A stretch of DNA of 64,000 bases from Amphiscolops sp. MND2022 (GCA_964187785.1 OZ076409.1:8806001-8870000); one strand, 5' to 3'; numbered from the stretch's first letter, positions 1 to 64,000 are shown. Numbers and translations are program-made. The notes: a model not told the origin generated them from the letters alone.

Positions 1-21
1 TTCAAACTTCGGCCATTCAAT

Positions 22-911
22 ACCTTTCAATACTCATCTCTTTTCGGCAATTTTTGTTGCTATTAGAGAATTGTTTGGGGAGCGAAGTGGAAAAGGTTTA
101 AAATAATGGAACACTTCTAGAAAAAACAAGACAAGAAGTGACCGAATTCACAAATTTGTTTTTGGATTTGAACTGGAGCCAAGAAATTACTGTGTTTCTC
201 ACCAAGTTTCATTGCACCCATTTACTTTATCATTTATGAATTTCCTGAAGAAAAATCCCTTCAGAGATTCATAAGCTTCTCTTCTTGATTTTCATTCCTT
301 CGATTTGAGAGAAAAAACCAAAGTTTCATTTTCCTTCGAAAACTCCACTTTAATTAGTTACAAATTATGGCAAATGACTGAATTGATTTGGTACACCTTG
401 TTTTGTATTGTGATACGCCGCAAATACACCACTTTAGATGATTTTTTCCGCCATATTTCATACACCGGTGTATGAAATATGGCGGAAAAAATCATCTAAA
501 GTGGTGTATTTGCGGCGTATCACAATACAAAACAAGGTGTACCAAATCAATTCAGTCATTTGCCATAATTTGTAACTAATTAAAGTGGAGTTTTCGAAGG
601 AAAATGAAACTTTGGTTTTTTCTCTCAAATCGAAGGAATGAAAATCAAGAAGAGAAGCTTATGAATCTCTGAAGGGATTTTTCTTAAGGAAATTCATAAA
701 TGATAAAGTAAATGGGTGCAATGAAAATTGGTGAGAAACACAGCAATTTCTTGGCTCCAGTTCAAATCCAAAAACAAATTTGTGAATTCGGTCATTTCTT
801 GTCTTGTTTTTTCTAGAAATGTTCCATTATTTTAAACCTTTTCCACTTCGCTCCCCAAACAATTCTTTAATAGCAACAAAAATTGCCGAAAAGAGATGAG
901 TATTGAAAGGT
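22..911. repeat. 890-bp near-perfect spacerless palindrome (foldback/MITE-like)
   Basis: Base i pairs with base 933-i around the centre CACC|GGTG (466/467). About six mismatches in 445-bp arms. Flanks CCATTCAAT (13-21) and CCATTTATT (912-920) match at 7/9, a possible decayed 9-bp TSD. Confidence 0.95.
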
Positions 912-1000
912 CCATTTATTATTAACCAGATAATCAAGCGATTCCACCTGTTTTGAAAACGCAATCAGAGAAACGTTAATAGTCTCTGGTTTCACACTAG

Positions 1001-1073
1001 ATGGTTACAAAAATGAAGGAGGCTCTGCTAGGAGTTCTTTTCTTCATTTTTCATCGCTTTGTCTTTAGCTACG
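1001..1073 (+). CDS. Host gene exon 1: signal peptide (MVTKMKEALLGVLFFIFHRFVFSY)
   Basis: In-frame ATGs at 1001 and 1013, hydrophobic core, strong donor G|GTGAGT at 1074. Phase 1, matching downstream exons. Confidence 0.7.
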
Positions 1074-1241
1074 GTGAGTTGCATAATTTTTAAACACGTA
1101 CAGGTAATAAATCGTGGACTGTATTTCTAAATTTTTCTTTATTTTCAGAGCCAATCAACATTAAACGTTTTGAAACCAAACGCCTGAACAGTTTACTTTC
1201 GCAATTTGCAAAGCAGCCCAAGAACTTGCCATCCCAATGCT

Positions 1242-1644
1242 AAACAAGCCGGGACCGGCCCAAGTAGGCGCCATACCTAGGTTTAAAAAAGGACTCCAAA
1301 GTGTCAAAGTATTCTCTTCTACAGCACTCGAAAAACCCAAAAGTTGGACCAAATTGGACCAAATCAAAAAAATTGAAGGACGGACCCCTTGAGGAAACGT
1401 TTTTTTTTTCGAAAAAGTCCGACAATGCCAAAAAAACTGAGGGGGACCGGTCTCGGTATTGTATATTACGCGGAAAAAAAGAAAAACCTTTTTGGTTCAG
1501 TTTCCTGGGCCAACAGGTACAATTAAAAATTTGTACAACTTTTGGTAGAACTATTTTGGTCACTTTAGCTGTATCGAAAAAAAACACTGACGAAAAGCTA
1601 TGACTATAGTCGACTCTTTTCTGAAGAAAAGCGCCGAGCAAAAA
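1242..1644 (+). mobile_element. Non-autonomous DINE-1/HINE-like (Helentron-associated) element, copy 1
   Basis: Starts AAACAAGCCGGGA..AAGTAGGCGCC and ends ACTATAGTCGACTC..AAAAGCGCCGAGCAAAA, with subterminal inverted GTCGGCGC/GCGCCGAC. Homologous ends at 5639-6133, 29860-29927, 31612/51667 and 53954-54467. Confidence 0.65.
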
Positions 1645-1997
1645 GGCCCCTAAAAAGCGCAGAGTTTTAAATACGATCAATAGGATTTTAGAATCGAGTC
1701 TCCCTATAGGAAGAAGTCTTCATTGCCTAGTATACGATTTAATTAATTTGTACACCGGCATCATTCATGATGAATTCTATCGTAAAATTATGAAACTCCA
1801 TGTTCTTTTACTTACGTAATCACTTACAATAGTTGTTTTCCGTCAAATGAGAAAAAAACACAAATTGCTAAGTGTTGTCCAACTAGAAAATCCGAACAAA
1901 ATCGGTCATTTCTAGCTTTTCTATGAAGGAATTGTACCTTTCGGTGACAGTTGGATAAAAAGCTCGCGAATGGTAAGAGTTTTGCGTTTGTTTCCAG

Positions 1998-2089
1998 AGA
2001 ATACTCAGAAAATGATTGTCTAACTTCTTCAAAATCAAGCAATATCAGCAACTTACACTATTGTTCGCTTGAGCCGTTGACAATGAGAG
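1998..2089 (+). CDS. Candidate extra host-gene exon (EYSENDCLTSSKSSNISNLHYCSLEPLTMR)
   Basis: Polypyrimidine-CAG acceptor and G|GTTCGA donor (phase 1). It would supply the missing first Cys of the LDLa repeat. The upstream phase-2 partner exon is uncertain. Confidence 0.35.
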
Positions 2090-2350
2090 GTTCGATCAAT
2101 AACTTTGTAAACGATAGTTTATGTGTAATGTTGTAAAACTGGGTGAACCAAAACAAGGAACGCAAAAAATCTCACTCTTCATAAATATACTGCTTGTAAA
2201 CAAGGCGCTGATGAGCTTACTCTTTGTCAGTCAAGCATTAAAACTACGCTCGCATCACCTAATCACCTTGTCAACGGAGGATGTTTGAAACCTTTATTTT
2301 TATAACCTCTGAGGAATAACGTGACTCGGCAAAATGTCGGCTCTTTTATA

Positions 2351-3614
2351 CACTACGCGTCAAAATTTTTTGGACCACTCTCAAAGATGCGCTCAGGGCC
2401 TCTCTCAACTACAGCGCATCGAAACTTTTTGGACGTTCTCACAACGCCGCTTTATTTGAATTCATTGCTTGTTTCCAGTTCCCATACAAAGTCATTTTAT
2501 GTTGAACGTTTGAACAAACACTCCAAAGAGATGACAAACCTTGTCAACGAGAAACCCATCAGCAGACAACTTTTTGGAAAAAAGCTCAGAAATCGTGTTT
2601 TTGAGTAAATTAACTGTTGCTTGCCTTTATGGCAATAAACAATCATGGCGTTATACATAGACCTCAAGCGCCACCCAGAATCAATTCAAAAGTGTTTGAT
2701 TCGCGGATAAAACGAAAAGGTGCCCGATTGAAGCAACATGAAGGAATTGTTATATTCATAAAATTGCGAAGAACCCATACTGTGGAAGCTGCTAGGAAAA
2801 GAATACAGTCGGTAGTGAAGCGCCTTGGCTTTTTGTTCAAAAACAACATGAAGACAATAATACTTACAAAGAATTAAAAAAGATCGTGCAAAAATGCACT
2901 GACTAGATTCGACAGAGGATTGATTGGAAACAAATTTGGTTTTACTGATGAAAGTATATTAACCTAGATGTGCCCGATAAATGCAGAACATACAGGAAGA
3001 ACAAAATGAAATCACAAAAATTTCAGGAACAAAACACAAAGTGGAGGTGGTGGTTCGATGTTTTCGTTCCATTGGCATACTGTTTGCAAAAAACAATTCC
3101 AAATTCCACGGAATACAGTTTCATCTGGATTTGCCGTGTCCGCGAGGTTATCATGGATAATGACTATATTTTCCAATATGACAATTGTAATAGTCACACT
3201 GCCCAGTCGACTATAGAATTTTCCAAAAATCCTGAAAATGATGTCCTCAATTGGCCCAGAAGTAGACCTGGTTTAAACATCTTGAAAAATGCGTGGAGTA
3301 TGTTGAGCAATTTGATGTGTGATGGCCCGCAACCCCGAAAGGTGAAAGAATTAGAGAATCGTGTCAAAGAAGCAGCAGTTATGGAAAAATATTTGAGTTA
3401 TTCTGACCAATTGGTTGTTATTTGACTCTATGCTGTATCGTAGTTCTCGTATTATTGAGAAACAAGATAATAAAGTTCCTCATGAAATTATTTCCGGTGT
3501 TTTCTTTGTGGCCGTCCAAAAAGTTTCGATGCCGCATTTGATGACGCGGCGTTCAGGGTCGATGAGCGCGAATGGCATGTTTCAGAATGGTCTGAAAATT
3601 TTTGACATACAGCG
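2351..3614 (+). mobile_element. Degraded Tc1/mariner (IS630-like) transposon, about 1.26 kb
   Basis: TA at both flanks (2349-50 and 3615-16). Imperfect TIRs share GCATCGAAACTTTTTGGACG. Broken transposase motifs: W-FTDE..NLD (about 2937-2970), FQYDNCNSH and WPRSRPGLNILKNAW (equivalent to WP..SPDLNPIENLW). Confidence 0.85.
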
Positions 3615-3816
3615 TACTCCTGTCTTAATTTGCTATCGTAATTCCGTGAAATTCTGACGTTCATTTTTGCCCCCCAAACTATAAACGGATGAAAGGTAAA
3701 TGAAAGTGGACAAGTATTTAAAAATATATGCCTGAAGAATATTTGAATTTTGTATTTTTGAGAAATATCTTGAACGCTTGTAAAAATCTGTTCGCTTATG
3801 CAAATTGTGCTTGAAG

Positions 3817-3939
3817 GGTTTTTGTGCTCTGATGGGATCCTTCTCTGTAACTATTCCCAATGTGACGGAGAACAAGACTGTTTGGACGGAGGAGACGAAT
3901 TTGGATGTGACGATGCAAGTCATAATAACTCATCAACAG
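3817..3939 (+). CDS. Host gene exon: LDL-receptor class A repeat
   Basis: FLCSDGILLCNYSQCDGEQDCLDGGDEFGC fits the LDLa motif CDG..DC.DG.DE..C. AG acceptor, G|GT donor, 123 bp, phase 1-1. Confidence 0.85.
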
Positions 3940-4471
3940 GTGTTCAACATCAACTTCTCGGCTTTTTTTCTGCTTCCCCCACCATGAAAGTTTTTGAGGA
4001 AAATTTACTGTTGTTTTGCAAACTAGCCGAATTAAAAGTGAAATTTCTTTCCATGCCAGGAAGTTAACTTCTATTCCACTACTTTGAGGAGTGAAAACAG
4101 AAAGGAGCCTGTTTCTCATCATTCGTAGTTCGTTTTTCTTCAGTCACTCCAAAATTAAAGCCGGGCATTTGGGTCTGCGTCCTGGAAAAATCTTAATTGA
4201 GGTGCTGCAAATGATGAACCCAAATAAGTGGGTTTTATTCTAAACTTAGGCGAGAAAAAAACTGATTTTGTTTTATTTAAAGTATTAATTCTTTTTCGCT
4301 AATAAGTAGGCTTCCTGTAGGCTGTTATTTCGAAGATTGCAAATAACTAATTGACCACAATTAACCAGCGGTTAAACAATTAAATTAATTTATCTTGTGC
4401 CATAAGGTGTAAACTTCATCAATGAAGCGCATGTGAAAGGACGAGAAAAGAGTTTTTCGGATCTCCTGAAG

Positions 4472-4831
4472 CAGAGTTTTGACACCGCTAATCAGCGATT
4501 TAGCGAATTAGCGGCCGCGCAAGAATTTTTAGCGATTTCATTAGCGATTCCAATAAGCGGTAACTAATAGACCGTCCAAATTCGAAATTTCTTCTGGGTG
4601 TAGATGGTGTTTCAAAATGAATTTCGGAAAAATTCCAACTCTTACCCTTGTAGAACTTGCACAGTACAAAAAATTCTAGTGTTTTTTCTTCCAAAAACCG
4701 AATAAGTTATTTTGAAACATACTTGAAGCCAAACATTTGATAGTTTGCAGAAAAAGCTTTTCAGCGAAATAGCGATTTTCAAATTAGCGGTTTAGCGATT
4801 AGCGGAAAAAATTAGCGATGTCAAAACCCTG
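4472..4831. mobile_element. hAT-type MITE (360 bp)
   Basis: TIRs CAGAGTTTTGACACCGCTAAT / ATTAGCGATGTCAAAACCCTG, perfect 8-bp TSD TCCTGAAG (4464-71 and 4832-39), subterminal TTAGCG repeats. Confidence 0.9.
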
Positions 4832-5245
4832 TCCTGAAGTATCAGTCAGCAACTGATAATGCCGATGAAAAAAATTGAATTGAATTGAATTTGAATTTAT
4901 CTGCTTTTCAAAAATTTGAGCCAGCAGCGCACTAAAAAACATTCTATTACTAGCGATTATTCACTCATTACTCAATTATAACGTAATTTGTTATTAATAA
5001 CTTCTAAATAAGTAACAAATTGTGGCATGGACTTTAGAGGTCATTTATATACATTACGTAATTACATATGACCTTAATTCTTATTATTATGTAAGTACCT
5101 GCCCATACTGTAAGCGCTGTTACTATATCATTTATAGTCACCATAAGGCCTAAATGCAGCATTACATTCCCATCTTGATTCCTTACTTACTGGAGATACA
5201 ACACAAATAAATCTAATTAGATCATTTAGTCTACGAACGTTTCAG

Positions 5246-5476
5246 ATCAAGGAAGTGAGATCATCCCAGATCTAGGCACTAGAATAGAAATCCTTCGGGT
5301 CCAATCAGACAAGCAGTTTGAAAGTCACGCTGCAATTGCAAACACTTTCGATGGCATTCACTCAACACAACTTGCACATTGCTTCTTGTCAAATACCAGA
5401 ACTGGCGGTTCGGTCAAGTTTCACGCCCCCTACGCTCAAATCAAGACGGTGGCAATTCTGAATAGAAACGACTCAA
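5246..5476 (+). CDS. Host gene exon: N-half of F-type lectin / F5-8 type C-like domain
   Basis: TTTCAG acceptor, A|GTAAG donor, 231 bp, phase 1-1, open frame ...AIANTFDGIHSTQLAHCFLS...IKTVAILNRNDS. Not in the ORF track because it has no start codon. Confidence 0.85.
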
Positions 5477-5638
5477 GTAAGGTTATGGAGTAGAAAAAAA
5501 AGAGGAAGAATGAAAATTTATTTTTTAGATGTCATAAACGTTATAATTTATAATAAAGACAACAGTCTAACGAATGATCATGCAAAACGGACGAGAAATG
5601 AGCGCAATCGCTCTTCAGGTTCTCGCCCTCAAGACCAG

Positions 5639-6133
5639 TTTTTAGTCGGCGCTTTTATTAATAAAAGAGCCCGACTATTACAGTCACTCGTTTTTTTTTC
5701 TTTTTTTTTTAAGACAGACTCGAAACGACGAATTAAAATTAACGTTCAAAATCTTCAACTAAAGGAAACTAAACGAATACCCCGGAAACGCATTCCAAAG
5801 GGTCCCCCCTTTCGTTTTTTACTTTTTAAACGTTACCTACAAACTTGGACGGGACTAAAGGGTCCCCCCTTTCGATTTTTTTTCGGCACTGTGCGACTTT
5901 TTTTCGAAATTTTTTTGTCTCCAAAGGGTCCCCCCTTTCGTTTTTTACTTTTTAAACGTAAGCTACAAAACCGACTGAGGCTAAAGGGTCCCCCTTTTTG
6001 ATTTTTTTCGGCACTGTGCGACATTTTTCGAAAGAAAAAAATTTTCAAAAATTTCAAGTTTTTTTCCAAAAAAAATGTTTTGCGCTTTTTGAGCCTTAGA
6101 TATAGCGCCGACTTTAGACGTTCCCGTCTTGTT
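5639..6133 (-). mobile_element. DINE-1/HINE-like element, copy 2, with internal AAGGGTCCCCCT-core tandem repeats
   Basis: Reverse-complement ends match copies 1 and 5 (TTTTAGTCGGCGC...; ...GCGCCGACTTTAGACGTTCCCGTCTTGTT). Four internal repeat units. Confidence 0.7.
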
Positions 6134-6224
6134 AACACTTACTTCCATTCATTTACTGAACTTTTTTAGGTACGTATACATAATTCTCGTTAGAACAAAA
6201 TAGAATTCAGTTGGTTGTAATCTA

Positions 6225-6773
6225 CCCTGGTTGGAACTGCTTGAACTTTTTACATGTTTTTGTAGGTTACAAAGGTAATTTTCCATGATTTTATAAAATT
6301 CTCAAAGAAATGTCAATGCATTAAATTTTCACTGATACGATTTAATTTTATCAAGCTGCCTATAAAATGCATCTTAAATTTGGCGGCAATTCTGCGCCGC
6401 GACGTTTTGCAAGTTTCAATATACGCCGTTCTAATTTTGAAAGCAGCCGAGACCTTAATCAATTTTACCGCAATTTCAATGCAAAAAAACCTCAGTCACA
6501 GTATAAGTTTCAATGTAGCGTCATATTCGGCGTGCTATTTGGCTAACGGTGATTACATAAGGTACTTACATAAGAAACTTACGCGTGAAAACAAAGTGAT
6601 CGCTGCGGTGAAGAAGTGGAAATGTTTTCAGTTTTAATTCAAATAGTTAAGGCTGCATTGTAATCCTACAAAATGTTTCCATGCACGGTCCCTGAATTTT
6701 CCATGTTTCATAAAAAAATTAGCCTGCATGTTTCCATGCAGCATGTAAAAAGTTCAAGCAATCTCGACTAGGG
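6225..6773. mobile_element. Non-autonomous TIR element with CCC..GGG ends and 2-bp TSD (CMC/EnSpm-like), copy 1
   Basis: TIRs CCCTGGTTGGAACTGCTTGAAC / GTTCAAGCAATCTCGACTAGGG, flanked TA/TA. Inverted homologue at 53223-53780 is flanked AA/AA. Confidence 0.75.
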
Positions 6774-8244
6774 TATAACCTCGACAGTGATTTCGTCCTC
6801 AAATGCGGCGAGCGATTTTTTTTCGCAATCAATAATAAATTACGACACGCAAAATGCATAGGGGAAAACGAAAAATTCTTTCTTATCGACAATTGGCTGG
6901 GGTGATTTCTTATTTGTGTCAATATAGTTTTTTTTCAAGCCACTGGCAAAAAGTAATTGAAAAAAGTGAAAAATTGCAGAAAACTACATTTCAGAAAATT
7001 AGGTTTTTCTCAAAAACTGAGCAACTGTTTGCTAAGTTACTGTCCCACTCTAGTAACACAATAGGCCACCATTCAAAACGCATATAGAAGTTTTTTCAAT
7101 GAAGCTTCAGTTATGAGTTCAACCGACATTTGAAAGGCCCGGCGCAGCATTTGAAAGCTTAGGTAAAGCCCTACGTTACAGGAATCACAAATCTTGCAAA
7201 ATTCTTCCGAAATTCTTGCCAACTTTGCATTTCTTACAAGAATTTTACAAGTTTGTACAAGAATCGCAAATTTTGCAAATTTGTTACAATGTCGAACATT
7301 TCTTACAAGATTCTGATAAAATTTTTGTAATGTGTAATTTCGACTAAAAATTCGTTCAAGACGGTAACATTCGTTCAATTCTGTGTCTTTTTTGAATAAC
7401 ATCTGTTTTAAAGGTCTGGTTTTAAAAGTCATCTCAAACAGGGTTACCTTGATGACCCGGGTAGCATTAAGGACGCTTTTCGGCACCGCGTTTCCTGAAG
7501 CCGCTTGTAGGTAGAATTTTGATTTATGGATTTTGGGTTAGATTAGAATAAATTTTAGATGAAAATGGTCCAGATTTGGAAGGTGGTCAAAGTTTTTTAG
7601 ATGGAAATGGTCCAGATTTGAATGAATAATCGATGGAATAAGATCTTAAAACACTATTTCACTGGAATTAGGGCCCCTAGGGCTTTCAGGAACAGAAACC
7701 GATATGAGCTGCGGCTATTATTCGTGAAGCTTTGAAAAATATTTACCAAATTTTTGTGAATTTTTTGACTTCTCGGTGTACTCTTGAGAATATTATACAG
7801 AGGCGCCAATTTGGTAATATAGGCCCGAATTTGGGTTGAACTCATATTGCCGTTGTCAGTTTGGCCCAACTCATATTGCCCATGGTGAATTTTTACTCAG
7901 ATTAAATACCACTGAGAATCATTAATGATTTTCCAAGAAAATTGAAATAACCAACAAAAATGTTGCATATTAGAATATTTTTCCAATGTCGAGCAAGCAA
8001 GATCAGATAATCGATGAAGCTCAGCGAAGACCTCAGAAAAAGAAGTAGTTTCCGCGGCTAAAAAAATTATTTCCTTTTCTTTTCTTCGATTTTTTCTTTA
8101 TTTCTGAATAAATCGTGTGATTGAAGCGAAAAACCATTTTGCAACAAAAAATAGTTCATTTCAAGAATGAAATGTTGCTTTTTAAGAAAAATACTTTACC
8201 AAAACACCAAGCAAAAGAAATATCAACCAGAACTTTTGAAGAGC

Positions 8245-11200
8245 AGCAGCATTCATAATTAGTACTTTTGATCAAAAATGATGAATCGGTTGCTATTTTT
8301 AGTTTTTGTTCCAACAACAATTTGTTTTTATATACATAAAAGAATGTTGTCAGAACGAAAAGTTTGAAGGTACAAGAAAGATTGATCTCTTAACCTTTTT
8401 CATTTAGCACCATTCCTGATGAACATTTCATAGCGCAGTCAGCTTATTGGAAACTTACATTCGAAAAAGCAAAATGGACAAACCTTGATGAAGGAACAAA
8501 AGAGGCAAAAAACACAATGGGAGAAACAAGCAGCCAGTTACTCCCAAATAACACAACGACAAGTTCGGTAGAACGGACATCCACACAGAAACTACCCATT
8601 CGGATCTTAGTAAAAACTTATCACACTAGTGCGAAGTTAATTTGGAAAATCATTATCCAATATGTCAAAATGACATGATATAGACTCGTCAAAGTTGATA
8701 AACTCCAAAAATTACTTCCGCAGTTTAAGGACCAATTGAAGGAGAAGATAGAAGACGTATTCAATTGGGCAATGATATAAGCAACTATCACGAAAAAGAA
8801 ACAAAGACGAACAGAAAAAGAGAACAAAATTATTACGCATGATTTAGACTCCATTTAATTCCAGAACGGAACAAATATCATAGCAGAGCAGATTTCTTCA
8901 ATTTAGGACAAAAACCAGGAGAAACTTGGAAATGGTTTCTCGAAAATAAAACATTTTGAAAAAAAAACCTCTGCGGCATTACTCTCATCAAAATTCCTGT
9001 CCTTCAAAAAGAAAGAAGACATGTCTGTGTGCACGTTCACTGACACATTTCATAAACATATTATGAATTGAGTGAATTCAAAGACTCAGATAAAGAAACG
9101 AAATTCAAAAAGCATGTGTGCAGAGGAAAATACCAAAAACCAGAAAAAGAGAAATGAAACAAAGTTAAGAAATTTGATGCTTAACATGTGGTGCACCAAT
9201 TTGGAACAAACACCATGATTCCCGGCTAGATCGAGAACATGTACAAATTGTGGAAACATTGGACGCTACTCAAAGATTTGCCAGTCAAAAATGGAAAACA
9301 GACCAAAAAATGAGACACCTTTATCTAGAATGGGAGTTTCCAAACAAACGCACTTGATAACCAGAACAGTTGATTCAACAAAATCAAATATCCAAAAACG
9401 GACACCCATTTTTACTTCAACGGTATTGGTCATTAACGGTTTAATCAACTTCATAATTGACAGCAGATCATCGGTCACACTAATTCCAAAGAACAAACTC
9501 AACAGAACTGCACCAATACTGTACAAATACACCATTACTTCGAACAGAGGACAGAGATGTAAATACCAACACTTTGAGGGCAAAACACTAGCAAACGTCG
9601 ATATATCTGGTGATAAGAAGAAACTGGAACTGTTAATTACAGAAAAAACAATTATACTACTCGGATTAGACTGGATGCAACATTTGAGAATCAAATTGGA
9701 TAGAGTAACAAACAACCCACAACCCAAAGTATCCCGGATGTTATGAATATTCCAGATCTGAACAGTCAATGGAAAACTTTTCCAGGAAGAAAAAGGAATA
9801 GAAGTGGATTTCCCTCTGAAACAAGATGCAAAGCCAAAACAACAAATTGGCCGACCAAACCAAGACATTGACGAGATTTGGTTTGTTAGACCGGTTGTAG
9901 TAATCGTGAAAAAAGACAAAACAGCAAAAACTAGCCCTAGGTTCACGGAAACTCGACGCAAGAACATTCAAGAGAAAAGCAAAAATGTCAAGTATGGAGG
10001 AAATGATGTCACTGATAACAAAAAGAATCGCAGATGGAACAGCGGACGAAATCTCGAAATCAACATTCCATTTGGACTACGCAAATGGTCAACTATTGTC
10101 ATCAAAGGACCCTATGGATCTATGAATGTTCTATTCGCAATCGCCGGAGGCAGCTTCACTGGCTATTACCGATTCCTCAAAGGCTTCTACGGTTCAGCAC
10201 ATATACCGACCATATTGAGAGAGAAAATTGTCTAAACGCTGGAAAGTAAGTGTGGCTAGATGACATACTAGTGGTCACAAAAAACAGTACAAACGTGATT
10301 CACTGGATGTATCAACAAAGCTAGAAAACGCAGAATAAAGATTGAACAAAAACAAAAGCGAATTTTTCAATGGAACAATTGAGTGTATAGGGCATAACGT
10401 CGACCAAAACGGAATCAGACAGTTACAGGACAAACTAAAAACAAGAGTTTAAAAAACCAAAGAGTTTATAAAACTAATGTCCTTCTTGGGGCAATTCAGA
10501 ACTCAGTACGCAGACTTCTAGGGGCAATTCAGAAGTACGCAGACAACTTCTCAGCTCAAAATGTCTGGTGGGACAATTAATTTAAAAAAAGAAAATACTT
10601 GGAACTGGACAACAGGACCCTCCGAAGCTTTTACAAGTTTAAGAAATAACACCACAGAAAAACAAAGCCTGGACATTACAATTCCAATTTCCAATTTCCC
10701 TACACAAAAACTGCTGACGCCGATACGACAGGCCTGGGGCAACGCATTGTCAAGAGCCGATGAACAGTGACCTCAACCCGATAGCATTCGCAAGAATATT
10801 CCTCTCAGACACCGAAACAATGAGCCACTGAATCACTAGAGGTGAGAATACCTCGCTGGTAAGAATAATAAACCTAATTTACCAAAAACAGAACATAGCA
10901 GTTTACCGCCATTAAGCGCATCGAACTGAGAAATCGACTCGGATTTAATGGGACCAATCACGGCGCAGAACCGTGGGTTTCAAGCTTTACTTTCAAGGAA
11001 TCTCTGAAGTAAATGACCGGTCGACAGTCTGTGTAAGACAACAGACAGAAACATTGCAGTTCCGTTTTTACAACAATACATCAAACTAAACGGATTACCA
11101 AAAATTATAAAAATCGACAAAGCACCGGCTGTAACGGGCCATCACTTATAACAGTATTAAAAAGAAAAAGTGTTTTGCAAATTAACAGGAAACAGTACAT

Positions 11201-12337
11201 TAACACTCCAACCGGCTATGTAGGGCCCGGTGTAAGAACTTCAAAAAAATTTGTTACCAAACTTTAAAATGGGGCAACCATTGGAAAAGCACTCGACTTA
11301 GCACTAGGCGTGATGCGAACCACACACAAAAATTTAAAAGTCTGCCTTCGGGCAACCTTTTGGCAGAGAATCAAAAACTGAAAAAAAAGCTAACCAGGGA
11401 TATCTGTTTTCACAAGATATCTTTTTCAGCAAAACTAGAAACGTTACAGGTTTATACATTCTGTAGAGAAGGCGGTAGTTCTACCATCTACCTACGAAAC
11501 CAAGAAAAAAAGGCTGAAAAACCGTAGGTAACTATCCGTTCTAATGAACGAAAAACAAAAAAGAATTCGAGAGTACACATTCGAGAGTACACATCCGGAC
11601 AACTACAAACAGCACTCACGAGAATAAAACATACTGTGACCCCTTTAGACAATAAGAGGAGTCACACTGTAAATTAATAAATAACCCTAATAAAACATTT
11701 GAACAGGAACCGAGAAACAAGGGCACCGGACCATAAGAAGCACATGGCAGATTCGCGAGAAAAACGAACAAGGCGGACAGACACGACGAACCGCCAACAA
11801 CACCCGAAATATGTCAATTACAAGGAGAGCTACTGGATACCAGTCCGGACTTTCCGGCACCAAAACAAACGGGATTATTTGGCAGAGGACGACCACGGAG
11901 GTACCAGGTAACTCATAGAGCCAAACAACGAGTCCAAAACTAGGAGCACTCACAATCAACACAGATCCAATGAACAAAAGCGGAACTGCGAAGATGACGA
12001 GTAAACCCGCACACAACGCCAAAAGAATCCACCAATGGAGTTCCAACAAGCAATTCACGGAATTCCGGTGGTAAGAGAACATGACATTGGTCTGTTCACC
12101 CATCACAACGCCATAGACGACAGCAACAACGAACGCCATTGGAATGTTTTCCTCCAATTGTAGAAGGGGGAGGGAACAACAGTGTTCATAATTAGAACTG
12201 CTATTTTTAGTTTGTGTTCAATAACAGTTTGATTTATATACATAAGAGAATACTGTCAGTACGTATAGTTTGACGCTACAGTAGCCATTGATCTTTCAGC
12301 CTTTTTCATTGAGTACCCTTTCTCAGAAATACTTCGA
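8245..12337 (+). mobile_element. Heavily degraded Gypsy-type LTR retrotransposon
   Basis: Diverged direct repeats at about 8245-8430 and 12176-12337. Purine tract AGAAGGGGGAGGGAA before the 3' LTR. Relics of Zn knuckle (CTNCGNIGRYSKIC), protease (FIIDSRSSVTLI) and RT (PVVVIVKKDK, YYRFLKGFYG, WLDDILV). Boundaries approximate. Confidence 0.75.
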
Positions 12338-12395
12338 CTGTTGCTACAGGAAAACACAGAAACACTTTGAATTGATGTTTTTTGAATGCATACAG

Positions 12396-12620
12396 GTTTT
12401 GGTTCGAGAATGCTGGTGGGTGTGGAAGTTCACTTATGCCTGACTTCTCAACAGTGCTCCTTGTGTGGAGTTGTACCAGGGGAGATCGACAGGGGACAGT
12501 GGGGGTACATCCAATGTGGCCAAGAGGCCCAATCGAAAACTGTGAACGAAGTTGTTGTCACCAATCCATTAACACCTCTCACCTTCTGCGAAGTGGAAAT
12601 CTACGGCGAACAACGTCAAG
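12396..12620 (+). CDS. Host gene exon: C-half of F-type lectin / F5-8 type C-like domain
   Basis: CAG acceptor, G|GTATGT donor, 225 bp, phase 1-1. Ends PLTFCEVEIYG, matching the L..CEVE.Y signature. Confidence 0.88.
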
Positions 12621-12899
12621 GTATGTTATGTAACAATTCACGTCTAAAAGTTGTTTTGCATTTTTGAGAGATTATTTGTGAAACAATAATTGTTCAACGT
12701 GTACAGATGAGGAAAATGGAGGACCTAGATCAACCTCTCCCACCATCAAAATTTTTTGAGGAAAATTTACCAAAAAATGCAAACTGTTCGAGTTGTGAGC
12801 TGTTAAAAAGTAGTAGTGTTGTTTCTTCTAGATGTTTTTTTACAGACATAAGAAGTCTAAGATTTAACAGCAAAGTCGTCTTATTTCAAGTTAGTTTAG

Positions 12900-13450
12900 C
12901 TAGCTAGTTCTAAGTCTAATCTCTCTGAGATCTCAGTTAGTTCTTCTGAAGAGGAAGACTGTTTGGTGGATTAGATTCTAATTTTCTCCGAGTGGATATA
13001 TTCTATCAAACTAGGGTAGATTTCATTCATTTACATTATTAAGAAATGACAGTAACAGGATGGATCTGAGAAGCTTGTTACAGGATATATTAAGTGAAGT
13101 TTCTCCAAAGATAATAGAATTACATCTATTAATTACTTGGGTTAGGAGTTCAGACTATTTCAGATTTATAGAATCTTTGAGGACATGCATCATGGCATCA
13201 CAGTTGAAAGTGAAAGCTGTTTCCAAAACAGGAACGTAACTTCTATTGGAATCGTTTTTCGTTTGAACAAAATAGGATGCCTTACAATCTTTTACGATTT
13301 GTTGGTAATATTCTGATTGGTTCCTCGCACCCCCATACAATGAAATTGGTCAGAAGTTCTATTTTTCATCAATTCAGAGCAAATCATATTTTATCAATAG
13401 CTTCTTCTGAGCAAGATGTGAGCAATGATTGAAAAATAATGAATGGTTTA
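12900..13450 (-). mobile_element. Possible Penelope/GIY-YIG retroelement relic
   Basis: KDCKASYFVQTK resembles the C..C..SY.GQT motif of GIY-YIG endonucleases. Otherwise very decayed. Confidence 0.25.
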
Positions 13451-13848
13451 ACTTTCATCAATGATCCAAGGCTTCCAATTAATCCATGGTTTTTGAATAA
13501 CTAAAAAAATCATGAAAAATTTTCTAAAACAAGTTATGTCTCAACTAAAAACAAACTTTCGACCATGTTACTTATTTGGCCCTCCCAAGCGGCTACAGGG
13601 GATGAGGGATAAGAAACGAAGTTCAGATACCATTATGTCGACAACGTTTGCGCTGAAATTTTTGTCTAAAAAAATAATTGATGTCGACTTAATCCTATTT
13701 TATAGATTAATTCACAGTTAGAAGTTTTTTCAAGCATAAAAGTTGTTGTAGTTTTTTGGGAGGGGGTGTTAAGAAACAAGGTGTACCTGGGGGGTTATAG
13801 ATAAGAAAGATGGTCCGAAACTTTACTACAATATTTCCACCTCTGCAG

Positions 13849-14133
13849 ATTACAATCCATGTGAAGACCCGACTCTGGTTGTTTGCGATAAAAAGAATAC
13901 GGAATGTGTTAACACCGGAACGAGTTTTTCCTGTGACTGCGTTTCTGGCTACACTCACAATGGCGTCACTGGATCATGCGAAGACATCGATGAATGTTCA
14001 TGTCTGGATGAAAACTCTGGCTGCACCCGGGGCAACAATTGCGGCGAACTGGAAGTCTGTGTCAACACGCCTGGCTCATTCAATTGTGATTGCAAAGAGG
14101 GATTCGCTAGAAATAAAAGCAACGATTGTATTG
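13849..14133 (+). CDS. Host gene exon: two EGF / calcium-binding EGF repeats
   Basis: CTGCAG acceptor, G|GTTAGT donor, 285 bp, phase 1-1. DYNPCEDPTLVVCDKKNTECVNTGTSFSCDCVSGY..CEDIDECS..CVNTPGSFNCDCKEGF..C. This frame differs from the ORF-track call at 13810. Confidence 0.93.
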
Positions 14134-14145
14134 GTTAGTTTGAGG

Positions 14146-14520
14146 AAGCATGGAGTAGCGGTTAGAGTATTCGGCTTGTACTATGATAGTAACAGGTTCG
14201 AATCTCTCTCAACTCACAATTGCTGGGCTTTAAGTAAGTGTTTCATCCCTAGCTTAGTGGTATGGTCATGACAAAAAATCACGCATTTGGTGGAGAAAAG
14301 CATAAATAAAGAGAGCAACAGTGAGCAGTCAGACTTTCGTGACCTTGAGCAAGGCACTTGGAAACCACAGCTTCAAGTTAATCATCGCTTGACTATTCTG
14401 CTACAGATATGGTACCAAAGCTTGCTATGGCGAGTTAGTATCCGAAAGGGCGCCGACTTAGAAAAGCAGAACTGCTTATTCGGCGACCAACCCACGGTGA
14501 TGGGAAATTAACTTTTACTT
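14146..14520 (+). mobile_element. tRNA-derived SINE-like element
   Basis: A-box-like TGGAGTAGCGGTTAG and B-box GGTTCGAATC. Its 3' end (CCGAAAGGGCGCCGACTTAGAAAAGCAGAACTG..GGGAAATTAACTTT) recurs at about 31143-31200. Confidence 0.55.
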
Positions 14521-14780
14521 CTAATTTATTGTCAGATTTCCTTTAGTCTTCTGGTTTGTATGCTTGATTGGAAAAATTACAATCCGAGCATCCGTTAGAA
14601 GCAATTGTCAAACTCTCACACTGATAATTTATATCGCCTCAAAACCTAGAGCATGCAGTGTTTGACACTTTGGTAAAAGCGCGGGACCGGAGTTAGGGCT
14701 TGAAAAATTCATCAATCTTAACATTGCTTCGTAATTGATAGCTTAAACTTGCATCATCAATATTTATTTTGCAAAATGAT

Positions 14781-17700
14781 CCGGGTTTCTGTCTCATACA
14801 AAAACAGGTTGATCATACTCTGGACCAGAAAGGTTCATGGTCCAGAGTATGACCAACCTGGAACCGTGAACCTTTATGGTCCAGAGTATGACCAACCTGG
14901 AACCGTGAACCTTTATGGTCCAGAGTATGACCAACCTGGAACCGTGAACCTTTATGGTCCAGAGTATGACCAACCTGGAACCGTGAACCTTTATGGCCCA
15001 GAGTATGACCAACCTGGAACCGTGAACCTTTATGGTCCAGAGTATGACCAACCTGGAACCGTGAACCTTTATGGTCCAGAGTATGACCAACCTGGAACCG
15101 TGAACCTTTATGGTCCAGAGTATGACCAACCTGGAACCGTGAACCTTTATGGTCCAGAGTATGACCAACCTGGAACCGTGAACCTTTATGGCCCAGAGTA
15201 TGACCAACCTGGAACCGTGAACCTTTATGGTCCAGAGTATGATCTACCTGGAACCGTGAACCTTTATGGTCCAGAGTATGACCAACCTGGAACCGTGAAC
15301 CTTTATGGTCCAGAGTATGACCAACCTGGAATCGTGAACCTTTATGGTCCAGAGTATGACCAACCTGGAACCGTTAACCTTTATGGCCCAGAGAATGACC
15401 AATCTGGAACCGTGAACCTCTTTGGTCCAGAGTATGACCAACCTGGAACCGTGAACCTTTATGGTCCAGAGTATGACCAACCTGGAACCGTGAACCTTTA
15501 TGGTCCAGAGTATGACCAACCTGGAACCGTGAACCTTCATGGTCCAGAGTATGACCAACCTGGAACCGTGAACCTTTATGGTCCAGAGTATGACCAACCT
15601 GGAACCGTGAACCTTTATGGTCCAGAGTATGACCAACCTGGAACCGTGAACCTTTATGGTCCAGAGTATGACCAACCTGGAACCGTGAATCTTTATGGTC
15701 CAGAGTATGACCAACCTGGAACCGTGAACCTTTATGGCCCAGAGTATGACCAACCTGGAACCGTGAACCTTTATGGTCCAGAGTATGACCAACCTGGAAC
15801 CGTGAACCTTTATGGTCCAGAGTATGACCAACCTGGAACCGTGAACCTTTATGGTTGAGAGTATGACCAACCTGGAACCGTGAACCTTTATGGTCCAGGG
15901 TATGACCAACCTGGAACCGTGAACCTTTATGGCCCAGAGTATGACCAACCTGGAACTGTGAACCTTTATGGTCCAGAATATGACCAAACTGGAACCGTGA
16001 ACCTCTATGGTCCAGAGTATGACCAACTTGGAACCGTGAGTCTTTATGGTCCAGAGTATGACCAACCTGGAACCGTGAACCTTTATGGTCCAGAGTATGA
16101 CCAACCTGGAACCGTGAACCTTTATGATCCAGAGTATGGCCAACCTGGAACCGTGAACCTTTATGGTCCAGAGTATGACCAACCTGGAACCGTGAACCTT
16201 TATGGTCCAGAGTATGACCAACCTGGAACCGTGAACCTTTATGGTCCAGAGTATGACCAACCAGGAACCGTGAACCTTTATGGTCCAGAGTATGACCAAC
16301 CTGGAACCGTGAACCTTTATGGTCCAGTGTATGACCAACCTGGAACCGTGAACCTCTATGGTCCAGAGTATGACCAACTGGAACCGTGAACCTTTATGGT
16401 CCAGAGTATGACCAACTTGGAACCGTGAACCTTTATGGTCCAGAGTATGACCAACCTGGAACCGTGAACCTTTATGGTCCAGAGTATGACCAACCTGGAA
16501 CCGTGAACATTTATGGTCCAGAGTATGACCAACCTGGAACCGTGAACCTTTATGGTCCAGGGTATGACCAAGCTGGAACCGTGAACCTTTATGGTCCAGA
16601 GTATGATCAACCTGGAACCGTGAACCTCTATGGTCCAGAGTATGACCAACCTGGAACCGTGAACCTTTATGGTCCAGAGTATGACCAACCTGGAACCGTG
16701 AACCTTTATGGTCCAGAGTATGACCAACCTGGAACCGTGAACCTTTATGGTCCAGAGTATGACCAACCTGGAACCGTGAACCTTTATGGTCCAGAGTATG
16801 ACCAACCTGGAACCGTGAACCTTTATGGTCCAGAGTATGATCAACCTGGAACCGTGAACCTTTATGGTCCAGAGTATGACCAACCTGGAACCTTGAACCT
16901 TTATGGTCCAGAGTATGACCAACTGGAACCGTGAACCTTTATGGTCCAGAGTATGACCAACTTGGAACCGTGAACCTTTATGGTCCAGAGTATGACCAAC
17001 CTGGAACCGTGAACCTTTATGGTCCAGAGTATGACCAACCTGGAACCGTGAACATTTATGGTCCAGAGTATGACCAACCTGGAACCGTGAACCTTTATGG
17101 TCCAGGGTATGACCAAGCTGGAACCGTGAACCTTTATGGTCCAGAGTATGATCAACCTGGAACCGTGAACCTCTATGGTCCAGAGTATGACCAACCTGGA
17201 ACCGTGAACCTTTATGGTCCAGAGTATGACCAACCTGGAACCGTGAACCTTTATGGTCCAGAGTATGACCAACCTGGAACCGTGAACCTTTATGGTCCAG
17301 AGTATGACCAACCTGGAACCGTGAACCTTTATGGTCCAGAGTATGACCAACCTGGAACCGTGAACCTTTATGGTCCAGAGTATGATCAACCTGGAACCGT
17401 GAACCTTTATGGTCCAGAGTATGACCAACCTGGAACCTTGAACCTTTATGGTCCAGAGTATGACCAACCTGGAACCGTGAACCTTTATGGTCCAGAGTAT
17501 GACCAACCTGGAACCGTGAACCTTAGTGGTCCAGAGTATGACCAACCTGGAACCGTGAACCTTTATGGTCCAGAGTATGACTAACCTGGAACCGTGAACC
17601 TTTATGGTCCACAGTATGACCATCCTGGAACCGTGAACCTTTATGGTCCAGAGTATGACCAACCTGGAACCGTGAACCTTTATGGTCCAGAGTATGACCA

Positions 17701-20700
17701 ACCTGGAACCGTGAACCTTTATGGTCCAGAGTATGACCATCCTGGAACCGTGAACCTTTATGGTCCAGAGTATGACCAACCTGGAACCGTGAACCTTTAT
17801 GGTCCAGAGTATGACCAACCTGGAACCGTGAACCTTTATGGTCCAGAGTATGACCAACCTGGAACCGTGAACCTTTATGGTCCAGAGTATGACCAACCTG
17901 GAACCGTGAACCTTTATGGTCCAGAGTATGATCAACCTGGAACCGTGAACCTTTATGGTCCAGAGTATGACCAACCTGGAACCTTGAACCTTTATGGTCC
18001 AGAGTATGACCAACCTGGAACCGTGAACCTTTATGGTCCAGAGTATGACCAACCTGGAACCGTGAACCTTTGTGGTCCAGAGTATGACCAACCTGGAACC
18101 GTGAACCTTTATGGTCCAGAGTATGACTAACCTGGAACCGTGAACCTTTATGGTCCACAGTATGACCATCCTGGAACCGTGAACCTTTATGGTCCAGAGT
18201 ATGACCAACCTGGAACCGTGAACCTTTATGGTCCAGAGTATGACCAACCTGGAACCGTGAACCTTTATGGTCCAGAGTATGACCATCCTGGAACCGTGAA
18301 CCTTTATGGTCCAGAGTATGACCAACCTGGAACCGTGAACCTTTATGGTCCAGAGTATGACCAACCTGGAACCGTGAACCTTTATGGTCCAGAGTATGAC
18401 CAACCTGGAACCGTGAACCTTTATGGTCCAGAGTATGACCAACCTGGAACCGTGAACCTTTATGGTCCAGAGTATGACCAACCTGGAACCGTGAACCTTT
18501 ATGGTCCAGGGAATGACCAACCTGGAACCGTGAACCTTTATGGTCCAGAGTATGACCAACCTGGAACCGTGAACCTTTATGGTCCAGAGTATGACCAACC
18601 TGGAACCGTGAACCTTTATGGTCCAGAGTATGACCATCCTGGAACCGTGAACCTTTGTGGTCCAGAGTATGACCAACCTGGAACCGTGAACCTTTATGGT
18701 CCAGAGTATGACCAACTTGGAACCGTGAACCTTTATGGTCCAGAGTATGACCAACCTGGAACCGTGAACCTTTATGGTCCAGAGTATGACCAACCTGGAA
18801 CCGTGAACATTTATGGTCCAGAGTATGACCAACCTGGAACCGTGAACCTTTATGGTCCAGGGTATGACCAAGCTGGAACCGTGAACCTTTATGGTCCAGA
18901 GTATGATCAACCTGGAACCGTGAACCTCTATGGTCCAGAGTATGACCAACCTGGAACCGTGAACCTTTATGGTCCAGAGTATGACCAACCTGGAACCGTG
19001 AACCTTTATGGTCCAGAGTATGACCAACCTGGAACCGTGAACCTTTATGGTCCAGAGTATGACCAACCTGGAACCGTGAACCTTTATGGTCCAGAGTATG
19101 ACCAACCTGGAACCGTGAACCTTTATGGTCCAGAGTATGATCAACCTGGAACCGTGAACCTTTATGGTCCAGAGTATGACCAACCTGGAACCTTGAACCT
19201 TTATGGTCCAGAGTATGACCAACCTGGAACCGTGAACCTTTATGGTCCAGAGTATGACCAACCTGGAACCGTGAACCTTTGTGGTCCAGAGTATGACCAA
19301 CCTGGAACCGTGAACCTTTATGGTCCAGAGTATGACTAACCTGGAACCGTGAACCTTTATGGTCCACAGTATGACCATCCTGGAACCGTGAACCTTTATG
19401 GTCCAGAGTATGACCAACCTGGAACCGTGAACCTTTATGGTCCAGAGTATGACCAACCTGGAACCGTGAACCTTTATGGTCCAGAGTATGACCATCCTGG
19501 AACCGTGAACCTTTATGGTCCAGAGTATGACCAACCTGGAACCGTGAACCTTTATGGTCCAGAGTATGACCAACCTGGAACCGTGAACCTTTATGGTCCA
19601 GAGTATGTCCAACCTGGAACCGTGAACCTTTATGGTCCAGAGTATGACCAACCTGGAACCGTGAACCTTTATGGTCCAGAGTATGACCAACCTGGAACCG
19701 TGAACCTTTATGGTCCAGGGAATGACCAACCTGGAACCGTGAACCTTTATGGTCCAGAGTATGACCAACCTGGAACCGTGAACCTTTATGGTCCAGAGTA
19801 TGACCAACCTGGAACAGTGAACCTTTATGGTCCAGAGTATGACCAACCTGGAACCGTGAACCTTTATGGTCCAGAGTATGACCAACATGGAACCGTGAAC
19901 CTTTATGGTCCAGAGTATGACCAACCTGGAAACGTGAACCTTTATGGTCCAGAGTATGACCAACCTGGAACCGTGAACCTTTATGGTCCAGAGTTTGACC
20001 AACCTGGAACCGTTAACCTTTATGGCCCAGTGAATGACCAACCTGGAACCGTGAACCTTTATGGTCCAGGGTATGACCAACCTGGAACCGTGAACCTTTA
20101 TGGTCCAGAGTATGACCAACCTGGAACCGTGAACCTTTATGGTCCAGAGTTTGACCAACCTGGAACCGTGAACCTTTATGGTCCAGAGTATGACGAACCT
20201 GGAACCGTGAGCCTTTATGGTCCAGAGTATGACCAACCTGGAACCGTGAACCTTTATGGTCCAGAGTATGACCAACCTGGAACCGTGAACCTTTTATAGT
20301 CCTGAGTATGACCAACCTGGAACCGTGAACTTTTATGGTCCAGAGTTTGACCAACCTGGAACCGTGAACCTTTATGGTCCAGAGTATGACCAACCTGGAA
20401 CCGTGAACCTTTATGGTCGAGTATGACCAACCTGGAACCGTGAACCTTTATGGTCCAGAGTATGACCAACCCGGAACCGTGAACCTTTATGGTCCAGAGT
20501 ATGACCAACCTGGAACCGTGAACCTTTATGGTCCAGAGTATGACCAACCTGGAACCGTGAACCTATATGGTCCAGGGTATGACCAACCTGGAACCGTGAA
20601 CCTTTATGGTCCAGAGTATGACCAACCTGGAACCGTGAACCTTTATGGTCCAGAGTATGACCAACCTGGAACCGTGAACCTCTATGGTCCAGAGTATGAC

Positions 20701-23700
20701 CAACCTGGAACCGTGAACCTTTATGGTCCAGAGTATGACCAACATGGAACCGTGAACCTTTATGGTCCAGAGTATGACCAACCTGGAACCGTGAACCTTT
20801 ATGGTCCAGAGTATGACCAACCTGGAACCGTGAACCTTTATGGTCCAGAGTATGACCAACCTGGAACCGTGAAACTTTATGGTCCAGAGTATGACCAACC
20901 CGGAACCGTGAACCTTTATGGTCCAGAGTATGACCAACCTGGAACCGTGAACCTTTATGATCCAGAGTATGACCAACCTGGAACCGTGAACCTATATGGT
21001 CCAGGGTATGACCAACCTGGAACAGTGAACCTTTATGGTCCAGAGTATGACCAACCTGGAACCGTGAACCTCTATGGTTCAGAGTATGACCAACCTGGAA
21101 CCGTGAACCTCTATGGTCCAGAGTATGACCAACCTGGAACCGTGAACCTTTATGGTCCAGAGTATGACCAACCTGGAACCGTGAACCTTTATGGTCCAGA
21201 GTATGACCAACCTGGAACCGTGAACCTTTATGGTCCAGAGTATGACCAACCTGGAACCGTGAACCTTTATGGTCCAGAGTATGACCAACCTGGAACCGTG
21301 AACCTCTATGGTCCAGAGTATGACCAACCTGGAATCGTGAACCTTTATGGTCCAGAGTATGACCAACCTGGAACCGTTAACCTTTATGGCCCAGAGAATG
21401 ACCAACCTGGAACCGTGAACCTTTATGGTCCAGGGTATGACCAACCTGGAACCGTGAACCTTTATGGTCCAGAGTATGATCAACCTGGAACCGTGAACCT
21501 TTATGGTCCAGAGTATGACCAACCTGGACCTGTTAACCTTTATGGCCCAGAGAATGACCAACCTGGAACCGTGAACCTTTATGGTCCAGGGTATGACCAA
21601 CCTGGAACCGTGAACCTTTATGGTCCAGAGTATGACCAACCTGGAACCGTGAACCTTTATGGTTCAGAGTATGACCAACCTGGAACCGTGAACCTTTATG
21701 GTCCAGAGTATGACCAACCTGGAACCGTGAACCTTTATGGTCCAGAGTATGACCAACCCGGAACCGTGAACCTTTATGGTCCAGAGTATGACCAACCTGG
21801 AACCGTGAACCTTTATGATCCAGAGTATGACCAACCTGGAACCGTGAACCTATATGGTCCAGGGTATGACCAACCTGGAACAGTGAACCTTTATGGTCCA
21901 GAGTATGACCAACCTGGAACCGTGAACCTCTATGGTTCAGAGTATGACCAACCTGGAACCGTGAACCTCTATGGTCCAGAGTATGACCAACCTGGAACAG
22001 TGAACCTTTATGGTCCAGAGTATGACCAACCTGGAACCGTGAACCTTTATGGTCCAGAGTATGACCAACCTGGAACCGTGAACCTTTGTGGTCCAGAGTA
22101 TGACCAACCCGGAACCGTGAACCTTTATGGTCCAGAGTATGACCAACCTGGAACCGTGAACCTTTATGATCCAGAGTATGACCAACCTGGAACCGTGAAC
22201 CTATATGGTCCAGGGTATGACCAACCTGGAACAGTGAACCTTTATGGTCCAGAGTATGACCAACCTGGAACCGTGAACCTCTATGGTTCAGAGTATGACC
22301 AACCTGGAACCGTGAACCTCTATGGTCCAGAGTATGACCAACCTGGAACCGTGAACCTTTATGGTCCAGAGTATGACCAACCTGGAACCGTGAACCTTTA
22401 TGGTCCAGAGTATGACCAACCTGGAACCGTGAACCTTTATGGTCCAGAGTATGACCAACCTGGAACCGTGAACCTATATGGTCCAGAGTATGACCAACCT
22501 GGAACCGTGAACCTCTATGGTCCAGAGTATGACCAACCTGGAATCGTGAACCTTTATGGTCCAGAGTATGACCAACCTGGAACCGTTAACCTTTATGGCC
22601 CAGAGAATGACCAACCTGGAACCGTGAACCTTTATGGTCCAGGGTATGACCAACCTGGAACCGTGAACCTTTATGGTCCAGAGTATGATCAACCTGGAAC
22701 CGTGAACCTTTATGGTCCAGAGTATGACCAACCTGGAACCGTTAACCTTTATGGCCCAGAGAATGACCAACCTGGAACCGTGAACCTTTATGGTCCAGGG
22801 TATGACCAACCTGGAACCGTGAACCTTTATGGTCCAGAGTATGACCAACCTGGAACCGTGAACCTTTATGGTCCAGAGTATGACCAACCTGGATCCGTGA
22901 ACCTTTATGGTCCAGAGTATGACCAACCTGGAACCGTGAACCTTTATGGTCCAGAGTATGACCAACCTGGAACCGTGAACCTTTATGGTCCAGAGTATGA
23001 CCAACCTGGAACCGTGAACCTTTATGGTCCAGAGTATGACCAACCTGGAATCGTGAACCTTTATGGTCCAGAGTATGACCAACCTGGAACCGTTAACCTT
23101 TATGGGCCAGAGAATGACCAACCTGGAACCGTGAACCTTTATGGTCCAGGGTATGACCAACCTGGAACCGTGAACCTTTATGGTCAGAGTATGATCAACC
23201 TGGAACCGTGAACCTTTATGGTCCAGAGTATGACCAACCTGGAACCGTTAACCTTTATGGCCCAGAGAATGACCAACCTGGAACCGTGAACCTTTATGGT
23301 CCAGGGTATGACCAACCTGGAACCGTGAACCTTTATGGTCCAGAGTATGACCAACCTGGAACCGTGAACCTTTATGGTCCAGAGTATGACCAACCTGGAA
23401 CCGTGAACCTTTATGGTCCAGAGTATGACCAACCTGGAACCGTGAACCTTTATGGTCCAGAGTATGACCAACCTGGAACCGTGAACCTTTATGGTCCAGA
23501 GTATGACCAACCTGGAACCGTGAACCTTTATGGTCCAGAGTATGACCAACCTGGAATCGTGAACCTTTATGGTCCAGAGTATGACCAACCTGGAACCGTT
23601 AACCTTTATGGCCCAAAGAATGACCAACCTGGAACCGTGAACCTTTATGGTCCAGGGTATGACCAGCCTGGAACCGTCAACCTTTATGGTCCAGAGTATG

Positions 23701-26700
23701 ACCAATCTGGAACCGTGAACCTTTATGGTCCAGAGTATGACCAACCTGGAACCGTGAACCTTTATGGTCCAGAGTATGACGAACCTGGAACCGTGAGCCT
23801 TTATGGTCCAGAGTGTGACCAACCTGGAACCGTGAACCTTTATGGTCCAGAGTATGACCAACCTGGAACCGTGAACCTTTTATGGTCCAGAGTATGACCA
23901 ACCTGGAACCGTGAACCTTTATGGTCCAGAGTATGACCAACCTGGAACCGTGAACCTTTATGGTCCAGAGTATGACCAACCTGGAACCGTGAACCTTTAT
24001 GGTCCAGAGTATGACCAACCTGGAACCGTGAACCTTTATGGTCCAGAGTATGACCAATCTGGAACCGTGAACCTTTATGGTCCAGAGTATGACCAACCTG
24101 GAACAGTGAACCTTTATGGTCCAGAGTATGACCAACCTGGAACCGTGAACCTATATGGTCCAGGGTATGACCAACCTGAAACCGTGAACCATTTTAGTCC
24201 AGAGTATGACCAACCTGGAACCGTGAACCTTTATGGTCCAGAGTATGACCAACCTGGAACCGTGAACCTTTATGGTCCAGAGAATGACCAACCTGGAACC
24301 GTGAACATTTATGGTCCAGAGTATGACCAACCTGGAACCGTGAACCTTTATGGTCCAGAGTATGACCAACCTGGAACCGTGAACCTTTATGGTCCAGAGT
24401 ATGACCAACCTGGAATCGTGATTCTTTTGGTCCAGAGTATGACCAACCTGGAACCGTTAACCGTTATGGCCCAGAGAATGACCAACCTGGAACCGTGAAC
24501 CTTTATGGTCCAGGGTATGACCAACCTGGAACCGTGAACCTTTATGGTCCAGAGTATGACCAACCAGGAACCGTGAAACTTTATGGTCCAGAGTATGACC
24601 AACCTGGAACCGTGAACCTTTATGGTCCAGAGTATGACCAACCTGGAACCGTGAACCTTTATGGTCCAGAGTATGACCAACCTGGAACCGTGAACCTTTA
24701 TGGTCCAGAGTATGACCAACCTGGAACCGTGAACCTTTATGGTCCAGAGTATGACCAACCTGGAATCGTGAACCTTTATGGTCCAGAGTATGACCAACCT
24801 GGAACCGTTAACCTTTATGGCCCAGAGAATGACCAACCTGGAACCGTGAACCTTTATGGTCCAGAGTATGACCAACCTGGAACCGTTAACCTTTATGGCC
24901 CAGAGAATGACCAACCTGGAACCGTGAACCTTTATGGTCCAGGGTATGACCAACCTGGAACCGTGAATCTTTATGGTCCAGAGTATGACCAACCTGGAAC
25001 CGTGAACCTTTATGGTCCAGAGTATGACCAACCTGGAACCGTGAACCTTTATGGTCCAGAGTATGACCAACCTGGAACCGTGAACCTTTATGGTCCAGAG
25101 TATGACCAACCTGGAACCGTGAACCTTTATGGTCCAGAGTATGACCAACCTGGAACCGTGAACCTTTATGGTCCAGAGTATGACCAACCTGGAACCGTGA
25201 ACTTTTATGGCCCGGAGAATGACCAACCTGGAACCGTGAACCTTTATGGTCCAGGGTATGACCAACCTGGAACCGTGAACCTTTATGGCCCAGAGAATGA
25301 CCAACCTGGAACCGTGAACCTTTATGGTCCAGAGTATGACCAACCTGGAACCGTGAACCTTTATGGTCCAGAGTATGACCAACCTGGAACCGTGAACCTT
25401 TATGGTCCAGAGTATGACCAACCTGGAACCGTGAACCTCTATTGTCCAGAGTATGACCAACCTGGAACCGTGAACCTTTATGGTCCAGAGTATGACCAAC
25501 CTGGAACCGTGAACCTTTATGGTCCAGAGTATGACCAACCTGGAACTGTGAACCTTTATGGTCCAGAGTATGACCAACCTGGAAGCGTGAACCTCTATGG
25601 TCCAGAGTATGACCAACCTGGAACCGTGAACCTTTATGGTCCAGAGTATAACCAACCTGGAACTGTGAACCTTTATGGTCCAGAGTATGACCAACCTGGA
25701 ACCGTGAACCTTTATGGTCCAGAGTATGACCAACCTGGAACCGTGAACCTTTATGGTCCAGAGTATTACCAACTGGAACCGTGAACCTTTATGGTCCAGA
25801 GTATGACAAACCTGGAATTGTGAACTTTTATGGTCCAGAGTATGACCAACCTGGAACCGTGAACCTTTATGGTCCAGAGTATGACCAACCTGGAACCGTG
25901 AACCATTATGGTCCAGAGTATGACCAACCTGGAATTGTGAACCTTTATGGTCCAGAGTATGACCAACCTGGAACCGTGAACCTTTATGGCCCAGAGTATG
26001 ACCAACCTGGAACCGTGAACCTTTATGGTCCAGAGTATGACCAACCTGGAACCGTGAACCTTTATGGTCCAGAGTAGAACTAACCTGGAATCGTGAACCT
26101 TTATGGTCCAGAGTATGACCAACCTGGAACCGTGAACCTTTATGGTCCAGAGTATGACCAACCTGGAACCGTGAACCTTTATGGTCCAGAGTATGACCAA
26201 CCTGGAACCGTGAACCTTTATGGTCCAGAGTATGACCAACCTGGAACCGTGAACCTTTATGGTCCAGAGTATGACCAACCTGGAACCGTGAACCTTTATG
26301 GTCCAGAGTATGACCAACCTGGAACCGTGAACCTTTATGGTCCAGAGTATGACCAACCTGGAACCGTGAACCTTTATGGTCCAGAGTATGACCAACCTGG
26401 AACCGTGAACCTTTATGGTCCAGAGTATGACCAACCTGGAACCGTTAACCTTTATGGCCCAGAGAATGACCAACCTGGAACCGTGAACCTTTATGGTCCA
26501 GGGTATGACCAACCTGGAACCGTGAACCTTTATGGTCCAGAGTATGACCAACCAGGAACCGTGAACCTTTATGGTCCAGAGTATGACCAACCTGGAACCG
26601 TGAACCTTTATGGTCCAGAGTATGACCAACCTGGAACCGTGAACCTTTATGGTCCAGAGTATGACCAACCTGGAACCGTGAACCTCTATGGTCAAGAGTA

Positions 26701-29501
26701 TGACCAACCTGGAACCGTTAACCTTTATGGCCCAGAGAATGACCAACCTGGAACCGTGAACCTTTATGGTCCAGAGTATGACCAACCTGGAACCGTGAAC
26801 CTCTATGGTCCAGAGTATGACCAACCTGGAACCGTGAACCTCTATGGTCCAGAGTATGACCAACCTGGAACCGTGAACCTTTATGGTCCAGAGTATGACA
26901 AACCTGGAACCGTGAACCTTTATGATCCAGAGTATGACCAACCTGGAACCGTGAACCTTTATGGTCCAGAGTATGACCAACCTGGAACCGTGAACCTTTA
27001 TGGTCCAGAGTATGACCAACCTGGAACCGTGAACCTTTATGGTCCAGAGTATGACCAACCTGGAACCGTGAACCTTTATGGTCCAGAGTATGACCAACCT
27101 GGAACCGTGAACCTTTATGGTCCAGAGTATGACCAACCTGGAACCGTGAACTTTTATGGCCCGGAGAATGACCAACCTGGAACCGTGAACCTTTATGGTC
27201 CAGGGTATGACCAACCTGGAACCGTGAACCTTTATGGCCCAGAGAATGACCAACCTGGAACCGTGAACCTTTATGGTCCAGAGTATGACCAACCTGGAAC
27301 CGTGAACCTTTATGGTCCAGAGTATGACCAACCTGGAACCGTGAACCTTTATGGTCCAGAGTATGACCAACCTGGAACCGTGAACCTCTATTGTCCAGAG
27401 TATGACCAACCTGGAACCGTGAACCTTTATGGTCCAGAGTATGACCAACCTGGAACCGTGAACCTTTATGGTCCAGAGTATGACCAACCTGGAACTGTGA
27501 ACCTTTATGGTCCAGAGTATGACCAACCTGGAAGCGTGAACCTCTATGGTCCAGAGTATGACCAACCTGGAACCGTGAACCTTTATGGTCCAGAGTATAA
27601 CCAACCTGGAACTGTGAACCTTTATGGTCCAGAGTATGACCAACCTGGAACCGTGAACCTTTATGGTCCAGAGTATGACCAACCTGGAACCGTGAACCTT
27701 TATGGTCCAGAGTATTACCAACTGGAACCGTGAACCTTTATGGTCCAGAGTATGACAAACCTGGAATTGTGAACTTTTATGGTCCAGAGTATGACCAACC
27801 TGGAACCGTGAACCTTTATGGTCCAGAGTATGACCAACCTGGAACCGTGAACCTTTATGGTCCAGAGTATGACCAACCTGGAATTGTGAACCTTTATGGT
27901 CCAGAGTATGACCAACCTGGAACCGTGAACCTTTATGGCCCAGAGTATGACCAACCTGGAACCGTGAACCTTTATGGTCCAGAGTATGACCAACCTGGAA
28001 CCGTGAACCTTTATGGTCCAGAGTAGAACTAACCTGGAATCGTGAACCTTTATGGTCCAGAGTATGACCAACCTGGAACCGTGAACCTTTATGGTCCAGA
28101 GTATGACCAACCTGGAACCGTGAACCTTTATGGTCCAGAGTATGACCAACCTGGAACCGTGAACCTTTATGGTCCAGAGTATGACCAACCTGGAACCGTG
28201 AACCTTTATGGTCCAGAGTATGACCAACCTGGAACCGTGAACCTTTATGGTCCAGAGTATGACCAACCTGGAACCGTGAACCTTTATGGTCCAGAGTATG
28301 ACCAACCTGGAACCGTGAACCTTTATGGTCCAGAGTATGACCAACCTGGAACCGTGAACCTTTATGGTCCAGAGTATGACCAACCTGGAACCGTTAACCT
28401 TTATGGCCCAGAGAATGACCAACCTGGAACCGTGAACCTTTATGGTCCAGGGTATGACCAACCTGGAACCGTGAACCTTTATGGTCCAGAGTATGACCAA
28501 CCAGGAACCGTGAACCTTTATGGTCCAGAGTATGACCAACCTGGAACCGTGAACCTTTATGGTCCAGAGTATGACCAACCTGGAACCGTGAACCTTTATG
28601 GTCCAGAGTATGACCAACCTGGAACCGTGAACCTCTATGGTCAAGAGTATGACCAACCTGGAACCGTTAACCTTTATGGCCCAGAGAATGACCAACCTGG
28701 AACCGTGAACCTTTATGGTCCAGAGTATGACCAACCTGGAACCGTGAACCTCTATGGTCCAGAGTATGACCAACCTGGAACCGTGAACCTCTATGGTCCA
28801 GAGTATGACCAACCTGGAACCGTGAACCTTTATGGTCCAGAGTATGACAAACCTGGAACCGTGAACCTTTATGATCCAGAGTATGACCAACCTGGAACCG
28901 TGAACCTTTATGGTCCAGAGTATGACCAACCTGGAACCGTGAACCTTTATGGTCCAGAGTATGACCAACCTGGAACCGTGAACCTTCATAGTCCAGAGTA
29001 TGACCAACCTGGAATCGTGAACCTTTATGGTCCAGAGTATGACCAACCTGGAACCGTTAACCTTTATGGTCCAGGGTATGACCAACCTGGAACCGTGAAC
29101 GTTTATGGTCCAGAGTATGACCAACCTGGAACCGTGAACCTTTATGGTCCAGAGTATGACCAACCTGGAACCGTGAACCTTTATGGTCCAGAGTATGACC
29201 AACCTGGAACCGTGAACCTTTATGGTCCAGAGTATGACCAACCTGGAACCGTGAACCTTTATGGTCCAGAGTATGACCAACCTGGAACCGTGAACCTTTA
29301 TGGTCGAGTATGACCAACCTGGAACCGTGAACCTTTATGGTCCAGAGTATGACCAACCTGGAACCGTGAACCTTTATGGCCCAGAGTATGACCAACCTGG
29401 AACCGTGAACCTTTATGGTCCAGAGTATGACCAACCTGGAACCGTGAACCTTTATGGTTCAGAGTATGATCAACCTGTTTTTGTATGAGAGGCAAACCCG
29501 G
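14781..29501. mobile_element. 14.7-kb TIR element whose interior is a satellite array
   Basis: About 57-bp TIRs: 14781-14837 (CCGGGTTTCTGTCTCATACAAAAACAGGTTGATCATACTCTGGACCA..) versus 29445-29501. GAT directly repeated on both flanks (14778-80 and 29502-04). Confidence 0.85.
14838..29477 (+). repeat. 39-bp tandem satellite, about 375 copies (GGAACCGTGAACCTTTATGGTCCAGAGTATGACCAACCT)
   Basis: Directly visible and highly homogeneous, with scattered SNPs, 1-bp indels and higher-order duplications. Lies inside a host-gene intron. Confidence 0.99.
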
Positions 29502-29859
29502 GATAATAATATGCCACTCCCCTTTTTTTCTACTCTGTCTTTTTGCCCAATGATACAGAATTTGAACTGAATTATCCTCGATTCGCAGACTCATCAATCT
29601 ACGATCTAGAGACGAGTAATTTGGGGAAATTATTGAAATTATTGAAAATCTACCATTGTGAATTTTTGAAAGCGCTCTTTAGTTATCAACGTTCGATCAA
29701 AGAAAATGGGTCAAAGCCAGTGGTTTTCCACAATTACGCTGTGAATGTGCTGGCTTCTACTGAGAAACCCAAATTGATTCTTTTTGGATTAGGCATGTCT
29801 TTGTCTTTTTTGAGACCTGAAGGAGGCAGACTAGGCATACATTCTGTTGTCTGACAAAA

Positions 29860-29927
29860 AAGTAGTCACTGTAATAGTCGGGCTTTTTGGCTTTTTTCTT
29901 TTGAAAGGAAAAAGCGCGGACTAAAAA
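29860..29927 (+). mobile_element. 3' end fragment of a DINE-1/HINE-like element
   Basis: GTCACTGTAATAGTCGGGCT..AAAAGCGCGGACTAAAAA matches the terminus of copy 2. Confidence 0.55.
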
Positions 29928-30089
29928 TGGTATTAGGAACTTTCTCCATTGTTTGCAATCCTATTTTTCAAGTGCCTAACTAAATCTTACTCACGAGATG
30001 AGTGCCTCCCTCAAATTGCAGTATCAAAACAACGACAATCAATTTCTACAAACTTTGTTCACAGGTGATTGTCATGTTCGACATGAGTT

Positions 30090-30269
30090 TCCATGATTTC
30101 AGGCTGTCCATACTCTGGGCCATTTATGATTCCAGACTGGACCATAGAAGTTTATGGTTCCAGGTTGACCATACACTGAATCATATATGAATTCAGATAG
30201 ATCAGGGTAAGATCATAGAGAAATTTTTGTTTGATTTGTATGGTACCATATATGATCAGAAACCCCGGG
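30090..30269 (-). repeat. Degenerate relic of the satellite-bearing TIR family
   Basis: Diverged inverted monomers (CATACTCTGGGCCAT, TGGTTCCAGGTTGACCATAC) followed by the TIR-like end TATGATCAGAAACCCCGGG. Confidence 0.6.
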
Positions 30270-30304
30270 AGTTATGTGTTGCATTTTTCTTATTGTGAAG
30301 TGGG

Positions 30305-30710
30305 TAGAGGTGCACCGGACAGGAAAATTCCGTCCGGCCGGATATCCGGACAGGACTGATTGAAGCCGGATACCGGCCGGACCGGACATTATCCTCAATT
30401 GTAAGCGATGAAGGGCTGTTTTCAGAATTGGGCAATGAGGATTACGAAAAACGAACCAGGCCTTTACCACAGAGCGGTGAAAAACTATTTTCCCTCCGCC
30501 ATAATATAATGAATTTTGATTCACAGTCCCAAATTCAAGTTTTCGATGCACATACACTTTTTCTAAGTTAGATATTCCGATTAGTTAAGAATATTCTTTT
30601 AAGATAATATCCGGCCGGACACGGTAAAAAGTCCGGCCGGATACCGGACAGGACATTTTCCTGAAATCCGGCCGGATACCGGACCGGAGTTATTGTCCGG
30701 TACATCTCTA
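30305..30710. mobile_element. hAT-type MITE (406 bp)
   Basis: TIRs TAGAGGTGCACCGGACA / TGTCCGGTACATCTCTA, perfect 8-bp TSD GAAGTGGG, subterminal CCGG(A) repeats. Confidence 0.92.
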
Positions 30711-30899
30711 GAAGTGGGTGTTTGGAAGTTTTTTACAGAGAAAAGAAGCAACAATTCTAAATTTTTGGGCTTGAAGTTTGTACTATCGCCAAATTTCGAG
30801 CAATTATCGATCTCAAAATTTCTTCGCTCTCAAATCTGAATTGCTTCGGCTTCTTAATGGAATTATGCTTTGAAAGGTTACTCTATTCAGCATTTTTAG

Positions 30900-31028
30900 A
30901 TGTAGACGAATGCGGAGAAAAAGTGGATATTTGTGGCACCACTGGGCAATGTGTGAACAACGTGGGATCTTACACATGTCGATGCTACTTGGGCTATGTT
31001 CATAAAACTTCATCCGTCTCCTGTGCAA
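30900..31028 (+). CDS. Host gene exon: calcium-binding EGF repeat
   Basis: TTTTTAG acceptor, DVDECGEKVDICGTTGQCVNNVGSYTCRCYLGY..C, A|GTTGGT donor, 129 bp, phase 1-1. Confidence 0.9.
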
Positions 31029-31691
31029 GTTGGTATCATTCCCAGAAAGACGAACGAAGTTTTTAAGGGAAGTATCAGACATGTATGAATTTTTCATCTT
31101 TCGTGGCCCCATTCTTTTAGAAGAACTTGAAAACTGCATAGTACCCGAAAAGGCGCCGACTTAGAGAAGCAGAACTGAAATGGGGAAATTAACTTTCTTC
31201 TTTCTTCTTCCTATCTTGGAAAATTTTGCAAAACAAAAAACGTCTCAAAAACTTGGATAACAAGATGACCACTGTATACTGGAAAGTTTTCCACCCCGAA
31301 TAACTTTAGCGAAATCACTTTTATTGACCATACATAATTGCTCGAAAAAGGTGGAAATCAACTTTTTTAAATCACTTTTTTCCACTTTTTGATTGATTAA
31401 ATGCACTTTTTCATTTTTGTTTTCTTGCAAAAATGACGAAACTCAGTTTTAGGGCAGTTAAAAATTCGAATAGCTTCTGCGTCGAAATATTAGTGGGTGC
31501 TGCCAACTAGAACCTACTTTCCACATGACCTAGTGGCAAGCGCGCGTGTCTGTGCGGAGTGATTGGCGCTAGAAACCAGCTGTTCGTTGGTTCAAATCCT
31601 ATTATGTGCCATTTTTTAGTCGGCTCGTTTCTTAAGAATAGAGTCAACTATAGTCATGGTTTTTCGTCAGTTTTTTTCGATACACCTGAAG

Positions 31692-33195
31692 TGTTGGACG
31701 ACCGTACAGTAAACGGAGATGTTGCGGTAGAGGCGTCTAATTGTCTGTTTCGTTTTTCATTTTGAGCAATTAATCTCTCCATCATAGTCTTCAATGTAGC
31801 CATCTCACTTAGGAGGTGATTAAACCTCCCTTTATTAGCTTGTTGGAGATCAGACTCATTAGTTGGTGAATTTTGTCCCGATAGCACTTGTTCATCTGAC
31901 GAATTATTGTCATTTTGCATGTTTGAAATCTGAATACTAGGAGATTCAGCTGGTACGTTCGACGCGGTAGACGTTATTATTTTTCCACTTCTGAGTGTTC
32001 TAGGAGAACTGTTATTCATGCTAATTAGCACTTGGTCACGTAACCAGTCATTATGTATGTCGCAAGAGGGCTACTAGCTAAAGATTGCGCGCCAATTCAA
32101 TTTCAAACCAATTACCATGAATATATGATGTATTTCATCTGGTAAAATGTAGCAATCATCTTCTGAGTCATGATCAGACCTGCAAATACATCAAATGAAT
32201 TATAAAATGATCAGGAATTCAATTAGACCAAGTTTTAAAAGAAGGCGATAGGGAAATGATGATTCTATTGCACTAGAATGACTAAACTGTGGAATTCAAC
32301 AAGTTTTGTCGTTTAGATATCGTTTTCTCTAGTTAGTTATGTTAGTGTGGCGGTAGATGTAGAAACGATAATTGAAGTTCGTTCTAGGTGTATGCGTGAA
32401 CAACTAGATGTGAAAACGATAGATCAGCTAAACAGGGAAGGTAAATTTAGTAAATGGGAGAAGTTACATCCCTTTACCATCGTCAACTAATTCTGCACTC
32501 GCGATATGTAAACGATGAGAGATTTTCATCGTTCTTCCATCGTCTGCATGTACGTGTTGAATTACCAAATCGTCGGCAATGTACAAACGATGAAACAATT
32601 TCATCGGTCTTACATCGTTAGTAAATCAGCATCAAAGCAAAGAAATAAGGGGATTCATCAGTTTTACATTGTTACTTTAAATTCTCATTTCTCTTAGCTG
32701 TATGTGGTCGAACGATGTAATATAGATGAAACCTGTTAAACTTGGAGTAAAACTGAGGTTTCAGCATGAATTTCATCGTTTCAGCATCTTCAATCTGTTA
32801 TTCAGTGAAATGAGGCTTGTCGCGTTAGTTTACTTTGAGGCAGGAGCTTCCTAACGAGTGTCAGTCTCATTATTTCCATATGACGTTACAGTTTGACCAA
32901 AAGACTACTTTCTCCTTTTGCGACAAGCCATCAATGAAGAATAGCACCTTTGCTGATTAGCATGACCATAAACTGCGGACATTGGAACTAGAGAACTAGA
33001 GAGCTCAGCAAAGAATTAAATAAACTACTCAATTCTCATGGGGGGAATGAGGGGATTAGGTACAAATAACGTAGGGTTGTTCACAACCATAGCTCTTATT
33101 CTATGACATCATATTGCCCTTATCTAAGTACATAAGACATATTATTTACATTATAGATAACTAGCAGATCATATTTCCATCATGCTGGCATGACA
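31692..33195 (-). repeat. 3' LTR (1504 bp)
   Basis: TGTTGGACGACCG...GGCATGACA, colinear with 49514-50703 apart from two indel or non-homologous blocks. Confidence 0.9.
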
Positions 33196-34312
33196 CTCCC
33201 AGGGAGATTAGGAAGGGGAGCGCAGAGGCCAAATGTGGAGAGGATGGTTGTCGCAGCGTGGGCTTTTACATGGTCCTTCGTTGGTCTTGGGGGAAATGGC
33301 CTTCGTTGGTTCTCGTTAGTTTGGTTCCTTCGTTGGTTCTGTCCCATGGTTATATTTCCTGAGAAGGAGACATCGGTCATCGTTTGAATATCGGCATGAA
33401 CTCGGTTATTTCGGTTAAAGTTGGACGCGTCAGTTCTAGTTCTTGGCCTGTCGAATGTCCGCAGATCGGCTTTTGTGGCTGTCAGGAGTGATTGTAGTAA
33501 GCCGTTGATTTCTGGTGTTAGGCGTAATAATTGGCGTCATTTTGTCTTATAAATTGGAGAGGATGAGTAGCACGTGAGTGGAGAGCGATGAACTGTCGGT
33601 GAATTGCCAATTGCCAAATGAGCTGTGAGCAAACTTGTGGTAATATACCGTATGCGTTGTTGCAGTAGGCATTCCAACTGTGTGCGAGGAGGAAACTTCA
33701 GTTGTCTTGATTAGTCATTGTGTAAATAAAGTAGCCACAATTTCGAGTGCGTCTTTCCGCTGATCGTGTAAACCATTCAAATTGTCAACGACGCTGGCAG
33801 CTTCATCTGAATGTTTTCCTACTACCGGGGTATCAAGGTCCCAACACTTTGATATGATTTTCACAGGAAATTTGAGTCATGTTGTCCGTTTAAACTGTTG
33901 TTTCCTCTGCTAGTTGGTGGAAGGAGATAGTGAAATTGAACCCATATTGAAAATTTTCCATCAGATATTCTTCTTTTGAGGTTTGTAATGTTAAATGTAG
34001 TCGAAACGTTGGTTGTCCTTTTGTTTTTTCTAGAGATTGAATCGATTCCATATCACGGTTGATCAGGCCGCAATACTTTTCGATTATCGTTGTTTTGATA
34101 TCTTCAAATTGAGTTCACATTTACTATCCAGCTTCATTCAAGTATTGTTTTTCAGATTGCAATCGTTGTATCGTTTCTTCATCGTCAAGATGTCAGATGA
34201 TAGTCAGTTGAATCCCTTTACTGTAGCGAATCAATTTAGTTAGTCACCTTTCCTTCATCGTCACAGCTGCTATGGATTTGGGCAATTAAAATGTATTCTG
34301 CTTTGTGTTTAG

Positions 34313-37300
34313 CTGCTGGGGAACGCATGACACCGCCTGGGTCTGGGAGCCCAAGGGTGTACACTCAATTGACTGGGGTGGGGCCTATGTCGCCCATGCA
34401 AACTCCATCGATGCATCACCCACTAATGCCCGTTTATCCGCAGTGTGAGTCTTCTGTTCCACCGAGAAATGTTTCAGTTTGTCATCTGTAGCATCCAGTC
34501 ATCGTCATGAGCTCTCGTTGTTGTTTCAGTCTACTCTCCATGACAACAAACCCTTGGATCTCTGTCCTTGGGATGGTACGACGGTTATCTTTGGAATGCA
34601 GTGCGAGAGGAGCTTGCTGTTGCCAGTAAGTACCACTTTGTTTAGACGTAGGATTGGTAGGGCATCTGAATCAGTGAGTTGTGCTAGCTTCATCGAAGTT
34701 TCATCTGTTTTCCATCGTAGTAGGGACAGCGATGTAGAAACGATGAATACTGTTATTTTAGCTCCTCGAGGAGGTTAGGGAGTGGAGAGGCCGGTCGTGC
34801 GGACCATGGCGTCAATGGCGTGTGGTCCTGAGGCGGAAGAGGCTCGGCGGACTGCTTCCACGCAAACACGACGCGAGTTTGCGATTAGATCGTCGTCAAT
34901 GAGTAGTGGTGAGCCAGAAGTTGCTGTCGATGAGGAGTCCATGGAAGCATGTGGATCAAGCACAGAAGCTGTTGTGGGCGTTTGTGGTTGTCCTGAGGTT
35001 GCTGTCAGTGTCGTCGTACCAAATGTGTCTGGCATTGATGGTCCAATCGTCAGTGGCACTGCCCTTCCCACGAGACGTCCAGTTCGGTCAGGTAACTGAA
35101 CAGCTTCAATGATTTACTTAGACTATATTTTTGGGATTGTAACTAGTCTTTTGTACGTTTTCGGGTTTTGATTTGAATTTTTCTTCTTCAAGCATGTTTT
35201 TGTGTTGTTTTGGGCTATATTATCAGTGTTTTCAGTGAAAATATCGTTTTTTCATCGTGGTAATTTTCCTTTAGTTGATGTAGTTAAAACATCTTTTTCT
35301 TATCGGTGTAGTTAATAAGGATGTCGTTACTGTCGTTCTACGTTCTGTAGAGTGTTTTCATCGTTTGATCATCAGATTTTCTTTTCAGTCGCTAAGAACA
35401 GTATCCGGTCGAGCTGGTTCAAGCACGAGTATGCGGGAATGTCCCTGGGCTTCGCACGAGATCACAGGTCGTCTGAGGCTTTTGTGCGTTGTCGTTTCTG
35501 CAAGTGCGACTTGAAGGTCGGGTGCCGTGGCATCTCGACATACTTAGAGCACTGTCGTGGAGTCATACACCACAAGCTAGACTGTTTGGTGCGTTTCCGG
35601 CGCGGTTTGGTATTGCGTCGACGGACAGGAGCGTTGATGAGTGCTTCGGAAGCGGCTGCGATGGAGCAAGAGCTGAGATTCTTGTCGTTGCCGGAAGTGG
35701 AGGTGCGTCCGCCCTTCTCTGTTAGAGAAATGTTTGCAGTCGAAGCGAGAGACGACAGTATCTAGGATTCAGGTGTGCCTGAAGTGCCTGCCAACGAGCG
35801 GAGCTAGCAGTTCTTTTTGTGATTTGTTCTGGACGCGTTGTACCGGGGTGGAGACGTCACGAGCCTCACTCAACTCTGGGATTCGGTTACGACTACTGAT
35901 GTGTCGTATCAGAGCTTGCTGGGCGTTAGTTGTCGGAAAGAAGATGTTGTCGTAAAGATATTTTACATGTGTTGCATCAGTTACATGTTTTTTCTTTGCA
36001 TGTATGTGTATGTACTTTGTTCGTTTGTTACTAATGTTACTTTTGGGTACAGCATGTCATTCGCGCTTTAGAAAATTATAGGGAGTATGATTTTCTTTGT
36101 TTGATTTAGGCAGTTTTGGTGTTCGGGATTTGGCTGCATGTGGTGCGCTTGATTTCAGGAGACTTGTGTGCAGGGAATCGCGTCGATCACTATGTGGAAC
36201 TTGACCGGGAGGTGTTGCGCTGTTCTGTCACAGTGGCGGAATCGGACATGTTGAGAGGGTACTTCCTGTCGAAGTAGGAGCTATTGGACAGTGGGAACAG
36301 AGAGTGGCTGACTGGATCGCTAATTACTGGTGTGTCATGTTAGAGGAACTTGCGCCTGTGGGAATCAGTTGTTCTGGGATGCCTTCATTACACAGATTGT
36401 TGGAGGGGGCAGATGGCCGTGGAAGTGTGTCGTTGGATCCAGTGCGTCTCGAGTCAGTCATGCAGGTGATCACTGCCGCGGGGTTATCTGTGTTTACTGG
36501 GCAAGAAGTTCATGTCGTCATGATTTTCTTGTTGTCAAAACTACGCGATTGCCTGACAGATCCCGTCCTGATGGCTTGTTCTGCATTAGTGCGTGTAAGT
36601 GTGATTTGATTTTTGGCTTTAAAACAGACTTTCTTTTGATTCAGGTAGGGGGAGGTTTGTTCGTCGCTGAGAGTAGCCTGATCTGAGTTCACTCTGTTTA
36701 GTTTGGTTGATTGTTTTAGTGTATAGTAGCTGGAGAAATCTCGAATTGGCAGATTGTTGCGGTATTAGAGGAGTTACGAGGGTCGTGGGAGAGTCTGGTT
36801 GTTCTTGTGGAACGTCTGGACCAGTTAAGCGGGAGTGTGGATCCTATGCGGATGGAACTGATGGTACTACAAGAGGCTGGTCTGTCCCTCAATTTTCATG
36901 CGATGGGATTGGTGTACACGCAGGGTTGTTATGAATGTTTTATTGTGTCTTCAGTTTCGTCAGTAGGACTATATATGTGCGTTTTTGAATTTGGGTATGC
37001 ATCCTTTATGCATTGTCTGGTTGGAAATCTTTGAGGAGGATGGAATCAATTCATAGGTTTCATCGGTTAGACATCGTTGCTTTGTAGACTACTTTGCTTA
37101 TCGTTTCTGTGTCTGTTTTAGTGTTGGAAGGACTGCAGCAAACCTTCAGTGATCGATTGTATCGTGGCATTTACGGCGTGAGTGAGATATTGAAGGTGGT
37201 ACGACGTCTCCGTCTCATGGTGGCTGGAGACAGTACGGTTCCTGAATCGCGCGAGATATATCGTTGGACCAGCTTTGAACTTGATAGAATACGACTGAGT

Positions 37301-38058
37301 GCAGGAAAAGAATCTCTGATATTCCAAACTTTTGCGTCACATCGATCAAGATATGCGTGTGGAGGCGAGTTTCAACTTGCTGTTATTGTGGTGGAAGAAT
37401 TTGTCATCACGGTTGCTGTGAATCTCTTGCATTTGCCTCAAGTGTCAGATCAGACCAACATGGCTTTGACTTGCTGGGGCCGGATGTGTTGATGCAAGCA
37501 CGAGTTAGTGAAATGGAAGAGATCATGGGCTGTCATTTGGAGACGCTGGAGCGAAGAGGACGACTTGCTGCGACAGACAGAACACCTGTCCTTGAATCCT
37601 TTGTGCGGTTCGTTGGTCAATTCAAAGAAGATCATGGAGAAAACTATGATTTACGGACTCATGAGGGCGAGCTGTAGCAGTATGGATCAAAGGACGTTGT
37701 TTTGCAGATACCCTTTTGTGTGAGTGGAAGTTCCAATCGGAGCTACAATTTTGTGGATTTTAGTCTACCACAGTTGTCGTCAGAGAATATGTCTAGTAGG
37801 ATTGGAACCATTTTGAGTTGGTGTCAGTCCCGAGGTGTGAGGAGTTTGCACAGTATTCCAGACGGTCTGGTCGCAGAGAGTTTTGATGCAGGGGGACGTG
37901 CTATAGAGCTTGGAGTATTGAGTACCGATGATTTTAATGACGAAGTCGGAAGGTCATCGACGGATGATTACAGGGAGTCAGTTTATGAGCGGATGGGGTT
38001 GGCTTTTGACGGAAGTAGAGTAGCAAGTCCAGAAATCGTAGGTGAACGCAGATTTTGA
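34313..38058 (+). pseudogene. Antisense, at least 7-exon accessory gene of the LTR element; about 940 codons with a BED-like Zn finger, decayed
   Basis: Exons 34313-34444, 34530-34625, 34762-35091, 35389-35951, 36110-36594, 36645-36924 and 37122-38058. GT-AG introns with matching phases 1,1,1,0,0,1. Motif CRFCKCDLKVGCRGISTYLEHCRGVIHH. Scattered stops and frameshifts. Confidence 0.75.
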
Positions 38059-38820
38059 AAATTGTGATTTTAATTTTACTAGACTATGCATTTGATTGAT
38101 TATTTACAGTTTTATCTTGATTAGTAAGTGCAGAGCACTTACATTGTATCGGACTTTGTCCATTTGTTTTCTGTAGATAGAGGGAGTACGAATTGAATTG
38201 TGTTCCTCGATGTCATTTATTTTTGGCATATTGTGGTGCCTTTTATTTTGCATGTGGAAGGAGTAGGTGTTGAGTGTAGGGGTTGCGTGGTAGGAATTTT
38301 TCGTCCTGTAGCAAGTTTCATCTTTTTGTGTAAGTAGGTAGGTGTGTGTATTAGAGAAGAGGGAGAAAAAAATGTTTGTTCGTTCATTGGACAAGGTTTT
38401 GTTGTCACGAAATCTCTACAAATCTAACTTAGAAACCATTGTGTCATCGGATTACCCGGGAAGCATACCTTCATCTGATTATGAACCCCCAACTGAACAG
38501 ACACTACGATGAGAAATGTCTACCAGCATGATGGAATATGAATGCTGGTTGAAAACGTACGGGTTATAGTTGTGTTTGGTTGACATGAAAGGGACAGTTG
38601 TTCAGGTCTAAGAATTACTTGGGTTACTGTTGGCGTTCCACTTGTTGTGTTTAAGCATTCTTTTCGGAAAATTCTATAATACTTGTTTGAAAGATTACAT
38701 GATTACATATGTAGGTGTTTTTGCTGAATAGAATAATTTATCACATTCGTTCCTATTGAATTGCATGTTTAATTTAATTTTCTATTTATTGGAGTTGTAA
38801 TTCGCATGTATGAGCTTTTA

Positions 38821-39867
38821 TTTTGTGTAAGCGGTGGAAGATTTCCATCGTACTAACATCGTAATGAAGGTTTGTGTCAACGTAGCGTTGGTGTAGTCGG
38901 CGATGATCGAAACGGCGGAATGATTCCATCGATTTAACATCGCTGTAAGGAGATCGCGTGTAGGTGTTGTTGACTTTTGTGACGATAAGAGAGCTATGGA
39001 ACATTTCCATCGTTTTGTCATCGTTAAATTTTCTTGTGTGAGTGCTGGGTTGGAAATATGGAACGATGATTAAACGATGAAACATTTTCATCGTCTTTTC
39101 ATCAGTGTGTTGCAATTACATGTGTTTTACCTTTATTTTCCGTGTATTGGGTGATTTCGTGCTGTTTTGAAGCGATGAGTAAGCGATGGGAGAATTCCAT
39201 CCCTTATACATCGTTAATGTGAGTTTGTTTGTCTATTCTCGGATTTACGCGACGATGAGAGAACAGTGAAATTTTTCCATCGTTTTTCATCGTTGACTGT
39301 TGTTTGGATTACTGTTGAGCTGGCGAAAAAGCTATGAGCGAATGATGAAAACTTGATTTCTATCGCTTGTTTATCGATGTGTTTTTATGCGTTATTGGAT
39401 TTTGAATTGCGGTTGTTTCATCTTTTCGATATCCTCAATCAGGAAGGTGTATAACATTTGTGACAAGGTAAGGCGGAGCCTATAGTTATTGACGATTGAA
39501 GAAGAAGTCTCTCTGAAATGAATTGTAGAGAGAAGGAAGATATAGAAGTGATGGAGAATGTCCATCTCTTTTACATCGTGTTACTGAATTGTGTCAATCG
39601 AGTACGATGGTTTGTCTATTTTCCATCGTTTAGTCGGTAATTGTGTGTTTCGTCAAATGAAGGTTGTTAACCAGATGTTAACAAGAAGCGAAGCCTACCA
39701 ATTATCAACAACCAGGTCAAGGAACTTCTGTATGATTTTGTGGCATGGTCGGAGAGAAGATGAGGATGTGAAAACGATGGATGTGAACCATCGTTTAAAC
39801 ATCTTGATTTCCAGGTAATTTGCTAGAGATGGGTTTTCGATGGAAATGTTCCATCGGATTTACATCG
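38821..39867. repeat. Interspaced array of 41-bp double palindromes CGATG-N6-CGATG-N9-CATCG-N6-CATCG
   Basis: Units start at about 38821, 38901, 38983, 39064, 39173, 39253, 39332, 39538, 39764 and 39827. Mostly about 80-bp period with unrelated spacers. Same unit in both LTRs. Confidence 0.85.
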
Positions 39868-42800
39868 TTTCTGGTGATTTTAATTTTTCTTCACGAAGGG
39901 GCGTTGTTCAGCCATCGTTTTGTGAAAATGTTGTTTACATGTTTTTCGTTTTTTACTGCCGAGCAGTGTTTGTTATGCGTAAGGCGTTTCTAGCGTTTGA
40001 GATTTTTTGAATTAGGGAATCTGAGTAGCGTTTCGGCTGAGGGTTTTCGTGTAGTTTATATTTACTTCTATTTGTTCTCGTTGTTGTCAGATTTGTCGTT
40101 TCTTCGTCATTCACCTGTCGAGGTGTCTCAGTGTTAGTAGGTATGGCTGGTGGTTCTTAGCGGTTCGATGTGTCTTCCGTGATATTTTGCCAAATTATCT
40201 CATCGTTTTTGCTGAATTGCACCTGCGGGGCGTTTTGTGGCAGTTCGCCCATGATAATTTCCAATTGTGGTGTGAGTGACAGTCTATTCGGTAATCGACT
40301 TAGTGGTCTGTCGTGTCGGATTGCTTGTCGGTGATCTTGGGATTTTAATCGAATGACTCTTTCAACTGGTGTTTCATCTTCAGTTTCTGGTTCATCCGGT
40401 TCAAGGTGTATTTTTGTTTGTGTCGGAATGTGGGAGTCAAATATATGTGGGAGTCGGAATCTTTCGTGCGGTCCATGTCAGCGTATATTGGTTGGTTACC
40501 GATGTCTACGTCTTTTACAGGGAACTCCGGTTTGAAGATTTTCAGCCCTATGCGGTGAACGCATTGTGTTTTGAACGTTCCTACATTCCGTATGATGTAG
40601 TTACTGTCGGACAGCACTTTCATTACTTTGAACGGACCTTTCCAGTGGAAGGTCTTAAACTCTTCTTTACAACCCTGTGAGTCGTATATGGGGTCAATTA
40701 GGAAAACAAGGTCGTTCACTTTGAGTGGTCGTGCTTTGGCTTTTCTGTCATAATATGCTTTGTACTTGTGGTACGCAGCTATGTTGTCCGTGTTATCTCG
40801 GTAGATTTCGTTCGTTCGGTCTAGAATTTTGTTGACGTCTCCAAACTTCGTGTCGACTCGTCTTTAAGGGTTAGAGTATTTTAGGTCCAAAGCGTTGTAT
40901 GGAGTGCGTCCGTGAGAGATTTCGGTTGGTGAACACTTCAGAGAAGTGTGGTACGTTGTATAGTGGGCCATAATTGCTATGTCGACATAGCGGTCCCAGT
41001 GTGGTCTGTCTACATTTACATGTATTTTGAAAATCTTTTTAAGTTTTGCATGACTTCTCTCGACCATGCCTTTAGTTCGTGCATGTTTTATCGTTGCATG
41101 GGAGATTTCAAGGCCAATGGCTTTAGTAAGTTGTTGGAACAGTTCAGCGGTGAACACGGATCCTTTGTCGGTCAGGATATGCGTTGGGACGTACGCGTGT
41201 TTGGCAAATACCGACAAAATAGCGGTAACGAGATGTATTGTGTCAGGTTTACGCAGTGGTACAGCAAGCAAATAACTCGAGAATACGTCGATTGCGGTCA
41301 GGATATGTGTGAGTCCGTTGCATGCAGGCAGTGGTCCGACTATGTCTACTTCTATCAGATCAGTAGGACCGTTACACGGGTCGTATATTTTCTGCAACGA
41401 TGGGCGGAGTTTTGATTCGTTTGTAGATTTTGATCGCATACAAATTTCGCAACTTTCGAGTATTTTTTGCGTTTTTTCAGCAAGGCTTGGAGAGTAGTAG
41501 CGTTTACGTAGTTCGTGTAACATCTTTTTAGAACACGAGTGTCCCTGTACAGGGTCAATGTGTAAAGACCTGATTATTTCTGACATCAATTGATCAGTTA
41601 TGGCGATTTGCTTATGGAACTCAAGGCCTGTCCTGTATGATCATAAACGATACGGTACAGAACTCCGTTTACATTTTCAAGGCGTTTTCGATTTTTGTGA
41701 AGTTTTTGGAAAAACGTTGACATCAAGTTTACAGGGTGGGTCAAGGTAGTTTCGCCGGACAAAATTTTTAACTTGAGTTGAATATCACTATTTGTTTTTT
41801 GAGTTAAGATTAGATCGACTCCCCCTGAGAGGCTAACCTCCTTCGTCACTGGGGCTAGTAACGATGTTTGGACGGTGAATTTTTTGTACACTGGTGTTTG
41901 GGCATCAGTCAATAGTCGGTAAATCTGTATGCAGCTGGTGTGATCATCCTCAGAGGCATGTGGTGCTGGTTCTACCCAATTCATCGTGTTGTCATCGTCA
42001 TTGGTTTTCGCCGTCACGTCGAGTGGTTTCATCGGTTTGTCATTTTCGTGTGCCATTGTCTCAGAGTTGGCTGTTTTCATCGGTGTTGCATCGTGGGACT
42101 TCTTCTGTCTCAGTGGTTCGCTCGGAGGGAGTAGTCTATTTCGTCTTCCTCCTGTTTTGGCGTCTTCGAGGCGGTGTCGATTTCTATGTGGTGTACTGGA
42201 ATGGAATCAGTTACTTTTAGATGAACACGTTCTTTAGGTCGAATTTCCAACCTGGAGAGGTAATCAGCTGCAGGATTCTCTCTACCTGGTACTACACAAA
42301 TGGCAAAATAAAATTAAACTGAAGTGTTTGGTCACAAAAGTTTCAAAGCGACGGTGGAATGTGTTTGGTCTGAAAGAAACATGTGAGTGCCTTATTATCT
42401 GTCATTACAATTAGAGGCTTTTTTGCACCCCAGAGGATGTGACCAACCTCGTCAAAAACAAAATGCATAGCCATGAAATCCTTAGCATACATTGTCAATG
42501 ACATCAGTCCACCCTGGAATTTCTTAGAGCCAAAAGCAACTGGGGCATATTTCTTTGAGCTACCCGATTGTGGTTCAGAGTAGTCTTCTATCAGAAGAAC
42601 ATAGCGCGCTGCATGTTCACTCTCGTCACACATAATTACCGATTGCTTGTCCGGAAGGGGAAGTTTCAATGCCTGTTTAGTACCCTGGAGTAAACTTTCG
42701 TTAATTTCAAAACTTACATCTGTGTGGCGTTGTTCTAATTGACGATTGAAGAAGAAGTCTCTCTGAAATGAATTGTAGAGAGAAGGAAGATGTAGAAGTG

Positions 42801-45800
42801 ATGGAGAATGTCCATCTCTTTTACATCGTGTTACTGAATTGTGTCAATCGAGTACGATGGTTTGTCTATTTTCCATCGTTTAGTCGGTAATTGTGTGTTT
42901 CGTCAAATGAAGGTTGTTAACCAGATGTTAACAAGAAGCGAAGCCTACCAATTATCAACAACCAGGTCAAGGAACTTCTGTATGATTTTGTGGCATGGTC
43001 GGAGAGAAGATGAGGATGTGAAAACGATGGATGTGAACCATCGTTTAAACATCTTGATTTTCAGGTAATTTGCTAGAGATGGGTTTTCGATGGAAATGTT
43101 CCATCGGATTTACATCATTTCTGGTGATTTTAATTTTTCTTCACGAAGGGGCGTTGTTTAGCCATCGTTTTGTGAAATTGTTGTTTACATGTTTTTCGTT
43201 TTTTACTGCCGAGCAGTGTTTGTTATGCGTAAGGCGTTTCTAGCGTTTGAGATTTTTTGAATTAGGAAATCTGAGTAGCGTTTCGGCTGAGGGTTTTCGT
43301 GTAGTTTATATTTGCTTCTATTTGTTCTCGTTGTTGTCAGATTTGTCGTTTCTTCGTCATTCACCTGTCGAGGTGTCTCAGTGTTAGTAGGTATGGCTGG
43401 TGGTTCTTAGCGGTTCGATGTGTCTTCCGTGATATTTTGCCAAATTATCTCATCGTTTTTGCTGAATTGCACCTGCGGGGCGTTTTGTGGCAGTTCGCCC
43501 ATGATAATTTCCAGTTGTGGTGTGAGTGACAGTCTATTCGGTAATCGATTTAGTGGTCTGTCGTGTCGGATTGCTTGTCGGTGATCTTGAGATTTTAATC
43601 GATTGACTCTTTCAACTGGTGTTTCATCTTCAGTTTCTGGTTCATCCGGTTCAAGGTGTATTTTTGTTTGTGTCGGAATGTGGGAGTCAAATATATGTGG
43701 GAGTCGGAATCTTTCGTGCGGTCCATGTCAGCGTATATTGGTTGGTTACCGATGTCTACGTCTTTTACAGGGAACTCCGGTTTGAAGATTTTCAGCCCTA
43801 TGCGGTGAACGCATTGTGTTTTGAACGTTCCTACATTCCGTATGATGTAGTTACTGTCGGACAGCACTTTCATTACTTTGAACGGACCTTTCCAGTGGAA
43901 GGTCTTAAACTCTTCTTTACAACCCTGTGAGTCGTATATGGGGTCAATTAGGAAAACAAGGTCGTTCACTTTGAGTGGTCGTGCTTTGGCTTTTCTGTCA
44001 TAAGATGCTTTGTACTTGCGGTACGCAGCTATGTTGTCCGTGTTATCTCGGTAGATTTCGTTCGTTCGATCTAGAATTTTGTTGACGTCTCCAAACTTCG
44101 TGTCGACTCGTCTTTAAGGGTTAGAGTATTTTAGGTCCAAAGCGTTGTATGGAGTGCGTCCGTGAGAGATTTCGGTTGGTGAACACTTCAGAGAAGTGTG
44201 GTACGTTGTATAGTGGGCCATAATTGCTATGTCGACATAGCGGTCCCAGTGTGGTCTGTCTACATTTACATGTATTTTAAAAATCTTTTTAAGTTTTGCA
44301 TGACTTCTCTCGACCATGCCTTTAGTTCGTGCATGTTTTATCGTTGCATGGGAGATTTCAATGCCAATGGCTTTAGTAAGTTGTTGGAACAGTTCAGCGG
44401 TGAACACGGATCCTTTGTCGGTCAGGATATGCGTTGGGACGTACGCGTGTTTGGCAAAAACCGACAAAATAGCGGTAACGAGATGTATTGTGTCAGGTTT
44501 ACGCAGTGGTACAGCAAGCAAATAACTCGAGAATACGTCGATTGCGGTCAGGATATGTGTGAGTCCGTTGGATGCAGGCAGTGGTCCGACTATGTCTACT
44601 TCTATCAGATCAGTAGAACCGTTACACGGGTCGTATATTTTCTGCAACGGTGGGCGGAGTTTTGATTCGTTTGTAGATTTTGATCGCATACAAATTTCGC
44701 AACTTTCGAGTATTTTTTGCGTTTTTTCAGCAAGGCTTGGAGAGTAGTAGCGTTTACGTAGTTCGTGTAACATCTTTTTAGAACACGAGTGTCCCTGTAC
44801 AGGGTCAATGTGTAAAGACCTGATTATTTCTGACATCAATTGATCAGTTATGGCGATTTGCTTATGGAACTCAAGGCCTGTCCTGTATGATCATAAACGA
44901 TACGGTACAGAACTCCGTTTACATTTTCAAGGCGTTTTCGATTTTTGTGAAGTTTTTGGAAAAACGTTGACATCAAGTTTACAGGGTGGGTCAAGGTAGT
45001 TTCGCCGGACAATTTTTTTAACTTGAGTTGAATATCACTATTTGTTTTTTGAGTTAAGATTAGATCGACTCCCCCTGAGAGGCTAACCTCCTTCGTCACT
45101 GGGGCTAGTAACGATGTTTTGACGGTGAATTTTTTGTACACTGGTGTTTGGGCATCAGTCAATAGTCGGTAAATCTGTATGCAGCTGGTGTGATCATCCT
45201 CAGAGGCATGTGGTGCTGGTTCTACCCAATTCATCGTGTTGTCATCGTCATTGGTTTTCGCCGTCACGTCGAGTGGTTTCATCGGTTTGTCATTTTCGTG
45301 TGCCATTGTCTCAGAGTTGGCTGTTTTCATCGGTGTTGCATCGTGGGACTTCTTCTGTCTCAGTGGTTCGCTCGGAGGGAAGTAGTCTATTTCTTCTTCC
45401 TCCTGTTTTGGCGTCTTCGAGGCGGTGTCGATTTCTATGTGGTGTACTGGAATGGAATCAGTTACTTTTAGATGAACACGTTCTTTAGGTCGAATTTCCA
45501 ACCTGGAGAGGTAATCAGCTGCAGGATTCTCTCTACCTGGTACTACACAAGTGCCAAAATAAAATTAAACTGAAGTGTTTGGTCACAAAAGTTTCAAAGC
45601 GACGGTGGAATGTGTTTGGCCTGAAAGAAACATGTGAGTGCCTTATTATCTGTCATTACAATTAGAGGCTTTTTTGCACCCCAGAGGATGTGACCAACCT
45701 CGTCAAAAGCAAAATGAATAGCCATGAAATCCTTAGCATACATTGTCAATGACATCAGTCCACCCTGGAATTTCTTAGAGCCAAAAGCAACTGGGGCATA

Positions 45801-45990
45801 TTTCTTTGAGCTACCCGATTGTGGTTCAGAGTAGTCTTCTATCACAAGAACATAGCGCGCTGCATGTTCACTCTCGTCACACATAATTACCGATTGCTTG
45901 TCCGGAAGGGGAAGTTTCAATGCCTGTTTAGTACCCTGGAGTAAACTTTCGTTAATTTCAAAACTTACATCTTTGTGGCGTTGTTCTAAT
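39490..45990. repeat. Head-to-tail 3.25-kb internal duplication (39490-42739 / 42740-45990) covering RNase H, integrase and 3' UTR
   Basis: Near-identical ORF sets offset by 3250-3251 bp. Junction ..GTTCTAAT|TGACGATTG with 2-bp AT microhomology. Confidence 0.95.
40864..41589 (-). pseudogene. pol: Gypsy integrase fragment (duplicated copy)
   Basis: HHCC (LHIDPVQGH..CEIC) and D-D-E core (VDIVGP, LTDKGSVF, GMVERSH). Confidence 0.9.
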
Positions 45991-47989
45991 GTAAAGGTAG
46001 TGTCTTTTTGTTTAATTCGTGGAGAACAGCTGTTTTGTCTGCCAGTCGGGGAATGTACGACCTGTAAAATTTAACAAATCCTAAGTACCGCTGAAGAGCT
46101 TTAACTGAATTGGGGAGTTTGAGTTTGTTTCAAAACATCCGTTACACGTTTTTCTATAAGTGCGATACCAGTGCTAGAAATGGTTTTACCAAGGTAATCA
46201 ATTTGTTGTTGGTCATATTCACATTTACTCATGCTGAGTTTCAGACCAGCTTTGGACAATTGCTGAAAAACAAGTTCTAAAATTTCAAACATTTCATCGG
46301 GTGTACTCGCTGCTATGCCGATATCATCAGTATACTGGGCACAGGGGTCCGCTTTGACCAAGGGGTCCAAATACTCGCGGACCACGCTGGTGAAGGCTAA
46401 AAGAGAACCGTTAAGACCTTGGGCTAGTCTGAGGAAAGCAAAGGTCCGAGATTCAAAGTTAAAGGACAAAAGTTGGATTGACTACTCATCGGCCATTGGA
46501 ATGCATTGGTAGGCCTGGGAACAATCAAGTTTACGGAAATATTTTTTCCGGCCATGTGTTGAGCAGCGTCTGAAACAGTTGTTACTGGGTGTTTATGTTC
46601 ACCATAGTCGTTCTTGATGAGGTGGTTGATTCTCCGCCAGTCAACTAAATTCCTTAGTTTCCCGTTTGGTTTACGTTGTGCAAAAATCGGTGACGAGTAT
46701 TTGCTGTAAGAAAGAGTAGATTTAATCCCGTACTCCTGCATTTACGCTAATTCTACAAGTAGGTCATCTTTTAGGTTAGTGGGTGTAGGGAGACTTTGAG
46801 AGTACACTGGTTCATTATGCTGAGGTGTTAATTATACTTTGAAATCGGTGTTCATGCCGATGTCAAAACGATGTCTAGCAAAAATGGAATTGTTCTCTAC
46901 CAGCAACTCCTCTACCTGAGCTTGTTGAGACGGAGAAAGAAGCGATTCGTCCCACGTGAAAGTTTGCAGGAACTTGATTCGTTTGTCATGAGAGCGGACA
47001 GGATCGAGCTTCTCCAGTTCTCTGAGAGCCACAATCTCATCGAAAATTCGTCTTTCAATGTTGTTGACTTTGTCTGGCTCACTACACGTCTCTGGCGTCT
47101 GGTTCCATTTTGTAGACTTCAATTCCGGATTCACAAAGCGCTGATTGATTACGCGGCTGCTCCATCTTCGAAGTGATCGGTGATCAACTTCAGGTGTTCA
47201 ACTGACATCGGTGTGATGTTGGCTACTTGGTGGGGGGGTTGGAATTCTGAAGTTCGCCAGGTTGGTGTTTGCCTCGAGCGTGAACACTTGCTCATTGGGG
47301 TTGGTGACCTGAATCATTGTTTTTCCATCGTCTAGGTCAACTACTGCTGGAGACACCAAGAGACACGTCTTGCACATGAAGGCTGGAGTCCCTTCGACCG
47401 TGCCAGTTGTATGTGATTTGTTACTGTGGACCTCAATCAGTACTTGATGGTGGGGAGGGATGGTCGTTCTGCAGCTGGAATACAAATCATGTAGCCCAGT
47501 TTTGAACTTTCTTTTCGTTTGTTGGCTCACTTGTATTGACATCATATGGTTAGGAAAATGGACTAAGTGATTTTTTATATCAAGGTTGACTGAATACTTT
47601 TCAAAAAAGGACAATCCAATCAGGATCGTTTTCATTGTTGGGACGACTAAAAAGACATCTTCAAAGACTTTTCCTGCTATGAAAAAGCGTGAGAGGAATT
47701 GTTTTCGAATGGGGACTAAATTGCCGTTGGCAATCTGAACTATATAGTTGGGGGGCGGGAGTTCATTTAATACTGCCTCCGGATGGGCAGCCGTATATTT
47801 GCGTAATTCGGCTTCTGAGAGTGCGCTTTGCACTGCTCCGGTGTCTAAAAGACCTTGGTTTTCGTATGTGTTAAACTGAAGGAGAACAAACAACATCTTA
47901 TTCTTTTTATTGAAATGTAAAGTGGGACTAAGTACGTAAACTTGACAAATGTTTTTTAGTTTTGGAACTACTACTCGTGTGTTTTGCAT
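43260..47989 (-). pseudogene. pol: Gypsy pol (PR-RT-RNase H-IN), broken by stops and frameshifts
   Basis: LLDTGA protease, AQYTDDIGI RT, IMCDESEHAA..YAKDF..VMTDNKAL RNase H, integrase 44114-44839, C-terminal WKGPFKV (GPY/F). Confidence 0.93.
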
Positions 47990-48331
47990 GTGTGTGTTTT
48001 ACTACTAAGCCGTTTTGTCGTATAGTTATCTCTTTGGAGTCGGTCCGTTGGTTGTAGATGTGGAGCCTCAATGCGTCGTCATGACAGTTCATCGGTTGTT
48101 CATCGATTGAGTTTTCCAATGGAGTGAATCGGTTACTGGTCTCCATCGACTTCATCGGTTGTTCGTCGGGTTTCTGATTCTTTCGCAGATAGACTTCGTG
48201 TGCTTTGCAGGGATCACCAGAGGGCTGCCAAGACCTCTGATGACGGTTGTGAAGGGTTGGTCGAGTCGAGTGAGTTTTTGAGTCAGAGAGTAGGTGCGCA
48301 CTTTATTTGTTCGCGGAGTGAAATTGTGGCT

Positions 48332-49843
48332 TTACTGAAAATTCTGTTCCTCTTCTGAGAACGAATCGTCGTTGTCGTTTTGTATTTCCAATTGGTTCAT
48401 GCGACGTTGTTGTTGTTTTAGTTCGCGTCGTCGCCCTTTGATTTTTTGGTCATCGGTCCGTTTGTATGGTAATTGTCCGTATGGTGTGCTCCTTTGCTTT
48501 GGAATTCGCTTTCTGCAATCCCTAGCTGAGTGGCCACTGTATCTACAAATCTGACAGACCAGTTTCGGGTTGAATTTTGGCTTGTCGTCGTCTTGTCGCT
48601 GGGTTGGTTGTATGGCATCTGGTTTGGTTACGCCATTAGCCTCGTCTCGTTGTCTCGTTGTCGTCCTCGGCATTCTTGTTTCCTGTGTCCTTGTTTACCA
48701 CAGTAGAAACATTTGCCTTCAAAACGTTTAGTCTCTGATTTGGGTTGATTGGTGTGACAATACGACTTGGTCAGATTGTGTGCATTCTCGCTTTGTAGTA
48801 TTATCAGACATCTGGCTAGTTGGCTGGTTGATGTGGTTTGTTGGAGTTTGTTCCGGTACTGGTATTTCCGGAGCAGGTATGTTTTGATTTATTCAGTGCT
48901 GCTGTCTTCTTTGAAGCCATCGTCAGTTCTTGTTGGATGTTCGCTGGTAGTTTTCCGAATAAGAACATCCTGATGCACTTGTCTGCATCGTCGCCATAAG
49001 CTTGTTTGGCAATCTTCTTGATGTCTTTTAGAAAATCTCCAATTGTCTGAGTGGTCGGATCGTATTTGGCTTCATTCCATTTATATCGGGCGACCTCTCG
49101 CATGTCTTCCTTTGCAAACTCTTTTCTGAATAATTGGAGGACATCTTGCAGTGTGGTGGTAGAGTTGATTGTAATTGTTTGCCAAAAGTCGATGTCTTCG
49201 TCACAGAGTAGGCTTGGAAAAAAGTGGATTTTATCGTCTTGCGTGATTTTATTGGCGATTGGTCGCCAGTGGATAAGTAACAGATGCTCGATTTCATTGT
49301 ACTTGTTTTTAGATCCGCGGAAATTTGGTACATGCGTCTGAAATAGTTTCGTGTTGGTTTTTTGTAATTACCTGGGTAGGTCTTGGATGGCGTTGAGCAG
49401 TGCAGACTCGGTTGTATTGCTAGGTATGTATCCGTAGTCTTCTTCGTCTTCTTCGTCTTCATCCTGGAAGTGGTTGCGTTGGTTTCTGTGAGTCATGGTG
49501 ACTCCTGTCACCATGCTGGACGACCGTACACCAAACGATGATGTTGCAGTAGAGGCCTTTTAATTGTCTGTTTCTTTCTTCATTTTGGGCAATTTTTCTC
49601 TCTATCATAGTCTTCAATGTAGCCATCTCACTTTGGAGGTAATTAAACCTCTCTTCAATAGCTTGTTGGAGATCAGACTCATTAGTTGGTGAATTTCGTC
49701 CCATTTGCACTTGTTCATCTGAAAAAATATTGTTATTTTCCCTTGTTTGAAATCTGAGTATTAGGAGATTCAGCTGGTACGTTCGACGAGGTAGACGTTA
49801 ATATTTTTCCACTTCTGAGTGTTCTAGGAGAACTGTTATTCAT
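48332..49843 (-). pseudogene. gag: Gypsy gag, starting inside the 5' LTR, with two CCHC knuckles
   Basis: CFYCGKQGHRKQEC and CQICRYSGHSARDC. The N-terminal MNNSSPRTLRSGK.. reading starts in the LTR (seen intact in the 3' LTR ORF 31654-32031). Confidence 0.85.
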
Positions 49844-50703
49844 GTGATGTTAACGAGATGAATTTGTGGATAAGAGCTGTATTGTTAGGATTGTATGAAA
49901 ATCAGGTACTAAGATGCAGTTTTACAGTTGATTAGCAGGTTTTAAAAGAAGGCGATATGGAAATGATGATTCTATTGCACTAGAATGACTAAACTGTGGA
50001 ATTCAAGTTTTGTCGTTTAGATATCGTTTTCACTAGTTAGTTACGTTAGTGTGGCGGTAGATGTAGAAACGATGAATGAAGTTCGTTCTATGTGTATGCG
50101 TGAACAACTAGATGTGAAAACGATAGATCAGCTATACAGGGAAGGTCAATTTGGTAAATGGGAGAGGTTACATCGGTTCATCATCGTCAACTAATTCTGC
50201 ACTCGCGATGTGTAAACGATGAGAGATTTTCATTGTTCTTCCATCGTCTGCATGTACGTGGTAAATTACCAAATCGTCGACGATGTACAAACGATGAAAC
50301 ATTTTCATCGGTCTTACATCGTTAGTGAATCAGCACCAAAGCAAAGAAATAAGGGGATTCATCAGTTTTACATTGTTACTTTAAATTCTCAATTCTCTTG
50401 GTTGTATGTGGTCAAACGATGTAATATAGATGAAACCTGTTAAACTTGGAGTAAAACTGAGGTTTTAGCATGAATTTCATCGTTTTAGCATCTTCAATCT
50501 GTTATTGAGTGAAATGATGCTTGTCGAGTTAGTTTACTCTGAAGCAGGAGCTTCCTAACGTTTGTCAGTCTCATTATTTCCATGTGACGGTCCAGTTTGA
50601 TATTTTTTATATGACATCATTTTGCACATATCTAAGTACATAAGACATATTGTTTACAATATAGGTATTTATTAGATTATATTTCCATCATTGTGGCATG
50701 ACA
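49514..50703 (-). repeat. 5' LTR (1190 bp), followed by PBS at 49501-49513
   Basis: Homologous to 31692-33195. On the minus strand reads ..CCAGCA|TGGTGACAGGAGT. Confidence 0.9.
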
Positions 50704-50816
50704 TGAAGTGACCAAAAAATTTATACCAAAAGTTCTACAAAACTTGAAGGAATGCGTTGAATTGTTCCTGTTGACCCAGAAAAAAAACCAAAAAGGTTTT
50801 TCTTTTTTTGTGTATC

Positions 50817-51278
50817 TAGAGGTGGACGCCGTTACTATTTTTTTTGGCGACGGCGTCAGGTCAAAAATCGATGGGCGGCGGCGGCGATGCCGGTGTGAAA
50901 ACAATATGTTGATAACAAAAAAAGCTCACTTACTGGGTCTGTGGGACGTCTAAATTTGCAAAAATTTGCTCCTAGATCAAAGTTTAGTAGTAAATACAAG
51001 TTGTTGAAAGTGATATCACAAAGCTCTAAAATTGTTTGCAAAACTGATTCTGAAGTGTTTTCACAAACCTAATAATATTTGATTAGGCAATTTTGATTTC
51101 CTCTAGAATCATTCGGGTTTCGAGCTAGTTTATTTTCAGTCCAAATCGTTTTCTACAATCAGGGGTCCATTTCATTTATTACAGTATTGTATGTGTTAAC
51201 CCGGGCCTACGCCGATATACATCGGCGTGAATGGCGCGGAGGTCAACCAAGTCGGCGGCGGCGTGGCGCCCACCTCTA
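50817..51278. mobile_element. hAT-type MITE nested in the DINE-like element
   Basis: TIRs TAGAGGTGGACGCC / GGCGCCCACCTCTA, GGCGGC subterminal repeats. The 8-bp flanks match at only 5/8. Confidence 0.7.
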
Positions 51279-52039
51279 GGCGTAACATTCAATGCCGGGC
51301 GAGACTAAAGGATCCCTTTTTCATTTTTTTAACATTGTGAGACTTTTTTTCAGAAAAACTTTCCCCAGAGAGTCCCTTTCCAATTTTTAGGTTTTTGCGA
51401 CAGAATGAATATTGAAAACTCTCCCCTTCTGCTTAATCCTTTTACTTTTTTCGGCATTGTTGGACTTCTTTTCAATTTTTCACCAAAGGGTTCCCCCTTC
51501 AATTTTTTTGATGATTTGCGACAGAATGGATAAAAAATTTGAAAGCATCCTCCCTAGCACGCCAACTTTTAGGTTTTTCGGGTACTGTAGAAGAATACTT
51601 TGACACTTTGCAGTCCTTTTGCTTTTTTTGAGTCATAAACATAGCACCGACCTGTTCACGGCTTGTTTTGATTTGGCAAAAGTAAAGGAGAGACAATGGG
51701 TCATATTTCGGCCCGAGCGACTTTTTCAGCGAACAAAATCAATTCGCCCGAGAGTCTCGCTTATTTTTCTTGAATGTTTTCAGTTAGGCAAGCACATGTT
51801 TCGAAGCAAAGGTGCCTTCTTTAGTAATTTTGGCTTTGTGTAATTTTTAAAAAGAAAAAAAAAATTTACTGAGGGGTCTCGCCAATGTCTCATTTTATCT
51901 TCTCGAATAGAAAACAAACTTTTCCGAGGTTAAAGGTGCCTCTTGATTCTCATCTCGAACTTCTTACAGGTTTGTTTTTCACCAGCTAGCCTCTCAAGAG
52001 AAGGAATTCATATTCAATCGATCTTCTGTGTTCACTATG

Positions 52040-52330
52040 TGTCCCAGGTTACCGCCTGTGACGGCAACTTTTCATGATCGACCAGATTAGGTCAATCGCC
52101 CTACCAGGAACGTTGCCGTTTTAATAAACTGTAAATTACAAACTTTATGTTATTGTTTCTGAGATATGTAAATATAGTTGATACAATTACGTGCTATTTT
52201 ATTTGACAGCAAGCTATACTGACAGGCAGAAAGGAAACGCGTTCAAATCCTGCTTGCTGTCTACGACAATATGGCCAATCACGGCTTAGAATTCAGTTGT
52301 TGTTGCTTTGATAGTATATTACTGTATGCA
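52040..52330 (+). repeat. Diverged LTR-like fragment related to 56470-56830
   Basis: Shared colinear blocks CAGG.T.CCGCCTGTGA.GGCA, GAACGTTGC..TTTTAAT and GCCAATCAC. Extent uncertain. Confidence 0.4.
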
Positions 52331-53222
52331 TAGTTAACCAGAAAAAGGTGAATAAGGCCACGCTGCGTAGTTGTTTTTATTTGTTAAGTTAAAATTGTTG
52401 TTGATGTATGTACATTAGATTATGCGCTGTCTATTACAGATTTTCTAAAGCTAGTGTAATGACAGGTACTCAAATGATGCTTTGATTGATTTCCCCCAAT
52501 GAAAATACTCATAAAGCCTAACACGGCTAGTTGACTGGATAGGCTTAATCGAGCTTAAATTATCGACATGAAAACGATGCTGCATGTAAATATGACCTAA
52601 CATGTTTAGATGTCCTGTCCGTTAATTTAACAAATCACAAATGCTGTTACCACTTTGTAATACCTTCTCCCATTCCCTGTTGCAGTAACCTATAAGCCCA
52701 TCAAAGCAGTCGGCCATATAAGTCAATCATGACATGCAATGACATGTAAAGTTGCTGATTACATGTGATGGTCATTTTATATTGATTTAGCTTAACCAAC
52801 ACGCCCGTTGTGTTAAGTGCTTCGAAGTATCCGCCCCCACAAGGACTTGGTGACATGATTATGCTAATTATAGGCATGACTATTCTATTTTGGACTCTGA
52901 AGTTTTTTAACAAAATCTTGACACGCCATTGTCTGATTGTCATGCTTAATTGGGTATAAAAATAAATATATATAATTGGGTATAAATTCAGATTGTACAT
53001 TGAACGCTAATATAGCAACTTGTATCTCACTGCATTAAGTATATATATCCCAGTTAGAGGTTAAAACTATATTGAGGATATGGCTCGGAAGAATTTTTAC
53101 GGCGATTAATGCCTTACTGACGCACAGACGTCAGTTGGGTCTCTGACAGTTGAAAATATAAAATACATTCTTGTTTTGTCTTGAAATTTTGACCAATGCA
53201 AAAAGTGAACATTTTATGTTAA

Positions 53223-53780
53223 CCCTAGTCGAGATTGCTTGAATTTTTTACATGCTGCATGGAAATATGCAGGCTACTTTTTTACAAAACAGGGAAAATT
53301 CCGGGAGCCTGCATGGAAAGATTTTGAAGCAAACAATGCAGCCTCCACTATTTGAATTTACACTGAAAACATTTCTTCACAGCCGCGATCACTTTGTTTT
53401 CAGGGGTAAGTTTCTCAAGTAAGTACTTTATGTAATCACCGTTAGTCAAATAGCACGCTGAATTTGACGCTACTTTGAAACTCATATTGTGACTGGTTTT
53501 TTTTTCATTAAAATTTCGGTAAAATTGATGGAAATCGCAGCTGCTTTCAAAATTAGAACGGCGTCTTAATGAAACCGGCAGAATTTTCTGGCGCAGATTT
53601 CCTTCCATTTTTAGGATGCATCTTAAAAGCAGCTTGATAAATGTAAATCGAATCAGTTTCAATGCATGGACGTTTCTTCGAGAATTTTATAGAATATTGG
53701 AAAATTACTTTGGTAACCTATAAAAACGAAAGCATTCAAGCAGTTCAAACTACAAAAATTTCAAGCAGTTCCAACAAGGG
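53223..53780. mobile_element. CMC/EnSpm-like non-autonomous TIR element, copy 2 (inverted relative to 6225-6773)
   Basis: CCCTAGTCGAGATTGCTTGAA ... TTCAAGCAGTTCCAACAAGGG, AA/AA flanks. The ORF-track pseudo-peptides of the two copies align. Confidence 0.75.
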
Positions 53781-53953
53781 AACGCAACTTTTTCTCAATG
53801 TTATCTCAACTCTTAGCGCAAGTTTTAAAGCCAACAAAATTTGGGCTCTGCTTAGAGCCTAACGTTTTTTCATAATATATATAAGGGGAAAATGAAAATG
53901 ACGTAAATTTTGTATCACCTTCTGTCATGTACTTTTCTTAATTGCTCAAGAAG

Positions 53954-54467
53954 AAACAAACCGGGAACGGCCCAAGTCGGCGCCATATCTAAGGCTCAAA
54001 AATAACGAAAAGACTTAAAAGTGTCAAGTATTCTCTTCTACAGTATTCGAATGAGGAAAAAGTTTTTTTCTAAGTCTCCGGTAAGTCGCATAGGGCCAAA
54101 AATGTAAAAAGCGGACCCTTTGAGATTTTTGAACGTCCATATTGTTGGAAAATATAAAAAATTGAATAGGAGACCCTTTGGAGACATTGAAAAAAATTCC
54201 GAAAACAAGTCTCACAAAGCCGAAATAACATGCACAAAAGTAGTTTTGGTCAAGGGCGAGACTCGAACGACGTCCGTTTGCTTGGCAGACCTAAAAAAAG
54301 TATAACTAATCTCTATGCCAAGTGGCAGTAGAAGTTACAGTTACAAGCTTAGTGTGGCAGTTAGTGGAAGCAACAGCTTTTTTATAAAGCTTATAAAATC
54401 AGTCACGTCGTTGGTCTCAAAAAACTCAGTGCTATAATATGCGTTATCTACGAAAGCGCTGACTAAA
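53954..54467 (+). mobile_element. DINE-1/HINE-like element, copy 5
   Basis: AAACAAACCGGGAACGGCCCAAGTCGGCGCCATATCTAAGGCTCAAAA ... AAAGCGCTGACTAAA. Confidence 0.65.
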
Positions 54468-54533
54468 CATGACAATAAAAAAATTTATCACCTATTTTTC
54501 AGATTTTTAAATCTTGAAGTTACATATTTTCAG

Positions 54534-54873
54534 GAGAACACAGTTGGAATTGGACTATGCAATTGCATTATCATACAAACCTCAATTTATCGTTCGGGGA
54601 TCTTATCAGATCGGAAGGTTTACCGGCTCGTTTCCATGACGAAAACTTCAAAAACAGCGAATTTGATGCAAACATGAAAAAAGCATCTCAGATTGGCCTG
54701 GGCATTTATGATCACAACAACAATGTGTACGAAGCATTCACCTTTGCTGGGGTAGGGGTCACAGATAAATGGTTTCAGGCACACAAAATTTTGATGAACT
54801 ACAAATGGGATAAAGTTTTGCTAGCTACGGCGCAGTTTGTTTTTTCCCCAGAAGGTTTCGAAATAACAACTCG
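54534..54873 (+). CDS. Host gene exon: first part of C-terminal globular domain
   Basis: TTTTCAG acceptor in phase 1, open frame EHSWNWTMQLHY...GFEITT, donor CG|GTATGG (phase 2). Confidence 0.78.
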
Positions 54874-55029
54874 GTATGGCGACAACTGCGATCAGGGATG
54901 TAAAAAATGTATTCTATTTTAATATATTGACAGTAAATAAAAGAAGTATATTGATTTTTAGGTTTGTACAATAAAATATATTTATTTTTTGGTCCAACGT
55001 ATTTGTGTTTTGGGCCAATATGTTTGGAT

Positions 55030-55535
55030 ATTGGCTTCGGGCAATAAGTTCGATTTACTAAGTTCGAATTTGAACTAGTGCAATAAGTTCGAATGGAATA
55101 GTTTTGAGACACCAAGTTCGAATTTTCATATCGGGCATATCCGGTGTAAACTGGACATCCTTCACACAAGATCCTGAGAGCTCCACCGCCTAGGATCTAA
55201 AGAAATCTAAAAACTGAATTGTGGGGCTTATCCGGTGTATGCACGCTCGCCCTTACCGTCGCAAAGACCAGCTCCCACTACGATCGCTTCACGATCTCCG
55301 TTCCCGCTAGGTCTTTGCTCTTGTTCGACCTCGCTTAGCAAAATGGGAACATAAGCGGTCCCAAGGGGCCGCGGGGCACTAGATGAAATGGGGAAATATC
55401 AGAGGCACGTTTTAATTATAATTCAAAATTCGAACACAGTGATTCGAACTTGTTCCGGTTTTTGGAAAATTCGAACTTAGTCCATTCGAAATTAAAATTC
55501 GAACTTATGCGTTCGAACTTATTACCGTGCCCCTG
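55030..55535. mobile_element. Degenerate MITE with subterminal AAGTTCGAA / TTCGAACTT repeats
   Basis: Oppositely oriented TTCGAA-containing repeats at the two ends. Right end ..TTATTACCGTGCCCCTG. Left terminus decayed. Confidence 0.45.
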
Positions 55536-55850
55536 GATATTCATTTAAATGTTGGCAAATATTCAAGCAAATGCGTTACTTTGATTTTTACGCAAAATAT
55601 ACGAATCTCAATTCACTTTCTCGATCGACTGTTATTAAGTATTCGGATTTAGTTACTAGTCGTGCGCAAAATCCATTTCAGTATTTTTCGTAAGTTTATT
55701 CATGGTTAAAATTACAGTGCAAGAAGTGCAGAAACAACTTATTTGTGCGAACAGTATATATTTTTTGTCACTCAATATTAGTCAATATACTTAATATTTT
55801 CATTGTTAAGCAGCAATAAAAAATGTTTATTTTTTTAAAAAAATATCAAG

Positions 55851-56073
55851 AAAATACAATTCTTCCATCCCTGATTGTGATCAGTCTGGCTTCCTGAAAC
55901 TAGTTTGTGACCGTGAAACGCAGTGTGATCAGTTCAAATGGTGGCTGAATGACCCCAGTCTGAAAGTTCACCCTTGTGGAATTGTTTTTTCCAGTAGCTC
56001 GCAACCTGTCAATTTCGAACGAGGTACTTGGGCCAAAGCTATCCAAATTGCGACAGCAGAAAGATACGGTTGA
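55851..56073 (+). CDS. Host gene last exon
   Basis: AG acceptor in phase 2, open frame KYNSSIPDCDQSGFLKLVCDRETQCDQFKWW...CGIVFSSSSQPVNFERGTWAKAIQIATAERYG, stop TGA at 56071-73. Confidence 0.72.
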
Positions 56074-57658
56074 AAGTTTTTCGAATCAAACTGCTGAAGT
56101 TTTGGAAATTTATCGGACCCACAGCAATTAGGTCTATGAAGTTTTCTTCAGTTCAGTATATTGTGAACATTTAGAGCAAAAAACATTTGCATGGTGTGAC
56201 GTATGACCGAATATGAGTTCATATAATTCAACTTTCAACAAAAAACTTAACAAACAATTCCCTTTCCAAAGAGAATCTCCCTCATCTAATAATCAATTGC
56301 TCAGTTACTCAATGATAAAAGCTGCAAACATTATTGGATTAATGTCTTTTGCTTAGGATTTTCGTCAAAATCAGCTTAAGGTTTTGTTTCGAAAAAAAAG
56401 ATGTATTCAGGATGTAATAAGATCTTTTGTTCTACTAGGGCTAGGTTACGAGTCGTGAATTGTTTTTGTCGCAGGCTGCCGCCTGTGATGGCACAAGAGT
56501 GTCAATTACATCAAATGACCAGAAAATAGCGCCCGGAACTCTTCCTATCTATTGAAATATACACTAGCAAACTTTCCTAATCAAACAATTTTACCTGTTA
56601 TTTTATTTTAGAAACGTTGCTATTTTAATTGTTTCATTCCATTAGTCTGTTAACAGTTGTTGAATGATATTTGTGATTCTGAAGATTTACAAACTCAAGT
56701 GAAGGCAAGTTGAAGTAACAAGCTAAGCAGTAGACTGGAAACATGTTCGAGTGCGGAAACGTCCTTTCGCGGCAGCGTTACTTGCCAGCTACATTATAGC
56801 CAATCACAGAGCGGTACAATTAGTATTATTTGAAGTGTTGTTAGAATGGGCCGAATACGGCCAATTGACTAGATAAAAGCAGTAAAAAGTAGTATTCTAG
56901 TCAAGTAGCCGGTTAGAGCCAGTTACTTCTGATCACTCAATATGTGCTACTATGTTGATTGATTTGTCATTGTAATACCCGGAACGTTTCTTTTGTTTGT
57001 TACATTAAATAAAGGCTACTCAGCAATGATTTGTTGCTTAGAGATGCTAGCTTTTGTGTATAAATCTTTAGCTCAAGTGCGATGAAAGCCACATTCACTT
57101 TAGACTCAGCTTCTCCCAGATTAAATTCAGAATTCTGAAACATGAAAATTGGCGTAGTATTTAACGAAGCATGCATTTGTTTTGCGTTTGAAAATGTAGT
57201 TAAAAGTGTTGATACTTATTCCTAATACCATTGTGATAGTAGAGGTACTGGAATTTGTTGATGTCAAAACTTAGATGATGTTTTCCTTACCCCCGATAAG
57301 GCCAAATTCCTAAAGGTGCTTTGATGGTGCTGACGCCGCTATTAAAGAGTTGTGTTAATGGTAGTCAACCACCTTGGTACACCTTGATAATGTGCTACTT
57401 GAGGAATAATTTGTTGGTTGGAAAATATGTAGTTCGGGCTGATGAAATGCAATTGGAATGCTATTTTTTTTACTCAGTAATGTAAAAATGTGACTGTCAC
57501 CTTCTCAGGAGTATATAAACCCCTGTTTTGCCTGAGAGTGTCACAATCCAGTTTTCCTTGCTTCGACTTAGTTTGATATCTAAAACTGTTCATAGTTTAA
57601 CACTCTCATTTAATTTTCAACAGTATTAAAACAAATATTCTCGCTCGGATTCTCTTCA

Positions 57659-59377
57659 AAGCCTACCACTAGAAAACAAAAGAAGGCTACAAAATCGAGA
57701 GGACTAGAAATGTTCTCAGATATAGAAAACTTAGACATAATGTTAGGTAAGGTGTTAGGTACGGAGACACACAGAGAGAGAGGAAAGTGTGAATAGCAAT
57801 CTCGCTAGAAGACCTGAAAGTGCCAATAGCAATATCTTTGAAAACAATGAAGGAAATATTTACATAAATCCTAGAGGTATCGAATCTAGTAACGATGCCG
57901 GTCTCGGCCAAAATTCTACAAGCGCTAACTCTAGTGCTGAGATCAACAAACTGTCATTTGAATTGAACTCAATGATATCTAGGGAGATGGATGAGGTGAT
58001 CAATAGTGTCCGCGTTCAGATTCAGAGGGCAATTAATGATGCTATTAGTAATCAGGTATTACCCCAAATCGAGAATACCATCATGGCCAGATCGGGACAT
58101 ATGACACAGAGAGGATGGAACGTTCCGGCCAAGGGAAACAACTGCCGAAAATTCGCGAAATGAAAAGGCCAGAAATAATTCGAAAAGTGAGCTTGTCCAA
58201 AATCGCTTTAACGACGGACGAAAATAGGCAATGCTTATGACATGGTGACAGGAGAAAACGAATCTCCAATCCTAGTTCCCGAGTTTCTCACGGGACGAAT
58301 GCCATCACGAAGCCATCTCAACCAATACCAGGATGACCTCAATGCCCTACATGACACGACGATCCCAGCGCAAGAGAGAACCGCACCGGCTGCAGAGTCA
58401 GATCCAATCAACAGACTAGCAGATGTCTTGACAGGTGTGCAGAATCGACCGACAGCCCAACAACTCACTATCCGACCGGTCAACTCCAAAACAATGACCT
58501 TTGACGGCAAAAGCGAGGAGTTTGAGCTGTTTGAAGATCTCTTTCACACTATGATCAAGTTGCAGCCCGAGATGTCTGAACAAACGAAAATCAACCACTT
58601 TTACTCACTTCTGAGGAAAAATGCGTTGCAGACATTCATGAAAATTAGTACAGCCAACAGACAAACTCTTGAAGATGAACTAGTCAACATCAGACGAAAA
58701 TACGTCAAGCCTGAATATCAAGCAACTGCCAAACACAAAAGGCACTGTCTGGTATTTGTTGCGAACACGATGAAATTACCAGACTTCTTGGAAGAACTCA
58801 ATCAAGGGTCAGAAAAAACGTTCGGCGACAACGCCCAAAAGATAATTGACACTCAATTGACGCAAAACTGCCACCGAAAATGAAAAGGTCAGTAAATATG
58901 GCCAGATTAAAAAATGGCTCTAATGATGAAATCGTGGCCCATCTTGAAAAAAAATTAGAACTCAACGCTCTTGAGGAATCCGACAATTTGCCAATGGCGA
59001 CAATGACATCCTCAACATCCAAGTCTAAACCCCTCTCTCTACTGGGCAAATGACCGACATCGCTTGTAACTACTGCAAGGAAAAGGGCCATATGGTCCAA
59101 TACTGCGAGAAATGAAAAAAAGAAAAAAGGAAGAAACGTCCAACAAGGCAAACCGACTCAGAAGAAGGTTTACCCTGAGTTTGGGACATGTGGCAAGAAA
59201 AATCACAAAGAAGAGCGATGTTGGCAGGGCGCAGGTGCGCACCTCAAACCTAAGCGAACCAGACCTGAAAACTCAAGTGACAACAATCCAGATTCAGAGG
59301 TATAAAAGCCACAATACAAACTAACACCGTCGAACTACTCCCAATCTTCATCCAAGAACGATGATTCAAAAAACTAA
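57659..59377 (+). pseudogene. gag: gag, beginning inside the LTR
   Basis: PTTRKQKKA.. through NAYDMVTGENE (crosses the LTR/PBS boundary), TFDGKSEEFELFEDLF, two knuckles, stop at 59375-77. Confidence 0.8.
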
Positions 59378-59822
59378 CTTCGCCACGACCCCACTACAAC
59401 CATCTAGTGTCAGTAAGACAGTACATTAGGACGGTCCCTCCAACTAACACTTTCTATAAACAACAACAACAACAATTGATGGGCTAACTTTCTGTCGTCT
59501 GGCAGCAGCAGTTGGAAAAAGTTACCATTGTTAATTATAACATCACCCATTGCTACCTAAAACAAATTACGGTTTGCGATCCTGACCATACAACAACCCT
59601 CACTACCCGATTCAGGCCCATTCCCCTGATTGACGATTACAACCCAACGTACATCGACCCAGACTATGGCAGAAATCCTTTTGGGATACCGAGATCTACA
59701 ATCAAGAAATATTACAATTCCAAGACGTCCTAGATGATATCGAGCACTACCAAACAACAGTCCACGAGAACCCTCCAATAAAGCACAATAAGAAAACCAG
59801 TGCATTAATTGAAAACTGGCAA

Positions 59823-62800
59823 ATGAATGATGGCATTGCCCATCCAGTGTTCCCAAATCCTCTGGGAACCGAAAACCCTGAAACAAACATTGAGACAACT
59901 CTGCAATCCCTGTTGGATGAGAAACAATTTCAAAATGTCCTCATTTCCAAAGATTGTGAGCCAGACTGTATACCGCTTTTGACTAATATCAACCTCAAAT
60001 GCAAAAAACGCATGCTGTATTTACCAATGGATTTTGGGGAATTGACCAATGACGGCCTAAACGCCACTGGAGAACTATCCAGTGCAATTCCTGAAATGGA
60101 CCCCTGGAAATTTTTTTCTCCACAATCTGTTTTCCGGGAAGGTCGGCCTCCAAACTTTCAAATAATGGTCGCAAATGGACAATTAGAGACTCCTAAGAGT
60201 ACAATCGAGCCCAAGTTTGAGGTTGGTGAAATCGAGTTCCACGAAATCTTCATAGTAATGGAGAATTGGACGGGACAGATCATTGGACTAATGTTCCTTC
60301 AGCGAAACCATACAGTTCTCGACATGAGACAAGGAATTTTGAATATCCCGTTCTTTTCGATGCAGCTCAAAACCACTGATCACCGATATTCCAACGTCTT
60401 GGTGCCCATACTCAATCCGGCAGAAATCACCATTCCACCAAACGACAGAGTCCTAATCAGGACGAACTCCCTACTTTACCCTGAGAATGCTGTAACAGGA
60501 ATACTGCAACAGAGCAACCTTCTACGCAAGGAAGGCGACATTACCTTTTGCCCAGCTTTGGTCACTATGAATGAGGGCAATATATTGATATCGGTGAATA
60601 ACTTCACGGATCACCCCTACAAACTCAAGACGGGACTGCATATTCCTAATTTCTCAGTCATGACACCGGAACAGATGAAATATGTCAAACCGGTCGACGC
60701 AGTATCAAACTGGCATCTCTTACAAAATTACCAGGTGCAGACAGCCCATTATGTCAGTAGTGTGAGCAAGACTAATAAAAATCCACAATATTCTGAGATT
60801 TTTTGGTTTCCAACCCGGAAAATCCAGGGAACCCAGACGAGCACACACCCATCCAGAAAAGGATATTACGTAAACTACAGGCTCTACAGGACCTTGAGAC
60901 CCTTGATCCTACAAAAGACGAGGAATCAAGGGCAAAACTTCTAGAAAATTTTGATTGTTAAGATTCCACTCTCACACGATGAAAAAGCGAATATTGAAGA
61001 ATTGCTAGTGGAATTTCAAGACATATTTGCGAGACACAGATTTGACATAGGCATGAATGAGGAATTCAAGGTGAAACTGACCCCTAAAGACGGTTCCCCA
61101 GCTTACAGTAAAAGCCTCCCAGCGCCGATAAACCTGAAGGAGGACATTCTTGTTGAACTAGCCATTGTTACACAAAGATAGAATAAATACTACTTTGCCA
61201 TTTTCCAAGTATGCTAGCACGATATTTGCGCAGAAAAAGTTGAATGGGAAACTCCGACTCCTAATTGATCTGAGAAAAATCAACAACCTAATATCGAACG
61301 ATTATATAAACAATAATCACCCCGTTAGCACACTAACGGACGCTGCTCAGCATGTGGCAGGGAAAAAGCTCTTTTGTACACTGGATTGTTGTCAGCATAT
61401 CATTGCCTACAAATGGCCGACCAACGATCAATTGAAATGTTGGCCTTCAATTTCGCTAGCCTACATTTGGCACAAGGCCTTAGCAGAAACTTGTCCGCAT
61501 TCTCTAGCTTCATGAGAGAATACCTCGATAAAGTTATAATGGCGGACATGTGTGCCCAGTATGTGGACGACATCGGCATTGCAGCCAACGATGCTGATCA
61601 CCTCCTCGCCAACTTGAGAGCAACTTTCAAATGATCAAGGAGGAAGGTTTCAAGCTGACCATGCACAAATGCTATTTTGGTGCTAGAGACTGACTTCCTT
61701 AGACGAACCATTACCCCACAAGGCGTAAAAGCCCAGAGACTGAACGTACAAAACTTCCTTGAAAAACAAACATATTTTCCGATGTCGAAAAAGGCTTTGC
61801 AACGCTTTTTGGGGTGTCTAAATTACTACAACAACTATATCCCAAGACTGTCTGAACGCTATGTTCCATTCTAGAAGGTGCTAAAAAGTGACGAAAAAAT
61901 CCTAGTATTGAAGGAATTAGTTAAACAATTTGAGGAAATTAACAAAGCACTTGACAAGTGTTGCGACTTAATACTACAGCAGCCCCTTCTTAAAACACAA
62001 ATCGCTCTAACGACAGACTCGAGCTTGGCTGCTACTGGGTATGCAGTTCTCATCGAACACGATCCTAACCAGAAATTTACCTCACTTCGGAATTCGTACG
62101 TACCGGTAGCCTATGGTTCAACACCTTCACCCCAACCCAGATAGAGATGTCTCTTTATGCAAAAGAATTTCTTGCTATTTGCTTCGCATTGAAAGAACTT
62201 GGGCATATTATCTGGGGAGTCCAACAATAAAGCCGTGACTCAATTTTTCCAAGCGAAAATCGTACCCCCAGCTCTGTGAAATGCTTGTGACTACGTCATA
62301 CAGTTTAACTTTGTCATAGCGCACATACATCCCAAGTGCACAAAACACGACAGTGGAATCAATTTCGGGTCAAGTTCTAGTCGGGATAAGTAAGTTACTT
62401 ATCCCGACTAGAACTTGACCCGAAGGACAAACTAGTTATGAAAATCCGCGAGGACGTACAAACCCTACCAATGAAGATCAATGTCCAAAAAGCAGGAGTC
62501 TCACAGGAAGAACAAATCTTATACACGAATGATGACTATGAGACGGAAGAGCAATTCTGGGCGAGAAAAGAAGCAATTCGACGGAATCCCGCCATAAAAG
62601 AAACAACCATTATAATTCAAACTGTTTATAATCTACGAACTTGATCAGGCAACAACCTGATTCACAAGTCCGACTACGCAAGACGAATCAAATAACCATC
62701 GTGCAATCCAAAGTTGCAGCATTACAGCAATTGAAGGCAAACACCTTCATGAGAAATACTCAGAAAGCATACTGCAACAGGATGCCTGATATAGACATTA

Positions 62801-64000
62801 TGCAAACAACTTGGAACGAATTGTAGTCAAGAAAGATTTCCTGACAAAGCAATATTTTAATAAAACAGGGAACGTCAAATACCATCTTCTCCCGCAACAC
62901 CTACTTCAGGAACAGCTTCAGTCCCTTCATGGGATGGCACCCTGGCATATCAAAGATGTTACAGGAGATCAGAGAGAGGTATTACTGCCCTAAAATGGCA
63001 AAACACGCTAAATAGTGGGTAGAAGGTTACGAACAATGCGCAAAGGACAAAAGCGTTCCCAACGCAACGATCAGCCTGAACTACGGAATGGGACCTTGGA
63101 CCCGAAAACGCTTTTCAGATTGACTTGACAAGTGGAGGATATGAAAATGTTCTAACTGCAATTGGTGTCTTCTCTCGATATCTGTTCGCTTATCCTCTTA
63201 CCGACGCTTAAGCAATCAATGTAGCGAAAGTTATCATTTTAAATATGACCAATAATGCGTAACTAACAACGACGCTCATTACTGATAAAAAAACTACATT
63301 GACTTCCACAATTATTGCTGAGATCACGCAAATTTTGGGAATTACACTCAAATGTGCAACAACAAAACACCCGCAAACGATTGGGAAATTGGAGCGAACT
63401 CATGCTTCAATCAAAACGAATCTCAAAATGGAATGTGTGGAATATCGCCGGCAATGGCACAAATATTTGCCATTAGCAGTTCTGAATAAAATACAAGCTA
63501 TCACGCCAGTATCGGTTGTGAACCAACAAGAGTATTCCATTGATGAGTTCCATACCATACCTTGGATCACAAGCTTGGAAATAATCCAAACAAACAAATC
63601 ACTCCGGCGACCGAATTTGTTGAAGAAATCCAGAATCGGAAAAAACTCCTAACTGACAAAACGAAGCAAAATATAATGCAGTCATACATAAAATACAAGG
63701 AGTTTTATGACCGCAAAGCAAAAGCTGCTTCGATCAAAGAAAATGACTTCTGTTTTGTATTACAGCCGAAAACAGATCACCAAGGATCAAAAACTCCATT
63801 TAGAGATTACCGTTGGGTTGGACCATTTATAGTCCAAAAAGTACAACAAAACGAGAATCACATAGTACGCTGGCTCAATACAAATAAATCTCAAATATTG
63901 CATCGCATTCGTCTTGAAAAGTTTGTTCCCAATCATTCGCTTGAGGACCAATTCCGAAAAGAGCGCTTGCAGCCGGATGAAGAAACTGTCGTTCCGCAAG
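59823..64000 (+). pseudogene. pol: pol (PR-RT-RH-IN) with many frameshifts
   Basis: FARHRFDIGMN, LRLLIDLRKIN, YVDDI, LTTDSSLAATG, HPQTIGKLERTH. Confidence 0.9.

Follow-up and report, generated by a model that had tools for sequence, protein, structure and literature searches.

An eight-exon gene antisense to gag-pol, probably a genuine accessory gene of a Ty3/gypsy retrotransposon lineage

The window, by which the whole analysed stretch of 64,000 nucleotides from Amphiscolops sp. MND2022 is meant, contains on its minus strand a complete but decayed Ty3/gypsy retrotransposon that extends from 31692 to 50703. The pol domains identified with Pfam follow each other in the Ty3/gypsy order PR-RT-RNase H-INT between 47998 and 43595 of the minus strand, and as in Metaviridae there are two LTRs with TG...CA ends and a short target-site duplication (TSD). 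Apart from the antisense gene, the element and its borders comprise:

31687..31691, no strand: left copy of the TSD, TGAAG, with the identical five bases at 50704-50708
31692..33195, minus strand: 3' LTR, TG...CA, termini aligned with three other copies
33196..34189, plus strand: region from the 3' LTR to the first coding exon, expected site of promoter and 5' UTR of the antisense gene, from an alignment of 5 copies
38059..40156, no strand: spacer from the 3' end of the antisense gene to the 3' end of pol, with a cluster of TTYCATCG and palindromes at 38843-39856
40157..49797, minus strand: decayed gag-PR-RT-RNase H-INT (Pfam)
49500..49513, minus strand: TGGTGACAGGAGTC, primer-binding-site-like, directly after the 5' LTR and kept at the same place in 4 copies
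49514..50703, minus strand: 5' LTR, matched to the 3' LTR
50704..50708, no strand: right copy of the TSD, TGAAG, the same five bases as on the left

In gag-pol, the Pfam models gag-asp_proteas, RVT_1, RT_RNaseH, Integrase_H2C2, rve and Integrase_p58_C are matched, and there is an internal tandem duplication of 3.25 kb (39488-42739 equals 42738-45990 at 99.0%). The 3' LTR aligns with 49514-50703 at 89.4%, 93.3% and 85.0% identity over 331, 675 and 100 bp, respectively, and an empty-site paralogue of both element flanks is found at window 1474-1644. The window copy is old and dead. Three other copies have 5-bp TSDs of their own (GCACG, GTCAT, TTCAT) and LTR pairs that are 95-98% identical, and the copy L044 has an open RT-RH-INT frame of 787 aa. 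TGGTGACAGGAGTC may serve as the primer-binding site. In the region next to the 3' LTR, the 5-copy alignment contains conserved blocks at 33196-33330 and at about 33650-33800, and a conserved acceptor-like TTTTCAG that ends at 34156. None of 443 pol matches had a name informative of the clade of the element, and Rfam and tRNA scans of the window gave no match. The host genome is large and probably that of an invertebrate; an animal host is suggested by two further features of the window, a BEL/Pao gag domain and an EGF_CA exon.

Between pol and the 3' LTR lies a gene on the opposite strand, which the first-pass annotation had already described as an intron-split plus-strand gene antisense to gag-pol of a retrotransposon. 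This description holds, with the gene at about 34.2-38.06 kb and the element on the minus strand; of the span of 34313..38058 that had been given, the end is correct, whereas the start lies further upstream. As deduced from the aligned copies, the gene is split by seven GT-AG introns into eight coding exons, which comprise 941 codons in unbroken relatives (periodicity is the max/min ratio of the 3-base period of nucleotide diversity):

34190..34238, plus strand: exon 0, coding part, ATG plus 16 codons plus 1 nt, absent from the earlier model
34239..34312, plus strand: intron 0, 74 bp, phase 1, from the copy alignment and L043
34313..34444, plus strand: exon 1, Pro/Gly/Thr/Ser-rich, periodicity 3.65, dN/dS 0.13
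34445..34529, plus strand: intron 1, 85 bp, phase 1, GT in 19/21 and AG in 20/21 copies
34530..34625, plus strand: exon 2, periodicity 4.23, stop at 34541-34543 in the window copy
34626..34761, plus strand: intron 2, 136 bp, phase 1, GT in 20/21 and AG in 21/22 copies
34762..35091, plus strand: exon 3, Ser/Gly/Val-rich, variable, periodicity 1.66, dN/dS 0.34, stop at 34776-34778 in the window copy
35092..35388, plus strand: intron 3, 297 bp, phase 1, GT in 20/22 and AG in 21/22 copies, 22.9 indels per 100 bp
35389..35951, plus strand: exon 4, finger, basic stretch and conserved block, periodicity 3.53, dN/dS 0.13
35952..36109, plus strand: intron 4, 158 bp, phase 0, GT in 20/24 and AG in 24/24 copies
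36110..36594, plus strand: exon 5, periodicity 2.58, dN/dS 0.19, frameshift near 36268-36271 in the window copy
36595..36719, plus strand: intron 5, 125 bp, phase 0, donor GTAAGT in 25/25 and acceptor AG at 36719 in 25/25 copies
36720..36924, plus strand: exon 6, periodicity 3.03, dN/dS 0.18
36925..37121, plus strand: intron 6, 197 bp, phase 1, weak donor GTTGTT, GT in 24/25 and AG in 22/24 copies
37122..38058, plus strand: exon 7, about 312 codons, C-terminal, periodicity 2.58, dN/dS 0.17, stop TGA at 38056-38058

Six introns had been proposed originally, five of which (85, 136, 297, 158 and 197 bp) are exact. The sixth, of 50 bp, had its acceptor at 36644, where AG occurs in 1 of 25 copies, that one being the window copy, and as the donor at 36595 and the acceptor at 36719 are present in all 25, it has to be replaced by an intron 5 of 125 bp. 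The donor at 36925 had rightly been called weak; most copies (20/25) have GTTATT at this place. The newly added exon 0 has its ATG at 34190 in 13 of the 13 rows covering that site and a donor GT(T/G)AGT at 34239 in 13 of 14 rows, it is in frame with exon 1, and it is open in the sister copy L043. Subfamilies are separated by a 6-nt (3n) indel in exon 0 and by a 21-nt in-frame indel in exon 1.

That the window copy itself carries stops and frameshifts had also been recognised: in-frame stops are at 34541, 34776, 35763, 35805, 35820 (the last three in exon 4) and 37675 (37675-37677), and frameshifts are near 36270 in exon 5 and 37478 in exon 7. In L043, joining the eight exons gives an uninterrupted frame of 941 codons that opens with ATG and closes with TGA; the introns measure 75, 71, 137, 355, 116, 130 and 190 bp, in the phases 1,1,1,1,0,0,1, and the minus strand of that copy has no ORF of more than 112 aa. 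Stop-free rows, counted by hand, amount to 72 of the 130 scored rows of the window type (29 of 44 if full-length rows are considered) and to 108 of the 127 scored rows of the P0014 type. Two intron-less relatives, P0017 and P0038, span the junction of exons 6 and 7 at exactly the spliced spacing (15 vs 15 and 9 vs 9 codons). A further candidate for an intron-less exon 6-7 copy in the host genome (L045) was rejected, as it is only an open read-through of the intron without exon 6.

Splice sites, periodicity, indels and dN/dS were assessed in up to 25 aligned copies (21-25 at donor and acceptor sites). A 3-base period of nucleotide diversity is found in all seven exons tested, with max/min ratios of 1.66-4.23 and with the wobble offset that is predicted by the intron phases, whereas introns have no such period (1.08-1.36). 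Indels are three- to six-fold less frequent in exons than in introns (3.4-8.3 vs 9.6-28.8 per 100 bp). The comparison of dN/dS among copies, which the first-pass annotation had recommended, indicates strong purifying selection with values of 0.13-0.34, namely 0.13-0.19 for exons 1 and 4-7 and 0.34 for exon 3, exon 2 having no usable pairs; wrong frames gave 1.06-1.76 and introns read as codons 0.59-1.29, and all these figures are descriptive, because copy pairs are not independent.

It could be asked whether the antisense unit matters mainly as RNA, by way of dsRNA, small RNAs or transcriptional interference, so that the reading frame would be incidental. Gene and pol are indeed convergent, and dsRNA-mediated regulation has been raised for antisense units in the accessible text of a review of such cases (PMC7264820), but a role as RNA only would leave unexplained the codon periodicity, the dN/dS of 0.13-0.19, the intact frames of 941 codons, the conserved splice phases and the conservation of the protein down to 25% identity. 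Such an explanation is therefore improbable, although a role of the RNA and a role of the protein do not exclude each other.

The gene is not a peculiarity of the window copy. It is collinear in 5/5 other copies, namely in 4/4 that were examined with 30 kb of context and in L044, and in all of these as well as in the window it runs against gag-pol in the interval from pol to the 3' LTR, the arrangement that defines an aORF-3R. In the genome, the gene is carried at 236 scored places, with 1,153-1,796 first-look candidates, and its lineages in this one genome are 25% to 100% identical. Among the scored places, an integrase is found within 8 kb of 82/109 exon-7 places of the window type and of 11/127 of the P0014 type, and by coordinate matching 93/93 of these gene-integrase pairs are convergent on opposite strands, 1.2-6.4 kb apart, including pairs of a lineage that is only about 25% identical in protein. 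Conversely, of the 138 integrase places that were scored, at least 94 have a listed exon-7 place no more than 8 kb away, which is a lower bound because each genome search scored 126-138 of 1,153-13,532 candidates. Gene and pol identity correlate with r = 0.66 over 15 pairs of 6 copies, but as these pairs are not independent, the correlation does not count as evidence here.

These data bear on the origin of the arrangement. Nested insertions are common, and the stretch of 33.2-40.2 kb contains several short inverted repeats, so that an independent DNA transposon or other element might by chance have inserted into one retrotransposon copy. The first-pass annotation had named terminal inverted repeats (TIRs) and a TSD bracketing 34.2-38.8 kb, or a lack of both spliced reads and purifying selection in any copy, as observations that would speak against its reading; no such pair was found, and selection is strong. 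The sole bracketing repeat pair, 34726-34745 and 38927-38946, is 20 nt long with 85% identity, has one arm in intron 2 and the other in the spacer and is based on CGATG, a recurrent motif, and there is no combination of TIRs and TSD around the gene. A chance insertion is refuted by the 5/5 collinear copies, by the TSDs that copies have of their own, and by the 93/93 convergent pairs, and can practically be dismissed.

Also a one-off transduction of a host gene has to be considered, or a host gene in or under dead transposon copies, in both cases with no role for the element. Introns are normal in host genes, and LTR elements can transduce host gene fragments, but according to the accessible part of the same source transduced genes occur in one or few copies (PMC7264820), which contrasts with the 236 scored places found here. 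In addition, place and orientation are constant in lineages that are 25% to 100% identical, selection is visible between element lineages, and a longer or annotated form of the gene was not found, the latter being weak evidence. A host gene without a role for the element is thus very improbable.

It is thus most likely, with a probability of about 0.85 as judged from the sequence comparisons, that the gene is a genuine protein-coding accessory gene of this Ty3/gypsy lineage, situated on the opposite strand in the stretch from pol to the 3' LTR. Replication of the element would be carried, as is established for retroelements, by full-length minus-strand RNA from the 5' LTR, and because the introns are reverse-complemented in this RNA, they would be invisible to the spliceosome, would be reverse-transcribed unspliced, and would be inherited by every new copy. 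It is in line with this logic, which predicts introns in TSD-flanked retrotransposed copies, that every retrotransposed copy examined has kept the introns, three of these copies having TSDs of their own, so that the initial proposal of introns surviving an RNA-mediated cycle is supported. The gene would be transcribed from a promoter of its own on the opposite strand, in the 1-kb stretch by the 3' LTR or inside the LTR, and the plus-strand transcript would be spliced and translated. The same place in lineages down to about 25% protein identity, together with the strong purifying selection, indicates that the gene serves the propagation of the element itself, and the elements may use the product as their own regulator.

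The predicted product begins with a sequence of low complexity, followed by a Cys2His2 finger with a basic stretch behind it, and continues with about 730 more conserved residues, the last of which form an all-alpha domain. The finger, W-F...C-x2-C-x16-H-x5/6-H at 35415-35573 in exon 4, had been seen before as a C-x2-C...H-x5/6-H motif preceded by WF, and it is indeed conserved among copies. Exon 4 also contains the basic stretch R-R-G-x2-L-R-R, and in an alignment of 15 proteins its conservation ends exactly at the splice sites. The remainder had been called helical-looking, which holds for exon 7, whose AlphaFold2 model is all-alpha with 16 helices and a mean pLDDT of 76.7; the finger region is modelled poorly (mean pLDDT 49.6). 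Pfam assigned no family to the plus-strand exon products (best E 0.12, otherwise none or chance matches), and PDB profile searches returned nothing beyond a de novo protein (E 2) for exon 7 and RNF8 (E 0.67) for exon 4. With Foldseek, the exon-7 model had 0 matches at E<=0.001 in the PDB (best 1.4) and 0 in BFVD. Its best ESM Atlas neighbour (0.78) is below the line of reliable recognition, and so is that of exon 4 (0.87), with unnamed clusters first. The 50 relatives that were found among 1.84 billion representatives are all unnamed short ORFs, and longer, fused or annotated forms of the exon-7 protein were not among the findings, which again is weak evidence. The protein family is absent from the named protein sets searched.

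The finger was the reason for assuming a captured hAT transposase gene originally, and in that form the assumption is not supported, as there is no match in Pfam or PDB and the genome places of zf-BED do not include copies of the gene. It is nevertheless possible, though doubtful, that the gene was a BED-finger hAT transposase that was taken over long ago and is now a DNA-binding protein; that the product is still a nuclease is less likely. Such a descent would concern the origin only and is compatible with the function as an accessory gene. The CCHH finger has a BED-like spacing with an aromatic pair before it, and the language-model neighbours of exon 4 include, as leads only, a Spin-doc/GT2D2 zf-C2H2_12 cluster (0.87) and another in which 12% of the members carry zf-BED (0.86). 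However, neither zf-BED (PF02892) nor Dimer_Tnp_hAT nor any other model is matched in Pfam at E<=10 by sets of 10, 8 and 15 proteins, with 0/15 proteins matching PF02892 in exon 4, and the zf-BED model finds 139 other places in the genome at E<=0.01 but none of the seven gene copies compared. PDB profile searches with exons 4 and 7 yielded no homologue, Hermes is not ranked among the 315 Foldseek matches of the exon-7 model, and the Glu of a C-terminal Y-E-R-x-G motif varies among lineages, a residue that may or may not correspond to the catalytic Glu of hAT. Unlike hAT and BED-finger proteins such as Hermes (PDB 8edg), the gene has no Pfam match to a BED, hAT-dimerisation or RNase H-like DDE domain and no TIRs with an 8-bp TSD, which are absent from 33196-40200, and its mobility is that of the LTR retrotransposon which carries it.

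A possible target of the protein is suggested by the DNA of the element. The motif TTYCATCG occurs 38 times in the window, where 5.4 are expected, and 32/38 are inside the element; in four other copies, 25/26, 33/34, 28/30 and 37/42 are inside. Both the LTRs and the spacer between gene and pol contain palindromes of 19 bp, CGATGRAA-N3-TTYCATCG, and the same holds for the four other copies. TTYCATCG may in part be a branch-site-like intron signal, and a link of the protein to the palindromes is purely conjectural; a host factor could bind them instead. In view of the conserved CCHH finger, the basic stretch and this motif, a tentative candidate role would be that of a nuclear DNA-binding factor that regulates transcription of the element, or guides or protects the element, possibly acting through the 19-bp palindromes in the LTRs and the gene-pol spacer.

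Antisense genes at this position are known from plants. The aORF-3R of plant Ty3/gypsy elements include gene23 of maize Grande and those of rice RIRE2, Silene Retand and Phaseolus PvRetro13 (PMC7264820, PMC11963269); the antisense ORF of Grande has its own promoter (PMC7264820), TRP28 is found in 97% of Retand clusters (PMC11963269), and the products are often nuclear or predicted to bind DNA, with their function open (PMC7264820, PMC11963269). The word 'intron' does not occur in the accessible parts of these two papers. To judge from the same parts, the gene resembles the plant aORF-3R in its antisense position between pol and the 3' LTR and its presence in all or most copies of a family, and the elements are alike in having a long region with short repeats between pol and the 3' LTR. 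The present gene differs in having seven spliceosomal introns, 941 residues, no Pfam domain, and a host that is probably an animal. A relation in sequence was assessed solely through Transposase_28 (PF04195), which has no Pfam match at E<=10 on any exon product.

In fungi, the antisense gene brtn was reportedly described by Zhao et al. 2011, Virology 417:248. It belongs to Boty-like Ty3/gypsy elements of Botrytis (mentioned in PMC8365987 and PMC7264820). As far as these mentions go, it is likewise an accessory gene in antisense orientation, with pol on one side and the 3' LTR of the gypsy element on the other, but in a host of another kingdom.

HBZ is a bZIP factor of a vertebrate retrovirus, HTLV-1, and is expressed from a spliced transcript with one intron. 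For HBZ and related deltaretroviral antisense genes, an antisense promoter in the 3' LTR has been described (accessible text of PMC7264820). The likeness consists in a coding gene near the 3' end of a retroelement, on the strand that does not encode gag-pol-env; the own promoter, the spliced mRNA and the function as nuclear regulator are those of HBZ, which by analogy is the best model for how the present gene may work. With one intron and bZIP, HBZ differs from the present gene with its seven introns, in which no exon matches a Pfam bZIP family.

The retention of introns has a counterpart in engineered retrotransposition indicators, namely his3AI in Ty1 and neo cassettes in L1, in which an intron antisense to the retroelement transcript survives the RNA cycle, whereas a sense intron is removed. 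The gene shares with them the antisense-intron principle, but the cassettes are artificial, with the intron in sense to the element, and the gene is a natural mirror image that has been kept for long. In the literature searched, which lay outside most subscription journals, no intron-containing antisense gene was reported in an animal LTR retrotransposon, and the antisense extra genes of plant and fungal families and of HTLV are treated as plain ORFs in the accessible texts. The backward layout of the extra gene is already known from plants, fungi and HTLV; the present case is distinguished by a host that is probably an animal.

The function of genes that LTR retrotransposons carry backwards is still open, and the present case offers a clean model of eight exons and 941 codons under strong purifying selection, many apparently unbroken copies, several deeply diverged lineages in one genome that give comparative power to map conserved protein surfaces, and a candidate DNA motif that can be tested against the protein. 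It is also a natural instance of the principle behind antisense-intron retrotransposition reporters. In genome annotation, such units will be taken for host genes by gene finders and masked by repeat libraries. Copies of the lineage number from hundreds to more than a thousand in this genome, with the protein diverged to about 25% identity, and the most far-reaching reading, which as a whole is rather unlikely, would be that of an old, successful animal Ty3/gypsy lineage with a seven-intron antisense gene derived from a BED-finger hAT transposase, the product of which binds the CGATGRAA-N3-TTYCATCG palindromes as a dimer. If this were true, a retrotransposon would supply a factor with sequence specificity by which its own copies are switched on, targeted or shielded, and the gene would unite a DNA-transposon protein with the life cycle of a retroelement in a natural fusion and be an animal counterpart of HBZ.

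The pol of the window element, which comes from a eukaryotic assembly of 1.07 Gb, can be assigned to Ty3/gypsy by its domain order on the minus strand, where Pfam matches to aspartic protease, RVT_1, RT_RNaseH, Integrase_H2C2, rve and Integrase_p58_C follow each other in ORFs running from 49.8 to 40.1 kb. The element is complete, as it has a pair of LTRs (85-93% identity in a self-comparison of the window) with TG...CA ends, a 5-bp target-site duplication and a PBS-like TGGTGACAGGAGTC immediately inside the right LTR, the ends, duplication and PBS-like site being set by alignment with three other copies, and as there is an empty-site paralogue at 1474-1644, in which the element flanks 50725-50809 and 31613-31693 are joined in reverse orientation (81-83% identity). 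Since the flanks are joined there without the element, the latter has inserted into another repeat. The parts of the element are:

31687-31691 and 50704-50708: target-site duplication TGAAG
31692-50703, minus strand as sense strand: the complete element, 19,012 bp
31692-33195 and 49514-50703, minus strand: the LTR pair
34190-38058, plus strand: the antisense gene with eight exons (E0-E7)
34190 (ATG) to 34239 (donor), plus strand: exon 0, which joins exon 1 in frame; a 6-nt indel separates subfamilies here

The window element is old and decayed, with LTRs that are about 91% alike and a pol that consists of a dozen fragments and contains a 3.25-kb internal tandem duplication (39488-45990; 3,250 bp twice, 99.0% identity). 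Also a copy on chromosome 11 has internal pol duplications (three repeats of 2,579 bp and two of 2,473 bp, 98-99.8% identity), and such duplications seem to be frequent in this family. Beside the 3' LTR (33196-33230), only GGGAG is found on the strand where a polypurine tract is expected, and a long purine run lies instead on the strand of the antisense gene, where it is kept in five copies. In the surroundings, about 15 kb of satellite DNA with a 39-bp unit (~14000-29550), which yields spurious ORFs of great length on either strand, ends about 2 kb from the element, and about 890 bp at 22-911 match their own reverse complement at 98.7% and thus form a long palindrome or an inverted duplication. 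Just beyond the 3' LTR, an ORF that looks like an exon and encodes a calcium-binding EGF domain (30761-31066, plus strand; EGF_CA, E 3.5e-10) is probably part of a host gene. At 58212-58883 on the plus strand, and on to 61 kb, a BEL/Pao gag-type domain (DUF1759, E 6.5e-6), with a 436-aa ORF behind it that has no Pfam match, belongs to a second, different retroelement.

The first-pass annotation had proposed a gene with six GT-AG introns, one of them of 50 bp, at 34313-38058, and the observation of a spliced-type antisense gene in the element is confirmed by the comparison of copies, with two corrections of coordinates. When the model was rebuilt from the sequence and tested against 24 other copies of the same genome (67-88% identical), each proposed intron was a dip in conservation, the proposed splice sites coincided with the limits of ORFs in other copies, and GT or AG was retained in 19-25 of 21-25 copies at every site other than the acceptor 36644. 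This acceptor of the 50-bp intron is an AG in 1 of 25 copies, whereas all 25 have AG at 36719, from where the following exon is open in phase 0, and intron 5 therefore extends from 36595 to 36719. The start of the gene had been placed too far downstream, as an additional coding exon precedes it, whose ATG is present in all 13 rows that cover it. With these corrections, the seven predicted splice junctions are, in window coordinates, 34238/34313, 34444/34530, 34625/34762, 35091/35389, 35951/36110, 36594/36720 and 36924/37122. A conserved TTTTCAG directly before this exon 0 suggests a second, non-coding 5' exon ahead of it. The best-conserved non-coding block between LTR and gene in five copies lies at ~33650-33800. 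It includes TTCAGTT, which resembles an initiator, and AATAA(A/G)GTAGCCACAATTTCGAGTGCGTCTTTCCGC, with hardly any variation among these copies, and is a candidate for the promoter or the first exon of the gene.

Coding is evident from the diversity between copies, which follows a 3-base period in each of the seven exons examined (max/min 1.66-4.23) and shows none in introns and flanks (1.08-1.36), and the wobble offset is as the phases predict, namely 1 after phase-1 introns and 2 after phase-0 introns. The dN/dS ratios (Nei-Gojobori) are 0.13 for E1, 0.34 for E3, 0.13 for E4, 0.19 for E5, 0.18 for E6 and 0.17 for E7, with no usable pairs from E2, as compared to 1.06-1.76 in wrong frames of the same exons and 0.59-1.29 in introns read as codons, and there are 3.4-8.3 indels per 100 bp in exons versus 9.6-28.8 in introns. 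The window copy itself is dead and, as had been recognized from the sequence before, broken: its reading frame is interrupted by stops at 34541, 34776, 35763, 35805, 35820 and 37675 and is shifted near 36270 and 37478. In L043, a copy of a sister subfamily with about 65% identity in exon 7, the splice sites are canonical at 14 of 14 boundaries, and its eight joined exons give 2,826 nt, i.e. 941 codons from ATG to TGA with zero stops. Its introns of 75, 71, 137, 355, 116, 130 and 190 nt have phases 1, 1, 1, 1, 0, 0 and 1 and a GC content of 0.30-0.40, versus 0.47-0.58 in the exons (0.37 in the first), and a search of its opposite strand gave no ORF above 112 aa. P0017 and P0038, two relatives in a protein library, have 26-27% identity in exon 7, with P0017 reaching at best 31% in this genome; both are intron-less at the exon 6-7 junction, and the residues between the aligned blocks match the spliced spacing precisely (15/15 and 9/9 codons).

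The gene could have entered the element as a nested insertion, but this is ruled out by collinear copies, by the outcome of a search for inverted repeats with target-site duplication, none of which bracket the gene, and by convergent gene-integrase pairs genome-wide. Four other copies, viewed in 30 kb of context, share the order LTR, gene, spacer, INT to gag, LTR with the window, and they have LTR pairs of 1.3-1.8 kb that are 95-98% identical and, in three of four cases, their own target-site duplications; in a fifth copy, from a 57%-identity subfamily, the gene faces an open RT-RH-INT frame of 787 aa. Genome-wide, exon-7 and integrase positions were paired at distances of up to 8 kb, using 109 of 130 window-type exon-7 rows (21 short ones excluded), 127 rows of the distant P0014 type and 138 integrase rows; 126-138 of 1,153-13,532 candidates were scored per search, and the counts are thus lower bounds. 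An integrase lies within 8 kb of at least 82 window-type and at least 11 P0014-type places, all 93 pairs among the matches listed being on opposite strands, convergent and 1.2-6.4 kb apart, and at least 94 integrase places among the 138 listed have an exon-7 place nearby. The P0014 type, encoded in the same genome at more than 100 places, shares only about 25% identity with the window type and yet has the same layout, and the arrangement is therefore old. Numerous gene copies look unbroken, with 72 of 130 window-type rows (29 of 44 full-length ones) and 108 of 127 P0014-type rows free of stops by hand count among the matches listed, and the open frames around integrase matches reach 1,729 aa. 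On contig 12, two copies separated by about 50 kb share 94.8% identity in pol and just 74.8% in the antisense gene, a gap that is smaller in other pairs and that may reflect recombination between lineages exchanging the accessory gene.

The protein begins with ~200 faster-evolving residues rich in Pro, Gly, Ser and Thr (exons 0-3), and exon 4 encodes, in this order, W-F, C-x2-C-x16-H-x5/6-H, an invariant R-R-G-x2-L-x-R and a conserved block, with conservation ending precisely at the exon limits in an alignment of 15 proteins. The first-pass interpretation as a whole is supported in part, and its reading of the finger as a sign of capture of a hAT-like transposase is not supported in that form: named language-model neighbours of exon 4 do bear hAT-type fingers, but no exon product has a Pfam match up to E<=10 or a match among PDB sequence profiles, and as the neighbour scores of 0.86-0.87 are under the reliability line of the tool, descent from a hAT transposase is a rather doubtful lead and not a finding. 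A catalytic fold would be expected in exons 5 and 6. The structure model of exon 4 was of too low quality for use. For exon 7, an AlphaFold2 model from 23 aligned sequences is all-alpha with 16 helices (mean pLDDT 76.7; 82-96 over residues 20-205), and Foldseek gave nothing in PDB or BFVD. Among 1.84 billion representatives there are 50 relatives of exon 7, all of them short, and the ten whose records were checked are ENA entries without a name; a search for a longer form gave none.

A possible target of the protein is the motif TTYCATCG, which occurs 38 times in the window versus 5.4 expected (seven-fold), 32 of these within the element, and in four other copies 25/26, 33/34, 28/30 and 37/42 occurrences are within the element. 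Both LTRs and the spacer between gene and pol contain clusters of it (32524-32778, 38843-39856, 50239-50482), with the same pattern in the four other copies, and in part it forms a 19-bp palindrome, CGATGRAA-N3-TTYCATCG, at 32588, 39075, 39838 (=43088) and 50292. Binding by a host factor instead of the antisense-gene protein would be equally possible. Single copies are also found 25-55 nt ahead of several intron acceptors (34710, 35356, 37058), and some of these intronic copies may be branch-site-like.

With position, orientation, introns, selection and inheritance via retrotransposition established at the level of genomic sequence, a mode of action can be proposed. The spliceosome recognises an intron solely in the orientation of the transcript to which it belongs, so that the introns of the antisense gene would stay unspliced in the genomic RNA of the element and would be copied into each new insertion; antisense-intron indicator cassettes rest on the same principle. 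The gene would be transcribed from its own promoter beside or within the 3' LTR, its mRNA would be spliced, and the product may be a nuclear DNA-binding protein that aids the element.

In its mode of expression, the gene would resemble the antisense genes of HTLV, of which HBZ is transcribed from the 3' LTR. A search of the literature, with thin coverage of subscription journals, gave no comparable case in animals. The layout is the same as that of the aORF-3R, an antisense additional ORF between pol and 3' LTR, of the plant gypsy elements Grande, RIRE2, Retand and PvRetro13, and as that of brtn of Botrytis Boty (PMC7264820 and PMC11963269 for the plants; Boty as cited in PMC8365987). New are the probable animal host, to which an EGF_CA exon and a BEL/Pao gag domain in the window point, the gene structure with seven introns, an orphan protein of large size, and how deep and numerous the family is.
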